Below, piece by piece: positions 1-64,000 of a DNA stretch of 64,000 nucleotides. The stretch is from NCBI GenBank assembly GCA_041659525.1, contig JBAZYC010000001.1:321775-385774 (forward strand). Direction: 5' to 3'. The notes under the pieces are model-generated. The model made no database searches. It was given only the letters and a program-made list of their open reading frames with translations, and was not told the origin of the DNA. This DNA comes from an archaeon (lineage in GTDB: Archaea; Iainarchaeota; Iainarchaeia; Iainarchaeales; JAAZKV01). Position 1 is the first letter of the stretch; each line of letters begins with the position of its first letter. A program made the translations under genes and the position numbers.

Positions 1-58
1 TCTTGAGCATTCTTTTCTTGTTGTGCTTGCTTCAATTCTTCTTCTTTTAATTTTACCA
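1..58 (-). CDS. 5' end of next ribosomal-protein gene (probably uL23), runs off the window
   Basis: ATG at 58-56 on the minus strand, 17 nt downstream of the uL4 stop. It reads MVKLKEEELKQAQQEKNAQ. The uL23 call rests only on the conserved uL3-uL4-uL23 order. Confidence 0.35.
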
Positions 59-75
59 TAAAAATCACATTTCAA

Positions 76-1002
76 TTATTTCTTTACAACCTTAGCTGCA
101 ACTTTTGGTGCAACTTTTTTTGCCTGCACTTTAGGTGCTGCTTTAACTTTTTCAGCTTTAACTTCAACTTCTTCCTCATCATCATCAGTTTCATTAACAA
201 CTGTTCTTGATTTTCCAAGTTCTTCAACAGCTGATTTTGTCCAAACAACTAATCTTCCAGCTTCTGCACCTGGTGCTAATAAATCAACGTTTAGTGATTG
301 TGTTGTTACTGCTTCTACTCCTGGTAAATTTCTTGATGCTTTTAATAATGGAGAATTTTTTCCAACAACTATCAAAACACTTTTCTTTCCTTTCCAAACT
401 CTTCCTCTTGATTTTCCTCTTCCTGCTCTTCTTCTAATTTTGTCTTTAGCATTTTCTAAATCTTTTCCAACACCAACTTTGTTTAATACTTCAACAACTT
501 CAGCTGTTTTTGCAACGCTTTCAAATTTGTCTTCAACAATTATTGGTAATTCTTTATCAAAAATAAATCTTAATGCAACTAATTTCTTATCGTTTGTTGC
601 TGCGATTGCACTCTTTAATGCAAGTCTTCTTTCTTTCTTATTAATTTTTTCAACAATAGTTTCCCAAGCTTTAAGGCCGTGTGCTCTATGTCCTCCAACA
701 GATTGTGGAACGTAAGCAACTCTTCCGTATAAAACTGCTCCTCTATTTTGCATTCTTGGTAATCTTGCGTGTTCAACATTAATTGTTCTTCTGTAAGCTG
801 GTACTCCTCTGTATCCGAAGTAATCCGCAGTGTTTTTCTTTCCTGCTCTTTGATCATTTCCTTTTGGTTGTTTCTTTGTAGTTTGAAGTGCAAGTGCAGC
901 TCTTTTGATTAATTTTGGTTTGTATTCTGTTTCGAATACTGAAGGTAATTCTAAAGATCCTTTTACTGATCCATCCATTCCAAGTACGTTTGCTTTCATC
1001 AT
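76..1002 (-). CDS. rpl4: 50S ribosomal protein uL4
   Basis: 308-aa ORF with archaeal uL4-like segments (RAGKKNTADYFGYRG, GGHRAHGLKAW, RRAGRGKSRGRVWKGKKS). It lies directly after uL3 and has a ~55-aa acidic then Lys/Ala-rich C-terminal tail. Confidence 0.9.
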   Translation of the reverse strand: MMKANVLGMDGSVKGSLELPSVFETEYKPKLIKRAALALQTTKKQPKGNDQRAGKKNTADYFGYRGVPAYRRTINVEHARLPRMQNRGAVLYGRVAYVPQSVGGHRAHGLKAWETIVEKINKKERRLALKSAIAATNDKKLVALRFIFDKELPIIVEDKFESVAKTAEVVEVLNKVGVGKDLENAKDKIRRRAGRGKSRGRVWKGKKSVLIVVGKNSPLLKASRNLPGVEAVTTQSLNVDLLAPGAEAGRLVVWTKSAVEELGKSRTVVNETDDDEEEVEVKAEKVKAAPKVQAKKVAPKVAAKVVKK

Positions 1003-1014
1003 TTATCACTCAAA

Positions 1015-2043
1015 TTAATTCTTAATTATCATTTTGTCAACTGTTTGTAATTGTACTCCAACTTGTTGAGCTGGTCTTAAACTTTTTCTAAATGCAACGC
1101 ATCTTTTAATTGTTCCAGGTAATGAACCGAATATTAATGCAAATTCTCCTTGAACCATTCCAAAGTTACTAAATCCACCAGTTGGATTAACTGATGCAAC
1201 ATCTTTTGAAATTTTAATAAGTTTTTTGTTAACTTCAGTTCTGTTGTGGTAACCCATTTGTCCTGGTCTTGCTACTGTCCACATTACTGTTGCTGGGTGC
1301 CATGGTCCGATTGATCCAACTACTCTTTGTTTTTTGTTCTTTGGTCTAAGTGATCGTACCCCGAATCTTTTTACAGGTCCTTGGAATCCTTTTCCTTTTG
1401 TTACTGCTTTAACGTCAAGGAATTCTCCTTCTTTGAATACTTCTTCAAGTGCAACTTCTTTTCCAAGTTTTTCTTTAGCATAAGCTAATTGTTGTTCCTT
1501 TGTTCCGCCTAAAAATAATTCACTTATTTCAGGAGTTTTTTTGAAAGAAGGATTTGTGTGAACTAAAAGAGTAAAGTACTCTATATCAGCAATTTCTTTT
1601 TCAAAATCAGCCATTGTGTAAATATCAGCGTTGTTTTTAACTTCAGCTTTAGTAGGAGTTTCTTTTGCTCCATCATTAGATTGTGGTAATTTAAAGTTCA
1701 AAATTTTTCTTCTTAATTCTTTATCAACATTTTCAGCCATTACGTCGCTTAGTGCAGCGAAACCAATTTCTGCTTTAGCATATGCTCTTACTCCGAAAAC
1801 TTTTAGTGGAGCGCATTCTACTACCGTCGCTGGTACTATTACTTCGTGGTTGAATGATGGACTTGCTTTGTGCATGTTTTTTCCTTGTACTTGAATCATT
1901 CCAACTTTGTAACATAAAAAGTTTAACGGTTTTGCTTCTTGTCCTTCTGTAGCATATCCTCTAATTGTAGGAGTTTGTTTTCTTGCTCTTACTCTAGGAT
2001 AGTAGGATTTAGATCCTCTTCTTGGCGCGTTGAATTCTGACAT
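1015..2043 (-). CDS. rpl3: 50S ribosomal protein uL3
   Basis: 342-aa ORF. It shows the archaeal uL3 N-terminus (PRRGSKSYYPRVRA), FQGPVKRFGV and WHPATVMWTVARPGQMGYHNRTE. Confidence 0.92.
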   Translation of the reverse strand: MSEFNAPRRGSKSYYPRVRARKQTPTIRGYATEGQEAKPLNFLCYKVGMIQVQGKNMHKASPSFNHEVIVPATVVECAPLKVFGVRAYAKAEIGFAALSDVMAENVDKELRRKILNFKLPQSNDGAKETPTKAEVKNNADIYTMADFEKEIADIEYFTLLVHTNPSFKKTPEISELFLGGTKEQQLAYAKEKLGKEVALEEVFKEGEFLDVKAVTKGKGFQGPVKRFGVRSLRPKNKKQRVVGSIGPWHPATVMWTVARPGQMGYHNRTEVNKKLIKISKDVASVNPTGGFSNFGMVQGEFALIFGSLPGTIKRCVAFRKSLRPAQQVGVQLQTVDKMIIKN

Positions 2044-2230
2044 TAAATCACGTTTTCAATTTTTCATTCAATTGAGTACTAGTGCTACTTGCACCGTGGC
2101 AAAAACCCTTTTTTAAGAGCTCTTGAACCAAAAAAACAGATTGTTGTTTTTTGGTATTTACAACCCAAAACTCACCAGAGATTTCGTGTCGCAGTGTACT
2201 CAAACTATAACATATTTTTTAAAACAAATC

Positions 2231-2238
2231 TTTATAAA
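2231..2238 (-). promoter_or_regulatory. TATA-box candidate (TTTATAAA) upstream of the uL3 operon
   Basis: The palindromic octamer TTTATAAA lies ~190 nt upstream of the rpl3 ATG. The same octamer recurs at 15320, 17165 and 51674 upstream of other translation operons. Confidence 0.3.
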
Positions 2239-2346
2239 CCTGCTTTCCGCCTTTCCCAATTTTTACCTCGGAGAAGGGATTAACTCTAATTAAAGCCCGT
2301 AAGTCAATTACTGTCAATTACTTACGCGATTACAGGCTTAAATCCT

Positions 2347-4290
2347 CTATTCCTTCACCCACTTTTCTTCTTCTTGGGGTTTAGTTTGTCCACCAGTAAG
2401 CATTGCAACCAAAATTACTGCTGCAACTATTACTAATAAGATTATTCCTAGTGCACTAATGTTTCCGCCAAATGCGAATAATCCTGCAAACCCTCCCTCC
2501 CCACTTGTAGAGAATTCTTTGCTTATTTCTTGCCCATTAGCAGAGAAAGTTACTTTTCCTCTTCCCTCTGTTGCATTAGTTGTTGGAGTTACGTTTACAA
2601 CAAAAACGTTTTTTCCAGGAGAGAGTGAAACAGTTCTATCTGAACTTACCCACCCATTAGGAGTTTGTACTGAAAGTACCCCCAAGAATGATTTTGTTGT
2701 TGGATTATTTACTTCCACAGTTAAAGTTAGTTCTCCAGTGTTAGCATCTTTAGTTGAATTAATTGTCATTATTGCTTGAGTTAGTTCTCCAGTCCCAGTA
2801 TTAGTTATTGCCACCCTTGTAGTTGAAAAATTACATCCTTCTACAACTGGTCTGAAGTTTATTTCTCCACTTGTTGAATTAATTTTTACTTGTAAGTCTC
2901 TGCTTATTGAAGTTTTTTCTGGTAGAGAAATTATTGAAGGGGTTGCTTCTACACTTCCTTCAATGTAAATATCTGCTCTTTTGTTTGTCCCATTAGTTAT
3001 TGTGAATGGAACTGATCCATAATTTTGTACACTTACACTTGTTGGTGCACTTAGTGAGAAAGCACTACAATTAGCTGCTCCGCTCCCAACTTGATTTATT
3101 ACATTTATGTTAAATGTCTTTGGAGTAATACTAGTAAATGAACAAGTTCTTCCATCAGAGAATTGCCCTCTTACTTTTACTGTATTATCATAAGCTCTGT
3201 CTTGTAATACACTTGGAGCTACTGCTCTAAATATAATATCAGAGTATTGTCCTGAGAAAATATATTTCTCATTATAATAATTTGATAATTCTACTCCGTT
3301 GTTTGTTGTTTGTACTTCTAATATTTCAAATCTTTTTGTTGAATCGTTCTTTAGAGTAACACTTAATTTGCTTTCAGTGGATTCATCCATTGAAAAGTTA
3401 TTTGCGCTTATTAAAATATCATCACAATCTGAACTTGTACTATATCCATTGTCATAATAATATCCATCATAGTAGTATCCACTATCATTATTCCCAGTAT
3501 TTTGCACTGTTACACTAAAAGTTTCTCTACCAATATCTGATGTTGAACAATAAGTATTTCCTAAGTATCCTGCTACTTCCATTGTTGAAGTAATAGTACT
3601 ATTACTTGAAACTGTTCCTGCGTTTAATGTTACACTTATTGGTTCGCTTGAGTAAGCTGAAACAATATTGTCATAATTTGTACTTCCTGAATTTATTAAA
3701 GAATTTGTAGAAAGAATATTCATTGTTGTTATTCTAAATTCTTGATTAGTATTATTTTCTATACTAAATGTTCTTGTTGTGCTTCTTGCTTCATCAATTG
3801 TAATATTACTTGTAGAAAGAATTATTCCGCTACAAGAATTATCTTCAATATCTACGTAACTTTCAGTTCTATCAAGTTCTGTTGATCCAACTAAAACTAC
3901 TCCTTCAATTCTATATCTATCATAGTTGTTGTTACTTCCAGTATTGAATTCGTTATCCCATTGTAATTGAACTGTTCCTCGGGCAAGGTCTTGAGATTTT
4001 GTAGAAGTTGTCCTGTATGTTTCCCAACTCGAAGTATTTACATTGTATTTTGAAACAATTGCTTTTGAAGAAATTGTTGATGGACAATCACTACCAGAGT
4101 AACTGTCTATGTAAAAATAATTTTTAATATCAATATCAGTATTTTTTGAGGCTGAGATACTTGAGTAAAAATCAGCTGTTCCTCTTACTTCTGTTGTAAA
4201 AGAACTCAATTCTACGTTGCAAGCCATTGCTCCGCTTAGTAAAATAGTTACTAGAACCAGCATCGAAATTATTCTTGTTTTCAAATCCAT
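2347..4290 (-). CDS. Secreted Ser/Thr/Asn-rich cell-surface protein with C-terminal GLFAFGGN motif plus TM anchor
   Basis: 647-aa ORF with an N-terminal hydrophobic signal (ISMLVLVTILLSGAMAC), many N-x-S/T sequons and scattered Cys pairs. The C-terminus reads GGFAGLFAFGGNISALGIILLVIVAAVILVAMLTGG. A GGGGTGA Shine-Dalgarno-like element precedes the ATG. Confidence 0.6.
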   Translation of the reverse strand: MDLKTRIISMLVLVTILLSGAMACNVELSSFTTEVRGTADFYSSISASKNTDIDIKNYFYIDSYSGSDCPSTISSKAIVSKYNVNTSSWETYRTTSTKSQDLARGTVQLQWDNEFNTGSNNNYDRYRIEGVVLVGSTELDRTESYVDIEDNSCSGIILSTSNITIDEARSTTRTFSIENNTNQEFRITTMNILSTNSLINSGSTNYDNIVSAYSSEPISVTLNAGTVSSNSTITSTMEVAGYLGNTYCSTSDIGRETFSVTVQNTGNNDSGYYYDGYYYDNGYSTSSDCDDILISANNFSMDESTESKLSVTLKNDSTKRFEILEVQTTNNGVELSNYYNEKYIFSGQYSDIIFRAVAPSVLQDRAYDNTVKVRGQFSDGRTCSFTSITPKTFNINVINQVGSGAANCSAFSLSAPTSVSVQNYGSVPFTITNGTNKRADIYIEGSVEATPSIISLPEKTSISRDLQVKINSTSGEINFRPVVEGCNFSTTRVAITNTGTGELTQAIMTINSTKDANTGELTLTVEVNNPTTKSFLGVLSVQTPNGWVSSDRTVSLSPGKNVFVVNVTPTTNATEGRGKVTFSANGQEISKEFSTSGEGGFAGLFAFGGNISALGIILLVIVAAVILVAMLTGGQTKPQEEEKWVKE

Positions 4291-4369
4291 AAGCTCACCC
4301 CAAAATACCTTACTTATGAGTCCCCCAAATAAAAGAACGAGGAGCCAAATATGTATATTGCGTCAAAGC

Positions 4370-4377
4370 TATATAAA
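4370..4377 (-). promoter_or_regulatory. TATA-box candidate for the surface-protein gene
   Basis: The minus strand reads TTTATATA ~80 nt upstream of the ATG at 4290. Confidence 0.3.
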
Positions 4378-4461
4378 TACTTTTCGCTTATTCACGGTAA
4401 CAAGTTACTTTTAAGGGCTTTTTTTCGTCAAAAAGAGAGATTTTAAGTCAAAATAGAGGGT

Positions 4462-4503
4462 AAAAATTAAAAAAATAGAAGAGCTTAGAACCGCTCTAAG
4501 CTC
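4462..4503 (-). terminator. Hairpin plus T-tract terminator after the 4534..5565 gene
   Basis: 8-bp stem gagcttag/ctaagctc (4481-4503), followed on the minus strand by TTCTATTTTTTTAATTTTT. Confidence 0.55.
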
Positions 4504-4533
4504 ACTAAATTAGAACTATTATTTGTTAACTCT

Positions 4534-5565
4534 TTATTTCTTTTTCTTTTTTGCCTGCACTTTTTTAGAAGCAACTCTTTTAGAAACAACTTCTTTTTTA
4601 GCTGAAGAAACTTTTTCTTCAATTGGTGCTTTAGCCTCTTTCTTATTCTTTAGTTCAAAATAAATTGCAATCATTCCAAATGTTTGAATGATTATGAATA
4701 TTGATTGAACAAAAATTGAAGGAATTGTTAGCAAAATTGCTATTGGATTTAATAGTTGACTTAGTGATTGACTAAATGAAACTTCTCCAGTAGTCATGTT
4801 AACAGGACTCATTGCTGTCAAGTACATGCTTAAAGGCATTGATGCAATCCAAGAAACAATCCCAAGAACAAGACCCATAATTAAGAGTACCACTAAAATA
4901 TTTAGTACATTTCCTCTTGAAATATTCCAAGAAGATCTTAGAGAATCCATTATCCCTTTTTCACTTTCAACAAATATTGCTGAAGAAAGGGTTAGTCTTA
5001 GTGAGTTGTAAACCATTACAACAAAATAAGCCATATACAAAAGAAGTGCAATTAACAATAATGATAATCCCACTATCGCTAACAGAGTTGCTCCGTTGTA
5101 AGCTAATACTACTAAAATTAATCCTGCCATAGTTAGGGCTACTGCTGCAATTAAAATCAAAAGTAATCTAAGTTTGAAAATTGAAAACAAAACTGCTAAG
5201 TTTTCAGCAATCATTAATCCAATAAATTTTAGCACTCTACCAAAATTAAATTCAACAAAATCCATTTTCTTTGAATCAAGCGCTTTTGCTATAATAAAGT
5301 AAGAAACTATTGATCCAACTATTATTGAAAACAAAACCATCGCAATAACAAATCCAATAAAATAGAAAATCAAATTTATCGCTTCACCAGTGCCCATTGA
5401 AGAAATATTCCATAATGGACTAAACAAAGCATACATTGCGTAAGATGAAACTAAATTTGTTAAAAAATAGAAAATGAATAGAAAAGCAACGTATTTCCAA
5501 ATACCTTTTTGTTTGAACCAATCAACAAACGCAAAATTTAGTATTCCTTTAAAATCAAAATCCAT
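4534..5565 (-). CDS. Polytopic membrane protein with Lys-rich C-terminal tail (unknown function)
   Basis: 343-aa ORF with about 7-8 hydrophobic segments. The tail reads KKEAKAPIEEKVSSAKKEVVSKRVASKKVQAKKKKK. Confidence 0.55.
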   Translation of the reverse strand: MDFDFKGILNFAFVDWFKQKGIWKYVAFLFIFYFLTNLVSSYAMYALFSPLWNISSMGTGEAINLIFYFIGFVIAMVLFSIIVGSIVSYFIIAKALDSKKMDFVEFNFGRVLKFIGLMIAENLAVLFSIFKLRLLLILIAAVALTMAGLILVVLAYNGATLLAIVGLSLLLIALLLYMAYFVVMVYNSLRLTLSSAIFVESEKGIMDSLRSSWNISRGNVLNILVVLLIMGLVLGIVSWIASMPLSMYLTAMSPVNMTTGEVSFSQSLSQLLNPIAILLTIPSIFVQSIFIIIQTFGMIAIYFELKNKKEAKAPIEEKVSSAKKEVVSKRVASKKVQAKKKKK

Positions 5566-5650
5566 TTTTTGTCCACCCCAATTTTTACTAAAAAAATATT
5601 ATCAGGAACTCTTTATTAACCTCACTTTTTTATAAGGGGGTTTTTGAAAA

Positions 5651-7105
5651 TTAGCCCTTTATGCAAATAAGTGGTTTTAATTTAGCTACTTTTTCACTAA
5701 TACCAGCACCATGCATTACTTGTACTACTGATTCAATTTCTTTGTAAGAATCAGGGGCTTCTTCAGCAAGCCCTTTAGTGGATCTAGCTTTAATTATAAT
5801 TCCTTTTTTTGCTAAAGAATCTAGTAAATCCTGTCCAGTAAATTTTGTTAGTGATTCAGTTCTTGACATGCTTCTTCCTGCCCCGTGAATTGTTGAACCA
5901 AATGTTTCTTGCATTGCTTTAGTTGTCCCTTTTAAAATAAAAGAACTAGTCCCCATTGAGCCACCCACAATTACTGGTTGACCAACTTTTCTATACTTTA
6001 ATGGAACTTCTTTTTGATTAGGACCAAATCCTCTTGTTGCTCCTTTTCTTTGAACTAAAACTTTTTGTTTTTTAGATTCGCCAGAAATGTGTCCAACATA
6101 ATGAGTTTCTATTTTAGCAGTGTTGTGACCAATATCATAAAATGTTTTAACTTCTTTTTCATTAATTTCAAATACCTTCTCAAAAACTCTTTTCACGAGC
6201 ACTCCAATAACTTGTCTATTAGCAAATGCTGCATTTGAACCTGCTTTGATTGCAGAAAAGTATTTTTGCCCTTCTTCACTATTTATTGGAGCACAAACCA
6301 ATGCTCGTTCAGGAATATTAATATTATATTTTTTTACTGCCATATCAAGTATTGGTAAATATTCTGTTCCTATTTGGTGTCCTAGTGCACGAGAACCACA
6401 ATGAATGCTAACAAAAATTCCATTCTCTTTTAATCCAAATGCTTTTGCCGCTCTTTCATCAAAAACTTTTTCTATTTCTTGAACTTCACAATAATGATTT
6501 CCACTTCCTAAGGTCCCTACTTGATCAGTCGCTCTTTCTTTTGCTTTAGTTGAAACACTTTCTGTATCAACTCCTTTTATTTTTCCTTTTTCTTCCATTA
6601 CTTGTAAATCTTTTTTATTTCCAAAACCTTTTTTTACAACATACTCAGCACCGTGTTCAAGTAATTCATCCATTTCAGTTTTATTTAATTTTAATTTTCC
6701 ACCAATTCCTACTCCAGCAGGAATTTCTTTGAATAACATTTCTGCTAACTCTTTTTTCTTTAAAGAAAGTTCTTTAGCAGTAATTGGAACAACTAGTGAG
6801 TGTACTCCACAATTAATATCAAAACCAGTGCTTGCAAAAGTAATTACTCCTTCGTTTAGATTTGAAGCGGTTGCAGTTCCAATCGGCGCTCCATATCCAG
6901 GGTGCATATCAGCTAAGCAAACTGCACCAACTAAACCTGGAAGAGTAGATAAATTTTGAAGTTGCTTTAGAGAATTGTTCGGATTAGTTTCTTCTTTTCT
7001 TAATACAGAAATTATTTCTTCATTAGCGTATATTCGCGGAGCTATCTTCATTGCCCCTTCTTTTGTAAGTTCGTAAACGTTTCGCTTTATTTGTTTTATT
7101 TCCAT
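5651..7105 (-). CDS. rtcB: RNA-splicing ligase RtcB
   Basis: 484-aa ORF with the RtcB metal and GMP-His motifs (DMHPGYGAPIGT, DINCGV, GSGNHYCEVQ, HCGSRALGHQ, IHGAGR). An archease gene is adjacent. Confidence 0.93.
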   Translation of the reverse strand: MEIKQIKRNVYELTKEGAMKIAPRIYANEEIISVLRKEETNPNNSLKQLQNLSTLPGLVGAVCLADMHPGYGAPIGTATASNLNEGVITFASTGFDINCGVHSLVVPITAKELSLKKKELAEMLFKEIPAGVGIGGKLKLNKTEMDELLEHGAEYVVKKGFGNKKDLQVMEEKGKIKGVDTESVSTKAKERATDQVGTLGSGNHYCEVQEIEKVFDERAAKAFGLKENGIFVSIHCGSRALGHQIGTEYLPILDMAVKKYNINIPERALVCAPINSEEGQKYFSAIKAGSNAAFANRQVIGVLVKRVFEKVFEINEKEVKTFYDIGHNTAKIETHYVGHISGESKKQKVLVQRKGATRGFGPNQKEVPLKYRKVGQPVIVGGSMGTSSFILKGTTKAMQETFGSTIHGAGRSMSRTESLTKFTGQDLLDSLAKKGIIIKARSTKGLAEEAPDSYKEIESVVQVMHGAGISEKVAKLKPLICIKG

Positions 7106-7168
7106 TTAATTCACTTTTGAATAATTATTAATTAAATAGAAAGGTTTTTGTTTTGCCCGCTTTGCTCT

Positions 7169-7624
7169 TTAAACATCAATTATGCATTGTGCAATGAATT
7201 GGCCGTTTTTTTCTCCAGCAAATAGTTCAGAATAAGTAGCAGCTTTAGGATCTACTTTTATTGAGTGCTTGTTGTAATTAATTTTTTCTCCAAACATAGT
7301 TGCTTTTAGGGTAACCATTTCGTTTACTTTACCTGTTTCATTCACTATATTTTCTTTCCCTAGTTTTATTCGAAATTTTGCATAAATCATTTTCTTTTTA
7401 TCTTTTATAAAAAGTAGTTCATTAAGAAAACTAACTAATAGTGCTCCATGATCAGTTGCGTTTAATTCAATTATGTGAGATTTTTTTAACATAATAGAAC
7501 TTGGTTCAGCCATTATTGCAGTTAAAGCAAGTGCGCACTCTTCAAATGCTTGATTTAAAGTATTTCCTTTTCCGCGTATTCCAATATCTGCTTTGTGCTC
7601 GAAGTGTTCAAACATAAAAATCAC
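7169..7624 (-). CDS. Archease (RtcB activator)
   Basis: The N-terminus FEHFEHKADIGIRGKG is typical of archease, and the gene lies immediately upstream of rtcB. The likely true start is the ATG at 7615 (MFEHFEH). Confidence 0.85.
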   Translation of the reverse strand: MIFMFEHFEHKADIGIRGKGNTLNQAFEECALALTAIMAEPSSIMLKKSHIIELNATDHGALLVSFLNELLFIKDKKKMIYAKFRIKLGKENIVNETGKVNEMVTLKATMFGEKINYNKHSIKVDPKAATYSELFAGEKNGQFIAQCIIDV

Positions 7625-7662
7625 TTTTTCTTTTCTTTTTATTATTTTTATTTTATCAATTA

Positions 7663-7974
7663 TTATTTTTTTATTATTTTATTTATCTTTTTATTTTCTT
7701 TTTTTATTGATTTTGATTTAATGTGTTTTTCACTCAATATTGAAAATAAGAAATATAATGCTATTATTGCCCAAATAAATTCCAAAAAAATAAATGCCGT
7801 GGAATCTTTTGCAACTGCATAAAGCCCCATTATAACTGAGCCGATGAAATTTAATCCATTAAAAAGAATTGTTCTTCTTTTAGTGTGTTTTTTTGCATTC
7901 AACACAAACGCGATTAGCAAAATAACTAATCCTAATACTCCAAATCCTTCTAGTAAGAAATCCATAATAACCAC
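7663..7974 (-). CDS. Small 3-TM membrane protein (unknown function)
   Basis: 103-aa ORF with three hydrophobic helices and a Lys-rich tail. No family was recognised. Confidence 0.4.
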   Translation of the reverse strand: MVIMDFLLEGFGVLGLVILLIAFVLNAKKHTKRRTILFNGLNFIGSVIMGLYAVAKDSTAFIFLEFIWAIIALYFLFSILSEKHIKSKSIKKENKKINKIIKK

Positions 7975-8072
7975 AAAAGCTAAGGACTTAGAAGTTTTTA
8001 TACTTTAAGTTCAGAACTAAATCAAAAGTTTGTTAAAAAAATTAAAAAAAAGAAAAAAAGAGTTGAAAGGTT

Positions 8073-8384
8073 TTATCCTTTCAAATCAATTTCTAAGTGT
8101 ACACTTTCTGGTATCTCTACTCTCATTACTCTTTTTAGAGTTCTTTCGTCTGCTTGGATATCCAAAATTCTTTTGTATATTCTCATTTGCCATTGTTCGT
8201 AGGATTCTGTTCCTCCTCCACAAGGCCCTTTTCTAGTTGGAATACAAAGTTTTTTAGTTGGTAGAGGAATTTTTCCGGAGTGCTTTGCGCCTGTCCTTTC
8301 TGCAACGTCTAAAATCTTGTTGCATATGTCCTCTAACGTTTCAAAACTAGTACTACTTAATTTTATTCTTGCTGTCTGCATCAA
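8073..8384 (-). CDS. rps10: 30S ribosomal protein uS10
   Basis: 103-aa ORF (ARIKLSSTS...GAKHSGKIPLPTKKL...RIYKRILDI) directly downstream of aEF-1alpha, as in archaeal str clusters. Confidence 0.9.
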   Translation of the reverse strand: MMQTARIKLSSTSFETLEDICNKILDVAERTGAKHSGKIPLPTKKLCIPTRKGPCGGGTESYEQWQMRIYKRILDIQADERTLKRVMRVEIPESVHLEIDLKG

Positions 8385-8414
8385 AACACCCTCTTCTCCA
8401 TTATAAATATTAGG

Positions 8415-8474
8415 ACGGAAACCGGAAAAATCTCCGGTCCCCGTTTTTAATTATTATTTCCAGCTTTGAGCTGG
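8415..8474. other. Two stable hairpins in the tuf-rps10 spacer
   Basis: Hairpin A spans 8415-8444 (acgg..accgga/tccggt..ccgt). Hairpin B spans 8460-8474 (ccagc tttga gctgg). T-tracts follow both hairpins only on the plus strand. Confidence 0.5.
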
Positions 8475-8486
8475 AGTTGTTTTTAT

Positions 8487-9752
8487 TTATGCTTTTTCTA
8501 CTTCTAGTACAACTCCTGCTGCTACTGTTTGTCCCATATCTCTGATTGCGAATCTACCCATTTGTGGGAATTCAGAGAATTTTTCTAGACATACTGGTTT
8601 CATTGGAACAATCTTTACGATTGCTGCGTCTCCAGTCTTCAAGAACTTAGGGTTCTCTTCAACTGTAGCTCCAGTCTTAGGATCCATTCTCTTTCTTAAT
8701 TCAGTCAGAGTCATTGACATTTGTACTGTGTGTATGTGGAACACAGGTGTGTACCCTACAGGGATTGCTGTTGGGTGGTTTAGTACAACGATTTGTGCTA
8801 CGAATGATTTAGCAACTGTTGGTGGACTTGTTACACTTCCAACAACGTCTCCTCTAGTCATGTCTTCAGCACTTAATCCTCTAATTGAGAATCCAATGTT
8901 GTTACCAGGTTTTCCAACTGTTAGTTGTGTGTGGTGTTCTTCTAGAGATTTTACTTCTCCTGTCTTTCCACTTGGCATTACAACTACTTTGTCTCCTGCT
9001 TTAACAGTTCCAGTTTCGATTCTTCCAACTGGAATTGCTCCAACACCCTTGATGTTATAAACATCTTGTAATGGAATTCTTAGTGGTTTGTCAACTGGTG
9101 ATGGTGGTGCTTGTAAATCATCTAAAGTTTCTAGTAATGATTTTCCTGCGTACCATTTCATGTTGTCAGTTTTCTTAACAACGTTATCCCCTCTCCATGA
9201 TGAGATTGGAACAACTTTTACATTGTCAGCTTTGTATCCACTACCTGTAAGTAATTTAGTTACTTCTTCTTTCAAAACTTTATATCTTGCTTCATCGTAA
9301 TTAACTTCGTCCATCTTGTTTAATGCAACAACGATGTGTTTAATCCCCATAACTTGTGCAAGGAAAGCGTGTTCTCTTGTTTGTGGTTGTATACCATCTT
9401 TTGCAGCAACAACTAAAACAGCTACATCAGCTTGACTTGTTCCTGTAATCATGTTCTTTACAAAGTCCTTGTGTCCAGGAGCATCGATAATTGTGAAAGT
9501 GTGGTTCTTTGCTTCAAATTTTTTATAAGAAACATCGATTGTTATTCCTCTTTCTCTTTCTTCTTTTAAGTTATCCATTACATACGCGAATACGAATGTT
9601 CCTTTTCCTCTTGATTTAGCTTCTTCTTCAAGTTTTCTATATTCTTGTTCAGAAAGAGCTCCTCCGTCATAAAGTAATCTACCAACAGTAGTTGATTTAC
9701 CATGATCAACGTGTCCAATAAAAACAACATTGATTAAATCCTTTTCAGCCAT
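8487..9752 (-). CDS. tuf: Translation elongation factor aEF-1alpha
   Basis: 421-aa ORF with GTPase motifs [14 protein letters not shown] and NKMD plus full EF-Tu domains II and III. GGAGGAAT lies upstream of the ATG. Confidence 0.96.
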
Positions 9753-9863
9753 ATTAATTCCTCCAATGAACTTTGCTTAATGGTCCTGCGACCACGTGTT
9801 TCGCGTCACACTTCGATTTTGAGCCGTTCACCAGGCAACGCTATTATTCAATTTCTTCTTAGA

Positions 9864-9879
9864 AAGCTTTTAAAAGCTT
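9864..9879 (-). promoter_or_regulatory. Palindromic TATA-like element upstream of tuf
   Basis: aagcttttaaaagctt is a 16-nt perfect palindrome with a TTTTAAAA core, ~115 nt upstream of the tuf ATG. Confidence 0.3.
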
Positions 9880-9927
9880 GGGCTTAACTCCGACTGAATT
9901 TAAGAGGAAAAACGAGTTATTTTGAAG

Positions 9928-10641
9928 TTAGCGCCTCAATCTGGTTTTTTTGAGCTTGATTCTTTTTTTAGCAATCGATTCTCTTTGATTAACTTTGTTT
10001 TGAAGAACAATTGCTGCATCAAATCTATCTCGCCTACTTGCTATGTTTAGGAGTTTTTCTCGTTCAAGTCTTGCTTGATTTGCTTCTTTGGATAGCTTAG
10101 TAGAAACCTCTTTTGCAGAGCTGTGTCCGGTTCTAATAATCTTAATTATCAAGTCTCTTTCTTTAAATGGAGCTAGATTTATTTTTGAACTAATCTTTTC
10201 ATTTGCCAGTTCTCTCACTAGCCCTTTAATGTGCCCAGCTCCAACTAAAACAACTAATTTTGGTTTCTTTAGGGTGTAAAGAATGGATTTTATATTACGC
10301 ACAAAAGCCTTTTCTCTTTGTGAACATAATTTTGATTCTTTTGCTGAATAATATTCATCTAAATGAGTAGTTTCTCCGTAATGAGAATTTGAAGAAACTT
10401 TTCGATGTCTTGTTATTAATGGAAAAGATTCTATAGGAACTAATTTTATATTTAATTTCCCACATTCATGAATAATTTCAATCAAAGCATTAGTTGGTGG
10501 TAAACCAAAATCCTTTTGGTTTGCTTCAACACACAAAACAGAATTCTTAGGAAGCTGCTTTATGTAATCAACTACTTCAGCGTGAGCTTCAAAAGATAAA
10601 TCGTGTACCCACGGAACTAATTCAACTTGAGGATTAACCAT
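9928..10641 (-). CDS. TraB/GumN/Tiki-superfamily-like protein, paralog A (tentative)
   Basis: 237-aa ORF. N-terminal VELVPWVHDL...SVLCVEA and later REKAFVRNIK...KLVVLVGAGHIKGL resemble the two GxxH-type motifs and the RExxM-like segment of TraB/PrgY/Tiki proteins. It ends in the basic tail KKRIKLKKTRLRR. This is a family call by eye only. Confidence 0.45.
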   Translation of the reverse strand: MVNPQVELVPWVHDLSFEAHAEVVDYIKQLPKNSVLCVEANQKDFGLPPTNALIEIIHECGKLNIKLVPIESFPLITRHRKVSSNSHYGETTHLDEYYSAKESKLCSQREKAFVRNIKSILYTLKKPKLVVLVGAGHIKGLVRELANEKISSKINLAPFKERDLIIKIIRTGHSSAKEVSTKLSKEANQARLEREKLLNIASRRDRFDAAIVLQNKVNQRESIAKKRIKLKKTRLRR

Positions 10642-10706
10642 ACCTAAACTTCTCTCAAAGTAATATTTAATCCTACTACAACTTAAAAAAAACTTTTAAA
10701 AAAGCT

Positions 10707-11444
10707 TCAGCGTCTCAATCTGGTTAATTTTGTTTTAATTCTTTTTTTAGCAGTGTATTGTCTTCGAATAATTTTTTTAATTAAAGCACTTCGCTCGATA
10801 GGTTCAACTCTTTTAGTCATAACTTCCATTATTCTCTTTAATTTGTTCACTTTATCCAATCTTTGAAATGAAGAGTTTTTTGTGAAAAGATTATGAGTAT
10901 GATCTAGTATTTTCAACATTAATCTTTTTTGTTTAAATGGAGCTAAAGTTATATTCGAACTAATTTTTTGGTTTGCTAATCCTTCAGCCACGCCATTAAT
11001 ATGAGAAGCTCCAACTAGAACAATTAATTTTGGTTCTTTTAGAGTATAAAGAGCAGATCTTATATTATTCACAAAAGCTTTTTCTCTCAACGCCCTAATT
11101 TTTGAAATTTTTAAATAAACAGACTCATCTAAACTAGATTTGTCATTCAAAGATTGGCGTTCAGCAGGATAGTAGTTTTTCAATAAATTCAAATGGTATC
11201 TTTCTACCACCGCAGGTGATTCTATTGGAATTAATTTAATATTTAATTTTTCACATTCATGAACAACATCCCAAAGAGCATTAAACTCTCCTTCATTTGG
11301 ATTAAATGCTAAATCTTTTTGAGTAGCTTCAACACACAAAACAGAATTCTTTGGAAGGGTCTTTATGTAATTAATTACTTCTGCATGAGCTTCCATTCCT
11401 AATTCGTGCACCCACGGAACTAATTCAACTTTCGCATTAACCAT
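10707..11444 (-). CDS. TraB/GumN/Tiki-superfamily-like protein, paralog B (tentative)
   Basis: 245-aa ORF clearly paralogous to 9928..10641 (MVNAKVELVPWVHELGMEAHAEVINYIKTLPKNSVLCVEA; LIVLVGASHINGV; tail KKRIKTKLTRLRR). The ~45-nt upstream leader is also duplicated. Confidence 0.45.
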   Translation of the reverse strand: MVNAKVELVPWVHELGMEAHAEVINYIKTLPKNSVLCVEATQKDLAFNPNEGEFNALWDVVHECEKLNIKLIPIESPAVVERYHLNLLKNYYPAERQSLNDKSSLDESVYLKISKIRALREKAFVNNIRSALYTLKEPKLIVLVGASHINGVAEGLANQKISSNITLAPFKQKRLMLKILDHTHNLFTKNSSFQRLDKVNKLKRIMEVMTKRVEPIERSALIKKIIRRQYTAKKRIKTKLTRLRR

Positions 11445-11569
11445 ACCTAAACTTCTCCCAAAGTAATACTTAATTCTACTGAATGGTAAGAAAGTCTAAA
11501 AAGTTTGTAAAAAGAAGAATAAAAAAATCTTCTAAAAAAAGAATTTCAAAGAAAGAATAAAAAAAGAAA

Positions 11570-11609
11570 ATTAAAAAAATAGAATCCCTGGAAGACTTTC
11601 GTCTTCCAG
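11570..11609 (-). terminator. Hairpin plus T-tract terminator after fusA
   Basis: Perfect 9-bp stem ctggaagac/gtcttccag with loop tttc (11588-11609), followed on the minus strand by GGGATTCTATTTTTTT. Confidence 0.65.
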
Positions 11610-11630
11610 AGCGTAATTGTTTTTTGGATT

Positions 11631-13835
11631 TTATTCCAAGAAGAATTGGAATGTTTTGATTTCGTCTGGCATTCCTTTTCTCTTTCTGATTTCTTTTACA
11701 GTTGCTAATTGCAAGTCTCTTGGCAATAGTTCGTAACCGTAGTATTCAGCAGTCCATACTGCTCTTCCTTGTGTTGCTCCTCTCATTGCGCTTGAGAATC
11801 CAATTAATTCTTTTACAGGTGCTTTTCCAATTATGATTGAAGAATCTCCTTCTTGTCTCATTTCTGTTATTTGTACTCTTCTTCCACCAAGTTCTCTACT
11901 TGCAGAACCTAATTGGTCTTCTGGCACTGTTACTGTTAGTAATTGTTTTGGCTCAAATAATTGTGTTCCTGTTTGTAGCATGCAAGCGTATATTCCTCTT
12001 GTCATTGCTGGCAATACTTGTGCTGGTCCTCTGTGGATTGAGTCTTCGTGCAGAGTTGCATCTTCTAGTGAAACAAATACTCCTTGGCATTTTTCTTTAG
12101 CTAGTGGTCCTTGTTCCATTGCGTCTTTGAATGCTTGGATTACAAGTTCTCTAATTTCGTGTAGAGCTGTTATTCCTCTAGTTCTATCAATTAATGCGTT
12201 TGTTCCTTCTACTGCCCAAACTTTCTTCGAGTCATCAGTACTGAATCCGTATTCTTGTAGTTTTGCAATTGATTCAGCGTTCTTGAATTTTACTTTCGCA
12301 TTGAATGGCTTTTCAGCTAACTTTGCGTAAATATCTTCAGGCATTGGAACTACTTTTAGCTTGAATTTGTTGTGTTTGTTTGGTGACTTTGCTTCAAGTA
12401 TTTCACTCGATCCAGCTATTCCTTCGTGGTAAACAACGATTGGTGCTGATGTTTGTATTTCTATTTTTGCATTGTTAGTTATTCTGTAGGTGTTTACTTC
12501 TAAGTGTAACTCTCCCATTCCAGAAAGCAAGTGTTCTCCTGTTTCTTGATTTATTGTTGTTCGTAAGTTAGGATCTTCTTTTGATAATTTGTGCAAAGCT
12601 TCAATTAACTTTGGTAAGTCTTTTGGATTCTTTGCTTCGATTGAAACTGTCATTACGGGTTCTGCATTACTCATGAAACTTTCAAATGGCTTCATGTCTT
12701 TTATTGTAGCAACTGTTTCTCCTGCGTAAACATCTTTTGTTCCTACGATTGCAGCAATGTTTCCTGCTTCTGCTTTTGAAACAGTAATGAATTCATTACC
12801 CATGTATACTCCAACTTTTTGCACTTTTACTTCTCTATGTGCTCCAAGTAAGTGAACCATATCCCCTGGGTGTAAAGTTCCTGAGTATACTCTTCCAGTA
12901 GCAACATCTCCTGCGTGTGGATCAACTGATACATCTGTTACAACCATTGAGATTGAACCTGATTGGTTACATGCTTGCATTGATTTTGCAATTTCTGTTT
13001 CCATCTCTCCGCCCCAAATCTTTTTTATTCTGTAGTTTTGTGCAACCATTGGATTTGGTAAGTGTTCTATAACCATTTGTAGTACTACTTCGTGTACTGG
13101 AGAAATTTTTGCAAGTTCCTCTTCTTTTTCTGTCTTCAAGTAATCATATACTTGTTTAAAATTAATTCCAGATTTTTTCATGTGTGCGGCGCTTACTCCC
13201 CACTTTCTTTTTGCTGATCCGAATGCAACTGTTCCTTTTTGGATACTTACTTGCCATTCTTGTTTGAATTGTTCAGGAGCGTTTCTTTCAATTAGCATAT
13301 TTACTTTTGCAATTACTTTTACAAATTTGTCCTGCATTTGTTGTTCAGTAGCGTTAAGTTCTTTTATAATTCTGTCAACTTTGTTAATGAATAGAACTGG
13401 TCTAACATATTCTCTTAGAGCTTGTCTTATTACTGTTTCAGTTTGTGGCATTACTCCTTCAACTGCATCAACTAATAATATTACTCCGTCAACCGCTCTC
13501 ATTGCTCTAATTACTTCTCCTGTAAAGTCAACGTGTCCTGGTGTGTCAATTAAATTTACTAAGTATTTTTGACTATTCCAATCAAATCCTAGTGAAATGT
13601 TTGCTGCGTTAATTGTAATTCCTCTTTCTTGCTCTTGATCTTCATAATCCATCATTTGCATTTCTCCAGCAAGTGCTGAGTTAATTAGTCCTGCTGCTGC
13701 GATCAAAGAATCGGATAGAGTTGTTTTACCGTGATCAATGTGGGCAACTGTCCCAATGTTTCTAATATTTACTCTGTTTGTCATTAAACTTTCTACTGTT
13801 TCTACCATCTGTTCTGTTCGTCCCAAAATGATCAC
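11631..13835 (-). CDS. fusA: Translation elongation factor aEF-2
   Basis: 734-aa ORF with AHIDHGKTTL, DTPGHVDF and NKVDR plus the diphthamide-loop region HEDSIHRGPAQ. Confidence 0.96.
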   Translation of the reverse strand: MIILGRTEQMVETVESLMTNRVNIRNIGTVAHIDHGKTTLSDSLIAAAGLINSALAGEMQMMDYEDQEQERGITINAANISLGFDWNSQKYLVNLIDTPGHVDFTGEVIRAMRAVDGVILLVDAVEGVMPQTETVIRQALREYVRPVLFINKVDRIIKELNATEQQMQDKFVKVIAKVNMLIERNAPEQFKQEWQVSIQKGTVAFGSAKRKWGVSAAHMKKSGINFKQVYDYLKTEKEEELAKISPVHEVVLQMVIEHLPNPMVAQNYRIKKIWGGEMETEIAKSMQACNQSGSISMVVTDVSVDPHAGDVATGRVYSGTLHPGDMVHLLGAHREVKVQKVGVYMGNEFITVSKAEAGNIAAIVGTKDVYAGETVATIKDMKPFESFMSNAEPVMTVSIEAKNPKDLPKLIEALHKLSKEDPNLRTTINQETGEHLLSGMGELHLEVNTYRITNNAKIEIQTSAPIVVYHEGIAGSSEILEAKSPNKHNKFKLKVVPMPEDIYAKLAEKPFNAKVKFKNAESIAKLQEYGFSTDDSKKVWAVEGTNALIDRTRGITALHEIRELVIQAFKDAMEQGPLAKEKCQGVFVSLEDATLHEDSIHRGPAQVLPAMTRGIYACMLQTGTQLFEPKQLLTVTVPEDQLGSASRELGGRRVQITEMRQEGDSSIIIGKAPVKELIGFSSAMRGATQGRAVWTAEYYGYELLPRDLQLATVKEIRKRKGMPDEIKTFQFFLE

Positions 13836-13954
13836 CTATAAAAATAATTCAACACAAAACTTTCTTTTTATTAACAAAAAAATTTTGCTTGAATAAAAAT
13901 AATGTATTGTGCCATTTTTTGGCACAAGTACTTTCTTAAATTTTGTAATATTAT

Positions 13955-14770
13955 TTATCTTGAAGCTTTTGCAATTCTTTCAACTTCATCTTTTCTCTTG
14001 ATTGCTGAGCTCTTCAAATCATTACTTGCTGCAGCGATTATTTCGTCTGCAAGTGCTTGTTCTGCACTAACTTTTTTATTGAATGATCCGCCAAATCCAC
14101 CTAATGCAATATTCTTTACAACTTCATCAAGTCTTTTTAGTGGTGAAACATCAACTGCTAGAGAGTAAGCTACTCCCCCTCTTTTTACTCTTGTAATATC
14201 TTCTCTTGGTGCAGCGTTTTCAATTGCTTTTACCAATACTTGGATAGGGTTTTGCTTTGTTTGTTTTTCAATTATTTCGAAAGCGTTTTCAACTATTTTC
14301 ATTGCTTCCATTTTCTTTCCGCATGAACCTCTTCCTCTAATAAATTTTCCAGACAATTTTCTTTTTCCTTGTCCACTTCTCATAATTTTGTTGATTAATC
14401 TTTCAACAATGTTTAAGTTTGCTTTTTCAAATCTTCCTCTTGTTTTTCTTCCAAATGAGTGTGGCATTACAACAGGGTCTAAGTTAACGTATCTTACTAA
14501 ACTTAGGTCAGATACTATTACATCTGCGAATGACCATTTGTTGAATAATTTGTATTCAGAGAATTGAGATTTTTTTCTAACAATAATTGGTTTTGCTTCT
14601 TCTTGAGGTTGTGGAGCACTGTCTTTTGCAAAATCTTTTTTTGCAACGAATTTTGTTTCCTTAGTTGCACTAACTTCTTTTGCAACAGGTTTTGATTCAA
14701 CGTGTGCTGCTTTTGGTACTTGTGCTTCTACTTTTGCTTCAACTTTTTGCTCCATTATCCTCATCTCCAA
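13955..14770 (-). CDS. rps7: 30S ribosomal protein uS7 with ~70-aa N-terminal extension
   Basis: The C-terminal ~195 aa are typical archaeal uS7 (LFNKWSF...VRYVNL..., KAIENAAPREDITRVKRGGVAYSLAVDVSPLKR). The preceding Lys/Glu/Ala/Pro-rich segment contains no internal ATG, GTG or TTG start. Confidence 0.9.
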   Translation of the reverse strand: MEMRIMEQKVEAKVEAQVPKAAHVESKPVAKEVSATKETKFVAKKDFAKDSAPQPQEEAKPIIVRKKSQFSEYKLFNKWSFADVIVSDLSLVRYVNLDPVVMPHSFGRKTRGRFEKANLNIVERLINKIMRSGQGKRKLSGKFIRGRGSCGKKMEAMKIVENAFEIIEKQTKQNPIQVLVKAIENAAPREDITRVKRGGVAYSLAVDVSPLKRLDEVVKNIALGGFGGSFNKKVSAEQALADEIIAAASNDLKSSAIKRKDEVERIAKASR

Positions 14771-14794
14771 AAAATCAATTATTTTTTATGAATT

Positions 14795-15226
14795 TTATCT
14801 CTTTGTCTTCTCTTTCTTTCCAGTTCTTAGCATCTCTAGTGAAATACCATTAACGTGTGTTACTCTATACTTTACTCCCCAAAGGTCTCCCTTAGGTCCG
14901 CCTTGAGCTCCCCCAAGTCCTTCAACGATTACTTCATCGTGTTCATCAATAAATTTTATTGCTCCATCATATGGTGCAAGTGCAGTTAGTTCTTTTCCAT
15001 TTTTAATTAATTGAACTCTTACACATTTTCTAATTCCTGAGTTTGGCTGCTTTGCTTCAACCCCTCTTTTTTCAAGTACAATTCCTTTTCCTTGTGGTGC
15101 GCCTTCAAGCAAGTCTTTAGTAATGTTGTTCTTTGCTCTTCCTTTCTTTATGCATCTATTGTCTTTTTTTCTCCACTTTATTCTCTTGTTTTCCATTGCT
15201 TTTCCTGCGAATTCTCCATAACCCAT
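14795..15226 (-). CDS. rps12: 30S ribosomal protein uS12
   Basis: 143-aa ORF ([38 protein letters not shown]...) at the head of the uS12-uS7-aEF2 unit. Confidence 0.92.
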
Positions 15227-15319
15227 TAGTAATCAACTCTTAACATTACACTAAATTTTTTTTCTTAAAGGAAACTTTTTCCTTTTAGCTCACCAATAAC
15301 TAAATCTTAAAAAGAAACC

Positions 15320-15327
15320 TTTATAAA
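15320..15327. promoter_or_regulatory. Shared or bidirectional TATA-box candidate (TTTATAAA) between rps12 and the Fic-like gene
   Basis: The palindromic octamer lies ~95 nt from the rps12 ATG (minus strand) and ~95 nt from the ATG at 15421 (plus strand). Confidence 0.3.
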
Positions 15328-15408
15328 TACTCACCAAAATACTCTCTTAGAGTTATCACCACAAGAACCACTTAGTAAAAGACACTCCATAGTCAAAATT
15401 TGTAAATT

Positions 15409-16161
15409 TTGGGAAAAATTATGGGTTATTTGTGTTCTAGAATTGTTAAAACCAAAAAATATTACTATTTGGAAGAATCTTTTTTGTTTAATGGCAAACT
15501 TACAAAAGAAAGTGTGTACCTTGGAAGCCTTTCTCCTTCAAATGATGAACTCTTTTTGGCTCAAGAGGTTCTTTCTCGAACCTGTCTTGAAAAAAATCAT
15601 GTAGTTCTCGTTCCTCCGCTCACAGAGTTTATTAGAAATAGAACTGCCAGCATCTTAGAGCAAGCAAAAAACAAAAATAAAGAAAAAAATTCTTTGTTAA
15701 ATCAAAAGCAATTAAAAGAATTTAAAAAAAATGAAAGAGAATTGTTTTTCAAAAACATTTTTTTAAAAGAAAACCCACTTCAAAACACTTCTTCACTTTC
15801 ACCAAATAAATTCAAAAGTTGTTTTTCTTTTTATGATAAAGAACTTTCAGAAAACAAATCCATTAGCATTGGATTAATTCATAAAATTCATTCTTTGCTT
15901 TTTAAAAAGAAAAAAGAAAATTCTAATTCTGAAGCGCTTTTGCATTTGATTCTAAAATGGTATTCTGAAAAAGATAATTTAATTCACCCAGTTGAGTTTG
16001 CTGCAAAATTTTATTTAAAATTTTTATCAATTAATCCTTTTGAAAACGAATTTGAAAATGAAATAGTTGGAATTATTTTAATGAATTATGTTTTAGAACA
16101 AAAAGGTTTTTCTTTTGTAATTATTTCTAAAAAAAGAAAAATAATTACAAAAAAGCACTAA
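15409..16161 (+). CDS. Fic/DOC-fold protein with degenerate active-site motif
   Basis: The N-terminus KTKKYYYLEESFLFNGKLTKESVYLGSL resembles archaeal Fic-family N-termini. IHPVEFAAKFYLKFLSINPFENEFENEIVGIILMNYVLEQKGF aligns by eye to ...HPFxDGNGRxxRLL..., with His->Asn and GNGR->EFEN. The likely start is the ATG at 15421. Confidence 0.5.
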   Translation: MGKIMGYLCSRIVKTKKYYYLEESFLFNGKLTKESVYLGSLSPSNDELFLAQEVLSRTCLEKNHVVLVPPLTEFIRNRTASILEQAKNKNKEKNSLLNQKQLKEFKKNERELFFKNIFLKENPLQNTSSLSPNKFKSCFSFYDKELSENKSISIGLIHKIHSLLFKKKKENSNSEALLHLILKWYSEKDNLIHPVEFAAKFYLKFLSINPFENEFENEIVGIILMNYVLEQKGFSFVIISKKRKIITKKH

Positions 16162-16285
16162 TTGCAGGAAAAATAGAAAATTATAATCCTTTAACAAAAA
16201 TATTAATTGAAGAAATAGTAAAAACTAATAAATAGTAAATTAAAATTAATTAAATTTTATTTTTAAAGATTAGTTTAAATTTTAT

Positions 16286-16690
16286 TTAATTTATTACAAG
16301 TTCAAGTCCAAAGTTTCTATTGATTAGTTCTTTTACTCTTTTTATTCTTGAATTGTTTTTGAATGCTTTTGATTTACTTGCAGCATCTAAAGTAACTACT
16401 AGTCTTTTTCCGTTTAATTTTGCTGCTGTAAAATTTACTTCAAGCGCATTTGCAAAAATATCTTCTGGTTTTTCAAAATAAGCAACGATTTCTACTCGTT
16501 TGTTTAATTTTTCTTCAAGTAGTTTTACATTAGCCGCAGCTTTTCCAATTGCTTTTCCTACTAGCGCGCTAGGCACTAAGTAAGAAATTAATTGGCCTTC
16601 AACTAAACAATCTTTTGGAGAAACGCCAGTTACTTTTTCAAGTGCGCTTCTCAAAAGGATGTCTTCCATTGTTATCTTCATCAAAATCAC
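16286..16690 (-). CDS. nusA: Archaeal NusA-like protein (two KH domains)
   Basis: ~130-aa ORF with KH-like GxxG segments (VGKAIGKAAANVK), in the conserved position between eL30 and rps12. Confidence 0.8.
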   Translation of the reverse strand: MILMKITMEDILLRSALEKVTGVSPKDCLVEGQLISYLVPSALVGKAIGKAAANVKLLEEKLNKRVEIVAYFEKPEDIFANALEVNFTAAKLNGKRLVVTLDAASKSKAFKNNSRIKRVKELINRNFGLELVIN

Positions 16691-16727
16691 AAAATTTTGT
16701 TCATACTTGATCTTTTTTAATTTTCAT

Positions 16728-17027
16728 TTATTGTATTTCAAGTATTTTGCTTTTACCTGCTTCAAGTATTAGCATTACTGAGATAACAAATGGTTTTCCG
16801 CATACACTACCTAGAACAAGTCCAGTGTCGTCGTATTCGTAGAACTTTTTGCTTTCAACGTTAGCTATTTGTTTTAGAGTTTCTTTCTCGTTTTTTGGTA
16901 AGTTTTTACTTACTATAACCATTTCTCCGTTTCCTGAAAGCAAGTTTTTCTTTGCTTGTTTGTAACCGAAGGATACTTTTCCAGTATCAACTGCTCTTCT
17001 TATTTCCTTATTTGCTTCAACACTCAT
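16728..17027 (-). CDS. rpl30e: 50S ribosomal protein eL30
   Basis: 99-aa ORF (AVDTGKVSFGYKQAKKNLLSGNGEMVIVSKNLP...) in the conserved position after rpoA''. Confidence 0.82.
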   Translation of the reverse strand: MSVEANKEIRRAVDTGKVSFGYKQAKKNLLSGNGEMVIVSKNLPKNEKETLKQIANVESKKFYEYDDTGLVLGSVCGKPFVISVMLILEAGKSKILEIQ

Positions 17028-17161
17028 TCAAATCACCTTTATTTGTTTTATTAATTTCTTTTATTTTTTGAGAAACTTCCTTTAGAAAGAGTAAAATGTT
17101 TGGTCCTTACTCCGCCCTACTTGGCTTCTCAAGGTTTAAATTAAAATAATTAATTTAATGA

Positions 17162-17196
17162 AGATTTATAAATCTGGCGAAAGATTCCCTCTCGCC
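17162..17196 (-). promoter_or_regulatory. Hairpin plus palindromic TATA element between rpoA'' and rpl30e
   Basis: The hairpin ggcga...tcgcc (17176-17196) follows the rpoA'' stop. On the minus strand it is followed by agatttataaatct (17162-17175, TTTATAAA core), ~140 nt upstream of the rpl30e ATG. Confidence 0.35.
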
Positions 17197-17223
17197 AAAT
17201 TACAAGTTTTACTTCATTTACCT

Positions 17224-18591
<1,368 letters not shown>

Positions 18592-18636
18592 TCACTCACC
18601 CGCATTTCAATTCATTATTATAAATTAACAGAGCAA

Positions 18637-21270
18637 CTACTTGGCGGCTCTGTCTTTCATTTTCTTGTATTCTTCTTTTACATCAATTGCGATTCCGCCC
18701 TTAGTATTCATTGGGAATACTCCGTCTTCACCGTATTGGTATTGGATTAGCATGTTTGATGCTGTTCTAACTGTTCCATCAGGAGCAGCCACCAAATCTT
18801 TTAGTGAATTCGCTAGTCTTCTGTATAAGTACCCTGATACTTTTGTCGATACACCTGTATCAACTTCTCCCTGTCTTCCACCCATTGAGTGGTAGAAGTA
18901 TTCTTTCGCGTTCATTCCTTCAAGGAAATTTGACTTAATGAATCCGCCTGCAAGTAATCCTACATCTCCTTTTTCATTTGATGTGATTAATCTCTTTGCA
19001 AATCCTTTTTTAGGTCTTCCTTCACGAACACTCGCTTGACCCCAAAATCCAGCTATGTTCATCAAGTTGATTGAACTTCCTCTTGATTTTGCTAAGATCA
19101 TTGAAATTGTGTTTAGTATTATTTCTTCGCCGATAACGTAGTGCAACTTTTCTTTTAGAATTGCTTTTTCTACTTTGTCTTTTACTTCTGAACCTAATCT
19201 TACCATGTATAACTCAAATGATTCGCTTAGTGTTCTTCCCGGAATTACTTCTAGTGTTCCTTTTTCGTACGATTCAACTAGTGCTTCTCCTTTCTTCATT
19301 GCTTCAGCGATTACTTTTTTCTTTAAATCTTCAATTTCTTCGCTTACTTCATATTCTGCTAGTGAAGCTGTCATTCCTTTTTCTGTTAAAATGAATGCTG
19401 TAATTCTGTTTACTCCTCTGTAGAAGTCTTCGATTACATTGCTTGGATATTCTCTTGCGATTGTGTCAACTAATTTTCCTTTTCCTTCGCTTAGTGCGCT
19501 TGAGTCAATTACTCCGCTCACGAGTTGTCCGTTAACAATTTTTACTTTCTCCATTATTGCTGAAATTATTGGTGAATCGCTTTGTGTGTATCCTGCTTCT
19601 TTGAATACTTTGCTTGTGTATGATTCAAATTCAATATTCAAATCTTTTGGAAGTATTTGTGAGAAAATTAATCTTCCTGAGTATAATTTTCCTTTATCGG
19701 CTTTAGGCATATCAGTTACTCCAATTGAGTAGAGTAATCCCATTGCGTCTTGTTTTGAAAATGATGTTTGTGGCATTGTTAGTGTGAAGCATCCACTTAC
19801 TCCATCTTCCTTTGGAGCAATTACTGGTGCACCAAATCTTGGAGAAATTATTTGGTCTCTTACAAGCATTAGTTTTTTTGCTTCTGCTTTTCCTTCTTCT
19901 GTTTGTGGAACGTGACAGTTCATTTCATCCCCATCAAAGTCCGCGTTGTAGGGTGGACAAACGATTGGGTTTATTCTGAAAACCTTTCCAGGCATTATTC
20001 TTGCTCTATGTGCCATCATTGATATTCTGTGTAGTGATGGTTGTCTATTGAATAAAACAATGTCTCCGTTTTGTAAGTTTCTTTCTATTCTGTATCCAAT
20101 ATCAACTTCTTTTGCGATTTCTTCTCTATTTTCTACACTTACTTTTCTTCTTGTTCCGTTTGGTCTTATCACGTAAACTGGCTTATCGCTTTTTTCAACC
20201 ATTTTCTTTACTGTATCTAAGTTCCATTCTGTAACAAATTCTGGTACAGTTAATTCTTTTGCTGCTTCTTCAGGAACTCCAAGTTCTGAAATATCTAAAT
20301 ATGGATCAGGAACAATGATGGATCTTGCTGCGTGGTTAACTCTTTTTCCTGTTAAGTTGTATCTGAATCTTCCTTTCTTTCCTTTTAATCTTTGTATAAT
20401 TGTTCTTAATGGTCTTCCACTTCTGTGTTTTGCTGGTGGAACTCCTGCTGTGTTGTTATCAAAGTAAGTTGTTGTGTGGTATTGTAGTAAGTCCCACAAA
20501 TCTTCGATGATTAATTGTGGAGCACCTGCTTCCAAATTGTCTTTTAGTCTGTTGTTGATTCTAATTATATCAACTAATTTGTGTGTTAAATCATCTTCAG
20601 ATTTTATTCCGCTTTCAAGTGTAATACTTGGTCTGATTGTGATTGGCGGTACTTGCAGTACAGTTAGAACAAACCATTGGGGTTTGATTCTATTTGTATC
20701 GTAACCCATTAAGTGTAAGTGGTCTTCTGGAATTTTTTCCATCCATTCTCTTATTGCTGCTGGGTAAATTCTTTCTTTATTATAAAAGAAATTTGTTGGC
20801 TTATCAAGAACAGTTTTGAATACTGCTGCGTTACAGTGTGGGCATTTCTTTGCGTTCTTTGCTTTTAGTAAAATTCTTTTTGTGTATTCAACTACTTTTC
20901 CTTTACTAGCGTCTTGTAATTTTTTTATTTGTTCATCAGCTAATAACATGTGTCCGCAATCTTTGCAAGTACAATTCATTAATAGTTCAATTCTTCTTCC
21001 AAATTCTGAGTGGATAACAGGTCTTTCCATTTCTAAGTGTCCGAAGTGTCCTGAACAATTCTTCATTGTTTGTCCGCATGTTTTACATTTTATTCCAGGG
21101 TTAATAACACCTAAGTGTGGGTCCATTAATCCTCCTTCCATTGGGTAGCCGTCTTTATCGTATGTTTCAGGAGTCTTAATTTCTATTGAACTCATTTTTC
21201 TAACAAGTTCAGGATTTATGAAATTGAATTCTATGCTTCCAATTTTTTTCATTATCATATTCCACACCAA
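18637..21270 (-). CDS. rpoA1: DNA-directed RNA polymerase subunit A'
   Basis: 877-aa ORF with a zinc-binding N-terminus (CKTCGQTMKNCSGHFGH), the catalytic NADFDGDEMN and LFNRQPSLHR. Confidence 0.96.
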   Translation of the reverse strand: MVWNMIMKKIGSIEFNFINPELVRKMSSIEIKTPETYDKDGYPMEGGLMDPHLGVINPGIKCKTCGQTMKNCSGHFGHLEMERPVIHSEFGRRIELLMNCTCKDCGHMLLADEQIKKLQDASKGKVVEYTKRILLKAKNAKKCPHCNAAVFKTVLDKPTNFFYNKERIYPAAIREWMEKIPEDHLHLMGYDTNRIKPQWFVLTVLQVPPITIRPSITLESGIKSEDDLTHKLVDIIRINNRLKDNLEAGAPQLIIEDLWDLLQYHTTTYFDNNTAGVPPAKHRSGRPLRTIIQRLKGKKGRFRYNLTGKRVNHAARSIIVPDPYLDISELGVPEEAAKELTVPEFVTEWNLDTVKKMVEKSDKPVYVIRPNGTRRKVSVENREEIAKEVDIGYRIERNLQNGDIVLFNRQPSLHRISMMAHRARIMPGKVFRINPIVCPPYNADFDGDEMNCHVPQTEEGKAEAKKLMLVRDQIISPRFGAPVIAPKEDGVSGCFTLTMPQTSFSKQDAMGLLYSIGVTDMPKADKGKLYSGRLIFSQILPKDLNIEFESYTSKVFKEAGYTQSDSPIISAIMEKVKIVNGQLVSGVIDSSALSEGKGKLVDTIAREYPSNVIEDFYRGVNRITAFILTEKGMTASLAEYEVSEEIEDLKKKVIAEAMKKGEALVESYEKGTLEVIPGRTLSESFELYMVRLGSEVKDKVEKAILKEKLHYVIGEEIILNTISMILAKSRGSSINLMNIAGFWGQASVREGRPKKGFAKRLITSNEKGDVGLLAGGFIKSNFLEGMNAKEYFYHSMGGRQGEVDTGVSTKVSGYLYRRLANSLKDLVAAPDGTVRTASNMLIQYQYGEDGVFPMNTKGGIAIDVKEEYKKMKDRAAK

Positions 21271-21354
21271 CCTATTTCTTTTTTTGCTACCTTAAAATAT
21301 CATTTTATTTTTTTCATTTTTTCCATTTTATTTTATTTATACTTTGCCTGCAAA

Positions 21355-23169
21355 TCACACTTTGTCAACTAGGTTTATTTTTGCTAATATTCCTAGTGCT
21401 TTTAATTCTTCGATTAACAATTTGAACCCGTAGGACATTTCTACTGGATAAACTGCTGTGCTCTTACAAAGTGGGCAGTATCTTTTGTGTCTAATCTCAT
21501 CGTTAACTGCAATTACTCCGCATTTCTCGCAGACTAGTTCAACTGTTTTGTCCGAGTCTTCAAGTAATTTTTCGTGTAGTAGCATTGCTGCTCCGTGTCC
21601 TACTAATGTTTCGCCTTCCATTTCTCCAAATCTTAATCCGCCCTCTTTTTCTTTTCCTTCAGTTGGCTGTCTTGTTAAAACTTGTACTGGTCCGCGTGCT
21701 CTTGCTTGTAATTTGTTTGCTACAACGTGGTACAACTTTTGTGTTGCAATTACACCTGTAAATATTTCTCCTTCAAGTCTTCTACCGCTTATTCCGTCGT
21801 AGAAAGTTTCCATTCCGTCTCCTCTAAATCCATTTGCTCTTAGAGTTTCTTCTAATTCTAATAATGGAGTTGCTGAGAATGGTGTTCCGTCAATTATTTT
21901 TCCGCTTGCTGCTCCTGCTTTTCCACCTAACATTTCTAGTAAGTGCCCCATAGTCATTCTTGATGGGATTGAGTGCGGATTAATTATCAAATCAGGTTTT
22001 ATTCCGTCAATTGAAAAAGGCATATCTTCTTCGGGAACGATTGCTGCTACTACTCCTTTTTGTCCGTGTCTTGAAGCAATTTTGTCTCCAACTGCAGGGA
22101 TTAATGGTGTTCTAATTTTTACTTTCACAAGTCTTGAACCATCTTCTGCTTCAGTCATCATGATTGTGTCTACGTAACCTGGTTTTCCTTTTCTAATTGT
22201 CATTGAAGCGTCTCTTCTTTTTTCTTCATCAACACCGAAGTCAGTCATTTCTTCAAAGAATCTTGGTGGAGAAGTTTTTCCTATAATTGCTTCTTCTTCT
22301 CCAACGTGTTGTTCTAGTTGAATTATTCCGTCAGCACCAAGTTTTTTGTAATTACTCTCTTCAACGAATCCAACTTTTTCTTCTGTTGGTATTTCGAATC
22401 TATCTCTTTGTCCACCTGGATATCTTTGTTCAATTGTTTCGTAATTTCTAAAGTAAGCAGCTCTTCCAAGTCCTCTATCTATTGCTCCTTGGTTTAAAAT
22501 TATTGCATCCATTGTGTTTACTCCATAGTAAGGCATAATTGCTACTACAAAGTTTTGTGATTGTGGTCTCTTATCAAGTTCAATTAAATCCATTGTTCTT
22601 GTTTTTACTAAATTCTTTTCTGGATAGTATAGTAAGTATCCTTCTGTGTCGTGTCTTATTTTGTAGTTAATTGCTCCAATTCCCATAGCTTGTTTGAACA
22701 TTTTTGCTCCGTGAAGAGCTTTTCCTGCCATGTTGTGATTAACATATGGAATTAAACTTGAGATTACACTTAGTGTTGCTGCTCCGTCAATTTCCATGTG
22801 AGTGTGGTTCTTTGTTATTTGTGATTCGTCTTGTGCAACTAAAGCGTTTTCTTCTTCTTCAGAATCAAGGTAATCAATTACTCCAATTTCTAGTAATTGG
22901 TTGAAAGTTAATTTTCCTTCTATTACTTGTTTCTTCATTTCTGGAGTGTAAGTACTTTTTCCGTTTTTTATTACAATTACAGGTCTTTGTAATCTTCCTG
23001 CATCAGTATTCAAGTAGATTTCGTTTGTGTCTTTGTGGAAAGATACATTCATTTGTTTTGGCAACTTGTTTTGTCTTCTTGCTTCAACGATTGTTTCTGT
23101 TAATTCGTCAGGTTTTTCGTGGAACCCAATTAATCTTCCGTTGATGTAAACTTTTGCTATTGCTGCCAT
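21355..23169 (-). CDS. rpoB1: DNA-directed RNA polymerase subunit B' (C-terminal half of split B)
   Basis: 604-aa ORF with SRHGQKGV, RFGEMEGETL and the C-terminal Zn ribbon CEKCG...CPLCK. Confidence 0.95.
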   Translation of the reverse strand: MAAIAKVYINGRLIGFHEKPDELTETIVEARRQNKLPKQMNVSFHKDTNEIYLNTDAGRLQRPVIVIKNGKSTYTPEMKKQVIEGKLTFNQLLEIGVIDYLDSEEEENALVAQDESQITKNHTHMEIDGAATLSVISSLIPYVNHNMAGKALHGAKMFKQAMGIGAINYKIRHDTEGYLLYYPEKNLVKTRTMDLIELDKRPQSQNFVVAIMPYYGVNTMDAIILNQGAIDRGLGRAAYFRNYETIEQRYPGGQRDRFEIPTEEKVGFVEESNYKKLGADGIIQLEQHVGEEEAIIGKTSPPRFFEEMTDFGVDEEKRRDASMTIRKGKPGYVDTIMMTEAEDGSRLVKVKIRTPLIPAVGDKIASRHGQKGVVAAIVPEEDMPFSIDGIKPDLIINPHSIPSRMTMGHLLEMLGGKAGAASGKIIDGTPFSATPLLELEETLRANGFRGDGMETFYDGISGRRLEGEIFTGVIATQKLYHVVANKLQARARGPVQVLTRQPTEGKEKEGGLRFGEMEGETLVGHGAAMLLHEKLLEDSDKTVELVCEKCGVIAVNDEIRHKRYCPLCKSTAVYPVEMSYGFKLLIEELKALGILAKINLVDKV

Positions 23170-23226
23170 ACAAATCCACCCACAAATTTTATTCTCATTT
23201 CTTTTTTTTCATTTTCAAAAATTAAT

Positions 23227-24699
23227 TTACAATTTCTTTAGTCTTACTCCTTGTTTGTGTAAGAAATCTTCAACAGGGTTTTCGTCTGAATCTGTTGTTA
23301 CTTCGCTCATGAAGCAAAGATTTTTTACCAGTCCACATTGTGGTCCATCTGGAGTTTCTATTGGGTCAAGTCTTCCCCAGTGTGTACCGTGTACATCACG
23401 TGCTTCGTATAATTCTCTTGTTTTTGATAATTGTGATTTTACTTTTCTCATATCAGTTAATGGAGCTAAGTAATTTACTCTGTCCATGAACTTTGCTACA
23501 CCAGTACTTCTTCCAATCCAGTTTCCTGTGCTCATTGCGAATTTGATTCTTTCGCTTACGGCACCTGGTCTTACGATTGTAGAAATATTTAATTTTCTTC
23601 TTCTTGTAACTGTTCTATCAATTTGGAATCTAATATCTTTTATGAAGTACTTGAATGAGTATCTGAATAAGTGCTCCATTAATTTTCCTGATAATTCTAG
23701 TCTCTTGTTTGTGTAATGATCCTTATCATCTTTTCCTCTTAATCTGTAAGCTCTTTCAACAGCTTTTGTTGCCATCATTGAAAGGTAATATGCTTTTGCA
23801 AGTCTTGCTGGTTCGTCTTGACCAATGTGTGGTAGTAAGAATCCATCTATTACTTCTCTTGCTCTTCTTAATCTATAATCAATTACTTGACCTGGTGCAA
23901 CGAATTTACCAATCTTATCAAGTGCTTCTTCTTCAGTATTAATTTCGCATTCTTCCCAGTTTAGTAATAAATCGTTTTGTATTTCTTTTTCTTCAGGGAA
24001 AGCATCGAAAATATCTTTCTTTGTTTTTAGTCCTAGTGCTTTGAATAATGCAAATAAAGGTAATTTCTTTGGACTTGTTGGGAAAGATGCGTAAAGCATT
24101 CCTTCAGGAGATCTAAGTAATCTTACTCTTCCTTTGAAAGCTCCTTTAGTTGAAATTACTTCTGACACAACTCCTTTTTCTCCTTCAGAAATTAATACTC
24201 TATCTGAAGCTAATACTTCTTGTGTCATTAGTGCTTTTTCGCTTCCGTTAATAATAAAATATCCACCAAAATCTTTTGGATCTTCACTCATTTCAATTAG
24301 TTCTTCAGGAGATTTTCCTGCTAACCAGCATAAATTAGATTTAGTCATTATTGGTAAGTCTCCAATATATGTTCTTCTTGCGTCTTGTTCAACATCTCTT
24401 CTATAAAGTCTCATAGTTAAGAAAATTGGTCCAGCATAAGTTCTGTTTCTTAGTCTTGCTTCCATTGGAGTAAATTCTTCTCTTGGAGATCCATCTGCTT
24501 CAATTATTTTTGGTTTTTCAACTTCAATATTAGATAATTCAATTCTTACTTCTTCAATTTTTGGAACAATTAGAGCGTTTTCTTGTACGATGTCGTTTAA
24601 TTTTTGGTCAACAAATTGGTTGAATGAATCAACTTCCATTTGCGCAATACTTTTGTTTCTAAAATAAGAATCAATTAGTTCCCATGACATTTTGCTCAC
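23227..24699 (-). CDS. rpoB2: DNA-directed RNA polymerase subunit B'' (N-terminal half of split B)
   Basis: 490-aa ORF (SFNQFV..., GGYFIINGSEK, HWGRLDPIETPDGPQCGLVKNL) immediately upstream of B'. Confidence 0.95.
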   Translation of the reverse strand: MSKMSWELIDSYFRNKSIAQMEVDSFNQFVDQKLNDIVQENALIVPKIEEVRIELSNIEVEKPKIIEADGSPREEFTPMEARLRNRTYAGPIFLTMRLYRRDVEQDARRTYIGDLPIMTKSNLCWLAGKSPEELIEMSEDPKDFGGYFIINGSEKALMTQEVLASDRVLISEGEKGVVSEVISTKGAFKGRVRLLRSPEGMLYASFPTSPKKLPLFALFKALGLKTKKDIFDAFPEEKEIQNDLLLNWEECEINTEEEALDKIGKFVAPGQVIDYRLRRAREVIDGFLLPHIGQDEPARLAKAYYLSMMATKAVERAYRLRGKDDKDHYTNKRLELSGKLMEHLFRYSFKYFIKDIRFQIDRTVTRRRKLNISTIVRPGAVSERIKFAMSTGNWIGRSTGVAKFMDRVNYLAPLTDMRKVKSQLSKTRELYEARDVHGTHWGRLDPIETPDGPQCGLVKNLCFMSEVTTDSDENPVEDFLHKQGVRLKKL

Positions 24700-24757
24700 C
24701 CTCTTGCTCCTACTAACTAAATATTTTTCAGCCTTTTGGCTGGATTAAAAATAATTT

Positions 24758-25000
24758 TTATACTACTCTTCTGTAGTAAACGCTTTGTCCTGCTGTTATA
24801 GAATCTCTGATTATTTTTACTACATCCCCTTTTTCAGGTGAGAGTAATTTAATTGAAGGATCTGCTTTATCTATTCTTGGCAAAGCCTCTTTTTTTACCC
24901 CAAGTTCTGCCATTAGTTCGGCAACTTTTTCTTTTCTAATCAAGAATTGTTCAGGTACTAAATAGTGTCGTTTTTCATCAGCCAATAAACCACCAGGCAA
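24758..25000 (-). CDS. rpoH: DNA-directed RNA polymerase subunit H (Rpo5)
   Basis: 80-aa ORF (HYLVPEQFLIRKEKVAEL...DPSIKLL...GDVVKIIRDS...YYRRVV) heading the rpo operon. No in-frame ATG lies near the 5' end, so the start is TTG at 25000 or another non-ATG codon. Confidence 0.8.
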   Translation of the reverse strand: MPGGLLADEKRHYLVPEQFLIRKEKVAELMAELGVKKEALPRIDKADPSIKLLSPEKGDVVKIIRDSITAGQSVYYRRVV

Positions 25001-25151
25001 ATAATTAGCGTTAAGAATATGCTGCTAGCAAGAAATGAAAAAATCATTCCACTGCAAAAACAACCATCATCAAAGCGCCACTAAGGTCCACGGGACCACT
25101 AATTATAGAAAATAGAATTGGAAAGCTTTAAAAGGATTGATGTAGGATTCG

Positions 25152-25189
25152 AAAAAAAAGAAAACGACCCCTCCAAGTGGGAAAGGTCG
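25152..25189 (-). terminator. Hairpin plus long T-tract after the 25204..25521 gene
   Basis: Stem cgacc...ggtcg (25165-25189), followed on the minus strand by TTTTCTTTTTTTTC. Confidence 0.55.
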
Positions 25190-25203
25190 GTTTTAAGTTA
25201 GAT

Positions 25204-25521
25204 TTACTTCCAGATTCCACCGATTAATGGCAATGGTTTCTTTGTTCCGCTTAATGCGTTTATTATGCACAAAACGTACAAAATTAGTGATCCTAATCCA
25301 ACTATTGGTATTAGTAAGAACCCTATCAACACTATCATTAATATTGCCGATATGAACATTCCTACGAATGCCGCTATTTCTAATACTATTATTTGCTTTG
25401 AGTAGAACGTTACATAGTCATCATCTTTTTTTACAAAGACAAAGATTAACGGAACTACTAAAGGAATTAATAGCGTAGATAGCACTGAAATTAATGCCAT
25501 CATTTTTGAATCTTGAGCCAT
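25204..25521 (-). CDS. Small membrane protein, DUF4870-like
   Basis: 105-aa ORF with 3 TM helices. Its layout (KKDDDYVTFYSKQ..., C-terminal INALSGTKKPLPLIG) resembles the DUF4870 family. Recognition is by eye. Confidence 0.45.
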   Translation of the reverse strand: MAQDSKMMALISVLSTLLIPLVVPLIFVFVKKDDDYVTFYSKQIIVLEIAAFVGMFISAILMIVLIGFLLIPIVGLGSLILYVLCIINALSGTKKPLPLIGGIWK

Positions 25522-25676
25522 AATTAACCCTCCTAGGTATTTCGTTGCATAAACAATGCAAATCCCAGTATTTAATAGTTTTGACTAGAGTTAGGGAAAA
25601 AAATTTTAATTATTTATTAATCTCAGGATATTTCATGCAATAATTTGCATAAAAAAATAATTTGGTTTTTTAAAAA

Positions 25677-27305
25677 TTATTTCCATTGATTTGTGCAAAA
25701 TAACCATTCATCAGTAAAAGAGTACTTTCTTGAAAGTTCAGTTCCTTCAATATCAATACTATTAGCATATTCAGTCCCAAAACCTTTGTCTTTAGTTACA
25801 TTTGGCCAAACAGCAATAGAACCCCTAATTTTTGGTTCTTCTAATCCACTCATAGAACCAAGGATTTCTTTATTTTTGTAATATAATCTATCATTCTGAG
25901 TTTCTTTCCAATAATAAATATTTTTTCCAGAGAGTTGGAATTTTTGGGAAGAAGAAATATTGTTTGCAACTACTTCCCCATTCAAAATTAAATCTCCGCG
26001 AAAACTGCTTTTATCAGCAGGATTTGTTCGTACATAAGAATAATTTCCATTTATTAAAAGTCCTGAATCAAACTTTGCTTCATCAAGCTTTTTTCCATTC
26101 AAATAAATGAACCATTCATCAGAAGTGTATGGAGTTCCACTATCAACAAGATAATCATCTCCAAACAAATGAACATTCAGTTCTATGTGAGTTGGTATTT
26201 CACCAATTAATTTACCATTATAGACTGATTGCTCTTTAGCAGTTGTAGAAAAAAGATTATTATTAACTAAAACGTTATTTGAAAAAGCAGAACGATTATT
26301 TGCAATTAATTTTCCATCTAAATAAAGTTCATCATAATTCCCATAAATAAATTTGTCCCCAAAAACAACTGCTTTAGGGTAACTCGTTGTAAATACTTTT
26401 GTTCCATTGTAAACTATATCATAAACCCGTTCGCCATCATCATAAGTCCCTGTTTCTTTAAATGCCCAATAATTATCCAAAAAAGTTCCAACCTTGTTAA
26501 ACCCCATATTAAAGATACAATCATTACCTGTTCCTTTTTCAAATTCATCAACTTTCTCCCCATTTTTATATAAAGTAAAGCAATAATTTGAATCAACATC
26601 ATCACTTGTATCTAATAATACAAAGTTTTTATGAATTCCTTCAATTCTTCCAATTCCTAATTCTTTATCATTGAAATAAACTCGGCTTATTTTATCTTCT
26701 TTAGTGCAAGAATAAACAATATTATCCCCCCACAACTCATAATCATAATATTTACAACTAGAAATTAGTACTTTTTCATTATAAATTATTTGAAACCCAT
26801 TATCTAATCTCCAAAAAACTACATTAGGCCCCCAGATTTCTGGATCTGAACCTTCACCAAAATCTTTTTTATTAAAAATAACGTGCTCTTTTCGAGAAAA
26901 ATTAGGATTATAAGTATCAACATCTTTCACGTAGACTATATTATCCCCAAACAAAGCAAGGTCTCTAAAAGGATTAACATATTTCCCAATTGTTTCATCA
27001 ATTACTTCGCCATCATAGTAAAGTGATTCCACTGTTTCCCCAGACTCATTTTTTGTTTCAGTGTTGTAAGCGTAATGTTCATCGCAAGAATAAACTGGTT
27101 GAGTTGAAGAGTCTTTTTTCCAATCAAAAAAGAAACCTTCACTAGAAATAGGTGGTTTATCAGTAGTTACTTCATTAGAATCCCAGCCTGACACAATAGG
27201 AGTGTTTGTATCCACTGTTTTTTTAGAAGAAGTACATCCAAAAAGCAATAAAACTAAAATTAGCAATAATAATCCTAAAACAATTTTTTTATTCAAAAAT
27301 ACCAC
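25677..27305 (-). CDS. Lipobox-containing secreted repeat protein (beta-propeller-like)
   Basis: 542-aa ORF with the signal LLLLILVLLLFGC-TSS. It has more than 8 degenerate repeats of Y-x-(N/D)-G-(K/E) and (F/W)GD(N/K)(I/F)(V/I)Y. Confidence 0.55.
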   Translation of the reverse strand: MVFLNKKIVLGLLLLILVLLLFGCTSSKKTVDTNTPIVSGWDSNEVTTDKPPISSEGFFFDWKKDSSTQPVYSCDEHYAYNTETKNESGETVESLYYDGEVIDETIGKYVNPFRDLALFGDNIVYVKDVDTYNPNFSRKEHVIFNKKDFGEGSDPEIWGPNVVFWRLDNGFQIIYNEKVLISSCKYYDYELWGDNIVYSCTKEDKISRVYFNDKELGIGRIEGIHKNFVLLDTSDDVDSNYCFTLYKNGEKVDEFEKGTGNDCIFNMGFNKVGTFLDNYWAFKETGTYDDGERVYDIVYNGTKVFTTSYPKAVVFGDKFIYGNYDELYLDGKLIANNRSAFSNNVLVNNNLFSTTAKEQSVYNGKLIGEIPTHIELNVHLFGDDYLVDSGTPYTSDEWFIYLNGKKLDEAKFDSGLLINGNYSYVRTNPADKSSFRGDLILNGEVVANNISSSQKFQLSGKNIYYWKETQNDRLYYKNKEILGSMSGLEEPKIRGSIAVWPNVTKDKGFGTEYANSIDIEGTELSRKYSFTDEWLFCTNQWK

Positions 27306-27407
27306 TTAGTAATCAAAGGGTTTCAAATTATATAAACTTAACTTTAAAGAAAACTCTACCGAAAATCATTTAATTAATTATGAAAAAGAGTTGCTTGAAT
27401 GGATTAA

Positions 27408-27941
27408 TTATTGTATTTGTATTTCTTTTTTTTCGTAAATATCAAATGTTCCTGCAAGATTAATTTTTGCCTCAATAAACCACTTTACTGGGTTTGGTTT
27501 CATACTAAAAAGGTTAATTGAAAGTCCTGTATTAAAGGAATTATTTTGTGTTTCTAATTGCTTCGCATTTTGAGGAACAATAAAAGAAAAGTTATATTCA
27601 GAGTTTGTCGCGGGCAGGTTTTGTTTATCTTTTAGCTTTTGAACATATTCATAAATTCGCACGACTTCATTTCGAGTATTACGAGGATTATTCTTTGTAG
27701 GAGCGCGAACTGTCCTTTTTTGTTCAGCAAATAAAGTAACATTAATTTCATTGCAATTAACTGGTTTAAGCAAGGTTAATGATAAACTACCTTCAACTTT
27801 TTCATTAGGAGAAAAAATTGTTTTAGGAATCAATACAGAAACACTTCCAGTACTTGAAAGTATTTTGTTTCTAATCAAAAAAAATACTATTGCAACAACT
27901 AAAAACACCGCTATTATTATACCAACTAACAACAAATCCAT
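27408..27941 (-). CDS. N-terminally anchored protein with beta-sandwich-like ectodomain (unknown function)
   Basis: 177-aa ORF with one N-terminal TM helix. The remainder (VSVLIPKTIFSPNEKVEGSLSLTLLKPVNCNEINVTLFAEQ) loosely resembles arrestin/Spo0M-type sandwiches. Confidence 0.4.
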   Translation of the reverse strand: MDLLLVGIIIAVFLVVAIVFFLIRNKILSSTGSVSVLIPKTIFSPNEKVEGSLSLTLLKPVNCNEINVTLFAEQKRTVRAPTKNNPRNTRNEVVRIYEYVQKLKDKQNLPATNSEYNFSFIVPQNAKQLETQNNSFNTGLSINLFSMKPNPVKWFIEAKINLAGTFDIYEKKEIQIQ

Positions 27942-28064
27942 ATTATCCCTTCAAAAGTAAATTAAATAGAATTTTGTTATTTTTAAACATTAGCATATAA
28001 CTAACTTTGTGCAAAAATAAGACTATTTCATTTTTTTCCATACCAATCAAAAGTTCATATAAAA

Positions 28065-29129
28065 TCAATTTTTCGAATAAGAAATTTTACAGGTTTTTGA
28101 TAATTCTTCTATTATTTTATCTTTGTCCGAACCCAAGTATAAAGTTATTCCTTGTGGGGCATCAGGATAATTATGCAAAAAAGATATTCCGCTAAAAGAA
28201 GATAACAATCCCTTGTTTTTGTAAACCACAATTTCTTTTAGGTTTTCTTTTGGAATATTAAACAAGACTGATTTGCCAAACAGAGATTGAAACCCTAATT
28301 GTATTTTATCACTACAAATAGTGAGTTGAAAAAATGGCCATGTGCCTGAACAAATAAAAGAAAGAAATAAAATCCAAAGCGGATCAGTATCAAAAAAACC
28401 TTTTTTTATAATGTTTTTTGCCACACCATCACAATAGCGGTAATCACAAATATACCCTCCTCCTTGGTATGTGCCTTTAAACTTTTCTTGTTCTTTTATA
28501 TTAAAATACAACTTAATGAAATCAACAACCCACGAAAAATCTTTTTCTTTTAATAATTTGTAAATAGCCCTATATTTTATGCGAGAAAACCAATGATAGG
28601 AAAATACTCCAGGCAATTTAATAACTTTTTCTTGGGGTACCGCTGAAAGAAAATCACAAAAAAGGATACTTATGGTAGTAAAACACAATGTTTTATCTTT
28701 ATAATAAAATATTTGATAAGTTTTATCAAAAAAAAATCTTGTTTCAATAACTTTTGCTATATTACTAATTGGTACTGAATAATTTTTAAATCCAAAAAAC
28801 TTCAGGTTGTCACCCTTAACTTTACAAAAAACCAAAGTACTATCAGACCACCAGTAAGGATCATAAATGTTAATAACGTTTGCAGTGCCAAAAATCATTT
28901 TGATAATTGGGTAAATTATAATTAATATCCCTAACAAAAAAGATATTAGAAAAAATAAAGGAGGAAAACTAACAAACATTATAATAAAAAAAAATGTCCA
29001 CAAAAATAGGGCAATAAACAATGCAAGTATTCCAAAAAGCAAATACAGTAAAGGATTATTAACTAATAAAAAAAATCTTGAATAAAATCCATCTGAACCT
29101 AATTTGTTTTTGGGTAACAAGTCACTCAT
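28065..29129 (-). CDS. Membrane protein (unknown function)
   Basis: 354-aa ORF with two or three N-terminal TM helices and one later hydrophobic segment. It is rich in Phe, Tyr and Lys. Confidence 0.45.
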   Translation of the reverse strand: MSDLLPKNKLGSDGFYSRFFLLVNNPLLYLLFGILALFIALFLWTFFFIIMFVSFPPLFFLISFLLGILIIIYPIIKMIFGTANVINIYDPYWWSDSTLVFCKVKGDNLKFFGFKNYSVPISNIAKVIETRFFFDKTYQIFYYKDKTLCFTTISILFCDFLSAVPQEKVIKLPGVFSYHWFSRIKYRAIYKLLKEKDFSWVVDFIKLYFNIKEQEKFKGTYQGGGYICDYRYCDGVAKNIIKKGFFDTDPLWILFLSFICSGTWPFFQLTICSDKIQLGFQSLFGKSVLFNIPKENLKEIVVYKNKGLLSSFSGISFLHNYPDAPQGITLYLGSDKDKIIEELSKTCKISYSKN

Positions 29130-29206
29130 ATAAACAACATGTTTTTGTTATTTATAAAAGTTGGCTCTTCTAAGGCTTTATAGAAATCCTTAGTCCGTAT
29201 TGATTT

Positions 29207-29635
29207 TTATTTCATTTTCTTTAGTTTTTCTAAGTAAGCTTCTTCTATTTGTCCAATTGGTTTTCTTTTCTCAATATCTTCATTCGGGTAGTGCCAAAAT
29301 CCGATTGTTGATTCAGTTGGTTTCCAACAAAAGAGGATTTCTTTGTTTTCTAACTTTGAATAAAAATCAATTTCCATTTTTTCAATATCGCGAACAATAC
29401 AACCCTGTCTTATCAAAAAACCTAGTAAAGAATATAGTTCTACATTTTTTTCGTGAAAATTCTTGTTTAATTCTACTTCAAGTAAAAAATTTTCCACATT
29501 ATCTTCCTCAAATTCTATTTTGGTGTTATCAAGTAAAGAGAGTTGTTCATTTAGTTCTTGGAGTTTTTCAATATCCACCCTCATTTTTTTTATGAATTCG
29601 TTTGCCTCTCTTAGTGAAAAATAAATCCTTGACAT
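29207..29635 (-). CDS. DUF2203-like protein
   Basis: 142-aa ORF. YFSLREANEFI... followed by GCIVRDIEKMEIDF...ILFCWKPTESTIGFWH...RKPI resembles the DUF2203 pattern. Confidence 0.5.
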   Translation of the reverse strand: MSRIYFSLREANEFIKKMRVDIEKLQELNEQLSLLDNTKIEFEEDNVENFLLEVELNKNFHEKNVELYSLLGFLIRQGCIVRDIEKMEIDFYSKLENKEILFCWKPTESTIGFWHYPNEDIEKRKPIGQIEEAYLEKLKKMK

Positions 29636-29706
29636 AATAATTTGACTATAGCAAAGTGTTTAAAATACTAAAAGAAGAGATAGTTATTTACTAATCTTGT
29701 GATTTT

Positions 29707-30939
29707 GTGAAACAGCATAAACCTGAGCTATTAGTTGGAGTAGGAGATAACACTTGCGCAATTGCTGCAGTACAAAATGGAGCGGATGCGGTTTACTTTG
29801 GAGTTAAAGGTTACAACATGCGGGACCTCGGAACTAATTTTAGTGAAAAAGATTTAACGCAGTTAATGAAGTACTTGCACAAAAACAAAGTGAAAGGATA
29901 TTTAGCATTGAATACAATTATTTTTGAAGAAGAACTACTCACGGTTGAAAAGATTTTAAAAGAAGCAAAGAAAGCTAAGGTTGACGGGATAATTCTTTCC
30001 GATTTAGCTGTTCTTGCTATTGCAAGAAAATTAAAACTAACTTGCTTTTTGAGTACTCAAGCTTCCGTGAGTAATTCACTTTCTTTAAAGCAATACAAAA
30101 AACTTGGTGTGAAAAGAATTGTTCTTGCACGCGAACTAAGTTTGGACCAAATAAAAAAAGTTACTAAAATTGCAAATAAAATTGGAATTGAAATAGAAAT
30201 TTTTATTCATGGAGCAATGTGTATTAGCGTTTCAGGAAGATGCTTTTTGAGTCACGAAGCTTTTGGAAGAAGTGCTAATAGAGGAGAGTGCTTACAGCCT
30301 TGTAGGCGAGCTTTTTTCTTAGATGGTTCTGCTCCTGATTATGAAAAAAAAGAAGTTTACTTACAAGGGGATACAATTCTTTCTGCTAAAGACATGAAAA
30401 CAATTGAATTTTTAGATAAAATAATTGCATCTGGCGTTGAATCATTAAAGATAGAAGGAAGAACTAAACCAAGCGATTACGTTGCAACTACTACTAAATG
30501 TTATAGAGAAGGAATTGATTCGGTAATCAATAAAACTTTTTCAAAAGAAAAAATAAATAATTGGAATGAAGAACTTGCTAAAGTTTACAATAGAGGATTT
30601 TCTAGCGGATTCTTTTTAGATAAACCCTCTGGAAAAGATTTGGCTAAAGGGCAAGGGAGCGTTCAAACTCAAAAGAGAGTTAATGTTGGACTTGTAAATA
30701 ATTACTTTGTAAAAATCGGGGTTGCTGAAATAAAACTCTATGATGCTGTTGGAAATATTTCTGTTGGAGACAAAATAATTATTGAAGGAGAAACAACTTT
30801 TATTGAACAAACCATTGAATCAATGCAACAAAATCACAAAAGTGTAAAAGAAGCTAAAGCTGGCGAAATGGTTGGAATAAAAATTAGAGAAAGAGTTAGA
30901 CCAAATGATAAGGTTTTCAAATTAGTTGAAAGAAAATAA
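29707..30939 (+). CDS. Peptidase U32 family protein (short form)
   Basis: 410-aa ORF with PELLVGVG...NGADAVYFGVKGYNMR, FIHGAMCISVSGRC and SANRGECLQPCRR, the U32 signature region. Confidence 0.88.
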   Translation: MKQHKPELLVGVGDNTCAIAAVQNGADAVYFGVKGYNMRDLGTNFSEKDLTQLMKYLHKNKVKGYLALNTIIFEEELLTVEKILKEAKKAKVDGIILSDLAVLAIARKLKLTCFLSTQASVSNSLSLKQYKKLGVKRIVLARELSLDQIKKVTKIANKIGIEIEIFIHGAMCISVSGRCFLSHEAFGRSANRGECLQPCRRAFFLDGSAPDYEKKEVYLQGDTILSAKDMKTIEFLDKIIASGVESLKIEGRTKPSDYVATTTKCYREGIDSVINKTFSKEKINNWNEELAKVYNRGFSSGFFLDKPSGKDLAKGQGSVQTQKRVNVGLVNNYFVKIGVAEIKLYDAVGNISVGDKIIIEGETTFIEQTIESMQQNHKSVKEAKAGEMVGIKIRERVRPNDKVFKLVERK

Positions 30940-30966
30940 ATTAAAATTCTTTTATTTTCAATTTTT

Positions 30967-31782
30967 CTAAGAGTACAATTTTTTCTTTCTATTATTAGCA
31001 TACATTGCTATTCCTGCAATTATTACTAGTGCAACTAAAAAAATCATCCCAATTGTAAGACTTTGATTTGATCCCAAAGCAAATAATCCTCCAAAGACAG
31101 CATTCTCAACTGCTTTTGTTTTTGTTAGTTCGTTTAAATCAGAACCAATTTGTGTTAGTACTTCTTCTTTTGTTTTATCGCTTTCTTGTAAAGAAGAAAC
31201 TTTACTATTTATTTGATTAAGTGAATTTACTAAATCCACATTTGCTTGTCTTAATTTTGTTAGTTCTTCTTGTTTTAAATTCAAATCTTGTTGAAGAGTA
31301 GTAATTGTTTTGTTTTGATTGTTTACTGTTACTTGCATACTACCTAATTTTGAATTTAGTTCTTCCCTTTCTGAATAAGAGAGTGGTCTAAAAAAAGTTA
31401 TTTGAACAGAAGTAGAGTCTTCTAAAGAACTTCCTTGAAATATTTTTGCTTCAAGTGCTTTTTCTCCTTCACTTTCTCCAGCAAATGAAATAACTATTTT
31501 GTTTGAATAAATATTGTAACTAATTACTTTTTCATTAGTGTAAATACCAGATCCATCAAGCGAACTAAGGATTAGTTCGTTATCTAAATATACTTTTAGT
31601 TCTGCTCCGCTAGGAAGAGAGTAACTAACAGCGGCAGACCATTGGGTCCCTGCAGGGATATTTTGTTCAGTAGAAATACTTAGTGCTGTGCAAGTACTCA
31701 AAGAAAACAAGCAGAATAGCAAAAAAGCAATTAAATTCAGTTTATTCATTTTATCACTGGTTGTATTACAGAGTAATTTCAC
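30967..31782 (-). CDS. Secreted coiled-coil surface protein with C-terminal GLFALGSN motif, TM anchor and basic tail
   Basis: 271-aa ORF with an N-terminal signal (IAFLLFCLFSLSTCTA) and central heptad-like Leu/Gln/Asn-rich region. The C-terminus reads VFGGLFALGSNQSLTIGMIFLVALVIIAGIAMYANNRKKKLYS. Confidence 0.55.
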   Translation of the reverse strand: MKLLCNTTSDKMNKLNLIAFLLFCLFSLSTCTALSISTEQNIPAGTQWSAAVSYSLPSGAELKVYLDNELILSSLDGSGIYTNEKVISYNIYSNKIVISFAGESEGEKALEAKIFQGSSLEDSTSVQITFFRPLSYSEREELNSKLGSMQVTVNNQNKTITTLQQDLNLKQEELTKLRQANVDLVNSLNQINSKVSSLQESDKTKEEVLTQIGSDLNELTKTKAVENAVFGGLFALGSNQSLTIGMIFLVALVIIAGIAMYANNRKKKLYS

Positions 31783-31849
31783 GGAGCTATAATAATCTTC
31801 GCCCCCTATCTAAAAAAGAATAAATAGGGGTTTAGGACCTATTCTACTC

Positions 31850-32782
31850 ATGAAAGAAGCAGTGCCTATTTACTCAGAAGATCAACTAAAAGTTCTTTCT
31901 CTTCTTAGTGAATCCAAAAAAAAGAACTCTAAAATAAAATTGTACTTAATGGTCGCCCCTAGTTTTGTAGTGGATTTTGATTACTTAAGTTTTGTTCCAC
32001 TAATGAAATCATTGGGTTTTGATAAAGTAACTGAACTTACTTTCGGAGCAAAAATAGTTAATCAACACTACCACAAGTACATCAAAGAACATTATACTAA
32101 TTACATTCAAGGAAAGAAGAAAGATAAAAATTTTCAAGAAAAATTTATTGCAAGTGTTTGCCCTTCTTCAGTTGAGCTAATAAAAAACAGATATCCTGAA
32201 TTAAAAAAATATTTGCTTCCTTTTGATTCTCCAATGGGCGCAATGGCCAAAGTTATTAGAAAGAATTTCCCTACTCACAAAATAATTTTCCTTTCCCCTT
32301 GCTCTGCAAAGAAATTTGAGGCAAAAAAACTTTTGGACAAAAAAGGAAAAGTATTAATTACAGCTACTCTTACTTTTGAGGAAATGAAAAAAATTATTTC
32401 AAACGAAAATCCAGTAGCAAAAAAGATTTCCCATAAATTTGATTCCTTTTACAATGATTATACAAAAATCTACCCTCTTGCTGGGGGATTAGGTAAAACT
32501 CTTCACGCTAAAGATATTTTAAAAGAAAGTGAAATGGTTGCGTGCGATGGTTGCAAAGATATTATGAATATTTTTAATAAAAATTCAAATAAAGTTTTTT
32601 ATGATCTTTTGTTTTGCTCAGGCGGTTGCATTGGCGGACCGGGGGTAAAGAGTGGAATGCCTATTTTTTTACGAAAACTAAGTATGAAGGGTTATGTTAG
32701 TATTGCAAAAAAAGAAAACATGGATGGGAAGAGAGGAAAAGGAGAATACGCTAAAGGAATTGATTTTTCTAAAGAATTCTAA
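31850..32782 (+). CDS. [FeFe]-hydrogenase catalytic-domain-like protein (HydA/Nar1-like, no ferredoxin domains)
   Basis: 310-aa ORF with motifs matching H-cluster-domain positions: IASVCPSS (TSCCP-like, first Cys replaced by Val), LSPCSAKKFEA (MPCxxKxxE) and FCSGGCIGGPG (CxxGCxxGxG). Confidence 0.7.
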   Translation: MKEAVPIYSEDQLKVLSLLSESKKKNSKIKLYLMVAPSFVVDFDYLSFVPLMKSLGFDKVTELTFGAKIVNQHYHKYIKEHYTNYIQGKKKDKNFQEKFIASVCPSSVELIKNRYPELKKYLLPFDSPMGAMAKVIRKNFPTHKIIFLSPCSAKKFEAKKLLDKKGKVLITATLTFEEMKKIISNENPVAKKISHKFDSFYNDYTKIYPLAGGLGKTLHAKDILKESEMVACDGCKDIMNIFNKNSNKVFYDLLFCSGGCIGGPGVKSGMPIFLRKLSMKGYVSIAKKENMDGKRGKGEYAKGIDFSKEF

Positions 32783-32866
32783 TTCGCATAATACAACCAA
32801 GTTAGTTTCATTAAAAAGTTCTAACTTTTTTTCTGTTTTTATTACTTTCCAACTAGAACAATAAGT

Positions 32867-33997
32867 ATGATTTACCACGTTGTTACCACTCCTGAATGCA
32901 ACTTGTGCTGTGAGTACTGTTGCGGAAAATCTTTTAGCGAACCTGAGAGTAAACTAAAATTTGAACCGGTTCCAATTAGACCTGAGTATTCTATTAACGA
33001 GTTAAACAAATTTCTAAAAAAAGATAAAGACGAACCTATTTCAATTATTTTTTACGGCGGAGAACCGTTAATGGAAATTGATTTTATTATTGACGCAATG
33101 GATCTTCAAACTAAATACAAAACTGTAACCAATTTTTTAATTCAAACAAACGGAATTTTGCTTGATAAATTACCTGCAAAGTACTTGAACCGATTTCACA
33201 CCATCCTTGTTTCTATTGATGGGGGAAAAGAAATTACTAACAAAAATAGAGGAGAGGGAACTTGGGAAAAAGTTACTGAAAATTTAAAATTAATTAGAAA
33301 AAATGGATTCAAAGGAGAAATTATTGCAAGAATGGCTGTTGAAGAACCAACTGATTTCTTTTCTGATGTAATGGATTTAGTAGAACCAATTGACCCACTT
33401 GCGTTTAAGTTTACTAGTGTGCATTGGCAACTTGATGCAAATATGTGGCACGATTATGAGAAAAGAGATTTTGCTAAATGGAGCAAAATATACAATGAAG
33501 GAGTTTCTAAACTCGCTGATTACTGGTTAAACAAAATGGAAGAAGAAACTTTTATTAGATTTTATCCTTTTATGGGGATAATGGACACTTTGATTTATCA
33601 CACTGAGTATCATTTAAGATGTGGATCAGGAATTGGAAACTTTACAATTCTCCCTAATGGAAAAATTAGTGCTTGCCCTATTATGAGCGGAGTAAAGGAA
33701 TATTATTTGGGGGACATTAAGACCACTGACCCCATGACTTTGCCTTTTAGATTAACTGTTAAAGAACCTTGTACTTCTTGCAAAGATTTTGAACTATGTG
33801 GAGGACGATGCTTGTATAGTAATCTTAATCCTGTTTGGCCAAAAAAAGGAATTGAAGAAGTATGCAATACCACTCGGCACTTAATTAAGGAAATGAAAAG
33901 AGCTGCCCCCATAGTTAAAGAACTAATACTCGAGAAAAAGATTTTCAAAAAAGATTTGAAATTCTTAAAATATAATTGCGCAGAAATAATTCCTTGA
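32867..33997 (+). CDS. Radical SAM enzyme with SPASM domain
   Basis: 376-aa ORF with the CxxxCxxC cluster CNLCCEYC near the N-terminus and GGEPL. The C-terminal SPASM pattern is CGSG...G...C then CTSCKDFELCGGRC (Cx2Cx5Cx3C). Confidence 0.85.
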   Translation: MIYHVVTTPECNLCCEYCCGKSFSEPESKLKFEPVPIRPEYSINELNKFLKKDKDEPISIIFYGGEPLMEIDFIIDAMDLQTKYKTVTNFLIQTNGILLDKLPAKYLNRFHTILVSIDGGKEITNKNRGEGTWEKVTENLKLIRKNGFKGEIIARMAVEEPTDFFSDVMDLVEPIDPLAFKFTSVHWQLDANMWHDYEKRDFAKWSKIYNEGVSKLADYWLNKMEEETFIRFYPFMGIMDTLIYHTEYHLRCGSGIGNFTILPNGKISACPIMSGVKEYYLGDIKTTDPMTLPFRLTVKEPCTSCKDFELCGGRCLYSNLNPVWPKKGIEEVCNTTRHLIKEMKRAAPIVKELILEKKIFKKDLKFLKYNCAEIIP

Positions 33998-34039
33998 AAT
34001 TAACTAATCTCTATTTTATCACTTAAGTTAAAATTAGAT

Positions 34040-34780
34040 TTATTTGCGTGGAGGAAAAATTAATTGATTAATTTTTTCACGTATTTGGTCATTTGTTTTT
34101 GATTCTCTTAAAATTCGCCTAACTTTATTTTCCCCTTTGAAAACACTTAATGCTTTAAATGCAACCCTTGGGCCAGTAGCACCTACCAATCTTTTTACAT
34201 TTTTGGGACCTACAACAAGTAACTCCCACATATTTTCTATACCCCCAACTTCTTGATTTATTCTAAAAAAATCACGGGCACCAAAAGTATAGAGCCCTTG
34301 AACAGCAATGTGCAAATGATGATCTGGAATATTGGATAAACGTTTAACAGTGCCTAAATCATATTTCTTAACCAAATTTAATATCCCTTCTACCCCTAAC
34401 CCTTTATCCAAATGAACTAATGTTTCTTTTCCAAGATTATCCATTAGAAAAATAACTTTTTTCGTTGTTACTTTTGCAACTAACTTGCGCCCAAGTTCAA
34501 AACCAAGAGTGTCAACAATTTTTCTCGCATCTTTAATAGAAACTCCTCTATAATTTTTTGCAATATAGACTATTTCTTTAAGTCGTTCCTTATGATTCTC
34601 CCTCGCCAAAACATCAAATTTGGAAGGTAAATTTCGTGTTGGGGTGACTGCTTTAGATTCCCACTCACTCATAAGCACAGTTGCCATATTATTCCCTCTC
34701 TTTTCCCAAAAAATATTTGGCTTATGCCCTTTTGGTGTTTTTGAAGGACCCATTTTAACTCTTTTTTGCATAATTAACAA
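34040..34780 (-). CDS. Hypothetical protein
   Basis: 246-aa ORF with non-repetitive, balanced composition. No family was recognised. Confidence 0.4.
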   Translation of the reverse strand: MLIMQKRVKMGPSKTPKGHKPNIFWEKRGNNMATVLMSEWESKAVTPTRNLPSKFDVLARENHKERLKEIVYIAKNYRGVSIKDARKIVDTLGFELGRKLVAKVTTKKVIFLMDNLGKETLVHLDKGLGVEGILNLVKKYDLGTVKRLSNIPDHHLHIAVQGLYTFGARDFFRINQEVGGIENMWELLVVGPKNVKRLVGATGPRVAFKALSVFKGENKVRRILRESKTNDQIREKINQLIFPPRK

Positions 34781-34828
34781 TAGTGCGTATTAGTTTAAAA
34801 TAGAATTTAACTAAGAAAACACTTTGGA

Positions 34829-35734
34829 TTATTTCTTCTTTATTTTTGCTAAAAAGAATTGTTGAGTGTCATTATCTTGTGGGTATAATCTTACACAATT
34901 TTTGCATAATTTATTTTCTCTGATTTTTATTCCGGGAAGTTCTATTTTCATAACCTCGGCATTTTTATGGGTGTCCAACAATTTGAGAACTACTTCTTCG
35001 TTTTCTTCAGGAGCAAAAGAACAGGTAGCATAAACCATTTCCCCGCCCACTCTTAAAAGTTCAAACGCGGCTAAGATTAATTCTTTTTGAGTAGTTGCTT
35101 TTCTTTGAACTAATTTTTCATTCCAATCTCTTAAAGCATCTCTATCTTTTCTAACAAGTCCTTCGCTTGAGCAAGGAGCATCAAGTAGAACTTTGTCAAA
35201 CTTTTCTTTTTGTGCAGGAAGTAGGTTTCTAAAATCGATTCTCTTTACTTCCACGTTTTTTAATTCATATTTTTCTTTGTTTAACAAAAGTGGTTTTATT
35301 CTTTCAGTATTAACATCGCAAGCAACTATTTTTCCTTTGTTTTGCATTAAATTACTCAGTTGAATTGTTTTCATTCCGGGCGCAGCACAAGCATCAAGCA
35401 CAAATTCTTTTTCTCTTGGAGCAAGTACTATTGCAGGCAACATTGCGGCTTTTTCTTGGAGAGAAATTTTTCCAAATTCAAATTCTCTAAGCGAACCAGG
35501 TCTTTCATAATCAAGTCCAAAGGCTTGTTCGTGAAAAGGCAATTGTTCTAACTTTACTCCGTGGTTTTCAAGTGAAGGAATTGTTTCTTTTAAAACAGCT
35601 TTATTAGAATTTAACCAAAAACTCTTTGGTTGTTTTCTTTGAATACAAGCGAAAAATACTTCCCACTCAGTACCCAAGAGTTCTTTGTATTTATCAATGA
35701 ACTCCTCAGGAAAAAAAGTTTTTTTAGTACTCAT
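34829..35734 (-). CDS. NOL1/NOP2/Sun-family RNA cytosine-C5 methyltransferase
   Basis: 301-aa ORF with the SAM motif VLDACAAPGMKT and the catalytic Cys motifs LLDAPCSSEG and VYATCSFAPEENE. Confidence 0.88.
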   Translation of the reverse strand: MSTKKTFFPEEFIDKYKELLGTEWEVFFACIQRKQPKSFWLNSNKAVLKETIPSLENHGVKLEQLPFHEQAFGLDYERPGSLREFEFGKISLQEKAAMLPAIVLAPREKEFVLDACAAPGMKTIQLSNLMQNKGKIVACDVNTERIKPLLLNKEKYELKNVEVKRIDFRNLLPAQKEKFDKVLLDAPCSSEGLVRKDRDALRDWNEKLVQRKATTQKELILAAFELLRVGGEMVYATCSFAPEENEEVVLKLLDTHKNAEVMKIELPGIKIRENKLCKNCVRLYPQDNDTQQFFLAKIKKK

Positions 35735-35804
35735 AAATAAAACAATAATAAAAAGAGTTTAAGTATTGCTCGGTTAAAACCAAAAGCGAGTTAATTTTCT
35801 TTGA

Positions 35805-36011
35805 TTAGGGCGTATTAGTATCTGTTAGTGTTTTATCGATATCATTTAGTGATTGACTTATTCCAGAAATATCAGTTCCTACATCAGTAAGGGTTTTTGA
35901 AGCATCTGAATCAGAAGTTACTTTTATTTGAGTTTCAGTTTGAGTGCACCCAAAGAACAACAGGCTTAGGGCTAGTACCACCATTGCTAAAACAATTATT
36001 CCTTTCATCAA
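35805..36011 (-). CDS. Small lipobox protein
   Basis: 68-aa ORF with signal VLALSLLFFGC-TQT, 9 nt downstream of the Kazal-domain gene. Confidence 0.45.
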   Translation of the reverse strand: MMKGIIVLAMVVLALSLLFFGCTQTETQIKVTSDSDASKTLTDVGTDISGISQSLNDIDKTLTDTNTP

Positions 36012-36020
36012 TAATCACCT

Positions 36021-37790
36021 TTATTCAAGCATTGCTAAAAGTACTTCTTTTAGTATTTCTTCTCTAATATTTTTAATTGCTTCTTTTACTTGTATTGCTT
36101 CTTCTTCTGTAAAGCTTGAAACATTATCTCTTATAATTTTTTTAACTTCATCAATTTTGATTACTGCTTGGTTTAGCAGTTCTGTTGCTCTTAAGAATTT
36201 GTTAGCATCAGCGTCTTTTCCAACGCTAGTGTAATAATCAGCTATTGCACTAGTCTTTTCAGCAGTTTTTGCCAAATCTATTTTTAATGATTCTAATTTT
36301 AATGCAAGTTCTAATAATTTTCCTTGGTCAGAAATTATTTCTTTGTTTATTTTTGTTTTATTCAAATCATCTTCTTTTGCTCCAACACAATCAGACCAAA
36401 CTAAACAGTTATTTTCATTGAATTTTGTTAAATATTTTCCACCATTTTGTTCACAATAAGAATATTTTTCAATAGGAATTTGTTCTTGGGTTATACAAGC
36501 TGAAACAAAATCTTTATCAGAACTTTTTGCGCACTCATATTTTTGACATTTTTCATCATCAAGTTTGATTACTACTTGTCCGTTTTCTTTGTAGCATTCA
36601 TCTTTCATTTTCTTTATTTCTTCATAGGGCTGTATTTCGCAAATTGGTTTTACTTGAGTAGAACAGCTTGACTCAATTCTTCCATCAGAGCACTTTTTTA
36701 TTTTGCATCCGTTTTCATCAAAATTAATTTCACAATTAGGGTCACAAGATTCTTTTACTTGGAAATCAATAACATAAACTTCCCCGCCAATACACTTTGA
36801 AATAGTGGTACTTGTTCCGCCAGCGCTTCCAGAAGCAGCCGAAACTCCGCTTGTTGCAGTTAAGTTTCCAGTTATAGGATTAGTTGCACTTGTTGTTGTA
36901 GAAGTGTTTGTAGGAGCAGGGGTGGTAGTGGTTGTTGAAGTTGTTGCTTGAGGAATAGTTGTTGCGCACTTTGTACTATATCCATTACAAAACTCATTTG
37001 CTTTTTGCTTCCATTCAGCAATAGGAACGCATTTCCCATTTGTCTCTCCAAAATAAAATTCTTTTCCATTTGAGCATTTTCCATAAGCTATTTTGTAAAA
37101 ATCTTGAGGAACATTTACTTTGCAAAAAGGATGAACGCATCCTCTTTCATCAGTTTTAGAAACTACTTCTCCATTTGGACAATAAGGAGGAGAATAAATT
37201 GGACAATCAAAAATACATTTCCCTCCCGCATCAGGATAAGTTCCATCTAATTTACAAGTAAATCCGCTAGGGCACTGAATTGCTGCAATTCCCCCACAAA
37301 ACTTTTCAGTTGAATTTTCAGCACAAGTTCCTTCACTAATTATTTCTACCCCAACGCATTTAGCCATGCACTTGTTTGAGTAAGTATTTCCATTCGCTCC
37401 GCAAACAGGCATATATTCTTTTGTACAAATACAATCAACAGGTAGTGGTTCAATTTCTTTACATTCCCCTTCATACAAAATAGTTGCATTTTCTGCGTTA
37501 GCCATGCACTTGTTTCCATAAGTTTTGATTACTTTTTGGGTAGCACATTTACACATTGCCCCAGTAGGACACTCACAAGGGAGTTGAATATAAGTTGCTC
37601 CGCAAACAGGAGCATATTCCATTGTACAAGCTATTTGAGTAGAATCAGTTTGTACTTCATTTGAATCATCAGTATTTGAATCATCAGCATTCGAATCATT
37701 AGTGTTTGAATCGTCAGTATTTGAGTCAACCGCAAATACACTCATTGCAACTAGTAGTAAGCAAAATAAAACCAAAAATTTCTTTTCCAT
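36021..37790 (-). CDS. Secreted cysteine-rich protein with Kazal-type domains, Thr-rich linker and C-terminal helical region
   Basis: 589-aa ORF with a signal peptide and a (DSNxD)n repeat. CICTKEYMPVCGANGNTYSNKCMAKCVGVEIISEGTC fits the Kazal pattern C..Y.PVCG..G.TY.N.C...C. A second Kazal-like unit has an insertion. A TTSTTTTTPAPTNTSTTTSATN linker follows. Confidence 0.7.
   Translation of the reverse strand: MEKKFLVLFCLLLVAMSVFAVDSNTDDSNTNDSNADDSNTDDSNEVQTDSTQIACTMEYAPVCGATYIQLPCECPTGAMCKCATQKVIKTYGNKCMANAENATILYEGECKEIEPLPVDCICTKEYMPVCGANGNTYSNKCMAKCVGVEIISEGTCAENSTEKFCGGIAAIQCPSGFTCKLDGTYPDAGGKCIFDCPIYSPPYCPNGEVVSKTDERGCVHPFCKVNVPQDFYKIAYGKCSNGKEFYFGETNGKCVPIAEWKQKANEFCNGYSTKCATTIPQATTSTTTTTPAPTNTSTTTSATNPITGNLTATSGVSAASGSAGGTSTTISKCIGGEVYVIDFQVKESCDPNCEINFDENGCKIKKCSDGRIESSCSTQVKPICEIQPYEEIKKMKDECYKENGQVVIKLDDEKCQKYECAKSSDKDFVSACITQEQIPIEKYSYCEQNGGKYLTKFNENNCLVWSDCVGAKEDDLNKTKINKEIISDQGKLLELALKLESLKIDLAKTAEKTSAIADYYTSVGKDADANKFLRATELLNQAVIKIDEVKKIIRDNVSSFTEEEAIQVKEAIKNIREEILKEVLLAMLE
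37661..37735 (-). repeat. 5 x 15-nt in-frame tandem repeat encoding (D-S-N-x-D)n
   Basis: On the plus strand, tttgaatcatcagta, tttgaatcatcagca, ttcgaatcattagtg, tttgaatcgtcagta and tttgagtcaaccgca lie inside the 36021..37790 CDS. Confidence 0.85.
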
Positions 37791-37922
37791 CTCTAGTAAA
37801 TAGCATTATCTAATATTTAAATCATTCCAAATTAGCTTGTTTTGCCCAAAAGATTGCTTTTTTAAGGAGTTAAGAAATAATAGTAGATTAGCTAACATTG
37901 TTAGCGGTGGATGGTGGATTAA

Positions 37923-38186
37923 ATGGGTTCAAGAGAGGAACTTGAAGACCTCAAATACGAGTACGAAAAAGCTTTGAGAGTAAAAGCTAGTCTTGAGAAG
38001 AATTACGAGAGAAGAAAAAAACTTAATCTGCTTGATAGGAACGAAGAAGAGAGTATTAAGGACGATTTAGCTGATATTGCTGGCCAAATTTCTGATCTTA
38101 GAATGAAAGTAAGAAAACTTGAGTCGCAAGGAATGCGTTCAAGAGTAATTTCTGAGACAAACGAAAAATCTCCTTGGGAAAACTAA
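37923..38186 (+). CDS. Small coiled-coil protein (unknown function)
   Basis: 87-aa charged helical ORF. GGTGGATGGTGG precedes the ATG, and a hairpin terminator follows. Confidence 0.4.
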   Translation: MGSREELEDLKYEYEKALRVKASLEKNYERRKKLNLLDRNEEESIKDDLADIAGQISDLRMKVRKLESQGMRSRVISETNEKSPWEN

Positions 38187-38202
38187 TTTTTTCTTTTATA
38201 AT

Positions 38203-38222
38203 CACAGGGTCTTTACCCTGTG
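38203..38222 (+). terminator. Hairpin terminator
   Basis: 8-bp stem cacagggt/accctgtg with loop cttt, followed by a T-rich stretch. Confidence 0.5.
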
Positions 38223-38328
38223 GTTGTTAATTTAATTTTAAAAAAAACGAACAAACCAGCTTGACTTAGTAAATAGAACAAATTCACCCTAAATAATAAA
38301 TAAGGTTATAACTTCTTTTGAAGAAAAT

Positions 38329-39375
38329 ATGTTTATGCAAGAATTTTATAAAAAGTTTTCAACTGAAAAGAATTCTAAAACTATTCAATGCACTGCTTGC
38401 AAACATTATTGCATTATTCCTCAAAGTGGTTTTGGTTTGTGCGGAGCAAGGAAAAATGAGGGCGGAAAAATTAATTTAATTACTCACTCAAAGCCTTGTT
38501 CACTAAATCTTGACCCGATTGAAAAAAAACCTCTTTTCCATTATTTACCAGGAAGCAAAACTCTTAGCATTGGTTTTTTTGGCTGTAATTTTAAGTGTGA
38601 TTTTTGTCAGAACAGTGAAATCTCTTGCACGAGAGGAATTAGTGCTGAAAAAGAAATTGCAAAATTAGGAGAGGTGCCCCCAACTAGACTAGTGGAACTA
38701 GCTAACAAAGAAAGTGCAAAGAGCATTGCTTTTACTTATAACGAACCTGCAATTAGTATTGAATATAATTTAGAAGCAATTGAACTTGCAAAAAAACAAA
38801 AAGGAAAAGAAAAACTTGGAGCGGTTTATGTAAGCAATGGTTATTTGAGTGAGGAGCAATTAAAGGAACTAACAAAAAGTAAAACCAAGCTTGACGCAAT
38901 TAATATTGATCTAAAATCTTTTAGTTCAGATTTTTATAAAAAAACTTGCGGAGCAGAACTTGAGGGAGTCCTAAAAACTATTAGGGCAGTAAAAAAAGCA
39001 GGGATTTGGATTGAGTTAACTACCTTAGTCATCCCTAGTAAAAATGATTCTTCCCAAGAATTAAATCAAATTGCCAGTTGGATTTGTGATTTAGATAAAA
39101 ATATTCCTTGGCACATAAGCGCTTTTTTTCCTAGTTACAAAATGCTTAACATTTCTCCAACAAGTACTGAAGAAATTACTAGTGCAGTAAAAATTGGAAA
39201 AGAAAGCGGATTAACTTTTGTTTACGGTGGAAATGTAAATGCCGGCCTAAGTGACACTTTTTGCCCTAAGTGCAAAAATTTGTTAATTAAAAGAAATAAT
39301 TTTAATGCAAAGATACTTGGGCTTGAAAAAAATAAGTGTAATAAATGCGGAGAGGAAATTAGAGGAGTATTTTAG
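38329..39375 (+). CDS. amrS: AmmeMemoRadiSam system radical SAM enzyme
   Basis: 348-aa ORF with an N-terminal Cys cluster (CTACKHYCIIP...GLCGAR), the radical SAM motif CNFKCDFCQN and a C-terminal Zn ribbon. MEMO and AMMECR1 genes follow. Confidence 0.85.
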   Translation: MFMQEFYKKFSTEKNSKTIQCTACKHYCIIPQSGFGLCGARKNEGGKINLITHSKPCSLNLDPIEKKPLFHYLPGSKTLSIGFFGCNFKCDFCQNSEISCTRGISAEKEIAKLGEVPPTRLVELANKESAKSIAFTYNEPAISIEYNLEAIELAKKQKGKEKLGAVYVSNGYLSEEQLKELTKSKTKLDAINIDLKSFSSDFYKKTCGAELEGVLKTIRAVKKAGIWIELTTLVIPSKNDSSQELNQIASWICDLDKNIPWHISAFFPSYKMLNISPTSTEEITSAVKIGKESGLTFVYGGNVNAGLSDTFCPKCKNLLIKRNNFNAKILGLEKNKCNKCGEEIRGVF

Positions 39376-39429
39376 AAAACAAATTAGGGCTTAATTAATA
39401 TAATTAAAATTATTTGAATTAAACGAATA

Positions 39430-40209
39430 GTGGTTTTTATGGAAGAAATTAGAGAAAGTGTTTATGCGGGTTCTTTTTACCCCAAAGAAAAAAAAGAACT
39501 TTCAAGTATGATTGATTCTTTTTTAAAAAAAGCTAAAGAGAAAAAGTTAAATGGAAAACTTAGGGCACTAATAGTTCCTCACGCAGGATATGTTTACTCA
39601 GGAAATGTTGCAGCTTTGGGTTATAAGTTACTAGAAAAATCAAACCCTAAGAAAATAATTCTTTTTGGTCCAAGTCATCATGCTTATTTAGAAGGAGCTT
39701 ATTCTTTTTCAGGGAGTTGGAGTACTCCTTTAGGAAAAACAATTATTTCTTCTGCGGATTTGCCAATTATCCAAGGAGATAAAGAGCATTGTTTAGAAGT
39801 ACAACTCCCTTTCTTACAAAAAGTACTAAAAAAATTTGAATTCAAGCCAATTATTTATGGAGAAATTTCTGGCGAAGAGCTTGCTGACATAATTAATTCA
39901 GAGATGAATAAAGATTCACTCTTAATTGCAAGTTCTGATCTGAGTCACTATCTTAGTTATGCTCTTGCAAACAAAATTGACAAAGAAACCATTAGCCCTA
40001 TCTTGGAAAAAGACCTTGAAAAATTCGAAAAAGTAGGGAATGCTTGTGGAAAAGTTGGGATTGTTGCTTTAATAATTCTTGCAAACAAGAATAAGTGGAC
40101 GCCAGTGCTTTTAGAGTACAAAAACTCAGGAGACACAGCTGGTGACAAAAAAGGAGTTGTAGGATACACCTCAATTGCTTTTATTGAGAAAGAAAAAATT
40201 GGTGAATGA
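39430..40209 (+). CDS. amrB: MEMO1-family protein (AmmeMemoRadiSam system protein B)
   Basis: AGSFYP, VPHAGYVYSG, GPSHH and SSDLSHY motifs. The likely start is the ATG at 39439. Confidence 0.85.
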   Translation: MVFMEEIRESVYAGSFYPKEKKELSSMIDSFLKKAKEKKLNGKLRALIVPHAGYVYSGNVAALGYKLLEKSNPKKIILFGPSHHAYLEGAYSFSGSWSTPLGKTIISSADLPIIQGDKEHCLEVQLPFLQKVLKKFEFKPIIYGEISGEELADIINSEMNKDSLLIASSDLSHYLSYALANKIDKETISPILEKDLEKFEKVGNACGKVGIVALIILANKNKWTPVLLEYKNSGDTAGDKKGVVGYTSIAFIEKEKIGE

Positions 40210-40280
40210 AAATTAATTTGATAATTAAAAAACTTAAATAAAAAAAATGATTAATGTTAAGATTAATACCTGGTGTTTAA

Positions 40281-40889
40281 ATGGATAAAAGAAAATTAGA
40301 AAATGAAATTGAAAAAGATTTTTCTCTTAGCTCTGCTGAAAAGAAGTTTTGTGTAAATCTTGCAAAAAGATCAATTGAACACTCTTTGAAAAACGAGGGG
40401 TTGCTTAAACTCTCTCCGCTTGAATTAAAGAAACTTCCAAGAAAACTTTGCGAAGAAAAAGCTTGTTTTGTTACTCTTACAATTGATGAAAAACTTAGAG
40501 GGTGTATTGGCCACTTAATTGCAGTTAAACCGCTTTATAGGGATATTATTGAGAATGCTTACGCAGCAGCTTTTTCTGATTCAAGATTTAATCCACTTAA
40601 AGAAAAAGAATTTGAGAATGTTTCAATAGAAGTTTCTGTCCTAACTGATCCTGAGGGACTCTACTATGGTAATGCAAATGATTTACTAAAAAAAATAATT
40701 GTAGGTAAGGATGGAATAATTATTCAAAAAGGGGCCAAAAGTGCTACTTTTTTGCCCAGCGTTTGGGATGATATTTCTTCTAAAGAAGAGTTCCTTTCTG
40801 AGCTCTGCCTAAAAGCAGGTTTAATGGCCACAGAGTGGCAAAAACCGGGTCTTAAAGTTGAAAGGTATTACACAATTAAAGCAAAGTAG
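40281..40889 (+). CDS. amrA: AMMECR1-domain protein (AmmeMemoRadiSam system protein A)
   Basis: 202-aa ORF with ACFVTL...LRGCIGH and DSRFNPL motifs. Confidence 0.85.
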   Translation: MDKRKLENEIEKDFSLSSAEKKFCVNLAKRSIEHSLKNEGLLKLSPLELKKLPRKLCEEKACFVTLTIDEKLRGCIGHLIAVKPLYRDIIENAYAAAFSDSRFNPLKEKEFENVSIEVSVLTDPEGLYYGNANDLLKKIIVGKDGIIIQKGAKSATFLPSVWDDISSKEEFLSELCLKAGLMATEWQKPGLKVERYYTIKAK

Positions 40890-40977
40890 AACTAATTTTA
40901 CCTGTTCAAAACCGCTTTTGGACTGCTTTGAGTTAGGTTATTTAAATGATTGTTTAAGTAAATAAGTCAAGAGTTGT

Positions 40978-41361
40978 TTGGTGGTTATAATGGGCAATAC
41001 ATATACAGTTATTTTAGAAGATGGGGAAGATATTTTCTCAGCTATTGATTCTTTTGTTAGAGAAAACAACATTGGCTACGGATTCATTTCAGGCGGAAAA
41101 GGAGCTCTAAAGGACTTTGATATTATCTCTCACGGTCAACGCGGAACTGTAGAAAAAATTAATTACAAGAGAGAATTTGAAGTTAATGCTCTTAGTGGTA
41201 AAGTTGAAATGAAGGGTAAAGAAGTTAGACTAAAAATGAATGCTTTAATTTCTAGTTCAGGATTCACTCCTGTTACTGGGGAACTATTAACTGGAAAAGC
41301 CGCTGGCTCACTACAAATAACAATTAAATCAGTTGATATGAAGAAAATGATTGAAGCTTAA
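40978..41361 (+). CDS. PPC (DUF296) domain protein
   Basis: 127-aa ORF. Its layout (YTVILEDGEDIFSAIDSFVRENNI..GFISGGKGAL.DF.I) is typical of PPC/DUF296. Confidence 0.65.
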   Translation: MVVIMGNTYTVILEDGEDIFSAIDSFVRENNIGYGFISGGKGALKDFDIISHGQRGTVEKINYKREFEVNALSGKVEMKGKEVRLKMNALISSSGFTPVTGELLTGKAAGSLQITIKSVDMKKMIEA

Positions 41362-41468
41362 ATTTAGCTTTAAATCATTTTTTCTTTTTTTTAATTTTTT
41401 TCTTTTGATTTATTCTAAATTTTTGATTAAATTAGTTACTTTTTCAAATTATTTGTTAATTGAATTAA

Positions 41469-41609
41469 TTACTTTTTCTTTTCGCACTTTGGACATTTCA
41501 TTATTTCGCACTTTCCGCCAACTTCATCTTTTGGAACTTCGCTTCCGCACTTAACACAGTACTGACCGCCTTTTACTAAAGAATCTAAAGAAGGTTTCTT
41601 TTCAGCCAA
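41469..41609 (-). CDS. Small zinc-ribbon protein (below the ORF-track size cutoff)
   Basis: The minus strand reads (L)AEKKPSLDSLVKGGQYCVKCGSEVPKDEVGGKCEIMKCPKCEKKK-TAA with two CxxC pairs. There is no ATG; candidate in-frame starts are TTG 41609, GTG 41618 and TTG 41621/41630. Confidence 0.45.
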   Translation of the reverse strand: MAEKKPSLDSLVKGGQYCVKCGSEVPKDEVGGKCEIMKCPKCEKKK

Positions 41610-41673
41610 ATTAATCACCAATGAAAACAATTACTTTCAATAATAAATAGTTACTCTTTGCCTGATACTTTAA

Positions 41674-41774
41674 TTAATCAAGTTCTTTTTCGTTCACACC
41701 ATCCAATTAGTCTAACTCTTTCTCGTTTACACTATTCAATTTAATCTAGTTCCTTCTCATAGTGCCCGCGTGTG
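41674..41774 (-). repeat. Three tandem 33-34-nt copies of the U32 gene 3' end, each ending in TAA
   Basis: On the minus strand the gene ends ...cac tat gag aag gaa cta gat taa. Next comes ttg aat agt gta aac gag aaa gag tta gac taa, then ttg gat ggt gtg aac gaa aaa gaa ctt gat taa. Confidence 0.7.
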
Positions 41775-44136
41775 AATGAAGCGAATTTCTTTTTTGCATT
41801 TCTTCCATTTATTTTGTCAATTGCAAATTCAATTGCCATTAATACTTCTCGGTCTTCAAATGCAGAGAAATCTATTCCAACTAACCCATATTTAGAAAAT
41901 CTTTGTAATTCAAATAACATATCAACGTGAACTGGATTGTAGAGTCTTAGGATTTTGTCTTCATCAAATCTTGCTCGATATTCAAATCCTTTTCTATCAA
42001 CTAGCACGTAATCTTTTTGCTTTATCTCCCCGTTTTTAGTGTAAGCTTTTGAAGTCATTAAAAGCGGGTAAAAGAAAACAATTGGAACTAGTTTTGAAGT
42101 ATTCTTCAGGTTGTGTATTTGTAAAAAAGAACATTCAACGCTTGGAACTACTTTTTCTGCACCCAAATCAAGCATTAATTTTTCGCTTAGTGAATTAAAT
42201 ACGTTTAATTCTCTATCAACCCAAAATTTGAATTCCTTATTTTTCTTTTTTCTTTGAATTGCAATATAAAGCGCACCTAAATTTGATACAACAAGGTTAT
42301 CCTCTTTTGTTGCTAAATCAAAATCACTTGCTTGGTTTGTAGTTTGAATGTTTGGTGCTTTTACATAAAAGTTTTTTAAAGAAAAATTTTCTTTAGCAAC
42401 AGCTAAATCTTTTACCCCTGAATAATAATGAATTACAGTGTTGAATTCAACGTGGGTTTTAATTAAATTAGTTGTTTCTTCATTAATATTTTTATCAACA
42501 AATACTGCGTAAGCAATTGTGTTTGTTTTTTCATTTTTGCTTACTTCATTTAATAAAACATTTAGTTTTACTGCAAAAACATTTTCGTCAATTGAGTTTC
42601 TGTTTTGTTCAAAAAGAGTGCTTTCCATTTTTTGGAAAATTATTGCTTTGAAATCTTTTAATCTACTTAATGGAATAAATGGTTTTCCTTTTATTTCAGA
42701 AGAGAATTCCCTTGGAGAAAAATAATCTGAGGATTTGAATATTTTTTCTTTCATTAGTTCAGGAGTAGTTTGAGCAGTTTTTGATTCTTCAAGAACAAAT
42801 CCTGAAAGTATTTTTACTTTGTGTTTACCAAATTCTGCTACCGCACTTAATTCTTGTCCGCTTACTGCAAATACTCTTAAATCATAAGACATTTTTTCAG
42901 TTCGCTTTAGTGAAGCAAATGCAGAGTCAACTAGTTGTTGATTTGTAATCATATACAAATTTGAACCCATTTCTACAAATGGTCTTTTTCCCGTATCAAT
43001 GAAAACAAATTGTCCACCAAATGCTTTGTTTACTTCTTTTGATCCATTAAATATTCTTTTTATTTGGAATTCTTCTGATTTTTCTTTGTAAATTACTGCA
43101 AGTCTATCCCATTGGTAAATTGGTTCTATTACTTCTAATTTTAGCATTCCTTGATTAAATCCAATTACTTTTGCGGCGAGTATTCCTTTGTGTGCCGGAC
43201 TTTCTTTTGAAATCATTTGGGGCTCTTCAAAAAAGTATCCGCGAGTATTCTCTCTTGCAAAAGCAATTTTCACCATTTTTTCATCTTGGTTGTTTAATTG
43301 TTTTTCAGCAGGGTTTTCTACAAAACAATCATCAATCGCTTTTCGGTAAGCTCGTGCTACTGTTGCAACGTAACTAATTCCCTTTAGTCTTCCTTCTACT
43401 TTAAATGAATCAATTCCCGCATCAACTAGTGGTTGAATATCACTTAGAGTGTTAAGATCTTTCATTGAGAGAACAAAGTTCTTTTCATTATCAGGAAGAT
43501 TTATTTGTTTTCCTTTTTCAAATAAACTATAATTCATTCTACAAGGTTGCAGACACATTCCTCTGTTTCCTGATTTGTTAAATACAAATGAACTAAATGT
43601 ACATTGACCAGAGTAAGAGAAACATAGTGCTCCGTGAATAAAAGTTTCTATCCCCACTCCTCTTTTTTGCATTACTTTTTTTATTTCTTTTATTTCAGTT
43701 AAAGATAATTCTCGTGAGAGAACAATTTTTTTCGCACCTAAATCTGCAAGTAATTCTGCTCCTGCTAAGTTATGGCAGGTTGTTTGAGTAGAAGCGTGTA
43801 TTTCTAAATCTGGCAATAGTTCATGTATTGCGCTCATTAGTCCAAGGTCCTGAATTATTACTGCATCCATCCCTAAACAATAAGCGTTTTTTGCAAGTTC
43901 AATTGCTTCTTTTAATTCAGAGTCTTTAACTAAAATATTTATTGCTAAATAAACTTTTTTTCCATAGAAGTGAGCAAAATCAATTCCTTGTTTTAGTTCT
44001 TCATCATCAAAATTTCTTGCAGGAATTCTAGCATTAAACTTTCTTGAACCTAGTAAACTGCGTCTGCTCCGTTAAGTATAGAGGCTTTTAGCATATCCAG
44101 TGTTCCTGCTGGCAAAATTAATTCAGGTTTATTCAT
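41741..44136 (-). pseudogene. Peptidase U32 family protein (long form), reading frame broken by a 1-nt frameshift after codon 28
   Basis: ATG at 44136 gives MNKPELILPAGTLDMLKASILNGADAVY, then TAG at 44052-44050. The -1 frame continues LGSRKFNARIPARNFDDEELKQGIDFAHFYGKKVYLAINILVKD...CLGMDAVIIQDLG into the 709-aa ORF 41741..43870 (FIHGALCFSYSGQC, NRGMCLQPCR). The junction restores the family motif GADAVYLG. Confidence 0.8.
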
Positions 44137-44178
44137 TTTCTCACTAAGTATTTACCTAAAGCAAAGTAATTAAAACAC

Positions 44179-44201
44179 AAAAAAAAGCCCCTTTCGAAAG
44201 G
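44179..44201 (-). terminator. Hairpin plus T8 terminator after the cupredoxin gene
   Basis: Palindrome cctttcgaaagg (44190-44201), followed on the minus strand by GGCTTTTTTTT. Confidence 0.6.
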
Positions 44202-44215
44202 AACTTAAAGAAAAT

Positions 44216-44650
44216 TTACTCTACAATGATTTTTGCTTTCATTGAAGGGTGAGAGGTACAGTGATAAGCGTATTCACCTATTGTATTGAAAGTGTGTTGG
44301 TAAACTGATCCTTTTGCTCTTAAACCTGAATCAAGTTCTGTTCCAATATCAGAAGTTACTGTATGCTGGGATGAATCATAATTTTGCCAAGCTACTGTAT
44401 CCCCTTTCTTTATTGTTAATTCGGCTGGATAATAAGCAAAATTCTCTATTCTAATAGAATAAACTTTTGAACCTACATTTCCATCAATTGTATTATTGTC
44501 AAATCCAGTTTGAACAAAATCAGGAGTATTATTTCCTTTAGCATTATTTTGCGGTTCAGGATTAGTTGATATAGTTGATTGAGTGCATCCAAATAATGTT
44601 GCGAAAAGGAGTATTCCTAAAACTAATCCAAAAATAGCTTTTGACTTCAT
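44216..44650 (-). CDS. Lipobox-anchored type-1 copper protein (amicyanin/plastocyanin-like cupredoxin)
   Basis: 144-aa ORF with signal LFATLFGC-TQS. Copper ligands are spaced as HTV...C-T-S-H-P-S-M (CxxHxxM), as in amicyanin. Confidence 0.8.
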   Translation of the reverse strand: MKSKAIFGLVLGILLFATLFGCTQSTISTNPEPQNNAKGNNTPDFVQTGFDNNTIDGNVGSKVYSIRIENFAYYPAELTIKKGDTVAWQNYDSSQHTVTSDIGTELDSGLRAKGSVYQHTFNTIGEYAYHCTSHPSMKAKIIVE

Positions 44651-44741
44651 AAAACCACAACTAAATTACACTTCAATGTTATTATTAACCTAGCTTTAGA
44701 GTTACAAACTAAAAACCTTAAAAAAAAGAACTAATTAAAAC

Positions 44742-44775
44742 TAAAATTTGTTGAACAAATAACTTGTCCAACAAA
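44742..44775 (-). terminator. Hairpin plus T-rich tract 3' of tRNA-Asp
   Basis: Inverted repeat ttgttgaacaa / ttgtccaacaa (10 of 11 bp) 13 nt past the tRNA 3' end, followed on the minus strand by ATTTTAGTTTT. Confidence 0.45.
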
Positions 44776-44787
44776 TTGTACATTTCA

Positions 44788-44860
44788 CGCCTTCTCCGGG
44801 ATTCGGACCCGGGTCGCACCCGTGACAGGGGTGAATCCTAGACCACTGGACGAAAAAGGC
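44788..44860 (-). tRNA. tRNA-Asp (anticodon GUC)
   Basis: The minus strand reads GCCTTTTTCGTCCAGTGGTCTAGGATTCACCCCTGTCACGGGTGCGACCCGGGTCCGAATCCCGGAGAAGGCG. It folds as a 7-bp acceptor stem (one G-U), 4-bp D stem, 5-bp anticodon stem with loop CTGTCAC, and 5-bp T stem with loop TCCGAAT. It has discriminator G, no encoded CCA and no intron. Confidence 0.9.
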
Positions 44861-44977
44861 AGTCTCACAATAGGCCTTTGGCCTTTAATAAAGAAAATAG
44901 CCTTAGTGAAGGTTTTTATTTGTTTTTAGTGGCTCAAAAAAATGAGTATTAAATACACTTACCACCCTATTTGATTT

Positions 44978-45604
44978 ATGATAAAAGTAATTCAAATTAA
45001 AGTAGGAGGTTTTGACAACAACTTTTCTTACCTAATTTTTGATTCTAGTTCAAAACAAAAAGAAGCTATTCTAATTGACTCTACTGGAGAGGCTAATGCA
45101 ATTGAAAAAGAAATTTTGAAACACAAAATAAAAGTAATAGCTCAATTATTTACTCATGCTCACCCTGACCATTGTGAATTAATTGATTATTTTGAATTAA
45201 AAGGAATTAAATCATTTAAACCAAAACCCGCACAACTTGGTTTTATCGAAAATCTTACTTATAGCGGGCTTGATATTAAAGTAATTCACACTCCGGGTCA
45301 CACAAAAGAATGCGTTTGCTTTTTAATTGAAAATAATTTGTTTACAGGAGATACTCTTTTTGTAAAAGGGGTTGGGACTACTAATTATGGAGGAAATGAA
45401 AGTGAACTTAATGAATCTTTAGCGTTTATTTCAACTTTTGATAAAAATTTGACTCTTTGGCCTGGGCATAATTATGGTGGGGCTTCTTCTAAATTAGGAG
45501 AAGCAATCACTAACGCTCACTTAAGACCAAGTAAAGAAATCCTAGAGACTATTAAGAAAAAAGTTATTGAATATGAATCAAAACTTAGCAAGAAAAAATT
45601 TTAG
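44978..45604 (+). CDS. MBL-fold metallo-hydrolase (glyoxalase II-like)
   Basis: 208-aa ORF with THAHPDH (HxHxDH), a later HTPGHT and GDTLF. Confidence 0.85.
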   Translation: MIKVIQIKVGGFDNNFSYLIFDSSSKQKEAILIDSTGEANAIEKEILKHKIKVIAQLFTHAHPDHCELIDYFELKGIKSFKPKPAQLGFIENLTYSGLDIKVIHTPGHTKECVCFLIENNLFTGDTLFVKGVGTTNYGGNESELNESLAFISTFDKNLTLWPGHNYGGASSKLGEAITNAHLRPSKEILETIKKKVIEYESKLSKKKF

Positions 45605-45609
45605 TTTAT

Positions 45610-46161
45610 TTAAAATTTAATTTTCTTTGAAATTAAAACAACTATTGCCCCGCTTATTGCAGTAACAAATTGGATTATCCCAAACATTGTTAAAAAAATT
45701 ACAGGAACTAAATTTAGTGTAAACAAAATTATTGAAACAATAAAAAGAATAGTTGTTTTTATTGTGCTTGAAAGTATTGCAGATTTAAAAAAATCCATTT
45801 TTGCTTTCTTATGAAAACTTCTCGTAAAAAACATCAATGTAAAATTACTTATCCAAATTGCTGGCAGAATTAAAAGTAATTGGGGAGTTAAATTTCCAAA
45901 AAGAATTCCCCCAGTTATTACTGCAATACTCGGAACAAGTGCTAGTAAGAAAACTTTTTTTGTATTATAATCAATTGCTGATTTTATCAAAAGAGCATTA
46001 ACTAGGGTTCCTACAATTAATTGGTTTAGGGGCAAAAGAGGGATTGTGAATAAAGCAAGTAAATAAACTAACAATTCTTTGTTCTCGTTTTTTAGTATTC
46101 CTCCAAAGTAATTAGAATTTTTTTTAGGAGTAATTGTTTTGTAAGAAAATTCTCTGTCCAT
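45610..46161 (-). CDS. Polytopic membrane protein (unknown function)
   Basis: 183-aa ORF with about 5 TM helices. The family is not recognised with confidence. Confidence 0.4.
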   Translation of the reverse strand: MDREFSYKTITPKKNSNYFGGILKNENKELLVYLLALFTIPLLPLNQLIVGTLVNALLIKSAIDYNTKKVFLLALVPSIAVITGGILFGNLTPQLLLILPAIWISNFTLMFFTRSFHKKAKMDFFKSAILSSTIKTTILFIVSIILFTLNLVPVIFLTMFGIIQFVTAISGAIVVLISKKIKF

Positions 46162-46294
46162 TTAACACTAATTAGCACTTAACTTACCTTTAATTAGTGG
46201 GTTGTAAATAAAAGATGGATTTAATTAAAAATTAGAACTAAGGTAATTGGCACTCTTTCATTTTTAGTGAAAGAGTACTTCTCTTTAAATTTTT

Positions 46295-46663
46295 TTAAGC
46301 AATTATTATTCTTCCCTTAGCTTTAGCTGCTTCTTCAGCTCCTTTTTCAAATATTACTTCTGTTCCTGCTGGGAAATCTTCTTTGTATACTCCCTCAATC
46401 ATGAGTACTACTTGTGCTCCTTCTTTTGTACAACAGCCGTCTCCAGATTTTGATTCTACACTTATTACTTGTGTAGAACTTTTTCCAGCAACCTTCATTT
46501 TTTTTGCTACTGCTCCTTCAACGAGTTTTGCAATAACGCAAACTGCATCCATTCCTACAAATTTTTCTGCTTTAATTACTTTTATTTTTCCTCTAGTATG
46601 AGAAGCGGCGTTAACACCATTCATACTTCCAAATGTTAATGAACTTAGACTCAAATCAATCAC
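46295..46663 (-). CDS. Hypothetical small protein (beta-barrel-like)
   Basis: 122-aa ORF downstream of RuBisCO beyond a terminator-like hairpin. It has balanced composition, and the start may be an internal Met. Confidence 0.35.
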   Translation of the reverse strand: MIDLSLSSLTFGSMNGVNAASHTRGKIKVIKAEKFVGMDAVCVIAKLVEGAVAKKMKVAGKSSTQVISVESKSGDGCCTKEGAQVVLMIEGVYKEDFPAGTEVIFEKGAEEAAKAKGRIIIA

Positions 46664-46810
46664 CCATGTAGTTTAATTTCTTTTTCGGAAAGGCAAATTT
46701 CCGCAATAGTTATTCCTTTTTGATTAATAAACTTTCTCTTTACTAAAAGCAAACCAAAAAAAACAAGGAAAAACGTTGCAAAAAGAAGTTAAAAAAATAC
46801 AAGAACTAAA

Positions 46811-46853
46811 AACAGAAAAAAAGAAGAAAACTAGTGACTTTTTTAGCCACTAG
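46811..46853 (-). terminator. Weak hairpin plus long T-rich tract after rbcL
   Basis: 6-bp stem ctagtg/cactag, followed on the minus strand by TTTTCTTCTTTTTTTCTGTTTTT. Confidence 0.4.
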
Positions 46854-46872
46854 CGTTTTTTAAAAAAAGATT

Positions 46873-48204
46873 TTATCTAGGAAGAGTATGTCCCCAAGTT
46901 TTGAGTGCTTCTTTTAGTGCAGGACAAGTTTTTGCTTTTTCTTCTACACTTATTTTCTCTAAATAAGCTTCTACTGCAGCCCTCATTGCAACTGCTCCAG
47001 CGTGACTTCCTTTAGGATGTCCATGTACCCCCCCACCAAGTTGAATCATTATGTTTGTTCCAAACATTTTGAATATTTGATCCACTATTCCAGGGTGTAG
47101 TCCTCCGCTTGATACGGGGAACACTGGTTTTAATCCACTCCAATCTTGAGCAAGAGTGTGTTCTCTCATATTTTCTTTTGTCTTAGTGGCAGTTAACTCT
47201 TGTTGGCATTGTAGTACTTCATCTCTTGGGCTAACTAATTTTCCAATGCTTGTTCCAATGTGTAATTGATCTACTCCAATTAGTCTTGAGAGTTTTGAAA
47301 CGCAGTTCATTGAGAAACCGTGGTCAGGGTCTCTAGTCATTGCCCCATGCATTGCTCTATGAGCGTGTATTGCAAGTCCTAAGTCTTCACATTCTTCTCT
47401 TAGAGAATTTACTGCAGTCCAACCTGATGCAATGATATCAATCATTACGTATTCTCCGCCCATTTTTTTTACGTACCGTGCTCTGTCAAGCATTTCTTCT
47501 ACAGTGGGCGCAGTTACATTAATCAAGTAAGATTTTTTTTCCCCAGTTTCTTTTTCTGCTTTGTCTCTCATCTTCAAAGATTTTTCTACTCTTTTTTTGA
47601 ATGGATTAAATTTTTGGTTAGTTAAATTTTCATCATCTTTTAGTAAATCTAGTCCGCCTGTCCAAATATCATATCCTACTTGGGCATGTTCTTCAGTAGT
47701 CATTCCTACTTTTGGTTTTGCAACACTAAGCATCAATGGTCTTTTTTCTTCATTGAATATTTTTCTTATTCCCACAATTCCTTTTTTTGGTCCGCGGTAT
47801 TTTTTCACCATGTTTTTTGAAAATACAATATCTTGTAATCGAAGTCCGTCAACTGCTTTCATTCCAAAAACATTTCCAGCAATTGAAGCTAGTATTTGGC
47901 TTGGATTTTCTTGTTCAAAGTGATCTTCTGGGTAAGCAATTTTTATCCAATAACCTGCAGGAGTGTGTTCTACGCTGTATACTTTTGCAGCAACTTTTCT
48001 TACGTGTGGGTACTTTGCCCAAATATCTAAATCGGTCCAAGTTCCTACACTTGATTCGCTAGCAACTGCTCCAAATGCGCGTTCTGGAGTCTCCCATTCT
48101 GGTACTTTTACTTTGAATACTGCGAGCACATCTTTGTTATTAGGTTTGTACCCTAAATCAACAAAATCTTCATATCCAGCCATTTTTACATCACCTAAGA
48201 TCAA
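46873..48204 (-). CDS. rbcL: Ribulose-1,5-bisphosphate carboxylase large subunit, archaeal form III type
   Basis: 443-aa ORF with GYKPNNKDVLAVFKV, SESSVGTWT, AKPKVGMT, DLLKDDENLT (carbamylated Lys context), HAHRAMHGAM and GGGVHGHP. No small-subunit gene is present. Confidence 0.93.
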   Translation of the reverse strand: MILGDVKMAGYEDFVDLGYKPNNKDVLAVFKVKVPEWETPERAFGAVASESSVGTWTDLDIWAKYPHVRKVAAKVYSVEHTPAGYWIKIAYPEDHFEQENPSQILASIAGNVFGMKAVDGLRLQDIVFSKNMVKKYRGPKKGIVGIRKIFNEEKRPLMLSVAKPKVGMTTEEHAQVGYDIWTGGLDLLKDDENLTNQKFNPFKKRVEKSLKMRDKAEKETGEKKSYLINVTAPTVEEMLDRARYVKKMGGEYVMIDIIASGWTAVNSLREECEDLGLAIHAHRAMHGAMTRDPDHGFSMNCVSKLSRLIGVDQLHIGTSIGKLVSPRDEVLQCQQELTATKTKENMREHTLAQDWSGLKPVFPVSSGGLHPGIVDQIFKMFGTNIMIQLGGGVHGHPKGSHAGAVAMRAAVEAYLEKISVEEKAKTCPALKEALKTWGHTLPR

Positions 48205-48271
48205 AGTAATTACTTCGCTTTGATTAGGGAGTTAGGGTATAAAAAAGTTTTCTTTTAGTTAGAAGAAATTT

Positions 48272-48296
48272 CAAGCTAGGTTTTGGGCCTAGCTTG
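48272..48296 (-). terminator. Hairpin after the FKBP gene
   Basis: Perfect 9-bp stem caagctagg/cctagcttg with a 7-nt loop. A moderately T-rich tract follows on the minus strand. Confidence 0.4.
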
Positions 48297-48363
48297 TAAA
48301 TCTAAAAGTTATTTTTTCTTAGACAAAGCAAATCATTAGATTTGCGGGACCCAGAAAAAATCA

Positions 48364-49317
48364 CTATTTTTTCTTTGGTCGTTGTATTGTTGTTGCTGAG
48401 TCTCTTGATACATCAAAACTTCCAGATTTCTTTCCACCCTTGATTTCATCAGCTATTTGGTGAATACTTTTAGGCTTGTCCTCGTCAGAGGATGCAGGTG
48501 CTTTTTCCTCTTCTTCTTTCTCTTCATGTTCATGGTGATCATGGTTGCAATTAGGTCCGTGGTGGTGCACATGAGCATTATCTTCATGGTTGCAGTTTGG
48601 TCCGTGAACGTGTGCTTGTTCAGTAACTTGTGGATTTGCTTTTGATCCTTCAACTTTTACAATTCCTTCTTTGAATTCTATTTGTAAGTCAAAGTCTTTT
48701 GCAAGTTCTTTAATTGCTTCATTTACTTGGCTCAAATTTTTCAAAAAATCTCCAGATGCAGTGATTATCATTTTTCCTTCTGTATAATCATGTTTTGTTC
48801 CTGGAATTCTAGAATAATATTTTTCGTACATTTTTTGAGCAATTTCTTTTTTGTCCTTAATTTCTTTTACAAGCTCTACGTGGTACTCAACTTCTCTTCC
48901 AGCTAAAGGGTGGTTAAAATCAATTCTTACTCTTCCTGAACTAACACTTTGTACTTTTCCAATTGCATTAGCTATTCTTACAACTAATCCAGGGAAAGGA
49001 TTTATTTTTTGTTCAATAAAATTTTGCAATGGAACTACTCTTAGCATCTCAGCGTTTCTTTCTCCAAAAGCTTCACTTGGAAGTAATTTAACTATTCTTT
49101 TTTCTCCTTCGTTCATTTCATCAATTGCATTTTCAACTTTTTCAAGGAGTTCTTTTTCTCCAACTATAATATCAAGTGGCTTGTATTTTCTGCGTTCGTC
49201 AAATATTCCTGCACTTTTTGCTTCACTTTCAATTGTTGTGTCAAATACTGCGTTTTCTAGAAGTTCTTTTCCAACAAAATTTACACTAACCATTTTTCTT
49301 TTTTTCTTTTCAGCCAT
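48364..49317 (-). CDS. FKBP-type peptidyl-prolyl isomerase (SlyD-like) with His/Cys-rich metal-binding C-terminal region
   Basis: 317-aa ORF with an FKBP core including an insert-in-flap region (FDTT..., RVRIDFNHPLAGREVEYHVELV). The tail HVHGPNCNHEDNAHVHHHGPNCNHDHHEHEEKEEEE follows. Confidence 0.85.
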   Translation of the reverse strand: MAEKKKRKMVSVNFVGKELLENAVFDTTIESEAKSAGIFDERRKYKPLDIIVGEKELLEKVENAIDEMNEGEKRIVKLLPSEAFGERNAEMLRVVPLQNFIEQKINPFPGLVVRIANAIGKVQSVSSGRVRIDFNHPLAGREVEYHVELVKEIKDKKEIAQKMYEKYYSRIPGTKHDYTEGKMIITASGDFLKNLSQVNEAIKELAKDFDLQIEFKEGIVKVEGSKANPQVTEQAHVHGPNCNHEDNAHVHHHGPNCNHDHHEHEEKEEEEKAPASSDEDKPKSIHQIADEIKGGKKSGSFDVSRDSATTIQRPKKK

Positions 49318-49492
49318 TTAAATCCACCCTTCTTGTACCACTTTATTACTAGGCCTCTTTGGCCCAAAGAATATGAATAAGGAGTATTGTTTAAGGTTTT
49401 TAAAGTTGTTTTCCTCCTGCACCTTGTGAAATTTTCCTAAAAGACCAAAGGGAAAAAGCAAGTTTTTAAACGTATTTTAGTTTCTCTTTATT

Positions 49493-50227
49493 ATGGATAA
49501 GCAAACAATTGTAAAGTACTTAGGAATTTTGGTTTTAGTAGTAATGGCTTTTAGTATGCTTGCAGCAGGAATGCTTTCTGCAAACAGATCAGCTAGCGAT
49601 ACTAGTACTGACCCTCTTCCTCAAGCAAAAGACAACCCATTTGATTATACTTTAACTTTTGATGCTAATGCGATTAAGGAACTTAGTTCTGCTAGATTTG
49701 GTGGATTAACTACTGAGACTGATAAGAGTTTGATTGATAGCGCAGTTTTGAAAGTAGAAGGAGTTTCTAAAGTTACTTCTAAATTTTCAAAAACTAGTCT
49801 TGATGCAAATAATTGGGTTTACTTAGCTGAACTTACAGTAAAAAAAGGTTTTGATGTTGTTAGTGTTACTCAAAAAATTTCTGATTTGAATTTCTTTGAG
49901 AAAGAAAATTTCCAAGCAATGAAATACATGACTATTAGTGTTCCTTCTTATATAATGCTTCATAATATTGATTTGAATATTGATAGAAACTTTTCTTTCC
50001 CAACAGCTACTAGTTATTCTTTAGTTGGAACAAGTACTGCTAGTGGAGACGAAATTGTTGTTAATGGACAAATAACTGTTCAAGGAAGTGCTGTTCTTGC
50101 ACTTGAGTTAATTGAAAGTACTAATAAGACTCAAGAAAGAGCAATGCAAGAATACCTTAACCAATTACAATTAGATCAAAACATTACAGTGGATACTAAC
50201 GCTGCTGTTGATACTAATTTGTCTTAA
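49493..50227 (+). CDS. N-terminally anchored extracytoplasmic protein (unknown function)
   Basis: 244-aa ORF with one N-terminal TM helix (YLGILVLVVMAFSMLAAGML). It ends in a VDTNAA-VDTNLS duplication. Confidence 0.45.
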   Translation: MDKQTIVKYLGILVLVVMAFSMLAAGMLSANRSASDTSTDPLPQAKDNPFDYTLTFDANAIKELSSARFGGLTTETDKSLIDSAVLKVEGVSKVTSKFSKTSLDANNWVYLAELTVKKGFDVVSVTQKISDLNFFEKENFQAMKYMTISVPSYIMLHNIDLNIDRNFSFPTATSYSLVGTSTASGDEIVVNGQITVQGSAVLALELIESTNKTQERAMQEYLNQLQLDQNITVDTNAAVDTNLS

Positions 50228-50371
50228 TTGATTTAATTTCAACTCAGTTCTTTATCATAAAATTTCTTTTCTTTAATCATAAACCTCTTTTATCTAATCT
50301 AAACCCCTAATTTCTAATCTGGTTCGTTCAAAGGAAAAGGATTTAATACCCAAAAACACTATATTTCTACT

Positions 50372-50887
50372 ATGAATGGTAAAATCAGCGCACTGGTATT
50401 TGCAGTACTTGCATTAGCATTACTCTCAATCTCTGGTTGTGTTACCCCAGTTGATGAGCAAAAGAACTTTGATGCTTTAGCAAAACTTCAAACCACTTAT
50501 TTAGTAAAAACAGGTTTTTCTTCTAACCTTTCTACTATGAGCGATTACATTAATTTGCTTTCTGAATTAAAATCTAAAACTAGTGGTAGTGCTGGAAAAG
50601 TTATTGAAGCAGAACTATATTCAGCTCAAACATTTTACTATTACAACAAAGCTCTTGTTGATTCCACTTCAATTGATTATCAAAAAATGAGTTGTTCTTC
50701 TACCGCAACTAAATCAACTATTTCCTCAATTACTCTTGCAAATGATTACGCTACAAAAGCAACTACTGCATTAAGCGGTTTGTTTGAAAATGAAAAAGAT
50801 AAATTAAGAGCAAATCAACTTGAAACAGTAAAAGGTTATGCTGAACAAATAACCCAAATACAAAAGTTCTTTGCAGATAAATGCTAA
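50372..50887 (+). CDS. Lipobox protein (unknown function)
   Basis: 171-aa ORF with signal ALVFAVLALALLSISGC-VTP and a helical remainder ending in Cys. Confidence 0.5.
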   Translation: MNGKISALVFAVLALALLSISGCVTPVDEQKNFDALAKLQTTYLVKTGFSSNLSTMSDYINLLSELKSKTSGSAGKVIEAELYSAQTFYYYNKALVDSTSIDYQKMSCSSTATKSTISSITLANDYATKATTALSGLFENEKDKLRANQLETVKGYAEQITQIQKFFADKC

Positions 50888-50917
50888 TTATTAAAAAAAA
50901 CAAATAAAAAACTAAGT

Positions 50918-51601
50918 GTGGCTTTACTAATACTTATGAAAGAAGAAAGTTTTGATAAAAACGAATTTCTCAAAAAAGGAGCTGAGGCGCAATTAGTTTT
51001 AGAACAAGCTCAAGACGGATTTGTGTTATCAAAAAAAAGAATAATGAAGAATTATCGTAACCCTAAACTTGATCTTAAGATAAGAACTACTCGTACGCGC
51101 TCGGAAGCTAAAATTCTAAAAGAACTTTGGAACAGTATGAACGTCCCTAAATTAATTAAGGTGGATGAAAAGAAAGCTGAAATATTAATGGAATTTATTC
51201 AGGGAAAACGATTGAAAGAAGTAATTGAAAAAAATCCCGCTCTTTGCACCCAAGCAGGAAAGCAAATAAAAAAACTCCACAATTTAGGAATAATTCACGG
51301 TGATTTAACTACTTCAAATATTATTTTTGTTGATCCAAAAGATAAAGAAATAAAAAAGAATAAAGATTTGCTTGAAAGAATTAAGAAAAAAGGTTCTTTG
51401 TTTTTCATTGACTTTGGACTTGGGTTTTATTCTAAAAAAGAAGAGGACAGGGCAACGGATTTAGTAGTTTTTAAGAAAACTTTTAACGCTACTCACTCAA
51501 AAATCAAGAACGGATGGACCCTTGTTCTAAAAGGATACGCCCCAAGTAAAGAGCTGACTGAAAGAATGAGCGCGATTGAGAAACGAGCAAGATATCACTA
51601 G
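50918..51601 (+). CDS. bud32: KEOPS complex kinase/ATPase Bud32
   Basis: 227-aa ORF with GAEAQL, RTRSEAKIL, the catalytic IIHGDLTTSNIIF and IDFGLG. No kae1 gene is adjacent or fused. Confidence 0.85.
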   Translation: MALLILMKEESFDKNEFLKKGAEAQLVLEQAQDGFVLSKKRIMKNYRNPKLDLKIRTTRTRSEAKILKELWNSMNVPKLIKVDEKKAEILMEFIQGKRLKEVIEKNPALCTQAGKQIKKLHNLGIIHGDLTTSNIIFVDPKDKEIKKNKDLLERIKKKGSLFFIDFGLGFYSKKEEDRATDLVVFKKTFNATHSKIKNGWTLVLKGYAPSKELTERMSAIEKRARYH

Positions 51602-51673
51602 TTGCTTTCGCATCACAATTGAATATTGCATTAACTCCCTAATTTACTAATTTTCAAAACCTTTGGAGCAACC

Positions 51674-51681
51674 TTTATAAA
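51674..51681 (+). promoter_or_regulatory. TATA-box candidate (TTTATAAA) upstream of rps15
   Basis: The octamer lies ~140 nt upstream of the ATG at 51821. Two hairpins (ttgcaaa...tttgcaa and ccgaaa...tttcgg) fall in the predicted leader. Confidence 0.3.
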
Positions 51682-51820
51682 CATTCTTTTTACTAAAATG
51701 ATTATTAGTTGCAAATCAAAGGGTTTGCAAAGCATTGATTTTTTGGTTCTTTCCTACGCCGAAAGTAAAAGGTTTTCGGGTTTGGACGGTTAAATTTGAA
51801 ATAGTTATAGTGTGATTGTT

Positions 51821-52237
51821 ATGGCTAAAAAGAGTACTACAAAGGCAGAAAGTAAAGCAGGACTAAGTAGACAAGAACTTGAAGAACAGGTTGTTTCTCT
51901 TTCTAATGCTGGACATAGTCCAAGCAAAATTGGTTTAATTCTTAGAGACGAACACGATATTAAGAACTTTTCAGAAGAAACAGGCAAAACTATTCAACAA
52001 GTACTAAGAGAGAATGACTTAATTGGAGAAATCCCTGAAGACTTACTAAATTTAATTAGAAGAAGTGTTGTTTTATCAAACCACATGAATAAGAACAAGA
52101 AAGATTACTCAGCTAAAAGAGGATACGAACTTACAGTTTCAAAAATAAGAAGACTAACTAAATATTACGCAAAGAAAAGTAAAATACCTGCTGGATGGCG
52201 TTATACTCCTGAAGAAGCAGCTTTGTTAGTAAAGTAA
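51821..52237 (+). CDS. rps15: 30S ribosomal protein uS15 (S13e type)
   Basis: MAKKSTTK...HSPSKIGLILRDEH...NLIRRSVVLSNHMNKNKKDYSAKRGYELTVSKIRRLTKYY. The ATG at 51821 is preferred over the GTG at 51812 used in the ORF track. Confidence 0.9.
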   Translation: MAKKSTTKAESKAGLSRQELEEQVVSLSNAGHSPSKIGLILRDEHDIKNFSEETGKTIQQVLRENDLIGEIPEDLLNLIRRSVVLSNHMNKNKKDYSAKRGYELTVSKIRRLTKYYAKKSKIPAGWRYTPEEAALLVK

Positions 52238-52247
52238 TGTGAGGATT

Positions 52248-52352
52248 ATGAAGATTAAAGCCAAGCTTTTAGAGAACAAGAAAATTGTTTTCGAGGGCGA
52301 GGGAATTGAAGTTTTAGAAAAAATTGATAAAATGTTAACACACGGTGAATGA
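52248..52352 (+). CDS. Candidate 34-aa small protein between rps15 and rps3ae
   Basis: It reads MKIKAKLLENKKIVFEGEGIEVLEKIDKMLTHGE. GTGAGG lies 4-9 nt upstream of the ATG, and the TGA stop ends 1 nt before the eS1 ATG, a translational-coupling geometry. No family was recognised. Confidence 0.35.
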   Translation: MKIKAKLLENKKIVFEGEGIEVLEKIDKMLTHGE

Positions 52353-52353
52353 G

Positions 52354-52953
52354 ATGGCTGAACAAACAAAAGCACAGAAAGCTAGTGCAGCAAGAAAGAC
52401 AGTTGATAAATGGAAAAAGAAAAAGTGGTTCAACGTTTTATCTTCAAAAGTTTTTGATAAAAAGCCTTTAGGAGAAACACCTGGTGAAAAACCAAAGAAC
52501 ATAATGGGTAGAACTTTCAAATGTACTCTTGATATTGTTACTGGTCAAAGAACTAAAAGAGATTATATGATGTCATTTAAAATTAACGATATCCAAGGAC
52601 AAACAGCTTCAACTGTTATAAGCGAATTTGTTGTAAACAAAGGAACTCTTGGAAGAACTATTAGACGAAGAAACTCAAAAGTTGCTCTTGTTAAAAGAAT
52701 TCCTGTTGTTGGCGGAGAAGCAATGACTACTATAGTAGTTGTTACTGACAGAAAAGCTACTAACGCACAAAAAACTGGTATTAGAGAAATGATTGAAACT
52801 CAAGTTAAAACTTTACACGGAAGAGACTTTGAAGTATTAGTTCAAGAATTATTACTTGGAAGTTTTTCAAACGAGTTATACAAAATGGCTAGTAAAGTTT
52901 GCCCAATAAAGAAAGTAATAGTTTCAAAATCAACATTCTTTGAATCAAAATAA
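52354..52953 (+). CDS. rps3ae: 30S ribosomal protein eS1 (S3Ae)
   Basis: KWKKKKWFNVLSSKVFDKKPLGET...GRTFKCTL..., with length and layout typical of archaeal S3Ae. Confidence 0.9.
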   Translation: MAEQTKAQKASAARKTVDKWKKKKWFNVLSSKVFDKKPLGETPGEKPKNIMGRTFKCTLDIVTGQRTKRDYMMSFKINDIQGQTASTVISEFVVNKGTLGRTIRRRNSKVALVKRIPVVGGEAMTTIVVVTDRKATNAQKTGIREMIETQVKTLHGRDFEVLVQELLLGSFSNELYKMASKVCPIKKVIVSKSTFFESK

Positions 52954-52965
52954 GGGAATGATTTA

Positions 52966-53676
52966 ATGGCTCTAAACGATCCATTGGAACTAATTCTAAT
53001 ACTAATCTTTCTGGCAGCGTTTTCTATATTTTCTTACAAAAAGAAACTACTTGACTTTGAAGGAATACTAATTGCTAATGCTGTAGGACTTGCAGCAATA
53101 ACTTATGGACCAAATCCATTAGTAGATTTTGGAATAGTTGTAGTATTTTTTATCCTCGGGGAAATTGCAAGTAATTTTCCAAGAAAGAAACATGAGAGAA
53201 GAAATATTTGGAACGTAATAGGAAATTCTCTTCCTGCACTAATTGTTTTAGTTGGAATAATTTTCTTTCCCCAGTACTCTGTTTTAATTGAACTAGGTTT
53301 CTTTGGAGCAATAGCTGCTGCACTCGCAGACACATTATCTTCAGAAGTTGGATATTATTCAAAATCCACTCCTATAATGATTACTACTTTAAAGAAAGTC
53401 CCAAGAGGGACAGATGGAGGAGTAACTCTTTTAGGAGAATTTGCTGCACTAATTGGAGGAGCAGTAATTGCTTTAGTTTATTTTTATATTTACAATAACC
53501 CAATAGCGGCGACATTTGTTTTGCTTGCTGGGTTAGTTGGATCTAATGTTGATTCAATCTTTGGAGCACTATTTGAAACAAAGAAACTAATGAACAACAC
53601 CCACGTGAACATGATTGGTTCTGCTGCAGGTGCAATCTTTTGCTTAGTGTTAGGCTTATTAATTGGAATAAACTAA
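52966..53676 (+). CDS. DUF92/TMEM19-family integral membrane protein
   Basis: 236-aa polytopic ORF with the family-typical ALADTLSSEVG segment and a Gly-rich C-terminal helix pair. Confidence 0.7.
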   Translation: MALNDPLELILILIFLAAFSIFSYKKKLLDFEGILIANAVGLAAITYGPNPLVDFGIVVVFFILGEIASNFPRKKHERRNIWNVIGNSLPALIVLVGIIFFPQYSVLIELGFFGAIAAALADTLSSEVGYYSKSTPIMITTLKKVPRGTDGGVTLLGEFAALIGGAVIALVYFYIYNNPIAATFVLLAGLVGSNVDSIFGALFETKKLMNNTHVNMIGSAAGAIFCLVLGLLIGIN

Positions 53677-53729
53677 AATCTAATTAAATTAAAGATTGAG
53701 TTGAAAAGAGTCTAGCTCGAGTTGATTAA

Positions 53730-54242
53730 ATGGGAATAATAGAAGCAATAATAGTAACTCTTCTTTATGTTGCTCCGCTTTACATTGCTAATTCTTCTCC
53801 AGTAATAGTTCACGGGAAAGTTCCTCTTGATTTAAACAAAAAAATTTTTGGCCAACCTATTTTTGGTAAAGGAAAAACTATGCTAGGAACTTTTGCAGGA
53901 ATTATAGCAGGAACGGGTATTGGAACAATTATTTTTTTATTATTTCCTTTTGTAGAAAACATTATCCCTAATTACTTACAACTTGCTTTCCTCCTTGCTT
54001 TTGGAGCAATAATAGGAGATTTAGCAAAGAGTTTTTTTAAAAGAAGATTTTCAATTAAGAGTGGGGAAAAGTGGGAACTTGCTGATCAATTAGATTTCAT
54101 AGTGGGTGGATTGTTACTTAGTATGTTAATTAGAGTTCCCGAACTTTGGCTTGTAGCACTATTGCTTTTTGCAACTTTCTTCATCCACAAAGTAATGAAT
54201 TGGCTAGCATTCAAATTAAAATTAAAGACCGTTCCTTGGTGA
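53730..54242 (+). CDS. carS: CDP-archaeol synthase
   Basis: 170-aa ORF with YIANSSPV, GKGKTMLGTFAG, GDLAKSFFKRR and ADQLDF motifs typical of CarS (DUF46). Confidence 0.85.
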   Translation: MGIIEAIIVTLLYVAPLYIANSSPVIVHGKVPLDLNKKIFGQPIFGKGKTMLGTFAGIIAGTGIGTIIFLLFPFVENIIPNYLQLAFLLAFGAIIGDLAKSFFKRRFSIKSGEKWELADQLDFIVGGLLLSMLIRVPELWLVALLLFATFFIHKVMNWLAFKLKLKTVPW

Positions 54243-54247
54243 ATTAA

Positions 54248-54823
54248 ATGACTAAAAATAAACTTAACAAAAATAAAAAAGCAAAAACAATTACTAAGAA
54301 AACTAATAAACTTCTTAGAAGTGGTTCTAACTCGACTAAAAAGGCTGCTAATAGAAAAAAAATGTTAGTATTTGCAATAAAATTCTTTGCAATATTTATA
54401 GTTCTGAATTTTTTAATTGAACTAGTTGACCTTTCTTTCTTAACAAACGCAATTACGCAAATCGCAGCAACTATTTTAGGGCTTGATTATTTACTAAATG
54501 TTGTTTATGTGAACAATGGATTGTTTATTGTTTCAAATCTTTGCACTGGACTAGTTAGTGCTAGTATTTTGGCTGCAATTATCTTTTCACTTAACAAACC
54601 AGAACTATCAAAGAAAACTACTTTATTTTTAGCAGGGTTGATAATATTACTAGCAGTAAACATCCCTAGAATAATTTTTGTTTTGTTTGTTGCAAAATAT
54701 GGTTTTGATGCTGAGTTAGTTCACGAACTTACTTGGTTTGTAATGAGTGGATTAGTACTATTGATTTGGTATTATGGTTCTAAAAGATTACTTAAACTAA
54801 AAGAAATTAGTGAACTACTTTAA
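54248..54823 (+). CDS. Exosortase/archaeosortase-family protein (short form)
   Basis: Polytopic ORF 5 nt after the carS stop. Ordered candidate catalytic residues are SNLCTGLVS (Cys), AVNIPRI (Arg) and LVHELTW (His), as in archaeosortases. The first 38 aa are Lys/Asn-rich, and an alternative start is the ATG at 54362. Confidence 0.6.
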   Translation: MTKNKLNKNKKAKTITKKTNKLLRSGSNSTKKAANRKKMLVFAIKFFAIFIVLNFLIELVDLSFLTNAITQIAATILGLDYLLNVVYVNNGLFIVSNLCTGLVSASILAAIIFSLNKPELSKKTTLFLAGLIILLAVNIPRIIFVLFVAKYGFDAELVHELTWFVMSGLVLLIWYYGSKRLLKLKEISELL

Positions 54824-54931
54824 TTAAAAAAAATAACTTTAATTTAGCAACTGCTTTCAAAGCAAATTGTCAAAAAAAGGACTAGTTAACAAAGCATTTG
54901 CTCAATTTCATTGTTAAAACTAGTGGCTTGT

Positions 54932-56572
54932 TTATTCTTTTCTATCGTGTTCTTCTTTTCCATTAACAATCATTTGAACTATCTTTGTGAATGCTGGTCT
55001 TGTAATAAATATTCCCACTAATGCACCTACTATTGCAACTACTGCAAATCCGTAGAGTTTGTCTAGTCCCGGTAAGTTTCTTGAGAACAAAATAATTGGA
55101 AGCATTACTCCTATCATTGTGAATGCTGAAGTTGCGATGATGAATATAGCTGCTTTTGCTCTTTGGAGCATTGATTCGTGTGCTTCTTTTGATTTACCAA
55201 GTATCTCATCAGTAATAACTATTTCTGAGTCAACCCCAGTACCAATTGCAACAATTATTCCTGCGAACGCTGCTAAATCAATTGGTCTTTGAGTGAATGC
55301 TAAGAATCCTAGCATAATAAGTATTTCAGCCATTCCGGTTAAGAAAATTGGAATTACTAATTTTAGTACTCTGTATCTAAATACAATTACTCCAGCAACT
55401 GTTATTGCTGCTAAAATTCCCATTAAAAATACAGTTGATAAGAATGATTCACCAAGGGAAGGAGAGATTGTTTCTCTTGAAATACTTTTAACTGGAGTGG
55501 GTAAAGAACCTGATTCAAGTAAAATTGCAAGTTCTTCTAAATCCGCTCTTGCTTCTTTAACATCTTCTCTTTGACCAGATATTCTTAGTGTAGAAAATTC
55601 TTTTGCTTGTGCAAGTGTTGCAACATCTTCGTTAGTAATTCCTTCAGTTAAACTAATTATTTGTCTAGCTCCAGTAGCTGTCCAAATCCAAGGAATACTT
55701 TCTCTTCCATTAACTCTAAGAACAGTAAATCCTAGTGCGTTTAAATCGTTAACAATAGTTTCGCTAACTCCAGGAGAAACAACTGCGTTCTTTGTTGAAA
55801 GCAAAGCTGTTTGTACTTTGTTATTGTCAAGTGCTGCGTTTGTATCAATTGTTAGTACAGTTAACATTGAGTCACTAATTAATTCATCAATACTTGTATC
55901 TTGTGGAATATTTTGAAATTTATTTCCTTCAAGTAGTAATTGATTATCTCTATCATATTCTTCAGTAGTAGTAACAATTAGTGCGTTTGGTCTATCTAAA
56001 AAGAAAATTGTTTTTTCACAATCATAATTAGGAGTTCCGTTAGTAGAAAATCCAACTGCCGTGCATTGGTGGAAAGTTTTTTCCTTGAATCTCTTTACTG
56101 CTGCTTCGTTTAAGATAAATGGAAGACTCCATTCATAAGCAGTTCCTGCTCTAAATACTCCAAAAGAAGTATCTCCTCTTAGAACTTTCTTTAATTCATC
56201 CCCAGTAAAAACAACTTCCCCGTTTAAAGTAGCTTCAAACTTTCCTTGTTGTCTTATTCTTGATTCAACTTTCTCAAGTTCCACTGGGTTTGTCTCAGAT
56301 AATTGTACTACAATAAATTGGGTTCCCACAGGGTAAACTGTAGCGTCCTTTAGTCCTGAAGGATCTATTCTTTGAGAAATAATATTTGCAATTCTACTAA
56401 TTTCTTCAGCCGAAACACTTTTTTGTAATTCTACTTGGTATAAAGTTCCGCCCTTAAAATCCATTCCTAATTTTATTCCATTAAACGCAATTAAACCAAT
56501 TGCAAGTATAATTATTACTGCGAGGAAAGTAAATTGCCAGTGCTTGATTAAAGAGTTAGTCATGGTTATCAC
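54932..56572 (-). CDS. secD: Protein-export membrane protein SecD
   Basis: 546-aa ORF with an N-terminal TM helix, a large periplasmic-type domain and 5 C-terminal TM helices containing IAAFAGIIVAIGTGVDSEIVI. Confidence 0.88.
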   Translation of the reverse strand: MITMTNSLIKHWQFTFLAVIIILAIGLIAFNGIKLGMDFKGGTLYQVELQKSVSAEEISRIANIISQRIDPSGLKDATVYPVGTQFIVVQLSETNPVELEKVESRIRQQGKFEATLNGEVVFTGDELKKVLRGDTSFGVFRAGTAYEWSLPFILNEAAVKRFKEKTFHQCTAVGFSTNGTPNYDCEKTIFFLDRPNALIVTTTEEYDRDNQLLLEGNKFQNIPQDTSIDELISDSMLTVLTIDTNAALDNNKVQTALLSTKNAVVSPGVSETIVNDLNALGFTVLRVNGRESIPWIWTATGARQIISLTEGITNEDVATLAQAKEFSTLRISGQREDVKEARADLEELAILLESGSLPTPVKSISRETISPSLGESFLSTVFLMGILAAITVAGVIVFRYRVLKLVIPIFLTGMAEILIMLGFLAFTQRPIDLAAFAGIIVAIGTGVDSEIVITDEILGKSKEAHESMLQRAKAAIFIIATSAFTMIGVMLPIILFSRNLPGLDKLYGFAVVAIVGALVGIFITRPAFTKIVQMIVNGKEEHDRKE

Positions 56573-56594
56573 ATCAATTAAATATCAATTTAAC

Positions 56595-57686
56595 TTAAAA
56601 CTTTTTATGCTCCTTCTCTTTTTTTTCAACCCACCATAATAATACTGGGGCATTCATTAACCAAGTTGCAATTATATCTCCAATTAATCCGAAGAACAAA
56701 ATTACTGCTATTTGGTAAATAACTTCTATTTGGTAAAAGAAAGAAATAACTATCATTACTACTAGTGCTGCAAGAGCGGTACTAGTCATTGTTATTCCTG
56801 TTTTCATTGAAGAGGTTGCTCTTTCTCCAGGAGTCCCATCTTTTCCTTTTAGCATTCTTGAAGTAAGCATAATATCAGTATCAACCGAGTATCCAATTAA
56901 CATTAACAAAGCTGGCAGAGTAGTTAGCGATAAAGGTATTTGTAAAAGTGCCATTCCTGCTAGTCCTGCTAATGCATCAAAAAGCATTGCTTGAATTATT
57001 GCTGCCGATGGAATGAATTGTCTAAAAGCAGCAAAAACAACGATAGTAATCATAATCATTCCAAGTATTGAAACAAAAACAGAGGAAGAAAAAGAAGAAG
57101 CACCAAGCGTTGGAGAAATTTCTCTTTTCTGGAATTCAACTTTAGCCCCTAATTGAAGTTTTTCAGTCAAAGTATCTTGTAATTTTTTTGAGAAAGCTTC
57201 TTTGTAATCAGCAAGTGCTTGTTGAGCAGCCATTAAAGCTGCTTTCGCATTAGCAAATTCTTGTGTTGGTTGATTTAATAATTTTAGAGCTTCGTTTGAA
57301 GCAGCGATTGAATCTTTTTCTACTTCTAAAGAATCACTTGCTTTGTTCAAAACATTTTCAACATTTGTCACTAAAGGATCTTTACTATATTGTATCCATG
57401 CCCCGTATCCTGTTGGGGAAGCAATTGTTGATACTTTTAATTCTTGTAGAGAAAAATTTTCTTTTAAAACAGAAACAAGCTGTGATTCAACTATAGGATT
57501 TTCTGATCGTATAATTAATACATTTCCTCCAGTTAAGTCAACTCCTGGTTGAATTCCTGGGAAAATTAAAACTAAAAATAACAAAGGAATAGCTAGGATT
57601 AATGGGATTATCATCATTTTTTTGTATTTATCTTTGTAGAAATCCCACATTAAAAAAACCTTCTTTTCTAATAAAAGTAAATTCAA
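56595..57686 (-). CDS. secF: Protein-export membrane protein SecF
   Basis: The C-terminal 6-TM core contains LLMLIGYSVDTDIMLTSR. It lies upstream of secD (secF-secD order). The likely true start is the ATG at 57650 (MWDFYKDKYKK). Confidence 0.86.
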   Translation of the reverse strand: MNLLLLEKKVFLMWDFYKDKYKKMMIIPLILAIPLLFLVLIFPGIQPGVDLTGGNVLIIRSENPIVESQLVSVLKENFSLQELKVSTIASPTGYGAWIQYSKDPLVTNVENVLNKASDSLEVEKDSIAASNEALKLLNQPTQEFANAKAALMAAQQALADYKEAFSKKLQDTLTEKLQLGAKVEFQKREISPTLGASSFSSSVFVSILGMIMITIVVFAAFRQFIPSAAIIQAMLFDALAGLAGMALLQIPLSLTTLPALLMLIGYSVDTDIMLTSRMLKGKDGTPGERATSSMKTGITMTSTALAALVVMIVISFFYQIEVIYQIAVILFFGLIGDIIATWLMNAPVLLWWVEKKEKEHKKF

Positions 57687-57900
57687 AACAATTAAAAATA
57701 GTCCTTCTTCGCTTAAAAAAAATAAATTTATCCCCCATTTGGTCCGTTTGTGCTTGCCCCGACTTGCCTTTGCTCACCTTAACCTACCAATAACCCTCAC
57801 TTGCCCTCTCTTGAATTTTTTCCTTGCCAGAAGCAATTAAAAACCCCCCAATTCATAAATAAGTGAAGAGAAACAGCTAAAAAAGTGAAAAGGTGTTAGT

Positions 57901-58893
57901 ATGAGTAGGAACGTAAATTTTATTGAAAAACCACAAGTTTTGCTTGATGCTGCGCTGAATAGAGGGAGAAAAGCTGCTAGCGAGTACCCTAAACAAAAAA
58001 CTGTTTTTTACACTGCGAAAGGAAAAGAGATTGCAAAAATTGATGCTTCTGCTAATTACTTAGAAGAAAAATTATTCAAAGCAACAAAACAACTTCCCAA
58101 TTTTGATAGTCTTGAACCTTTTTACTTTGATTTATATAGTTGTATAATCGATATTGATGAATTCAAAAAAACTCTTGCAAGTATTAGTTCAGTTGCAAGA
58201 CTTGTAAAAAAAATTAGAAGAGATCATATTGTTAGATTAAAAGAAATGAAGTACAATAAAGCAATGGAACAAAGTGCAAAAGGAATTACTAATGCTTATA
58301 TTGGAAGATTATCTTCGCTAGTAAAAGGAATCTCAAAGAGCATTGAGTTCTATAATGAGAATGCAAGAAAACTAAATGAATTACCAAGTATTAGGACTAA
58401 TGAAGAATCAATAATGCTTGCTGGTTTCCCTAATGTTGGTAAAAGTACTTTGCTTGGAAAACTAACTGAATCAAAACCAGATATAGCTAATTACCCTTTC
58501 ACTACAAAAGGACTTAACGTTGGAATGTTCATGATGAGGTACTTGCCAATCCAAGTAATTGATACTCCTGGTTTACTTGATAGACCCTTATCTGAAAGAA
58601 ATAATATTGAACTAAAAGCAATCACTGCTCTTCAACACTTAAAAGGAATAATTGCTTTTGTAGTTGATCCAACTGATGATATGCCTAAGCAAACCCAATT
58701 ATTTTCAGAAGTAAAGAAACTATTCACAAAACATAAATTCCTAATCGTTTTTTCTAAATCAGATATTGCAAACGCAAGTCAATTAGCTGATGCTAAGAAA
58801 GCATTTGAAGGATATGAGTTTGTAGTAGAAGGAAACGAACTAAACACTCTAAAAGAATACTTGCTAGCAAAAGGAAAGCACCTTTTTTCCTAA
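57901..58893 (+). CDS. NOG1-family GTPase
   Basis: 330-aa ORF with a NOG1-type N-terminal helical domain. G motifs are GFPNVGKSTL, YPFTTK, DTPGLLDRP and SKSD. Confidence 0.85.
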   Translation: MSRNVNFIEKPQVLLDAALNRGRKAASEYPKQKTVFYTAKGKEIAKIDASANYLEEKLFKATKQLPNFDSLEPFYFDLYSCIIDIDEFKKTLASISSVARLVKKIRRDHIVRLKEMKYNKAMEQSAKGITNAYIGRLSSLVKGISKSIEFYNENARKLNELPSIRTNEESIMLAGFPNVGKSTLLGKLTESKPDIANYPFTTKGLNVGMFMMRYLPIQVIDTPGLLDRPLSERNNIELKAITALQHLKGIIAFVVDPTDDMPKQTQLFSEVKKLFTKHKFLIVFSKSDIANASQLADAKKAFEGYEFVVEGNELNTLKEYLLAKGKHLFS

Positions 58894-58990
58894 AAGGTGC
58901 GGACACCTTTTTGCTTAAAGGTACAAGCACCTATTCGCTTGAATAGCGCAGGCATCTTTTTACTTAAAAGAACTGGAACTATTTTTATTA
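58870..58990 (+). repeat. Five decaying ~24-25-nt tandem units starting inside the last codons of the NOG1 gene
   Basis: CACCT-like anchors lie at 58879, 58904, 58928, 58953 and 58977. The unit is approximately AAAGGnnnnnGCACCTTTTTnCTTAA. Confidence 0.65.
58892..58913 (+). terminator. Hairpin plus T5 terminator of the NOG1 gene
   Basis: aaaaggtg-cgga-cacctttt followed by T. An alternative 9-bp hairpin gcacctttt/aaaaggtgc (58878-58900) spans the stop codon. Confidence 0.6.
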
Positions 58991-59092
58991 TTTTTTTAGA
59001 TTTTCACAAGCTCTTTTTAAAGCTTTTTAATGTAATTCTTTCATTGGCTACCGCGAATATTAATTGATTTGTTCGCAAAAAAATGCTGTTGA

Positions 59093-59344
59093 GTGATTTA
59101 CATGGGAAGCGAAATCCAACAAATAATGGAAGAAATCCTTTCGGATAGGGCTGTTCCACGAAACATTCGAGGCAAAATAGATGAAGCTCTCGCAAAAGTG
59201 AAAGCAAATAATGTAACTGCGCTCAGCGAAGCGATCTACTTCCTAGACGACATAAGTAATGATGTCAACATGCCTGAACATACAAGAACAGACATTTGGC
59301 ATTTAATCTCTCTGATTGAAGCAGAGAAAGAAAAAATGAAGTAG
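59093..59344 (+). CDS. UPF0147-family small helical protein
   Basis: ILSDRAVPRNIRGKIDEA...EAIYFLDDISNDVNMPEHTRTDIWHLISLIE matches the conserved archaeal UPF0147 pattern. The likely start is the ATG at 59102. Confidence 0.7.
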   Translation: MIYMGSEIQQIMEEILSDRAVPRNIRGKIDEALAKVKANNVTALSEAIYFLDDISNDVNMPEHTRTDIWHLISLIEAEKEKMK

Positions 59345-59409
59345 AAAAATTCCAACAAAAAAATAAAATTAATTTCGAACAAATCTAGTTTTATTCTCGG
59401 CCAAGAAAG

Positions 59410-60945
59410 TTGATTAGAATGGCTGAATCGTTTGAACATGAAATAATGACTTTTGCAGAAACGCGAGCGCTAATGCTTTCAAAAGATTCAATTGATCTTT
59501 TAGCTAAAAATGATTCTTGGAAAAAAATATTGCAAGAACTTGCTGATGAAGGGCAATTCTTTGTTGACCCAAATGTACTTGAAAAAAAATTGTCAAGAAC
59601 AAAACTCGCTTCAGTGATTGATGAAATCGAAGTAAGAAAAGTTTCTTTTAATGCACAAGCAAAAGACAGAGCCCCTAATTTCAGAGTAATGAGTGAGTAT
59701 GATGTTACTGGTCAAAGTAGTTCTGAAGGAAAAGTAGCAGATTTTTTGAGACTATTTAGAAGCAAATTTGAATTACTTTCGGGAATGTTAAAAACAAGAC
59801 ACAACTTATCACCAATTCCAATAAAGAGTTTAGCTACTGCACGTGATCGTGACCAAGTAGATGTAATTGGAATTATTAATAAAAAGTGGATAACAAAAAA
59901 AGGACACACTGCATTTGAAATTGAGGATATGGAAGCAAAATGTATTGCGCTTGTAATGGAGAAAGAAACAGAAGTGATAAAAAAAGCTGAACACATACTA
60001 GAAGATAATGTAGTTGGAATTAAAGGAACAAAATGGGGGAAAGATTTTATTATAATTAAAGAAGTTTATTGGCCAGATATGCCAATTAGACCAACTAAAA
60101 CAATTAGTGAAGATGTTTTAATTGGAGGAATAACTGATTTGCATATTGGAAGTAAATTATTTTATGAAGACCAATTTTCAAAATTACTTGATTACTTAAA
60201 TGGAAAAGGACTTACGGATAAGCAGCAAGAAAGAGTGGGAAAAATCCAATACTTATTTGTAACAGGGGATAATGTTGCAGGAATTGGAGTTTATCCAGGA
60301 CAGCTTGATGAATTATTAATTAAAGATGTTTATGAACAGTACGCAAAGTTTGAAGATTTAATGTTGCAAATTCCTGAGTATATTCATGTTTTTATTTGCC
60401 CTGGGCAACACGATGCAGTTAGAAGAGCAGAACCTCAACCAGGAATTGATAAAGAATTTGTTCCCCGTTTATCCAAATTAAGAAATTATCATTTCATCTC
60501 CTCCCCTTCATGGGTAGAAACTGAAGGAATAAAAAATTTAATTTACCATGGGCCAAGTGTTCACGATTTAATTAGTTCTGTTAGTTTTCTTCAAATGTCA
60601 AAACCTGAAGAAGCAATGGTTGAATTGTTGAAAAAAAGAGATCTAATGCCTAAGTATGGTGGAAAAAATCCTTACGTTCCAGAAGGGAGAGATTATATGG
60701 TAATAAAGGAAGAACCGGATTTGATTTGGTTTGGAGATCTTCACCACAAAGGATATGCAACTTATAGAGGAACTTCAATAATTAATTCGGGATGTTGGGA
60801 AGGTCAAACGGATTTTCAGAAAAAAATTGGGCACACTCCCACCCCTTGTGTTTTTCCAACAATTAATTTAAAAAACAGACAAATTAATGAAGTTCATTTT
60901 TCAAAAGAAACAGTGGAAAGAGATATTATTGAGGGGCAACAATAA
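59410..60945 (+). CDS. dp1: DNA polymerase II (PolD) small subunit DP1
   Basis: About 508 aa with an OB-fold region and calcineurin-like phosphoesterase motifs (DLHIGS, TGDNVAGIGVYPGQ, PGQHD, GDLHH). The likely start is the ATG at 59419. Confidence 0.92.
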   Translation: MIRMAESFEHEIMTFAETRALMLSKDSIDLLAKNDSWKKILQELADEGQFFVDPNVLEKKLSRTKLASVIDEIEVRKVSFNAQAKDRAPNFRVMSEYDVTGQSSSEGKVADFLRLFRSKFELLSGMLKTRHNLSPIPIKSLATARDRDQVDVIGIINKKWITKKGHTAFEIEDMEAKCIALVMEKETEVIKKAEHILEDNVVGIKGTKWGKDFIIIKEVYWPDMPIRPTKTISEDVLIGGITDLHIGSKLFYEDQFSKLLDYLNGKGLTDKQQERVGKIQYLFVTGDNVAGIGVYPGQLDELLIKDVYEQYAKFEDLMLQIPEYIHVFICPGQHDAVRRAEPQPGIDKEFVPRLSKLRNYHFISSPSWVETEGIKNLIYHGPSVHDLISSVSFLQMSKPEEAMVELLKKRDLMPKYGGKNPYVPEGRDYMVIKEEPDLIWFGDLHHKGYATYRGTSIINSGCWEGQTDFQKKIGHTPTPCVFPTINLKNRQINEVHFSKETVERDIIEGQQ

Positions 60946-60965
60946 AAAAAGCAAAAAGTGATTTT

Positions 60966-63900
60966 ATGGTTGAAATAATAAACACTCCCATTAATGGAAA
61001 TTCTTCAAACTCTCCCGAAATTAAAAAGAAATTTGAAACCCCTTTTACTCAAGAAGAAAAGAAAAAGATTGAAGTAATAAAAAAACTTTCCCCAATGGAA
61101 ATGATCACTCAAGAAATTCCTTTTCCCGCTGATGAAAATGTAAAAAAATATTTTAAATTAATGCAGTCAAAAACAAAAGATGTTTTTGAAATCGCAGAGA
61201 GAGCAAAATTTACAGGAGTAGATTTAACTGATTTTGTAGAAGTTGTTCCCGCAGTGGACTTGGCAGATCGTGCAGAAACAATTATTGCCCTACCTGGACT
61301 TGCAAAAAGATTTAGAGAAATATTTGCAGAAGCAAAGGATAGATGAAAAGCTTATTTTATTTTGTTTAAAGAAATTTTAGAACAAAAATGGTGGAAGATT
61401 CCGGATGATGCTAAAAGACTTGAAACTGCAATTAAGGCTTGCTTACTAATTGAAACTGAAGGAGTTGTTGTTGCTCCGCTTGATGGAGTTCCTAAAGTAG
61501 AAATTAATCAAAACCCTGATGGTTCAAAATATGTGGATATTTATTTTGCAGGACCAATTAGAGCTGCTGGTGGATCAGCAACAGTTGTTCCTCTTTTACT
61601 TGCAGATTATGGTAGAACACTCATGGGTCTTGATAGATACAAACCTACTCAAGACGAACTTGAAAGATACGTAGAAGAAATTGGGCTTTATCAAACTGAA
61701 GTAATTTCAAGACAATACACTATGAAAGATGAAGAAATAAGAATTATAATTAATGGTTGCCCCGTTTGCATTAACGGAGTTCCTACTGAAGAAGTAGAAG
61801 TTTCTGCCCACCGTGACCTAGCACGAATACCAACAAATAGAATTCGTGGAGGAATGGGTCTTGTTGTTGCAGAAGGATTAGCACTCAAAGCATTATGGGT
61901 AATGAAAACTGCTAAAGAACATAATTTGAATTGGGATTTTTTAGAAAAAATTGTTAAAGTAGAAAAAACTCAAACAAAAATAGAAATAAAACCAAACAAA
62001 TCTTACCTTGATAGACTTGCCGCAGGAAGACCCATACTTGCTTACCCAAGTGCTTGGGGCGGATTTAGATTAAGATACGGTAGAGGAAGAAACACAGGAA
62101 TAATGGCAAAAGCAATTAACCCCGCAGCAATGATTCTCTTTGATGAATTTATTGCAGTAGGAACACACGGAAGAATAGAAAGACCCGGAAAAGCTACTCA
62201 GTTTTTTCCCTGCACTACAATAGAAGGCCCAGTAGTTCTTCTAAAAGATGGAACTGTAATGAGAGTTAATACAAAAGAAGAAGCTGAATTAATTAAAGCC
62301 CAAGTAGAAAAAATAATTTATGTGGGAGATTTACTAATTGCTTATGGAGATTTTAAGAAAAGTGCTCACCCCCTAATACCTGCTGGATATTGCGAAGAAT
62401 GGTGGCTACTTGAAGTAAAGAAAGCTTGTGAAGATGAATTAAATAAAAATAAATTAAAAGAACTAGGACTTGAAAATGCTTTATTCATGTCTTTAGGAGA
62501 CGCAAGAAAAATGTCCCAAAAAGATGCTCTTAGTATAACTCAAAAAATAGGAGTTCCACTTCACCCTAATCTTTTGCATTTTTATAAAGCTCTAAATGGA
62601 AAAGAAATAGTTTCACTTCATGAATATTTATTGAATGGAAAAATAGAAACTGACGCTAATGGAAACGAAAAATTAGTTCTTGTAAACAAAATTGATGAGA
62701 AAAAAATGCTTGAAAGAATCGGATTACCCCACAGAGTGGAAAATAATGAAATCATAATTGAGGAAAATGTTTTAGGTTTAATAGAAACATTTGCATTAAA
62801 AACAAAAAAGAAAAGTACAAATGAAGCTACAGTTGAAAACGTTCTTGATTATTTAACAGAAATTTCAGGAATTACTATTAGAGATAAATCAGGTTCTTTT
62901 ATTGGAGGAAGAATGGGTAGACCCGAGCAGGCAAAACCAAGACAGATGAAAGGAAATCCACACGTATTATTTCCAATTGGACTTAAGGGTGGAAGTACAA
63001 GAAGCATAAACAAAGCAGTGGATCAAAATTATAATGAAAGTGGAAAAGCAGTTGTGGAAATAGCAGAATATTTTTGTCCGACTTGTAAAAAGATTTCAGT
63101 TCACCACAATTGCTTAACTTGTAACGCCCCAGGGGTAAGATTAAATTATTGTAAAACTTGTGCAAAATCAGTTACTGGTGAAACTTGCGGGGTGTGCGGA
63201 GGAAAAACTGTAAAAGCTGGGGAACACGAAATTGATATTCGTTTGTTACTTGAACTTGCTCAAAAAAGAGTTCATGAACCAGTTCTCTCTGATACAATCA
63301 AAGGAGTTAGAGGAATGATTGCTGAAGTAAAAGAAGTAGAACCTATTGAAAAAGGAATTTTGAGAGCAAAGCATGATGTGCACATTTTTAGAGATGGAAC
63401 TTCTCGGTTTGAATTACTTAATGCAACTATTACTCACTTCAAACCAACGGAAATTAATCTTTCGATTGAAAAAGTAAAAGAACTCGGTTATATTAAAGAT
63501 ATTTGGGGAAAAGAAATTACAGAGACTAATCAAATAATAGAAATTTTTCCACAAGATATTATTGTTAATGAAACTTGCGGAGAGTGGCTTGTAAAAGTAA
63601 GTCAATTCAATGATGAATTACTTGAAAAGTTTTACAAACAAAAAAAGTTTTACAATGCTAAAGTAAAAGAAGATTTAATTGGACATATTGTATTAGGGCT
63701 TGCTCCCCACACTTCAGCTGCTGTTAATGCTAGAATATTAGGTTACACAAAAGCACGATTAGGATTTGGACACCCTTACTTTGTTTGTGCAAAAAGAAGA
63801 AACGTTGATGGAGACCAGGACTCGCTCTTGTTACTAATGGATGCACTCTTAAATTTTTCTCAAAAATATTTGTCAACAAAAAGTGGGGGTAGAATGGATG

Positions 63901-64000
63901 CTCCGCTTGTTTTTACAATTATAATTAATCCTTCAGAGGTTGATGATGAAGTACACAAAATGGAGAGTGCTTGGAATCTTCCGCTAGATCTTTATGAAAA
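60966..64000 (+). CDS. dp2: DNA polymerase II (PolD) large subunit DP2, 3'-truncated by the window end, with one in-frame TGA
   Basis: A single reading frame runs from 60966 to the window end and is interrupted only by TGA at 61344-61346. I translated 61347-63998 and found no further stop. Matches include LIETEGVVVAPLDG, AGPIRAAGGSA, GRPEQAKPR, a Zn-finger cluster (CPTCKK...CLTC...CKTC...CGVCGG) and the catalytic region LAPHTSAAV...KRRNVDGDQDS. Confidence 0.9.

What the first reader, a model, noticed from the sequence alone, without database searches (positions are those of the whole stretch)
2347..2505. Unnamed C-terminal sorting-signal candidate GLFAxGxNxS + TM helix (copy 1, 647-aa surface protein)
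The 647-aa Ser/Thr/Asn-rich secreted protein ends in GGFAGLFAFGGNISALGIILLVIVAAVILVAMLTGGQTKPQEEEKWVKE. The unrelated coiled-coil protein at 30967..31782 ends in VFGGLFALGSNQSLTIGMIFLVALVIIAGIAMYANNRKKKLYS. Aligned at the start of the shared motif, 7 of its first 10 positions are identical (GLFAxGxNxS), and a TM helix follows in both. This is the signature-TM-tail layout of sortase-type signals. It does not match the named PGF-, PEF-, PIP-, VPXXXP- or PEP-CTERM motifs as I recall them.
Basis: seen in the sequence. Interest (0 to 1): 0.62.

Follow-up and report, generated by a model that had tools for sequence, protein, structure and literature searches.

The report
Portable GLF-box membrane anchor, Iainarchaeota
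Two unrelated surface proteins of a tiny uncultured archaeon end in the same short "GLF" motif followed by a membrane helix; the motif is real, is shared by many different surface proteins across this one phylum, and may be a new tag for a protein-anchoring enzyme, though no cleavage has been shown.

Summary
Both proteins end in GLFAxGxNxS plus a membrane helix, and this tail is their only significant similarity.

Comparison with 215 Iainarchaeota (DPANN) genomes redefines the motif:
- The conserved core is [L/F][A/T/S]-G-[L/F]-F-x-[L/F]-G, then 4-8 residues, then the helix.
- The N-x-S part is not conserved.

The cassette sits on at least five unrelated kinds of secreted protein. It occurs in 116 of 215 phylum genomes but in only 2 of 186 other archaeal genomes.

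Two catalytically intact mini-archaeosortases and a CPBP protease are near-universal in the phylum, so co-occurrence cannot single out a partner. No GLF carrier lies next to a sortase.

Several features are atypical for a sorting signal:
- a spacer between motif and helix;
- long, mixed-charge tails;
- a conserved cytoplasmic Q-x-W motif in most carriers.

The same genomes also carry a textbook signal, (I/V/L)P(D/E)xN + helix + RKK.

My reading is a new, non-canonical archaeosortase-type signal (about 0.45) against a permanent anchor (about 0.40).

The scan noted this motif before in another Iainarchaeota genome (e1-1066595).

The parts
2347..4290 (-). Gene for the 647-aa carrier (likely start at M10, giving 638 aa). 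It has a signal peptide ending ..SGAMAC, then tandem all-beta Ig-like domains, a linker, the GLF box, a TM helix and a cytoplasmic tail.
   Evidence: ORF. AF2 model: mean pLDDT 82, all-beta domains, helix at 603-623. NEW3/NPCBM_assoc Ig-like hit. 37 homologues, all 'hypothetical', some named Candidatus ainarchaeum.
2455..2484 (-). GLFAFGGNIS. The conserved GLF box proper, GLFAFG, is 2467-2484. GNIS is a non-conserved spacer or sequon.
   Evidence: Pattern hit at G000:C1:324230-324258. Column entropies. Motif statistics. AF2 places it in an unstructured low-confidence stretch just outside the helix.
2398..2454 (-). Transmembrane helix ALGIILLVIVAAVILVAML.
   Evidence: Hydropathy scan. AF2 helix.
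2350..2397 (-). Cytoplasmic tail TGGQTKPQEEEKWVKE. It is net acidic, with the conserved Q/E-x-W motif (Trp codon at 2359-2361).
   Evidence: W is present in 33 of 35 family members, entropy 0.32. Trp occurs in 66% of 76 GLF tails against 18% expected.
30967..31782 (-). Gene for the 271-aa carrier: signal peptide, beta-rich part, coiled coil (about residues 138-224), GLF box, TM helix, basic tail.
   Evidence: ORF. Weak coiled-coil family hits. Orthologues of 264-280 aa keep the TGL(F/V/I)x(F/L)G motif and a K-rich ...(F/L)Y end.
31060..31089 (-). GLFALGSNQS (GLF box GLFALG plus non-conserved SNQS).
   Evidence: Pattern hit at G000:C1:352835-352863. HMM A3 score 42 bits.
30970..31059 (-). LT + TM helix IGMIFLVALVIIAGIAMYA + basic tail NNRKKKLYS.
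54248..54823 (+). Mini-archaeosortase ('sortase-1', 191 aa), one of two candidate processing enzymes. Cys99, Arg141 and His159 are invariant.
   Evidence: TIGR04178 at 36-38 bits against a cut-off of 23. The best subfamily, ArtD, scores 43 bits against a cut-off of 125. Invariant C/R/H. Orthologues in 188 of 215 genomes.
52966..54242 (+). DUF92 and CDP-archaeol synthase genes directly upstream of sortase-1 (context: a link to lipid synthesis).
   Evidence: The same synteny appears in divergent families and in one outgroup genome.
1015..2043 (-). Ribosomal protein L3 gene directly downstream of the 647-aa carrier gene (context).
   Evidence: The same adjacency appears in 23 of 30 fetched orthologue loci.

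Best explanation
The stretch encodes the C-terminal anchoring cassette of a secreted surface protein built from tandem Ig-like domains. This protein is probably a major envelope (S-layer-type) protein, and its gene is fixed directly upstream of rpl3.

The cassette has five parts: a flexible linker; a 'GLF box', [L/F][A/T/S]-G-[L/F]-F-x-[L/F]-G; a 4-8-residue spacer that usually ends in (I/L)G; one transmembrane helix; and a cytoplasmic tail.

GLF box plus helix form a portable module. It is attached to at least five unrelated kinds of ectodomain across the phylum Iainarchaeota and is almost absent outside it.

Most likely the box is the handle by which a shared membrane-embedded enzyme, one of the two phylum-wide mini-archaeosortases, recognises these proteins. 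That would make it a new, non-canonical class of archaeosortase sorting signal. The proposed sequence is: the protein is exported by Sec and held by the helix; it is then cut at or near the GLF box at the outer membrane face; the ectodomain is passed to a lipid, as ArtA does with PGF-CTERM proteins.

Shown: the motif, its conservation, its portability, its phylum specificity, signal peptides on carriers, and intact candidate enzymes.

Inferred: recognition, cleavage and lipid attachment. Also inferred is which sortase acts; by elimination it is more likely the second one (G000:C1:222881-223549), because the IPD-type signal tracks the window enzyme.
For: Motif and carriers:
- The layout is motif, helix and tail, with at least 3 near-invariant residues: G0, F2 and G5, plus L1 in 61 of 76 tails.
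- Flanking linker and tail are hypervariable, so selection acts on the box itself.
- The 250 residues upstream of the motif fall into at least 4 large unrelated clusters plus singletons. Domains differ among carriers: HYR, Big_7, fn3, CarboxypepD_reg, NEW3, coiled coil.
- Carriers start with signal peptides.
- In this genome the core motif occurs only before C-terminal helices.

Distribution:
- 116 of 215 phylum genomes carry it, against 2 of 186 outgroup archaea at E<=1e-5.
- Both outgroup positives carry archaeosortase genes. One has the same CarS-linked mini-sortase plus a sortase-2-like gene.

Candidate enzymes:
- Two archaeosortase-family genes with Cys/Arg/His are present in 188 and 178 of 215 genomes. 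Short divergent copies occur in the apparent gaps.
- The genome has no classical sortase and no rhomboid.
- The canonical IPD-type signal is detected in only 109 of 215 genomes and in 0 of 7 genomes of family f2. Those genomes keep both sortases and GLF proteins.

Other support:
- Some carriers have a fully canonical end, for example TGLFALG..SRRKK, TGFFGLG..RQRKK and GLFALG..KKKGKK.
- AF2 puts the box in an unstructured stretch just outside the helix, so it would be accessible.
- There is a parallel with the Haloferax S-layer glycoprotein (Ig-like domains plus PGF-CTERM). Foldseek hits 7ptp_A at E=5e-10, but this is a generic match between tandem Ig folds.
Against: - No GLF carrier lies within about 20 kb of either sortase in the rows inspected.
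- Both sortases and the CPBP protease are near-universal in the phylum, so co-occurrence does not discriminate.
- Motif-to-end length is long and variable: median 48 aa, range 34-89. For the IPD signal in the same genomes it is 26 aa (IQR 25-27).
- Tails are mixed-charge; 38% have net charge of zero or below. They are sequence-conserved (Q-x-W, GKW(A/G)Y) rather than a short Arg/Lys cluster.
- About a quarter of carriers have 45-60-aa cytoplasmic extensions with motifs of their own.
- A spacer separates box and helix. Haft states that PEP-, PGF- and GlyGly-CTERM motifs abut the helix.
- Only 2 strict copies exist in this genome.
- There is no proteomic or experimental evidence of cleavage.
Confidence: 0.45

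Rival explanations
1. Permanent bitopic anchor. The helix is never removed. The GLF box is a membrane-proximal element that docks all these proteins to a common envelope or membrane partner, or packs their anchors together. The conserved cytoplasmic Trp motif binds something inside the cell.
For: - A conserved Q-x-W lies near the C-terminus: 33 of 35 in the main family, and 66% of all tails against 18% expected.
- Families exist with 45-60-aa cytoplasmic tails that carry their own conserved motifs, SIYS and GKW(A/G)Y.
- Many tails, copy 1 included, lack a short terminal basic cluster.
- There is a spacer before the helix.
- No gene linkage to any processing enzyme was found.
- An earlier scan note on another genome reached the same view (e1-1066595).
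Against: - A sequence-specific extracellular box shared by unrelated ectodomains normally implies a shared machine, and none other than the sortases is evident.
- The Trp tail is absent from several carrier families that keep the box, including the P271 family, the PHQFYG family and families f2, f9 and f14. The tail is therefore an add-on and not part of the shared module.
- ArtA can process a signal that is not C-terminal (PMC6098224).
Confidence: 0.4
2. A sorting signal processed by a different enzyme: the phylum-wide CPBP/Rce1-like intramembrane protease (as myxosortases process MYXO-CTERM), or an unknown enzyme.
For: - One CPBP gene lies at G000:C1:290060-290308, and the family is present in 178 of 215 phylum genomes.
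- Haft 2023 shows that CPBP-family enzymes process several C-terminal signals.
Against: - The known CPBP-processed signals have an invariant Cys in the motif. The GLF box has none.
- No adjacency to GLF carriers was seen.
- In this genome the CPBP gene is closer (about 3 kb) to an IPD-type protein.
Confidence: 0.07
3. Chance or compositional resemblance between two Gly/Leu/Phe-rich juxtamembrane stretches, or simple paralogy of a whole C-terminal domain.
For: - The N-x-S part is explained by composition. There are 15 sequons in the 647-aa protein, as expected from its Ser/Thr/Asn content.
- Many larger carriers share an Ig-like last domain (cluster 0).
Against: - The box is the most conserved part of the C-terminal 80 residues across 35 orthologues.
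- It recurs on coiled-coil, PHQFYG-type, HYR/fn3 and Ig-type proteins.
- It occurs nowhere else in the proteome.
- The pair ranks among the top 2 of 820 pairs.
Confidence: 0.02

Closest known systems
[quoted passage not shown]
   Same: - A secreted protein of tandem Ig-like domains with a low-complexity linker.
- A short Gly/Phe-containing motif just outside a C-terminal helix.
- An archaeosortase-family enzyme with Cys/Arg/His in the genome, whose gene sits next to lipid-synthesis genes (here CarS).
   Different: - No Pro in the motif, and no match to TIGR04126 or any other CTERM model.
- A 4-8-residue spacer before the helix.
- Tails are long, mixed-charge and carry a conserved Trp.
- The enzymes are 140-225-aa 'mini' forms that fall below every named subfamily cut-off.
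- Cleavage is untested.
Pacearchaeosortase (NF033505) with PACE-CTERM-PROT putative S-layer protein (NF033506)
   Same: It is a precedent for a DPANN-specific mini-archaeosortase paired with a lineage-specific C-terminal region of a putative S-layer protein.
   Different: - The window enzyme scores 25 bits against a cut-off of 80 for NF033505.
- The 647-aa protein matches no NCBIfam model.
- The phylum and the motif are different.
The (I/V/L)P(D/E)xN + helix + RKK signal in the same genomes (unnamed; resembles VPDSG-/VPEID-/PIP-CTERM and, in family f4, LPETN resembles LPXTG)
   Same: It sits on secreted proteins of the same organisms and is phylum-restricted. It has a motif, a helix and a tail.
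   Different: - It is fully canonical: the motif abuts the helix, motif-to-end length is 23-32 aa, the tail is a 2-5-residue basic cluster, and there is no Trp.
- It lies 3-5 kb from sortase-1 in families f1 and f4. GLF carriers do not.
SlaB-type S-layer stalk of Sulfolobales (permanent C-terminal TM anchor)
   Same: The 271-aa carrier has the same layout: signal peptide, beta domain, coiled coil, C-terminal helix. There is a weak SlaB hit at E=0.29.
   Different: - There is no significant sequence similarity.
- SlaB has no motif shared with other surface proteins.
- Sulfolobales lack archaeosortases (PMC6098224).

Membership tests
Tripartite C-terminal sorting signals (attributes of Haft 2023, bioRxiv 10.1101/2023.06.07.544157, section 5) | [quoted passage not shown] | tested here: inconclusive
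   Motif-to-end length has median 48 aa and range 34-89. About a quarter of carriers have 45-60 aa after the helix. The canonical IPD signal in the same genomes measures 23-32 aa.
Tripartite C-terminal sorting signals (Haft 2023) | [quoted passage not shown] | tested here: met
   This genome has 2 strict copies plus 2 degenerate ones. Relatives have 1-5 matches per genome at E<=1e-5. These numbers are low.
Tripartite C-terminal sorting signals (Haft 2023) | [quoted passage not shown] | tested here: met
   In the main family, G (34 of 35), F (35 of 35) and G (33 of 35). Across 76 tails, L1 occurs in 61, F2 in 69 and G5 in 61 (the tails were partly pre-selected by a loose pattern).
Tripartite C-terminal sorting signals (Haft 2023) | 4) Strongly hydrophobic transmembrane segment | tested here: met
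   Hydropathy scan. AF2 helix at 603-623.
Tripartite C-terminal sorting signals (Haft 2023) | 5) Cluster of 2-5 basic residues at the end | tested here: not met
   Copy 1 ends TGGQTKPQEEEKWVKE. Of 76 tails, 38% have net charge of zero or below, and median tail length is 18 aa. The feature is met only in some carrier families: copy 2 (NNRKKK), L082 (SRRKK) and L108 (RQRKK).
Tripartite C-terminal sorting signals (Haft 2023) | 6) N-terminal signal peptide on most carriers | tested here: met
   Judged by inspection of n-, h- and c-regions of the window proteins, 10 other carriers and 36 homologues. No signal-peptide predictor was available.
Tripartite C-terminal sorting signals (Haft 2023) | 7) Many carrier pairs share no similarity other than the signal | tested here: met
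   BLASTP of the two window proteins. Clustering of upstream regions. Different Pfam domains.
Tripartite C-terminal sorting signals (Haft 2023) | 8) Homologues in other lineages lack the signal or carry a different one | tested here: inconclusive
   Only in-phylum homologues of the 647-aa protein were found. Of 3 homologues of the PHQFYG-type carrier, 2 keep a GLF-like box and 1 has a plain helix plus RRK.
Exosortase/archaeosortase-processed signals specifically | Signature motif abuts the helix without a spacer (Haft 2023) | tested here: not met
   The spacer has median 4 residues to the hydropathy-window start and 4-12 residues by eye. AF2 places the box 4 residues before the helix.
Exosortase/archaeosortase-processed signals specifically | Co-occurrence with, or gene neighbourhood of, a dedicated sortase subfamily | tested here: inconclusive
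   - The enzymes are near-universal in the phylum, so the profile carries no information.
- No adjacency was found.
- Both outgroup genomes with the motif have sortases, but about 60% of sampled outgroup genomes do too.
Named CTERM models (PGF, PEF, PIP, VPXXXP, IPTL, PEP and others in NCBIfam) | HMM match above cut-off | tested here: not met
   Neither tail matched a CTERM model at E<=10. The whole proteins gave none either.
Exosortase/archaeosortase enzyme family (for window 54248-54823) | TIGR04178 signature above cut-off, and conserved Cys, Arg and His | tested here: met
   36-38 bits against a cut-off of 23. C99, R141 and H159 are invariant in 11 orthologues. Named subfamilies are not met: ArtD 43 against 125, ArtE 30 against 95, pacearchaeosortase 25 against 80.
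Proteolytic removal of the helix and lipid attachment (what defines a true ArtA-type substrate) | Absence of C-terminal peptides in the mature protein; lipid adduct | not testable with these tools
   This needs proteomics or heterologous expression.

The most novel reading that the evidence does not exclude
The GLF cassette is a two-sided sorting signal of a kind not yet described. An extracellular GLF box is cut by a mini-archaeosortase. A conserved cytoplasmic Trp motif (Q-x-W, GKW(A/G)Y) on the same helix acts as a second determinant read from inside the cell, for example to gate or time cleavage or to dock the released stub. The putative S-layer protein of Iainarchaeota would then be anchored through a regulated hand-over from helix to lipid. 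Together with the canonical IPD-type signal, this would give two orphan DPANN archaeosortases their two substrate classes.
Probability: 0.15. Interest if true: 0.75.

Novelty: new variant of a known kind. Interest (0 to 1): 0.5.

Why it matters
DPANN archaea have tiny genomes, and their biology depends on their cell surface. Even so, how their envelope proteins are anchored is unknown, and their mini-archaeosortases have no assigned substrates.

This work gives a phylum-wide HMM-ready motif, a list of carrier families that includes a probable major envelope protein, two candidate enzymes, and a contrasting canonical signal in the same cells. Together these turn the question 'what do DPANN archaeosortases act on?' into a simple reporter or proteomics experiment.

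If the cassette is instead a permanent anchor, the conserved cytoplasmic Trp motif points to an unrecognised link between surface proteins and the cell interior.

Tried and rejected
- A strict DNA pattern for GLFAxGxNxS across the phylum gave only 3 more true hits. This showed the 10-residue motif was over-specified, so I replaced it with HMMs.
- A region-restricted search of the 5.8-billion-protein set with the tail found only an 88%-identical orthologue. It was uninformative.
I reached outgroups through 'relatives' with n=400 instead.
- I looked for a clean absence test, because genus g20 and family f2 seemed to lack sortase-1. This was rejected: they carry short divergent copies next to DUF92.
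- I asked whether the cytoplasmic Trp tail co-varies with the conserved K(D/E)FSELL C-terminus of sortase-1. Families f2 and f9 lack both, but f14 and f4 are counter-examples. I make no claim from this.
- I checked whether the 1548-aa GLUG-repeat protein upstream of sortase-2 defines that enzyme's motif. Its tail (TAFFGLD..KKKK) is not retrievable in relatives, with hits in 5 of 37 genomes. This is inconclusive.
- I suspected that PHQFYG-type carriers belong to the PGF-pre-PGF family. No NCBIfam hit supports this, so I dropped it.
- Haft 2012 (PMC3256604) is not held in the library. Statements about ArtB-E motifs rest on my own knowledge and on PMC6098224.
Full report
OBSERVATION

Window 2347-4290 (-) encodes a 647-aa Ser/Thr/Asn-rich protein ending ...GGFAGLFAFGGNISALGIILLVIVAAVILVAMLTGGQTKPQEEEKWVKE. 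Window 30967-31782 (-) encodes a 271-aa protein ending ...VFGGLFALGSNQSLTIGMIFLVALVIIAGIAMYANNRKKKLYS. The two decamers share 7 of 10 residues. BLASTP finds the tails (E=3e-4) as the only significant similarity between the two proteins.

The resemblance is unlikely to be chance. In the whole 1.06-Mb genome (G000, 3 contigs, 32% GC, 89% complete) a loose core pattern occurs only in these two ORFs. Both copies sit directly before the C-terminal helix. Among 820 pairs of ORFs with a C-terminal helix, only two pairs reach 7/10, and the other pair involves an antisense ORF. No NCBIfam or Pfam model matches either tail.

LINEAGE

The neighbouring genes are archaeal (CDP-archaeol synthase). Homologues are named Candidatus ainarchaeum. 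Earlier scan notes place the genome in Iainarchaeota, DPANN.

WHAT THE MOTIF REALLY IS

The strict 10-residue pattern found only three more true copies in 215 phylum genomes. An HMM built from five tails matched 168 of 215 genomes at E<=0.1. I fetched about 90 hits and derived 76 non-redundant tails. The position preferences are:
- position -2: L or F;
- position -1: A, T or S;
- G0;
- L1 in 61 of 76;
- F2 in 69 of 76;
- a small residue at position 3;
- L or F at position 4 in 69 of 76;
- G5 in 61 of 76;
- then 4-8 variable residues that often end in (I/L)G, then the helix.

Asn at +7 occurs in only 24 of 76 tails and Ser at +9 in 12 of 76. The 647-aa protein has 15 sequons, as expected from its composition.

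In 35 homologues of the 647-aa protein, the box is an island of conservation. Entropies are G 0.19, L 0.59, F 0.0 and G 0.37, within a linker and tail that score 2.5-3.4. The protein mean is 1.73.

PORTABILITY

The 250 residues upstream of the box fall into at least four large unrelated clusters plus singletons:
- orthologues of the 647-aa protein;
- a broad group of 200-1311-aa proteins with Ig-like last domains;
- coiled-coil proteins, including orthologues of the 271-aa protein and a family of about 350 aa;
- a family whose tail ends GKW(A/G)Y;
- a PHQFYG/CarboxypepD_reg family.

Pfam finds HYR, Big_7, fn3, CarboxypepD_reg, NEW3 and FixG_C Ig-like domains. All inspected carriers begin with signal peptides.

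SPECIFICITY

A refined 57-sequence HMM (A3) at E<=1e-5 matched 116 of 215 phylum genomes. It matched only 2 of 186 archaeal genomes outside the phylum. The two outgroup hits are genuine and have canonical basic tails: GLFALG..KKKGKK on a PHQFYG-type protein, and GLFGLG..KRRKTKK.

THE CARRIER

The AF2 model of the 647-aa protein has mean pLDDT 82. It shows a string of all-beta Ig-like domains, an unstructured low-confidence stretch containing the box, one helix (603-623 of 638) and a disordered tail.

Foldseek gives only generic matches to tandem Ig proteins, among them the Haloferax S-layer protein 7ptp_A.

The gene lies directly upstream of rpl3 in 23 of 30 fetched loci, a stable housekeeping position. 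I therefore regard the protein as a probable major envelope protein. This is an inference.

CANDIDATE MACHINES

The genome has two archaeosortase-family genes. Both carry Cys, Arg and His, and both fall below every named subfamily cut-off.
- Sortase-1 is window 54248-54823. It follows DUF92 and CarS.
- Sortase-2 is G000:C1:222881-223549.

Orthologues occur in 188 and 178 of 215 genomes. Apparent gaps in families f9 and f2 are filled by short divergent copies that still sit next to DUF92.

A CPBP/Rce1-like protease is also near-universal, in 178 of 215 genomes. The genome has no classical sortase and no rhomboid.

Because every candidate is ubiquitous, phylogenetic profiles within the phylum cannot pick a partner. 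In the rows I could inspect, no GLF carrier lies within about 20 kb of either sortase.

Outside the phylum, both GLF-positive genomes have archaeosortase genes. One has a CarS-adjacent mini-sortase plus a sortase-2-like gene. However, about 60% (22-23 of 37) of sampled outgroup genomes have such genes too. None of the 14 sampled sortase-free genomes had the motif.

A SECOND, CANONICAL SIGNAL

Four other ORFs of this genome end in (F/N)IPD(S/G/N)x + helix + K/R. A refined HMM finds this (I/V/L)P(D/E)xN class in 109 of 215 genomes, and I verified the tails.

This signal is textbook. The motif abuts the helix. Motif-to-end length has median 26 aa (IQR 25-27). The tail is a short basic cluster of about 4 residues with no Trp.

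An IPD-type gene lies 3-5 kb from sortase-1 in many f1 genomes. In family f4 (LPETN variant) it lies on the other side and the other strand (coordinates; tails). It is absent from that position in this genome, where S15, S3Ae and Bud32 genes lie instead.

HOW THE GLF CASSETTE DEPARTS FROM THE TEXTBOOK

- Motif-to-end length has median 48 aa and range 34-89.
- The tail has median 18 aa, and 38% of tails have net charge of zero or below.
- Trp occurs in 66% of tails against 18% expected.
- In the main family, Q-x-W is nearly invariant, with W in 33 of 35 members.
- Other families end GKW(A/G)Y or K-rich ..(F/L)Y, or have 45-60-aa cytoplasmic extensions.
- Haft's list of eight attributes, and his remark that archaeosortase and exosortase motifs abut the helix, give a mixed score. 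Attributes 2, 3, 4, 6 and 7 are met. Attribute 5 and the no-spacer rule are not met. Attributes 1 and 8 are inconclusive.
- ArtA can nevertheless process a signal that is not C-terminal (PMC6098224).
- Several carrier families keep the box with a fully canonical basic end. The Trp tail is therefore an add-on rather than part of the shared module.

READING

The box plus helix is a real, portable, phylum-specific module under strong selection. A sequence-specific extracellular box shared by unrelated ectodomains implies a shared partner.

The best available candidates are the two orphan mini-archaeosortases. Two enzymes and two motif classes fit the usual one-subfamily-one-motif rule. The IPD class tracks sortase-1, which by elimination leaves sortase-2 for GLF.

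I put a non-canonical archaeosortase signal at about 0.45. A permanent anchor with a docking box and a cytoplasmic Trp motif stands at about 0.40. Processing by CPBP or an unknown enzyme is about 0.07. Chance or simple paralogy is about 0.02. Nothing here shows cleavage.

PRIOR KNOWLEDGE

- I found no paper describing this motif, or Iainarchaeota surface anchoring, in the searchable library.
- The scan itself noted a 'GL-x-GL-S/G + TM' motif on four surface proteins of another Iainarchaeota genome. It judged that motif real and phylum-wide but without positive signs of sorting (e1-1066595). My results agree and add five things: the refined logo, the outgroup test, the carrier catalogue, the Trp tail, and the contrasting IPD-type signal.

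Noticed in passing
G000:C1:286117-287217, C1:407264-407758, C1:257157-258938, C2:49697-50161 (outside the window); loci L119-L148, L226-L270: There is a second, fully canonical C-terminal sorting signal: (I/V/L)P(D/E)xN abutting a helix, then RKK at the very end. In family f4 it reads LPETN, like LPXTG. It is often preceded by a Cys-x2-C...YF beta strand. It occurs in 109 of 215 phylum genomes, matches no NCBIfam model, and lies 3-5 kb from the window-type mini-archaeosortase in families f1 and f4.
   Followed up: yes
window 2350-2397 (-) and tails in loci L017-L118: A conserved cytoplasmic Trp motif lies near the C-terminus of most GLF carriers. Forms include Q/E-x-W-V/E.., GKW(A/G)Y and PKWKY. 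It is present in 66% of tails against 18% expected and is unexplained by any sorting-signal model.
   Followed up: partly
window 4219-4263 (-), N-terminus of the 647-aa protein: In 35 homologues the signal peptide ends ..[GS]A[FYM]AC, and the Cys is nearly invariant (A7 position C15). This looks lipobox-like and raises the possibility of an N-terminal lipid anchor in addition to the C-terminal helix.
   Followed up: no
window 1015-4290 (-): The GLF-carrier gene sits directly upstream of rpl3 on the same strand. This adjacency holds in 23 of 30 fetched loci, essentially all family f1 orthologues.
   Followed up: partly
window 54770-54823 (+), C-terminus of the mini-archaeosortase: Sortase-1 orthologues keep a conserved cytoplasmic C-terminal K-x-K-(D/E)-F-S-E-L-L motif. 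The short (140-164 aa) versions in families f2 and f9 lack it.
   Followed up: partly
G000:C1:290060-290308 (-): A single CPBP/Rce1-like intramembrane protease lies about 3 kb from an IPD-type protein gene. The family is present in 178 of 215 phylum genomes, usually 6-27 kb from sortase-1 (conserved core synteny).
   Followed up: partly
L272 (G291:C6:6758-10012) and L276 (G291:C21:2794-5907): An archaeal genome outside the phylum (43% GC) has the same CarS plus mini-archaeosortase pairing and a sortase-2-like gene. It also has a PHQFYG-type protein ending GLFALG + helix + KKKGKK.
   Followed up: partly
window 46873-48204 (-): A 443-aa ORF reads like a form III RuBisCO large subunit. This is my own reading of the sequence and was not checked with a tool.
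   Followed up: no

Follow-up and report, generated by a model that had tools for sequence, protein, structure and literature searches.

In the 64,000-nt stretch of archaeal DNA analyzed here (64 kb; hereafter the window), the gene for the CDP-archaeol synthase CarS is followed by a gene for an archaeosortase of the size of ArtD with an apparently intact catalytic set. This pair is a conserved unit specific to the Iainarchaeota (Diapherotrites) and was absent from the sampled loci of other lineages. We lean towards the view that the two genes form a conserved, probably translationally coupled operon, which would, by analogy with the ArtA system, serve an ArtA-like anchoring of proteins to lipids.

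The pair lies within a string of three co-directional genes on the forward strand, which an earlier note on this DNA had described as one module and which was found at the expected positions. The first gene (52966..53676) encodes a polytopic membrane protein of the DUF92/TIGR00297 family with 236 aa, the second (53730..54242) is carS, coding for the CDP-archaeol synthase (CDP-2,3-bis-(O-geranylgeranyl)-sn-glycerol synthase; 170 aa), and the third (54248..54823) encodes the ArtD-sized archaeosortase-family protein of 191 aa. The peptides quoted in the note, ADTLSSEVG for the DUF92 protein and SNLCTGLVS, VNIPRI and VHELTW for the third product, were all identified in the translations. DUF92 and carS are separated by 53 nt, carS and the sortase gene by only 5 nt (54243..54247, forward strand). 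With this geometry, the latter pair resembles a translationally coupled operon, and its spacer is the tightest among the 43 co-directional junctions in the window, for which the median is 88 nt. The genes secD (54932..56572) and secF (56595..57686) are located on the reverse strand, convergent with the sortase gene; they are context outside the operon, and their span (54932..57686) matched PF02355, PF07549 and PF21760.

CarS matched the equivalog model NF003114 with 156.7 bits (cutoff 148), residues 3-170 covering positions 3-172 of the 172 in the model, as well as PF01864 (E 1.1e-34). It is homologous to the solved CarS of A. pernix (5GUF; E 3.7e-21, residues 6-170), and the novelty lies in its sortase partner, not in CarS itself. 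The DUF92 protein was strongly matched by PF01940 (E 8.9e-51, 173.1 bits, cutoff 27.5), whereas its 146 bits against the hypothetical equivalog TIGR00297 were below the cutoff of 205.85. A scan for bacterial-type promoters and terminators, which does not apply to archaea, gave background level only. In a search for RNA-seq evidence of co-transcription, the locus was present only in DNA runs from groundwater metagenomes.

The third gene product had been proposed to be an exosortase/archaeosortase on account of an ordered Cys...Arg...His arrangement, and the profile searches support this assignment. The protein scored 36.4 bits against the exosortase/archaeosortase signature TIGR04178 (cutoff 23) and 30.7 bits against PF09721 (GA 25.7). 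While the signature was thus passed, no cutoff of a named subtype was reached. The closest subtype was ArtD (TIGR04175) with 43.4 bits, far below the cutoff of 125, followed by ArtE (TIGR04124; 30.2 bits, cutoff 95) and the pacearchaeosortase (NF033505; 25.2 bits, cutoff 80). The ArtA model TIGR04125 (cutoff 75 bits) gave no match at E values up to 1. The same pattern was found in the family: all 28 aligned homologs matched ArtD, TIGR04178 and the pacearchaeosortase model, with ArtD as the best subtype in each case, and ArtA was weakly matched by just 11 of them. Even the best ArtD match within the family (E 5.9e-15) remained under the subtype cutoff. Since every subtype cutoff is missed by a wide margin, with the subtype definitions taken from the NCBIfam models and from reviews, the window sortase is by its profile scores an uncurated, Iainarchaeota-specific subfamily.

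Its small size is not new, contrary to the suggestion of a minimal variant. The curated models of ArtD, ArtE, the pacearchaeosortase and XrtX are 150-168 positions long, and on the ArtD model, which has 150, the core of the window sortase covers positions 3-145. Size and Cys/Arg/His motifs are common to the window sortase and the short types (ArtD, ArtE, the pacearchaeosortase and exosortase X, NF046081). It differs from them in its scores and in a Lys-rich N-terminal extension, which is present in the close clade.

The putative catalytic residues Cys99, Arg141 and His159 were invariant in 28 of 28 sortase homologs (42-80% identity). The codon of Cys99, the predicted nucleophile, is located at 54542..54544 (forward strand, as are the following two) within the CTG motif, which aligns with ACTGL of a bona fide ArtA (172.9 bits on TIGR04125). 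Arg141 (54668..54670; NIPR motif) aligns with NIVR and His159 (54722..54724) with the His of the same ArtA. The distance between Cys and Arg was determined to be 42 residues, compared to 41 in HvArtA, where the two residues are Cys173 and Arg214 (PMC9263693). These alignments support a member of the exosortase/archaeosortase family with its catalytic set intact.

Residues 1-39 form the Lys-rich extension, which is predicted to be cytoplasmic and is followed by a core of four transmembrane (TM) helices. Among relatives, the length of the N-terminus ranges between 12 and 70 residues, the close clade adding an extension of 30-70 residues. The AF2 model had a pLDDT of 82.4, with values above 90 in the core. 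A charge map gave K+R values of 10.9, 4.1 and 3.3 for the three segments predicted to be inside and of 0.6 and 0.7 for the two outside. An N-in topology with four TM helices is predicted, in which Cys99 at the outer end of TM2, Arg141 near the outer end of TM3 and His159 at the outer start of TM4 would be clustered at the extracytoplasmic face of the membrane. When the model was compared with the PDB by Foldseek, the best E value was 1.4, and searching the PDB sequences with a profile found nothing; no exosortase or archaeosortase structure is known that could serve for comparison.

The adjacency of carS and the sortase gene, on which the earlier proposal depended, proved to be conserved in related genomes. 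The sortase gene adjoins carS in 28 of 28 loci of Iainarchaeota GTDB species and in 36 of 37 Iainarchaeota-type metagenome loci (65 of 66 overall). The exception is an Iainarchaeota-type locus (L061), in which a Nudix/IDI-like gene follows carS instead. In 16 of 19 parsed loci of relatives, the two genes either overlapped by 4-7 nt or were 0-7 nt apart. Other lineages were sampled with 28 CarS loci, and none of these had an adjacent sortase. An apparent natural fusion of CarS and sortase (P0150, 366 aa) was considered as Rosetta-stone evidence and rejected as a gene-calling artefact: the DNA is identical to that of locus L118, and a TGA stop had been read as Trp.

The pair is embedded in a larger block, Bud32-S15-S3Ae-DUF92-CarS-sortase-SecDF, which is syntenic in the Iainarchaeota. 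Within this block, the junction between DUF92 and CarS was intact in 39 of 57 loci and broken in 18, the insert being an opposite-strand sppA in every insert inspected. On the other side, the sortase gene and secD were adjoining in 45 of 56 loci and separated in 11. Since both flanking junctions break, the conserved evolutionary unit is carS-sortase and not DUF92-carS-sortase. The three-gene module of the earlier note therefore stands for its carS-sortase part, whereas the membership of DUF92 does not: S3Ae and DUF92 were adjoining in 50 of 50 loci, with a gap of 12 nt in the window, and DUF92 is a neighbor that belongs to the S15-S3Ae block rather than to carS. S15|S3Ae and SecD|SecF were likewise kept in 47 of 47 and 50 of 50 loci, respectively.

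We know of no characterized archaeal member of the DUF92/COG1836/TMEM19 family, whose partner here is ribosomal protein S3Ae. We take COG1836 to be equivalent to DUF92. The plant phytyl-phosphate kinase VTE6 is related to prokaryotic COG1836 sequences (PMC9782597), and by this analogy DUF92 may have a role in prenyl-phosphate metabolism. AliA and AliB of archaeal lipoprotein lipidation were considered as DUF92 proteins and dismissed; they are arCOG02177 and arCOG02178, and DUF92 is not mentioned in the paper describing them.

To our knowledge, ArtA of Haloferax is the only archaeosortase for which lipid anchoring has been demonstrated. Its lipid-acceptor chemistry is a model based on the genetics of PssA and PssD. 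The synteny artA-pssA-pssD and the requirement of ArtA for PssA and PssD have already been published (PMC7157517), and NF038088 of NCBIfam is named 'protein sorting system archaetidylserine decarboxylase'. The linkage of sortase and lipid genes is therefore known, and of the pairing that had been presented as undescribed only carS as the partner is new. The ArtA system of Haloferax volcanii and Methanosarcina (PMC7157517, PMC9263693) is similar to the one studied here in that both enzymes belong to a family of polytopic Cys transpeptidases with alignable active-site motifs, the sortase gene has a gene of the CDP-archaeol head-group pathway as its genomic partner, and the proposed outcome is the same, namely C-terminal cleavage and an archaetidyl anchor. 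ArtA has approximately 270-320 aa, more TM helices and the PGF-CTERM signal, whereas the window sortase has 191 aa and four predicted TM helices. The pssA and pssD genes linked to ArtA act downstream of CDP-archaeol, whereas the window sortase is linked to carS itself. In HvArtA, experiments showed a further Arg (Arg253) to be critical, for which no equivalent was established in the window sortase.

A PssA-type CDP-alcohol phosphatidyltransferase motif, searched for as a regular expression, was found neither in the window nor in the sortase loci L001-L028. The combination of ArtA, PssA and PssD was not found at the window locus. PssD was seen only in unrelated loci of other lineages. In one of them (L094), CarS is followed after 2.4 kb by ArtA, overlapped by the gene for the archaetidylserine decarboxylase (PssD). 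A further locus (L097) is similar (CarS…ArtA-PssD).

In the mechanism that we propose, surface proteins exported by Sec would be recognized by the sortase, in the manner of ArtA, through a tripartite signal at their C-terminus. Cleavage of the signal would proceed via a thioacyl intermediate at Cys99, and the new C-terminus of the cargo would be passed to the head group of an archaetidyl lipid. Through co-expression with carS, CDP-archaeol, the precursor of all archaetidyl head groups, would be supplied in step with the output of the sortase. CarS would not be the direct donor, because it uses cytoplasmic CTP to make its product and the active site of the sortase is predicted to face outward.

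For the cargo, two types of C-terminal tails were found. In relatives, unrelated proteins encoded beside the sortase block carry a CxxC…[IV]PD[NT]-TM-KKR tail, which is more classical than the tail shared by two window proteins (GLFA; see below). In total, 14 [IV]PD[NTY]-TM-basic tails were identified in approximately 11 genomes on otherwise unrelated proteins, all encoded just upstream of the block. Their matches to signal models were below threshold and solely to those of archaeosortases. The tail was found neither in the 64-kb window nor in the loci of the divergent clade, and a profile of six [IV]PD[NT] tails, which is too short for a database of this size, retrieved nothing from 5.8 billion proteins at E values up to 10. 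Judged by these tails, the CxxC…[IV]PD[NTY]-TM-KKR proteins, whose genes in many relatives precede the operon by a few kb, are the best cargo candidates across the family, and the cargo proposed in the earlier note is probably not the main one.

That proposal took GLFAxGxN followed by a TM helix as the cognate sorting signal and two secreted window proteins as the substrates that the sortase cleaves and anchors to lipid. Both proteins exist, and their tail is real and constrained. The first, a surface protein of 647 aa (2347..4290, reverse strand), carries GLFAFG (2467..2484) in its C-terminal part, followed by a TM helix and a cytoplasmic tail that is acidic and contains Trp. The second, a coiled-coil protein of 271 aa (30967..31782, reverse strand; P0122), ends in GLFALGSNQS, a TM helix and NNRKKKLYS. 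Otherwise unrelated, they have F.GLFA.G.N.S followed by a TM helix in common, with the GLFA motif 3-4 residues outside the C-terminal helix; no other protein of the window combines a signal peptide with a C-terminal anchor. The position of the motif on two unrelated secreted proteins fits a sorting signal. GLFAFG is also the longest invariant run among four orthologs of the 647-aa protein (42-46% identity), in which W644 and C24 are invariant as well, and in the nearest relative the ortholog is encoded on the same contig as carS-sortase. Sorting signals normally decorate many protein families, whereas 1.84 billion representatives, searched exhaustively with a profile of the GLFA tail, gave nine matches, all of them the 647-aa family, its fragments or the 271-aa protein of the window. 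No ortholog of the latter with a GLFA tail was found in this search besides the protein itself. The tail is thus confined to two protein families. Its Asn is not conserved, and the N-x-S sequon within the motif was discarded as a glycosylation signal for lack of conservation in the orthologs. Neither GLFA tail matched a curated CTERM model, including PGF-CTERM, even at an E value of 10; the curated sorting-signal models were passed by neither the GLFA nor the [IV]PD[NT] tails. In the 647-aa family, the cytoplasmic tail has 12-20 residues and is acidic with an invariant Trp, which suggests that it is retained rather than discarded. No GLFA tail was found in approximately 872 kb of sortase-centered and CarS-centered loci of relatives. 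It was also considered whether GLFA had replaced [IV]PD[NT] in the subclade of the window. This was rejected, since an IPDN-tail protein is encoded in the near relative L118 and a GLFA ortholog occurs in the same population, so that one relative appears to have both tails. Altogether, the two GLFA-tail proteins are possible but less likely cargo, and it is quite doubtful that GLFAxGxN is the cognate signal.

The adjacency of carS and the sortase gene alone is no proof of coupling, because S3Ae|DUF92 is equally invariant (50/50) without an obvious functional link. A genuine sorting enzyme might stand behind carS only because DPANN archaea pack membrane-protein genes into long housekeeping operons, with no special relation between the two products. 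A block of 8-9 genes is collinear in all loci, S15|S3Ae, S3Ae|DUF92 and SecD|SecF are as invariant as the pair, the adjacency is confined to one phylum, and the chemistry of CarS is cytoplasmic while the predicted sortase site faces outward. However, CarS|sortase was kept where its flanks were repeatedly broken (in 18 and 11 loci), and the start-stop geometry was maintained despite the variation of the sortase N-terminus between 12 and 70 residues. Moreover, there are two independent precedents for archaeosortases beside genes of the CDP-archaeol pathway (PMC7157517; L094). Such a frozen gene order is, in our assessment, rather unlikely but deserves to be taken seriously. A further view is that CarS and the sortase form a complex, in which CDP-archaeol or a CarS-bound intermediate is the donor, as a self-sufficient two-gene module without PssA and PssD. 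The tight and conserved coupling and the lack of a PssA motif near the locus would fit, and a complex would be topologically possible, as the C-terminus of CarS (KLKLKTVPW) and the Lys-rich N-terminus of the sortase are both predicted to be cytoplasmic. However, the fusion that might have supported it is an artefact, and the lack of a PssA motif holds for the window and the sortase loci L001-L028 only. In addition, CDP-archaeol arises on the cytoplasmic side and has no evident amine nucleophile with which a thioacyl enzyme at the outer face could be resolved. We consider a direct donor very improbable.

The favored reading, an operon of carS and an ArtA-like sortase, can be extended to a minimal lipidation system of the Iainarchaeota, with a 4-TM archaeosortase co-produced stoichiometrically with CarS, a CxxC…[IV]PD[N/T]-CTERM signal that had no name so far and possibly a second, unusual GLFAFG signal on the main surface protein. 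This extension is speculative and unlikely to hold as a whole. If true, it would be the first case in which a sortase is tied to the committed step of CDP-archaeol formation instead of to the head-group enzymes, and if pssA and pssD are absent from these genomes, the lipid acceptor would be unlike the archaetidylethanolamine proposed for ArtA.

The carS-sortase pair is a second, independent and phylum-wide genomic link of an archaeosortase to the CDP-archaeol pathway, which strengthens the idea that these enzymes are lipid-anchoring transpeptidases. With a core of approximately 150 aa and four predicted TM helices, the sortase is very small and would be suited to structural and biochemical work. 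The candidate cargo named here carries an uncurated sorting signal that is currently missed by annotation pipelines. For the biology of the DPANN archaea, the findings suggest that cells as reduced as these spend resources on anchoring surface proteins covalently to lipid, and such proteins may serve in cell-cell contact.

The three co-directional open reading frames, their gaps of 53 nt (DUF92 to carS) and 5 nt (carS to sortase) and the peptide motifs quoted in the earlier note were all found as placed. They encode a DUF92 protein (52966..53676; 236 aa; PF01940, E 8.9e-51), CarS (53730..54242; 170 aa) and a short archaeosortase-family protein, here called protein 3 (54248..54823; 191 aa). The DUF92 protein reached 146 bits against TIGR00297, under the cutoff of 205.85. 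CarS passed NF003114 (156.7 bits, cutoff 148) and matched the solved A. pernix CarS 5GUF (E 3.7e-21). The G+C content of the window is about 32%; its relatives are Iainarchaeota/Diapherotrites MAGs, and the locus was also present in a groundwater metagenome. On the minus strand, the window further encodes a RuBisCO large-subunit homolog (46873-48204; the nearest relative's copy is 84% identical), a cupredoxin/plastocyanin-like protein (44216-44650), a Kazal-type inhibitor domain protein of 589 aa (36021-37790) and a U32 peptidase (41741-43870).

The assignment of protein 3 to the exosortase/archaeosortase family was supported by the curated signature TIGR04178 (36.4 bits, cutoff 23) and by Pfam Exosortase_EpsH (30.7 bits, cutoff 25.7). 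It was under the cutoff of every subtype model, with 43.4 of 125 bits for ArtD, 30.2 of 95 for ArtE and 25.2 of 80 for pacearchaeosortase. A first search retrieved 31 relatives and a second 185; those with names are all Diapherotrites or "archaeon", and many are already annotated "exosortase/archaeosortase family protein". Protein 3 is thus not a new minimal form, a possibility raised in the earlier note: its core matches the ArtD model, which has 150 positions, from position 3 to 145, so that being far shorter than ArtA is a known condition.

Across 28 aligned relatives, which are 42-80% identical to protein 3, no exchange was seen at Cys99, Arg141 or His159, nor at Thr100, Gly101, Asn138, Trp163, Trp174 or Lys179. 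When protein 3 was aligned by profile with a bona fide ArtA (TIGR04125, 172.9 bits, cutoff 75) from an unrelated archaeal lineage, CTGL fell on ACTGL, NIPR on NIVR and His on His. For Haloferax volcanii ArtA, Cys173, Arg214 and Arg253 are critical by experiment (PMC9263693). Cys173 and Arg214 lie 41 residues apart, compared to 42 for Cys99 and Arg141 of protein 3; no equivalent of Arg253 was identified. The AF2 model (mean pLDDT 82.4, pTM 0.69, core >90) consists of a long TM1, an extracytoplasmic helix with three short strands and three more helices; no solved structure resembling protein 3 was found. Mean K+R values across the family were 10.9 for the N-terminus, 4.1 for the 116-123 loop and 3.3 for the C-terminus, with 0.6 and 0.7 for the two remaining segments. 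The helices and the charge map together predict an N-in topology with four TM helices, placing Cys99, Arg141 and His159 at outer helix ends, the expected position of a cargo motif that directly flanks its own TM helix on the outer side.

The gene order Bud32-S15-S3Ae-DUF92-CarS-sortase-SecD(-)-SecF(-)-NOG1 was kept across 28 species-representative genomes, with the sortase directly after carS in 28 of 28. A CarS-centred metagenome scan yielded 80 loci, 65 of them extending downstream of CarS by 500 bp or more. The sortase follows directly in 36 of 37 Iainarchaeota-type loci, the exception carrying a Nudix/isopentenyl-diphosphate-isomerase-like gene instead (L061:2417-3091; L numbers denote loci from relatives or metagenomes), and in none of the 28 CarS loci from other lineages. 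Counted over all loci as adjacent per both genes present, the junctions were S15/S3Ae 47/47, S3Ae/DUF92 50/50, DUF92/CarS 39/57, CarS/sortase 65/66, sortase/SecD 45/56 and SecD/SecF 50/50. The sole CarS/sortase outlier (L058) has a 285-nt spacer without an intervening gene. Wherever DUF92/CarS breaks were inspected, an opposite-strand S49 signal-peptide peptidase SppA was inserted. The conserved unit is therefore carS-sortase, and DUF92 remains linked to the ribosomal genes. The observation of the earlier note stands; its interpretation of the three-gene string as a candidate lipid-anchoring module was borne out in part only. The SppA insert was seen in a divergent Iainarchaeum clade (L013, L014, L018, L019, L020, L022, L024-L027; for example L014:3689-4612, minus strand), where the order is SppA, CarS, sortase, SecD, SecF, all with membrane or secretion functions.

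Conserved adjacency within Iainarchaeota is suggestive of coupling and not proof of it, as S3Ae/DUF92 is equally invariant, with a 12-nt gap and no known functional link. The junction geometry argues for carS-sortase coupling. In 16 of 19 parsed relatives' loci, carS and the sortase gene are either 0-7 nt apart or overlap by 4-7 nt, and this geometry holds despite sortase N-termini of 12 to 70 residues. The 5-nt gap is the smallest of 43 co-directional junctions in the window (median 88 nt).

The N-terminal extension of the sortase in the close clade is Lys-rich and 30-70 residues long (window 54248-54364; columns 1-60 of the sortase alignment A1); it begins in frame at the carS stop, keeps its composition while varying in sequence and is missing from the divergent clade. 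Downstream of the sortase, L010 carries a paralogous ORF pair with similar N-termini (9035-9442 and 9517-10182), the first ending in a duplicated CarS C-terminus (…KMKLKKVPW). An apparent 366-aa CarS-sortase fusion (P0150; L117:1262-2362 and L118:9482-10582) was rejected as a gene-calling artefact: its DNA is identical to a locus with separate genes, and a TGA stop was read as Trp.

As cargo, two window proteins of 647 aa (2347-4290, minus) and 271 aa (30967-31782, minus) had been proposed, which have F.GLFA.G.N.S followed by a TM helix in common. GLFAFG is the longest invariant run of the 647-aa family; the motif is thus genuinely constrained. However, when 1.84 billion representatives were searched exhaustively with a profile, no more than 9 matches resulted, namely orthologs from the 647-aa family, either full-length or fragmentary, and the window's own 271-aa protein. 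The Asn is not conserved in the 647-aa family. Neither tail matched a curated CTERM model. The post-TM tail of the 647-aa family is long and acidic with an invariant Trp (residue 644), which is atypical for a peptide to be cut off and discarded. The GLFA tail as cognate signal is possible but unproven, and we consider it rather unlikely. The 647-aa family also has an invariant Cys right after the signal-peptide h-region (…AC; residues 20-24), the 271-aa protein has …LSTC, and a small protein beside Bud32 (50372-50887, plus) has the textbook lipobox LLSISGC. All three may be N-terminally lipidated lipoproteins, in which case the 647-aa protein would have an anchor at either end.

In relatives a classical tripartite tail was found, composed of CxxC.K, about 15-20 residues, [IV]PD[NTY], a TM helix and KKR, in 14 proteins from about 11 genomes (L001:4220-6169; L004:588-1796; L005:3152-6604; L007:1692-2165; L028:3998-4486 and 5080-6789; L114:2461-4467 and 5070-6800; L118:2563-6099; ORFs ending at L031 553, L032 505, L035 815, L038 677 and L041 663). 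Their genes invariably occupy the position immediately upstream of Bud32, at a distance of 3-6 kb from the sortase. These secreted proteins are unrelated in their N-terminal parts (with MopE-type repeats or a PKD domain, while others are small proteins), and they have in common a C-terminal module of roughly 130 aa that has no curated model. The tails match archaeosortase-signal models only, all sub-threshold (PEF-CTERM, Heimdall-CTERM, Loki-CTERM, PEFG-CTERM). This module may be a new sorting signal for archaeosortases, and the [IV]PD[NT] tail is more likely than the GLFA tail to be the cognate signal of the sortase family. At this position upstream of Bud32, the relatives closest to the window encode class III (type IV pilin-like) signal-peptide proteins (L116:8015-9664 and 9734-9910; L118:2331-2504).

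The contig of the nearest relative (Ga0268276_1000061) carries a GLFA ortholog at the same RtcB…L3 position and the carS-sortase operon. Another near relative, L118, encodes a 1,178-aa IPDN-tail protein upstream of Bud32. A GLFA ortholog adjoins an L3 protein, and the identical L3 sequence is also on record for a contig of equal size (169,394 bp). The two tails thus seem to occur together, with their placement on one contig deduced from this size match.

A link between sortase and lipid genes is published for other partners. In Methanosarcina, artA is juxtaposed with pssA and with pssD, encoding archaetidylserine synthase and decarboxylase, and HvPssA and HvPssD are required for ArtA-dependent cleavage and lipidation (PMC7157517). 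[quoted passage not shown] The curated NCBIfam model NF038088 is named "protein sorting system archaetidylserine decarboxylase". In L094, from the higher-GC lineage of the bona fide ArtA, CarS (3959-4516) is followed on the same strand after 2.4 kb by ArtA (6933-7892), overlapped at its end by PssD (7889-8458); L097 is arranged similarly (525-1109 and 3507-3740), with ArtA cut by the contig end. No mention of carS beside an archaeosortase was found in the literature searched, and the pairing is therefore a fresh variation on a published theme. The CarS product itself is unlikely to be the direct lipid donor, because CarS uses cytoplasmic CTP whereas the predicted sortase site faces outward.

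Protein 3 represents a subfamily of short archaeosortases from Iainarchaeota that has no curated model; with carS, its gene forms a conserved operon specific to the lineage. Sortase activity, lipid acceptor and cargo are all three what we infer: the short sortase would most likely work like ArtA, and its co-expression with carS would most likely feed the archaetidyl-lipid acceptor pool.
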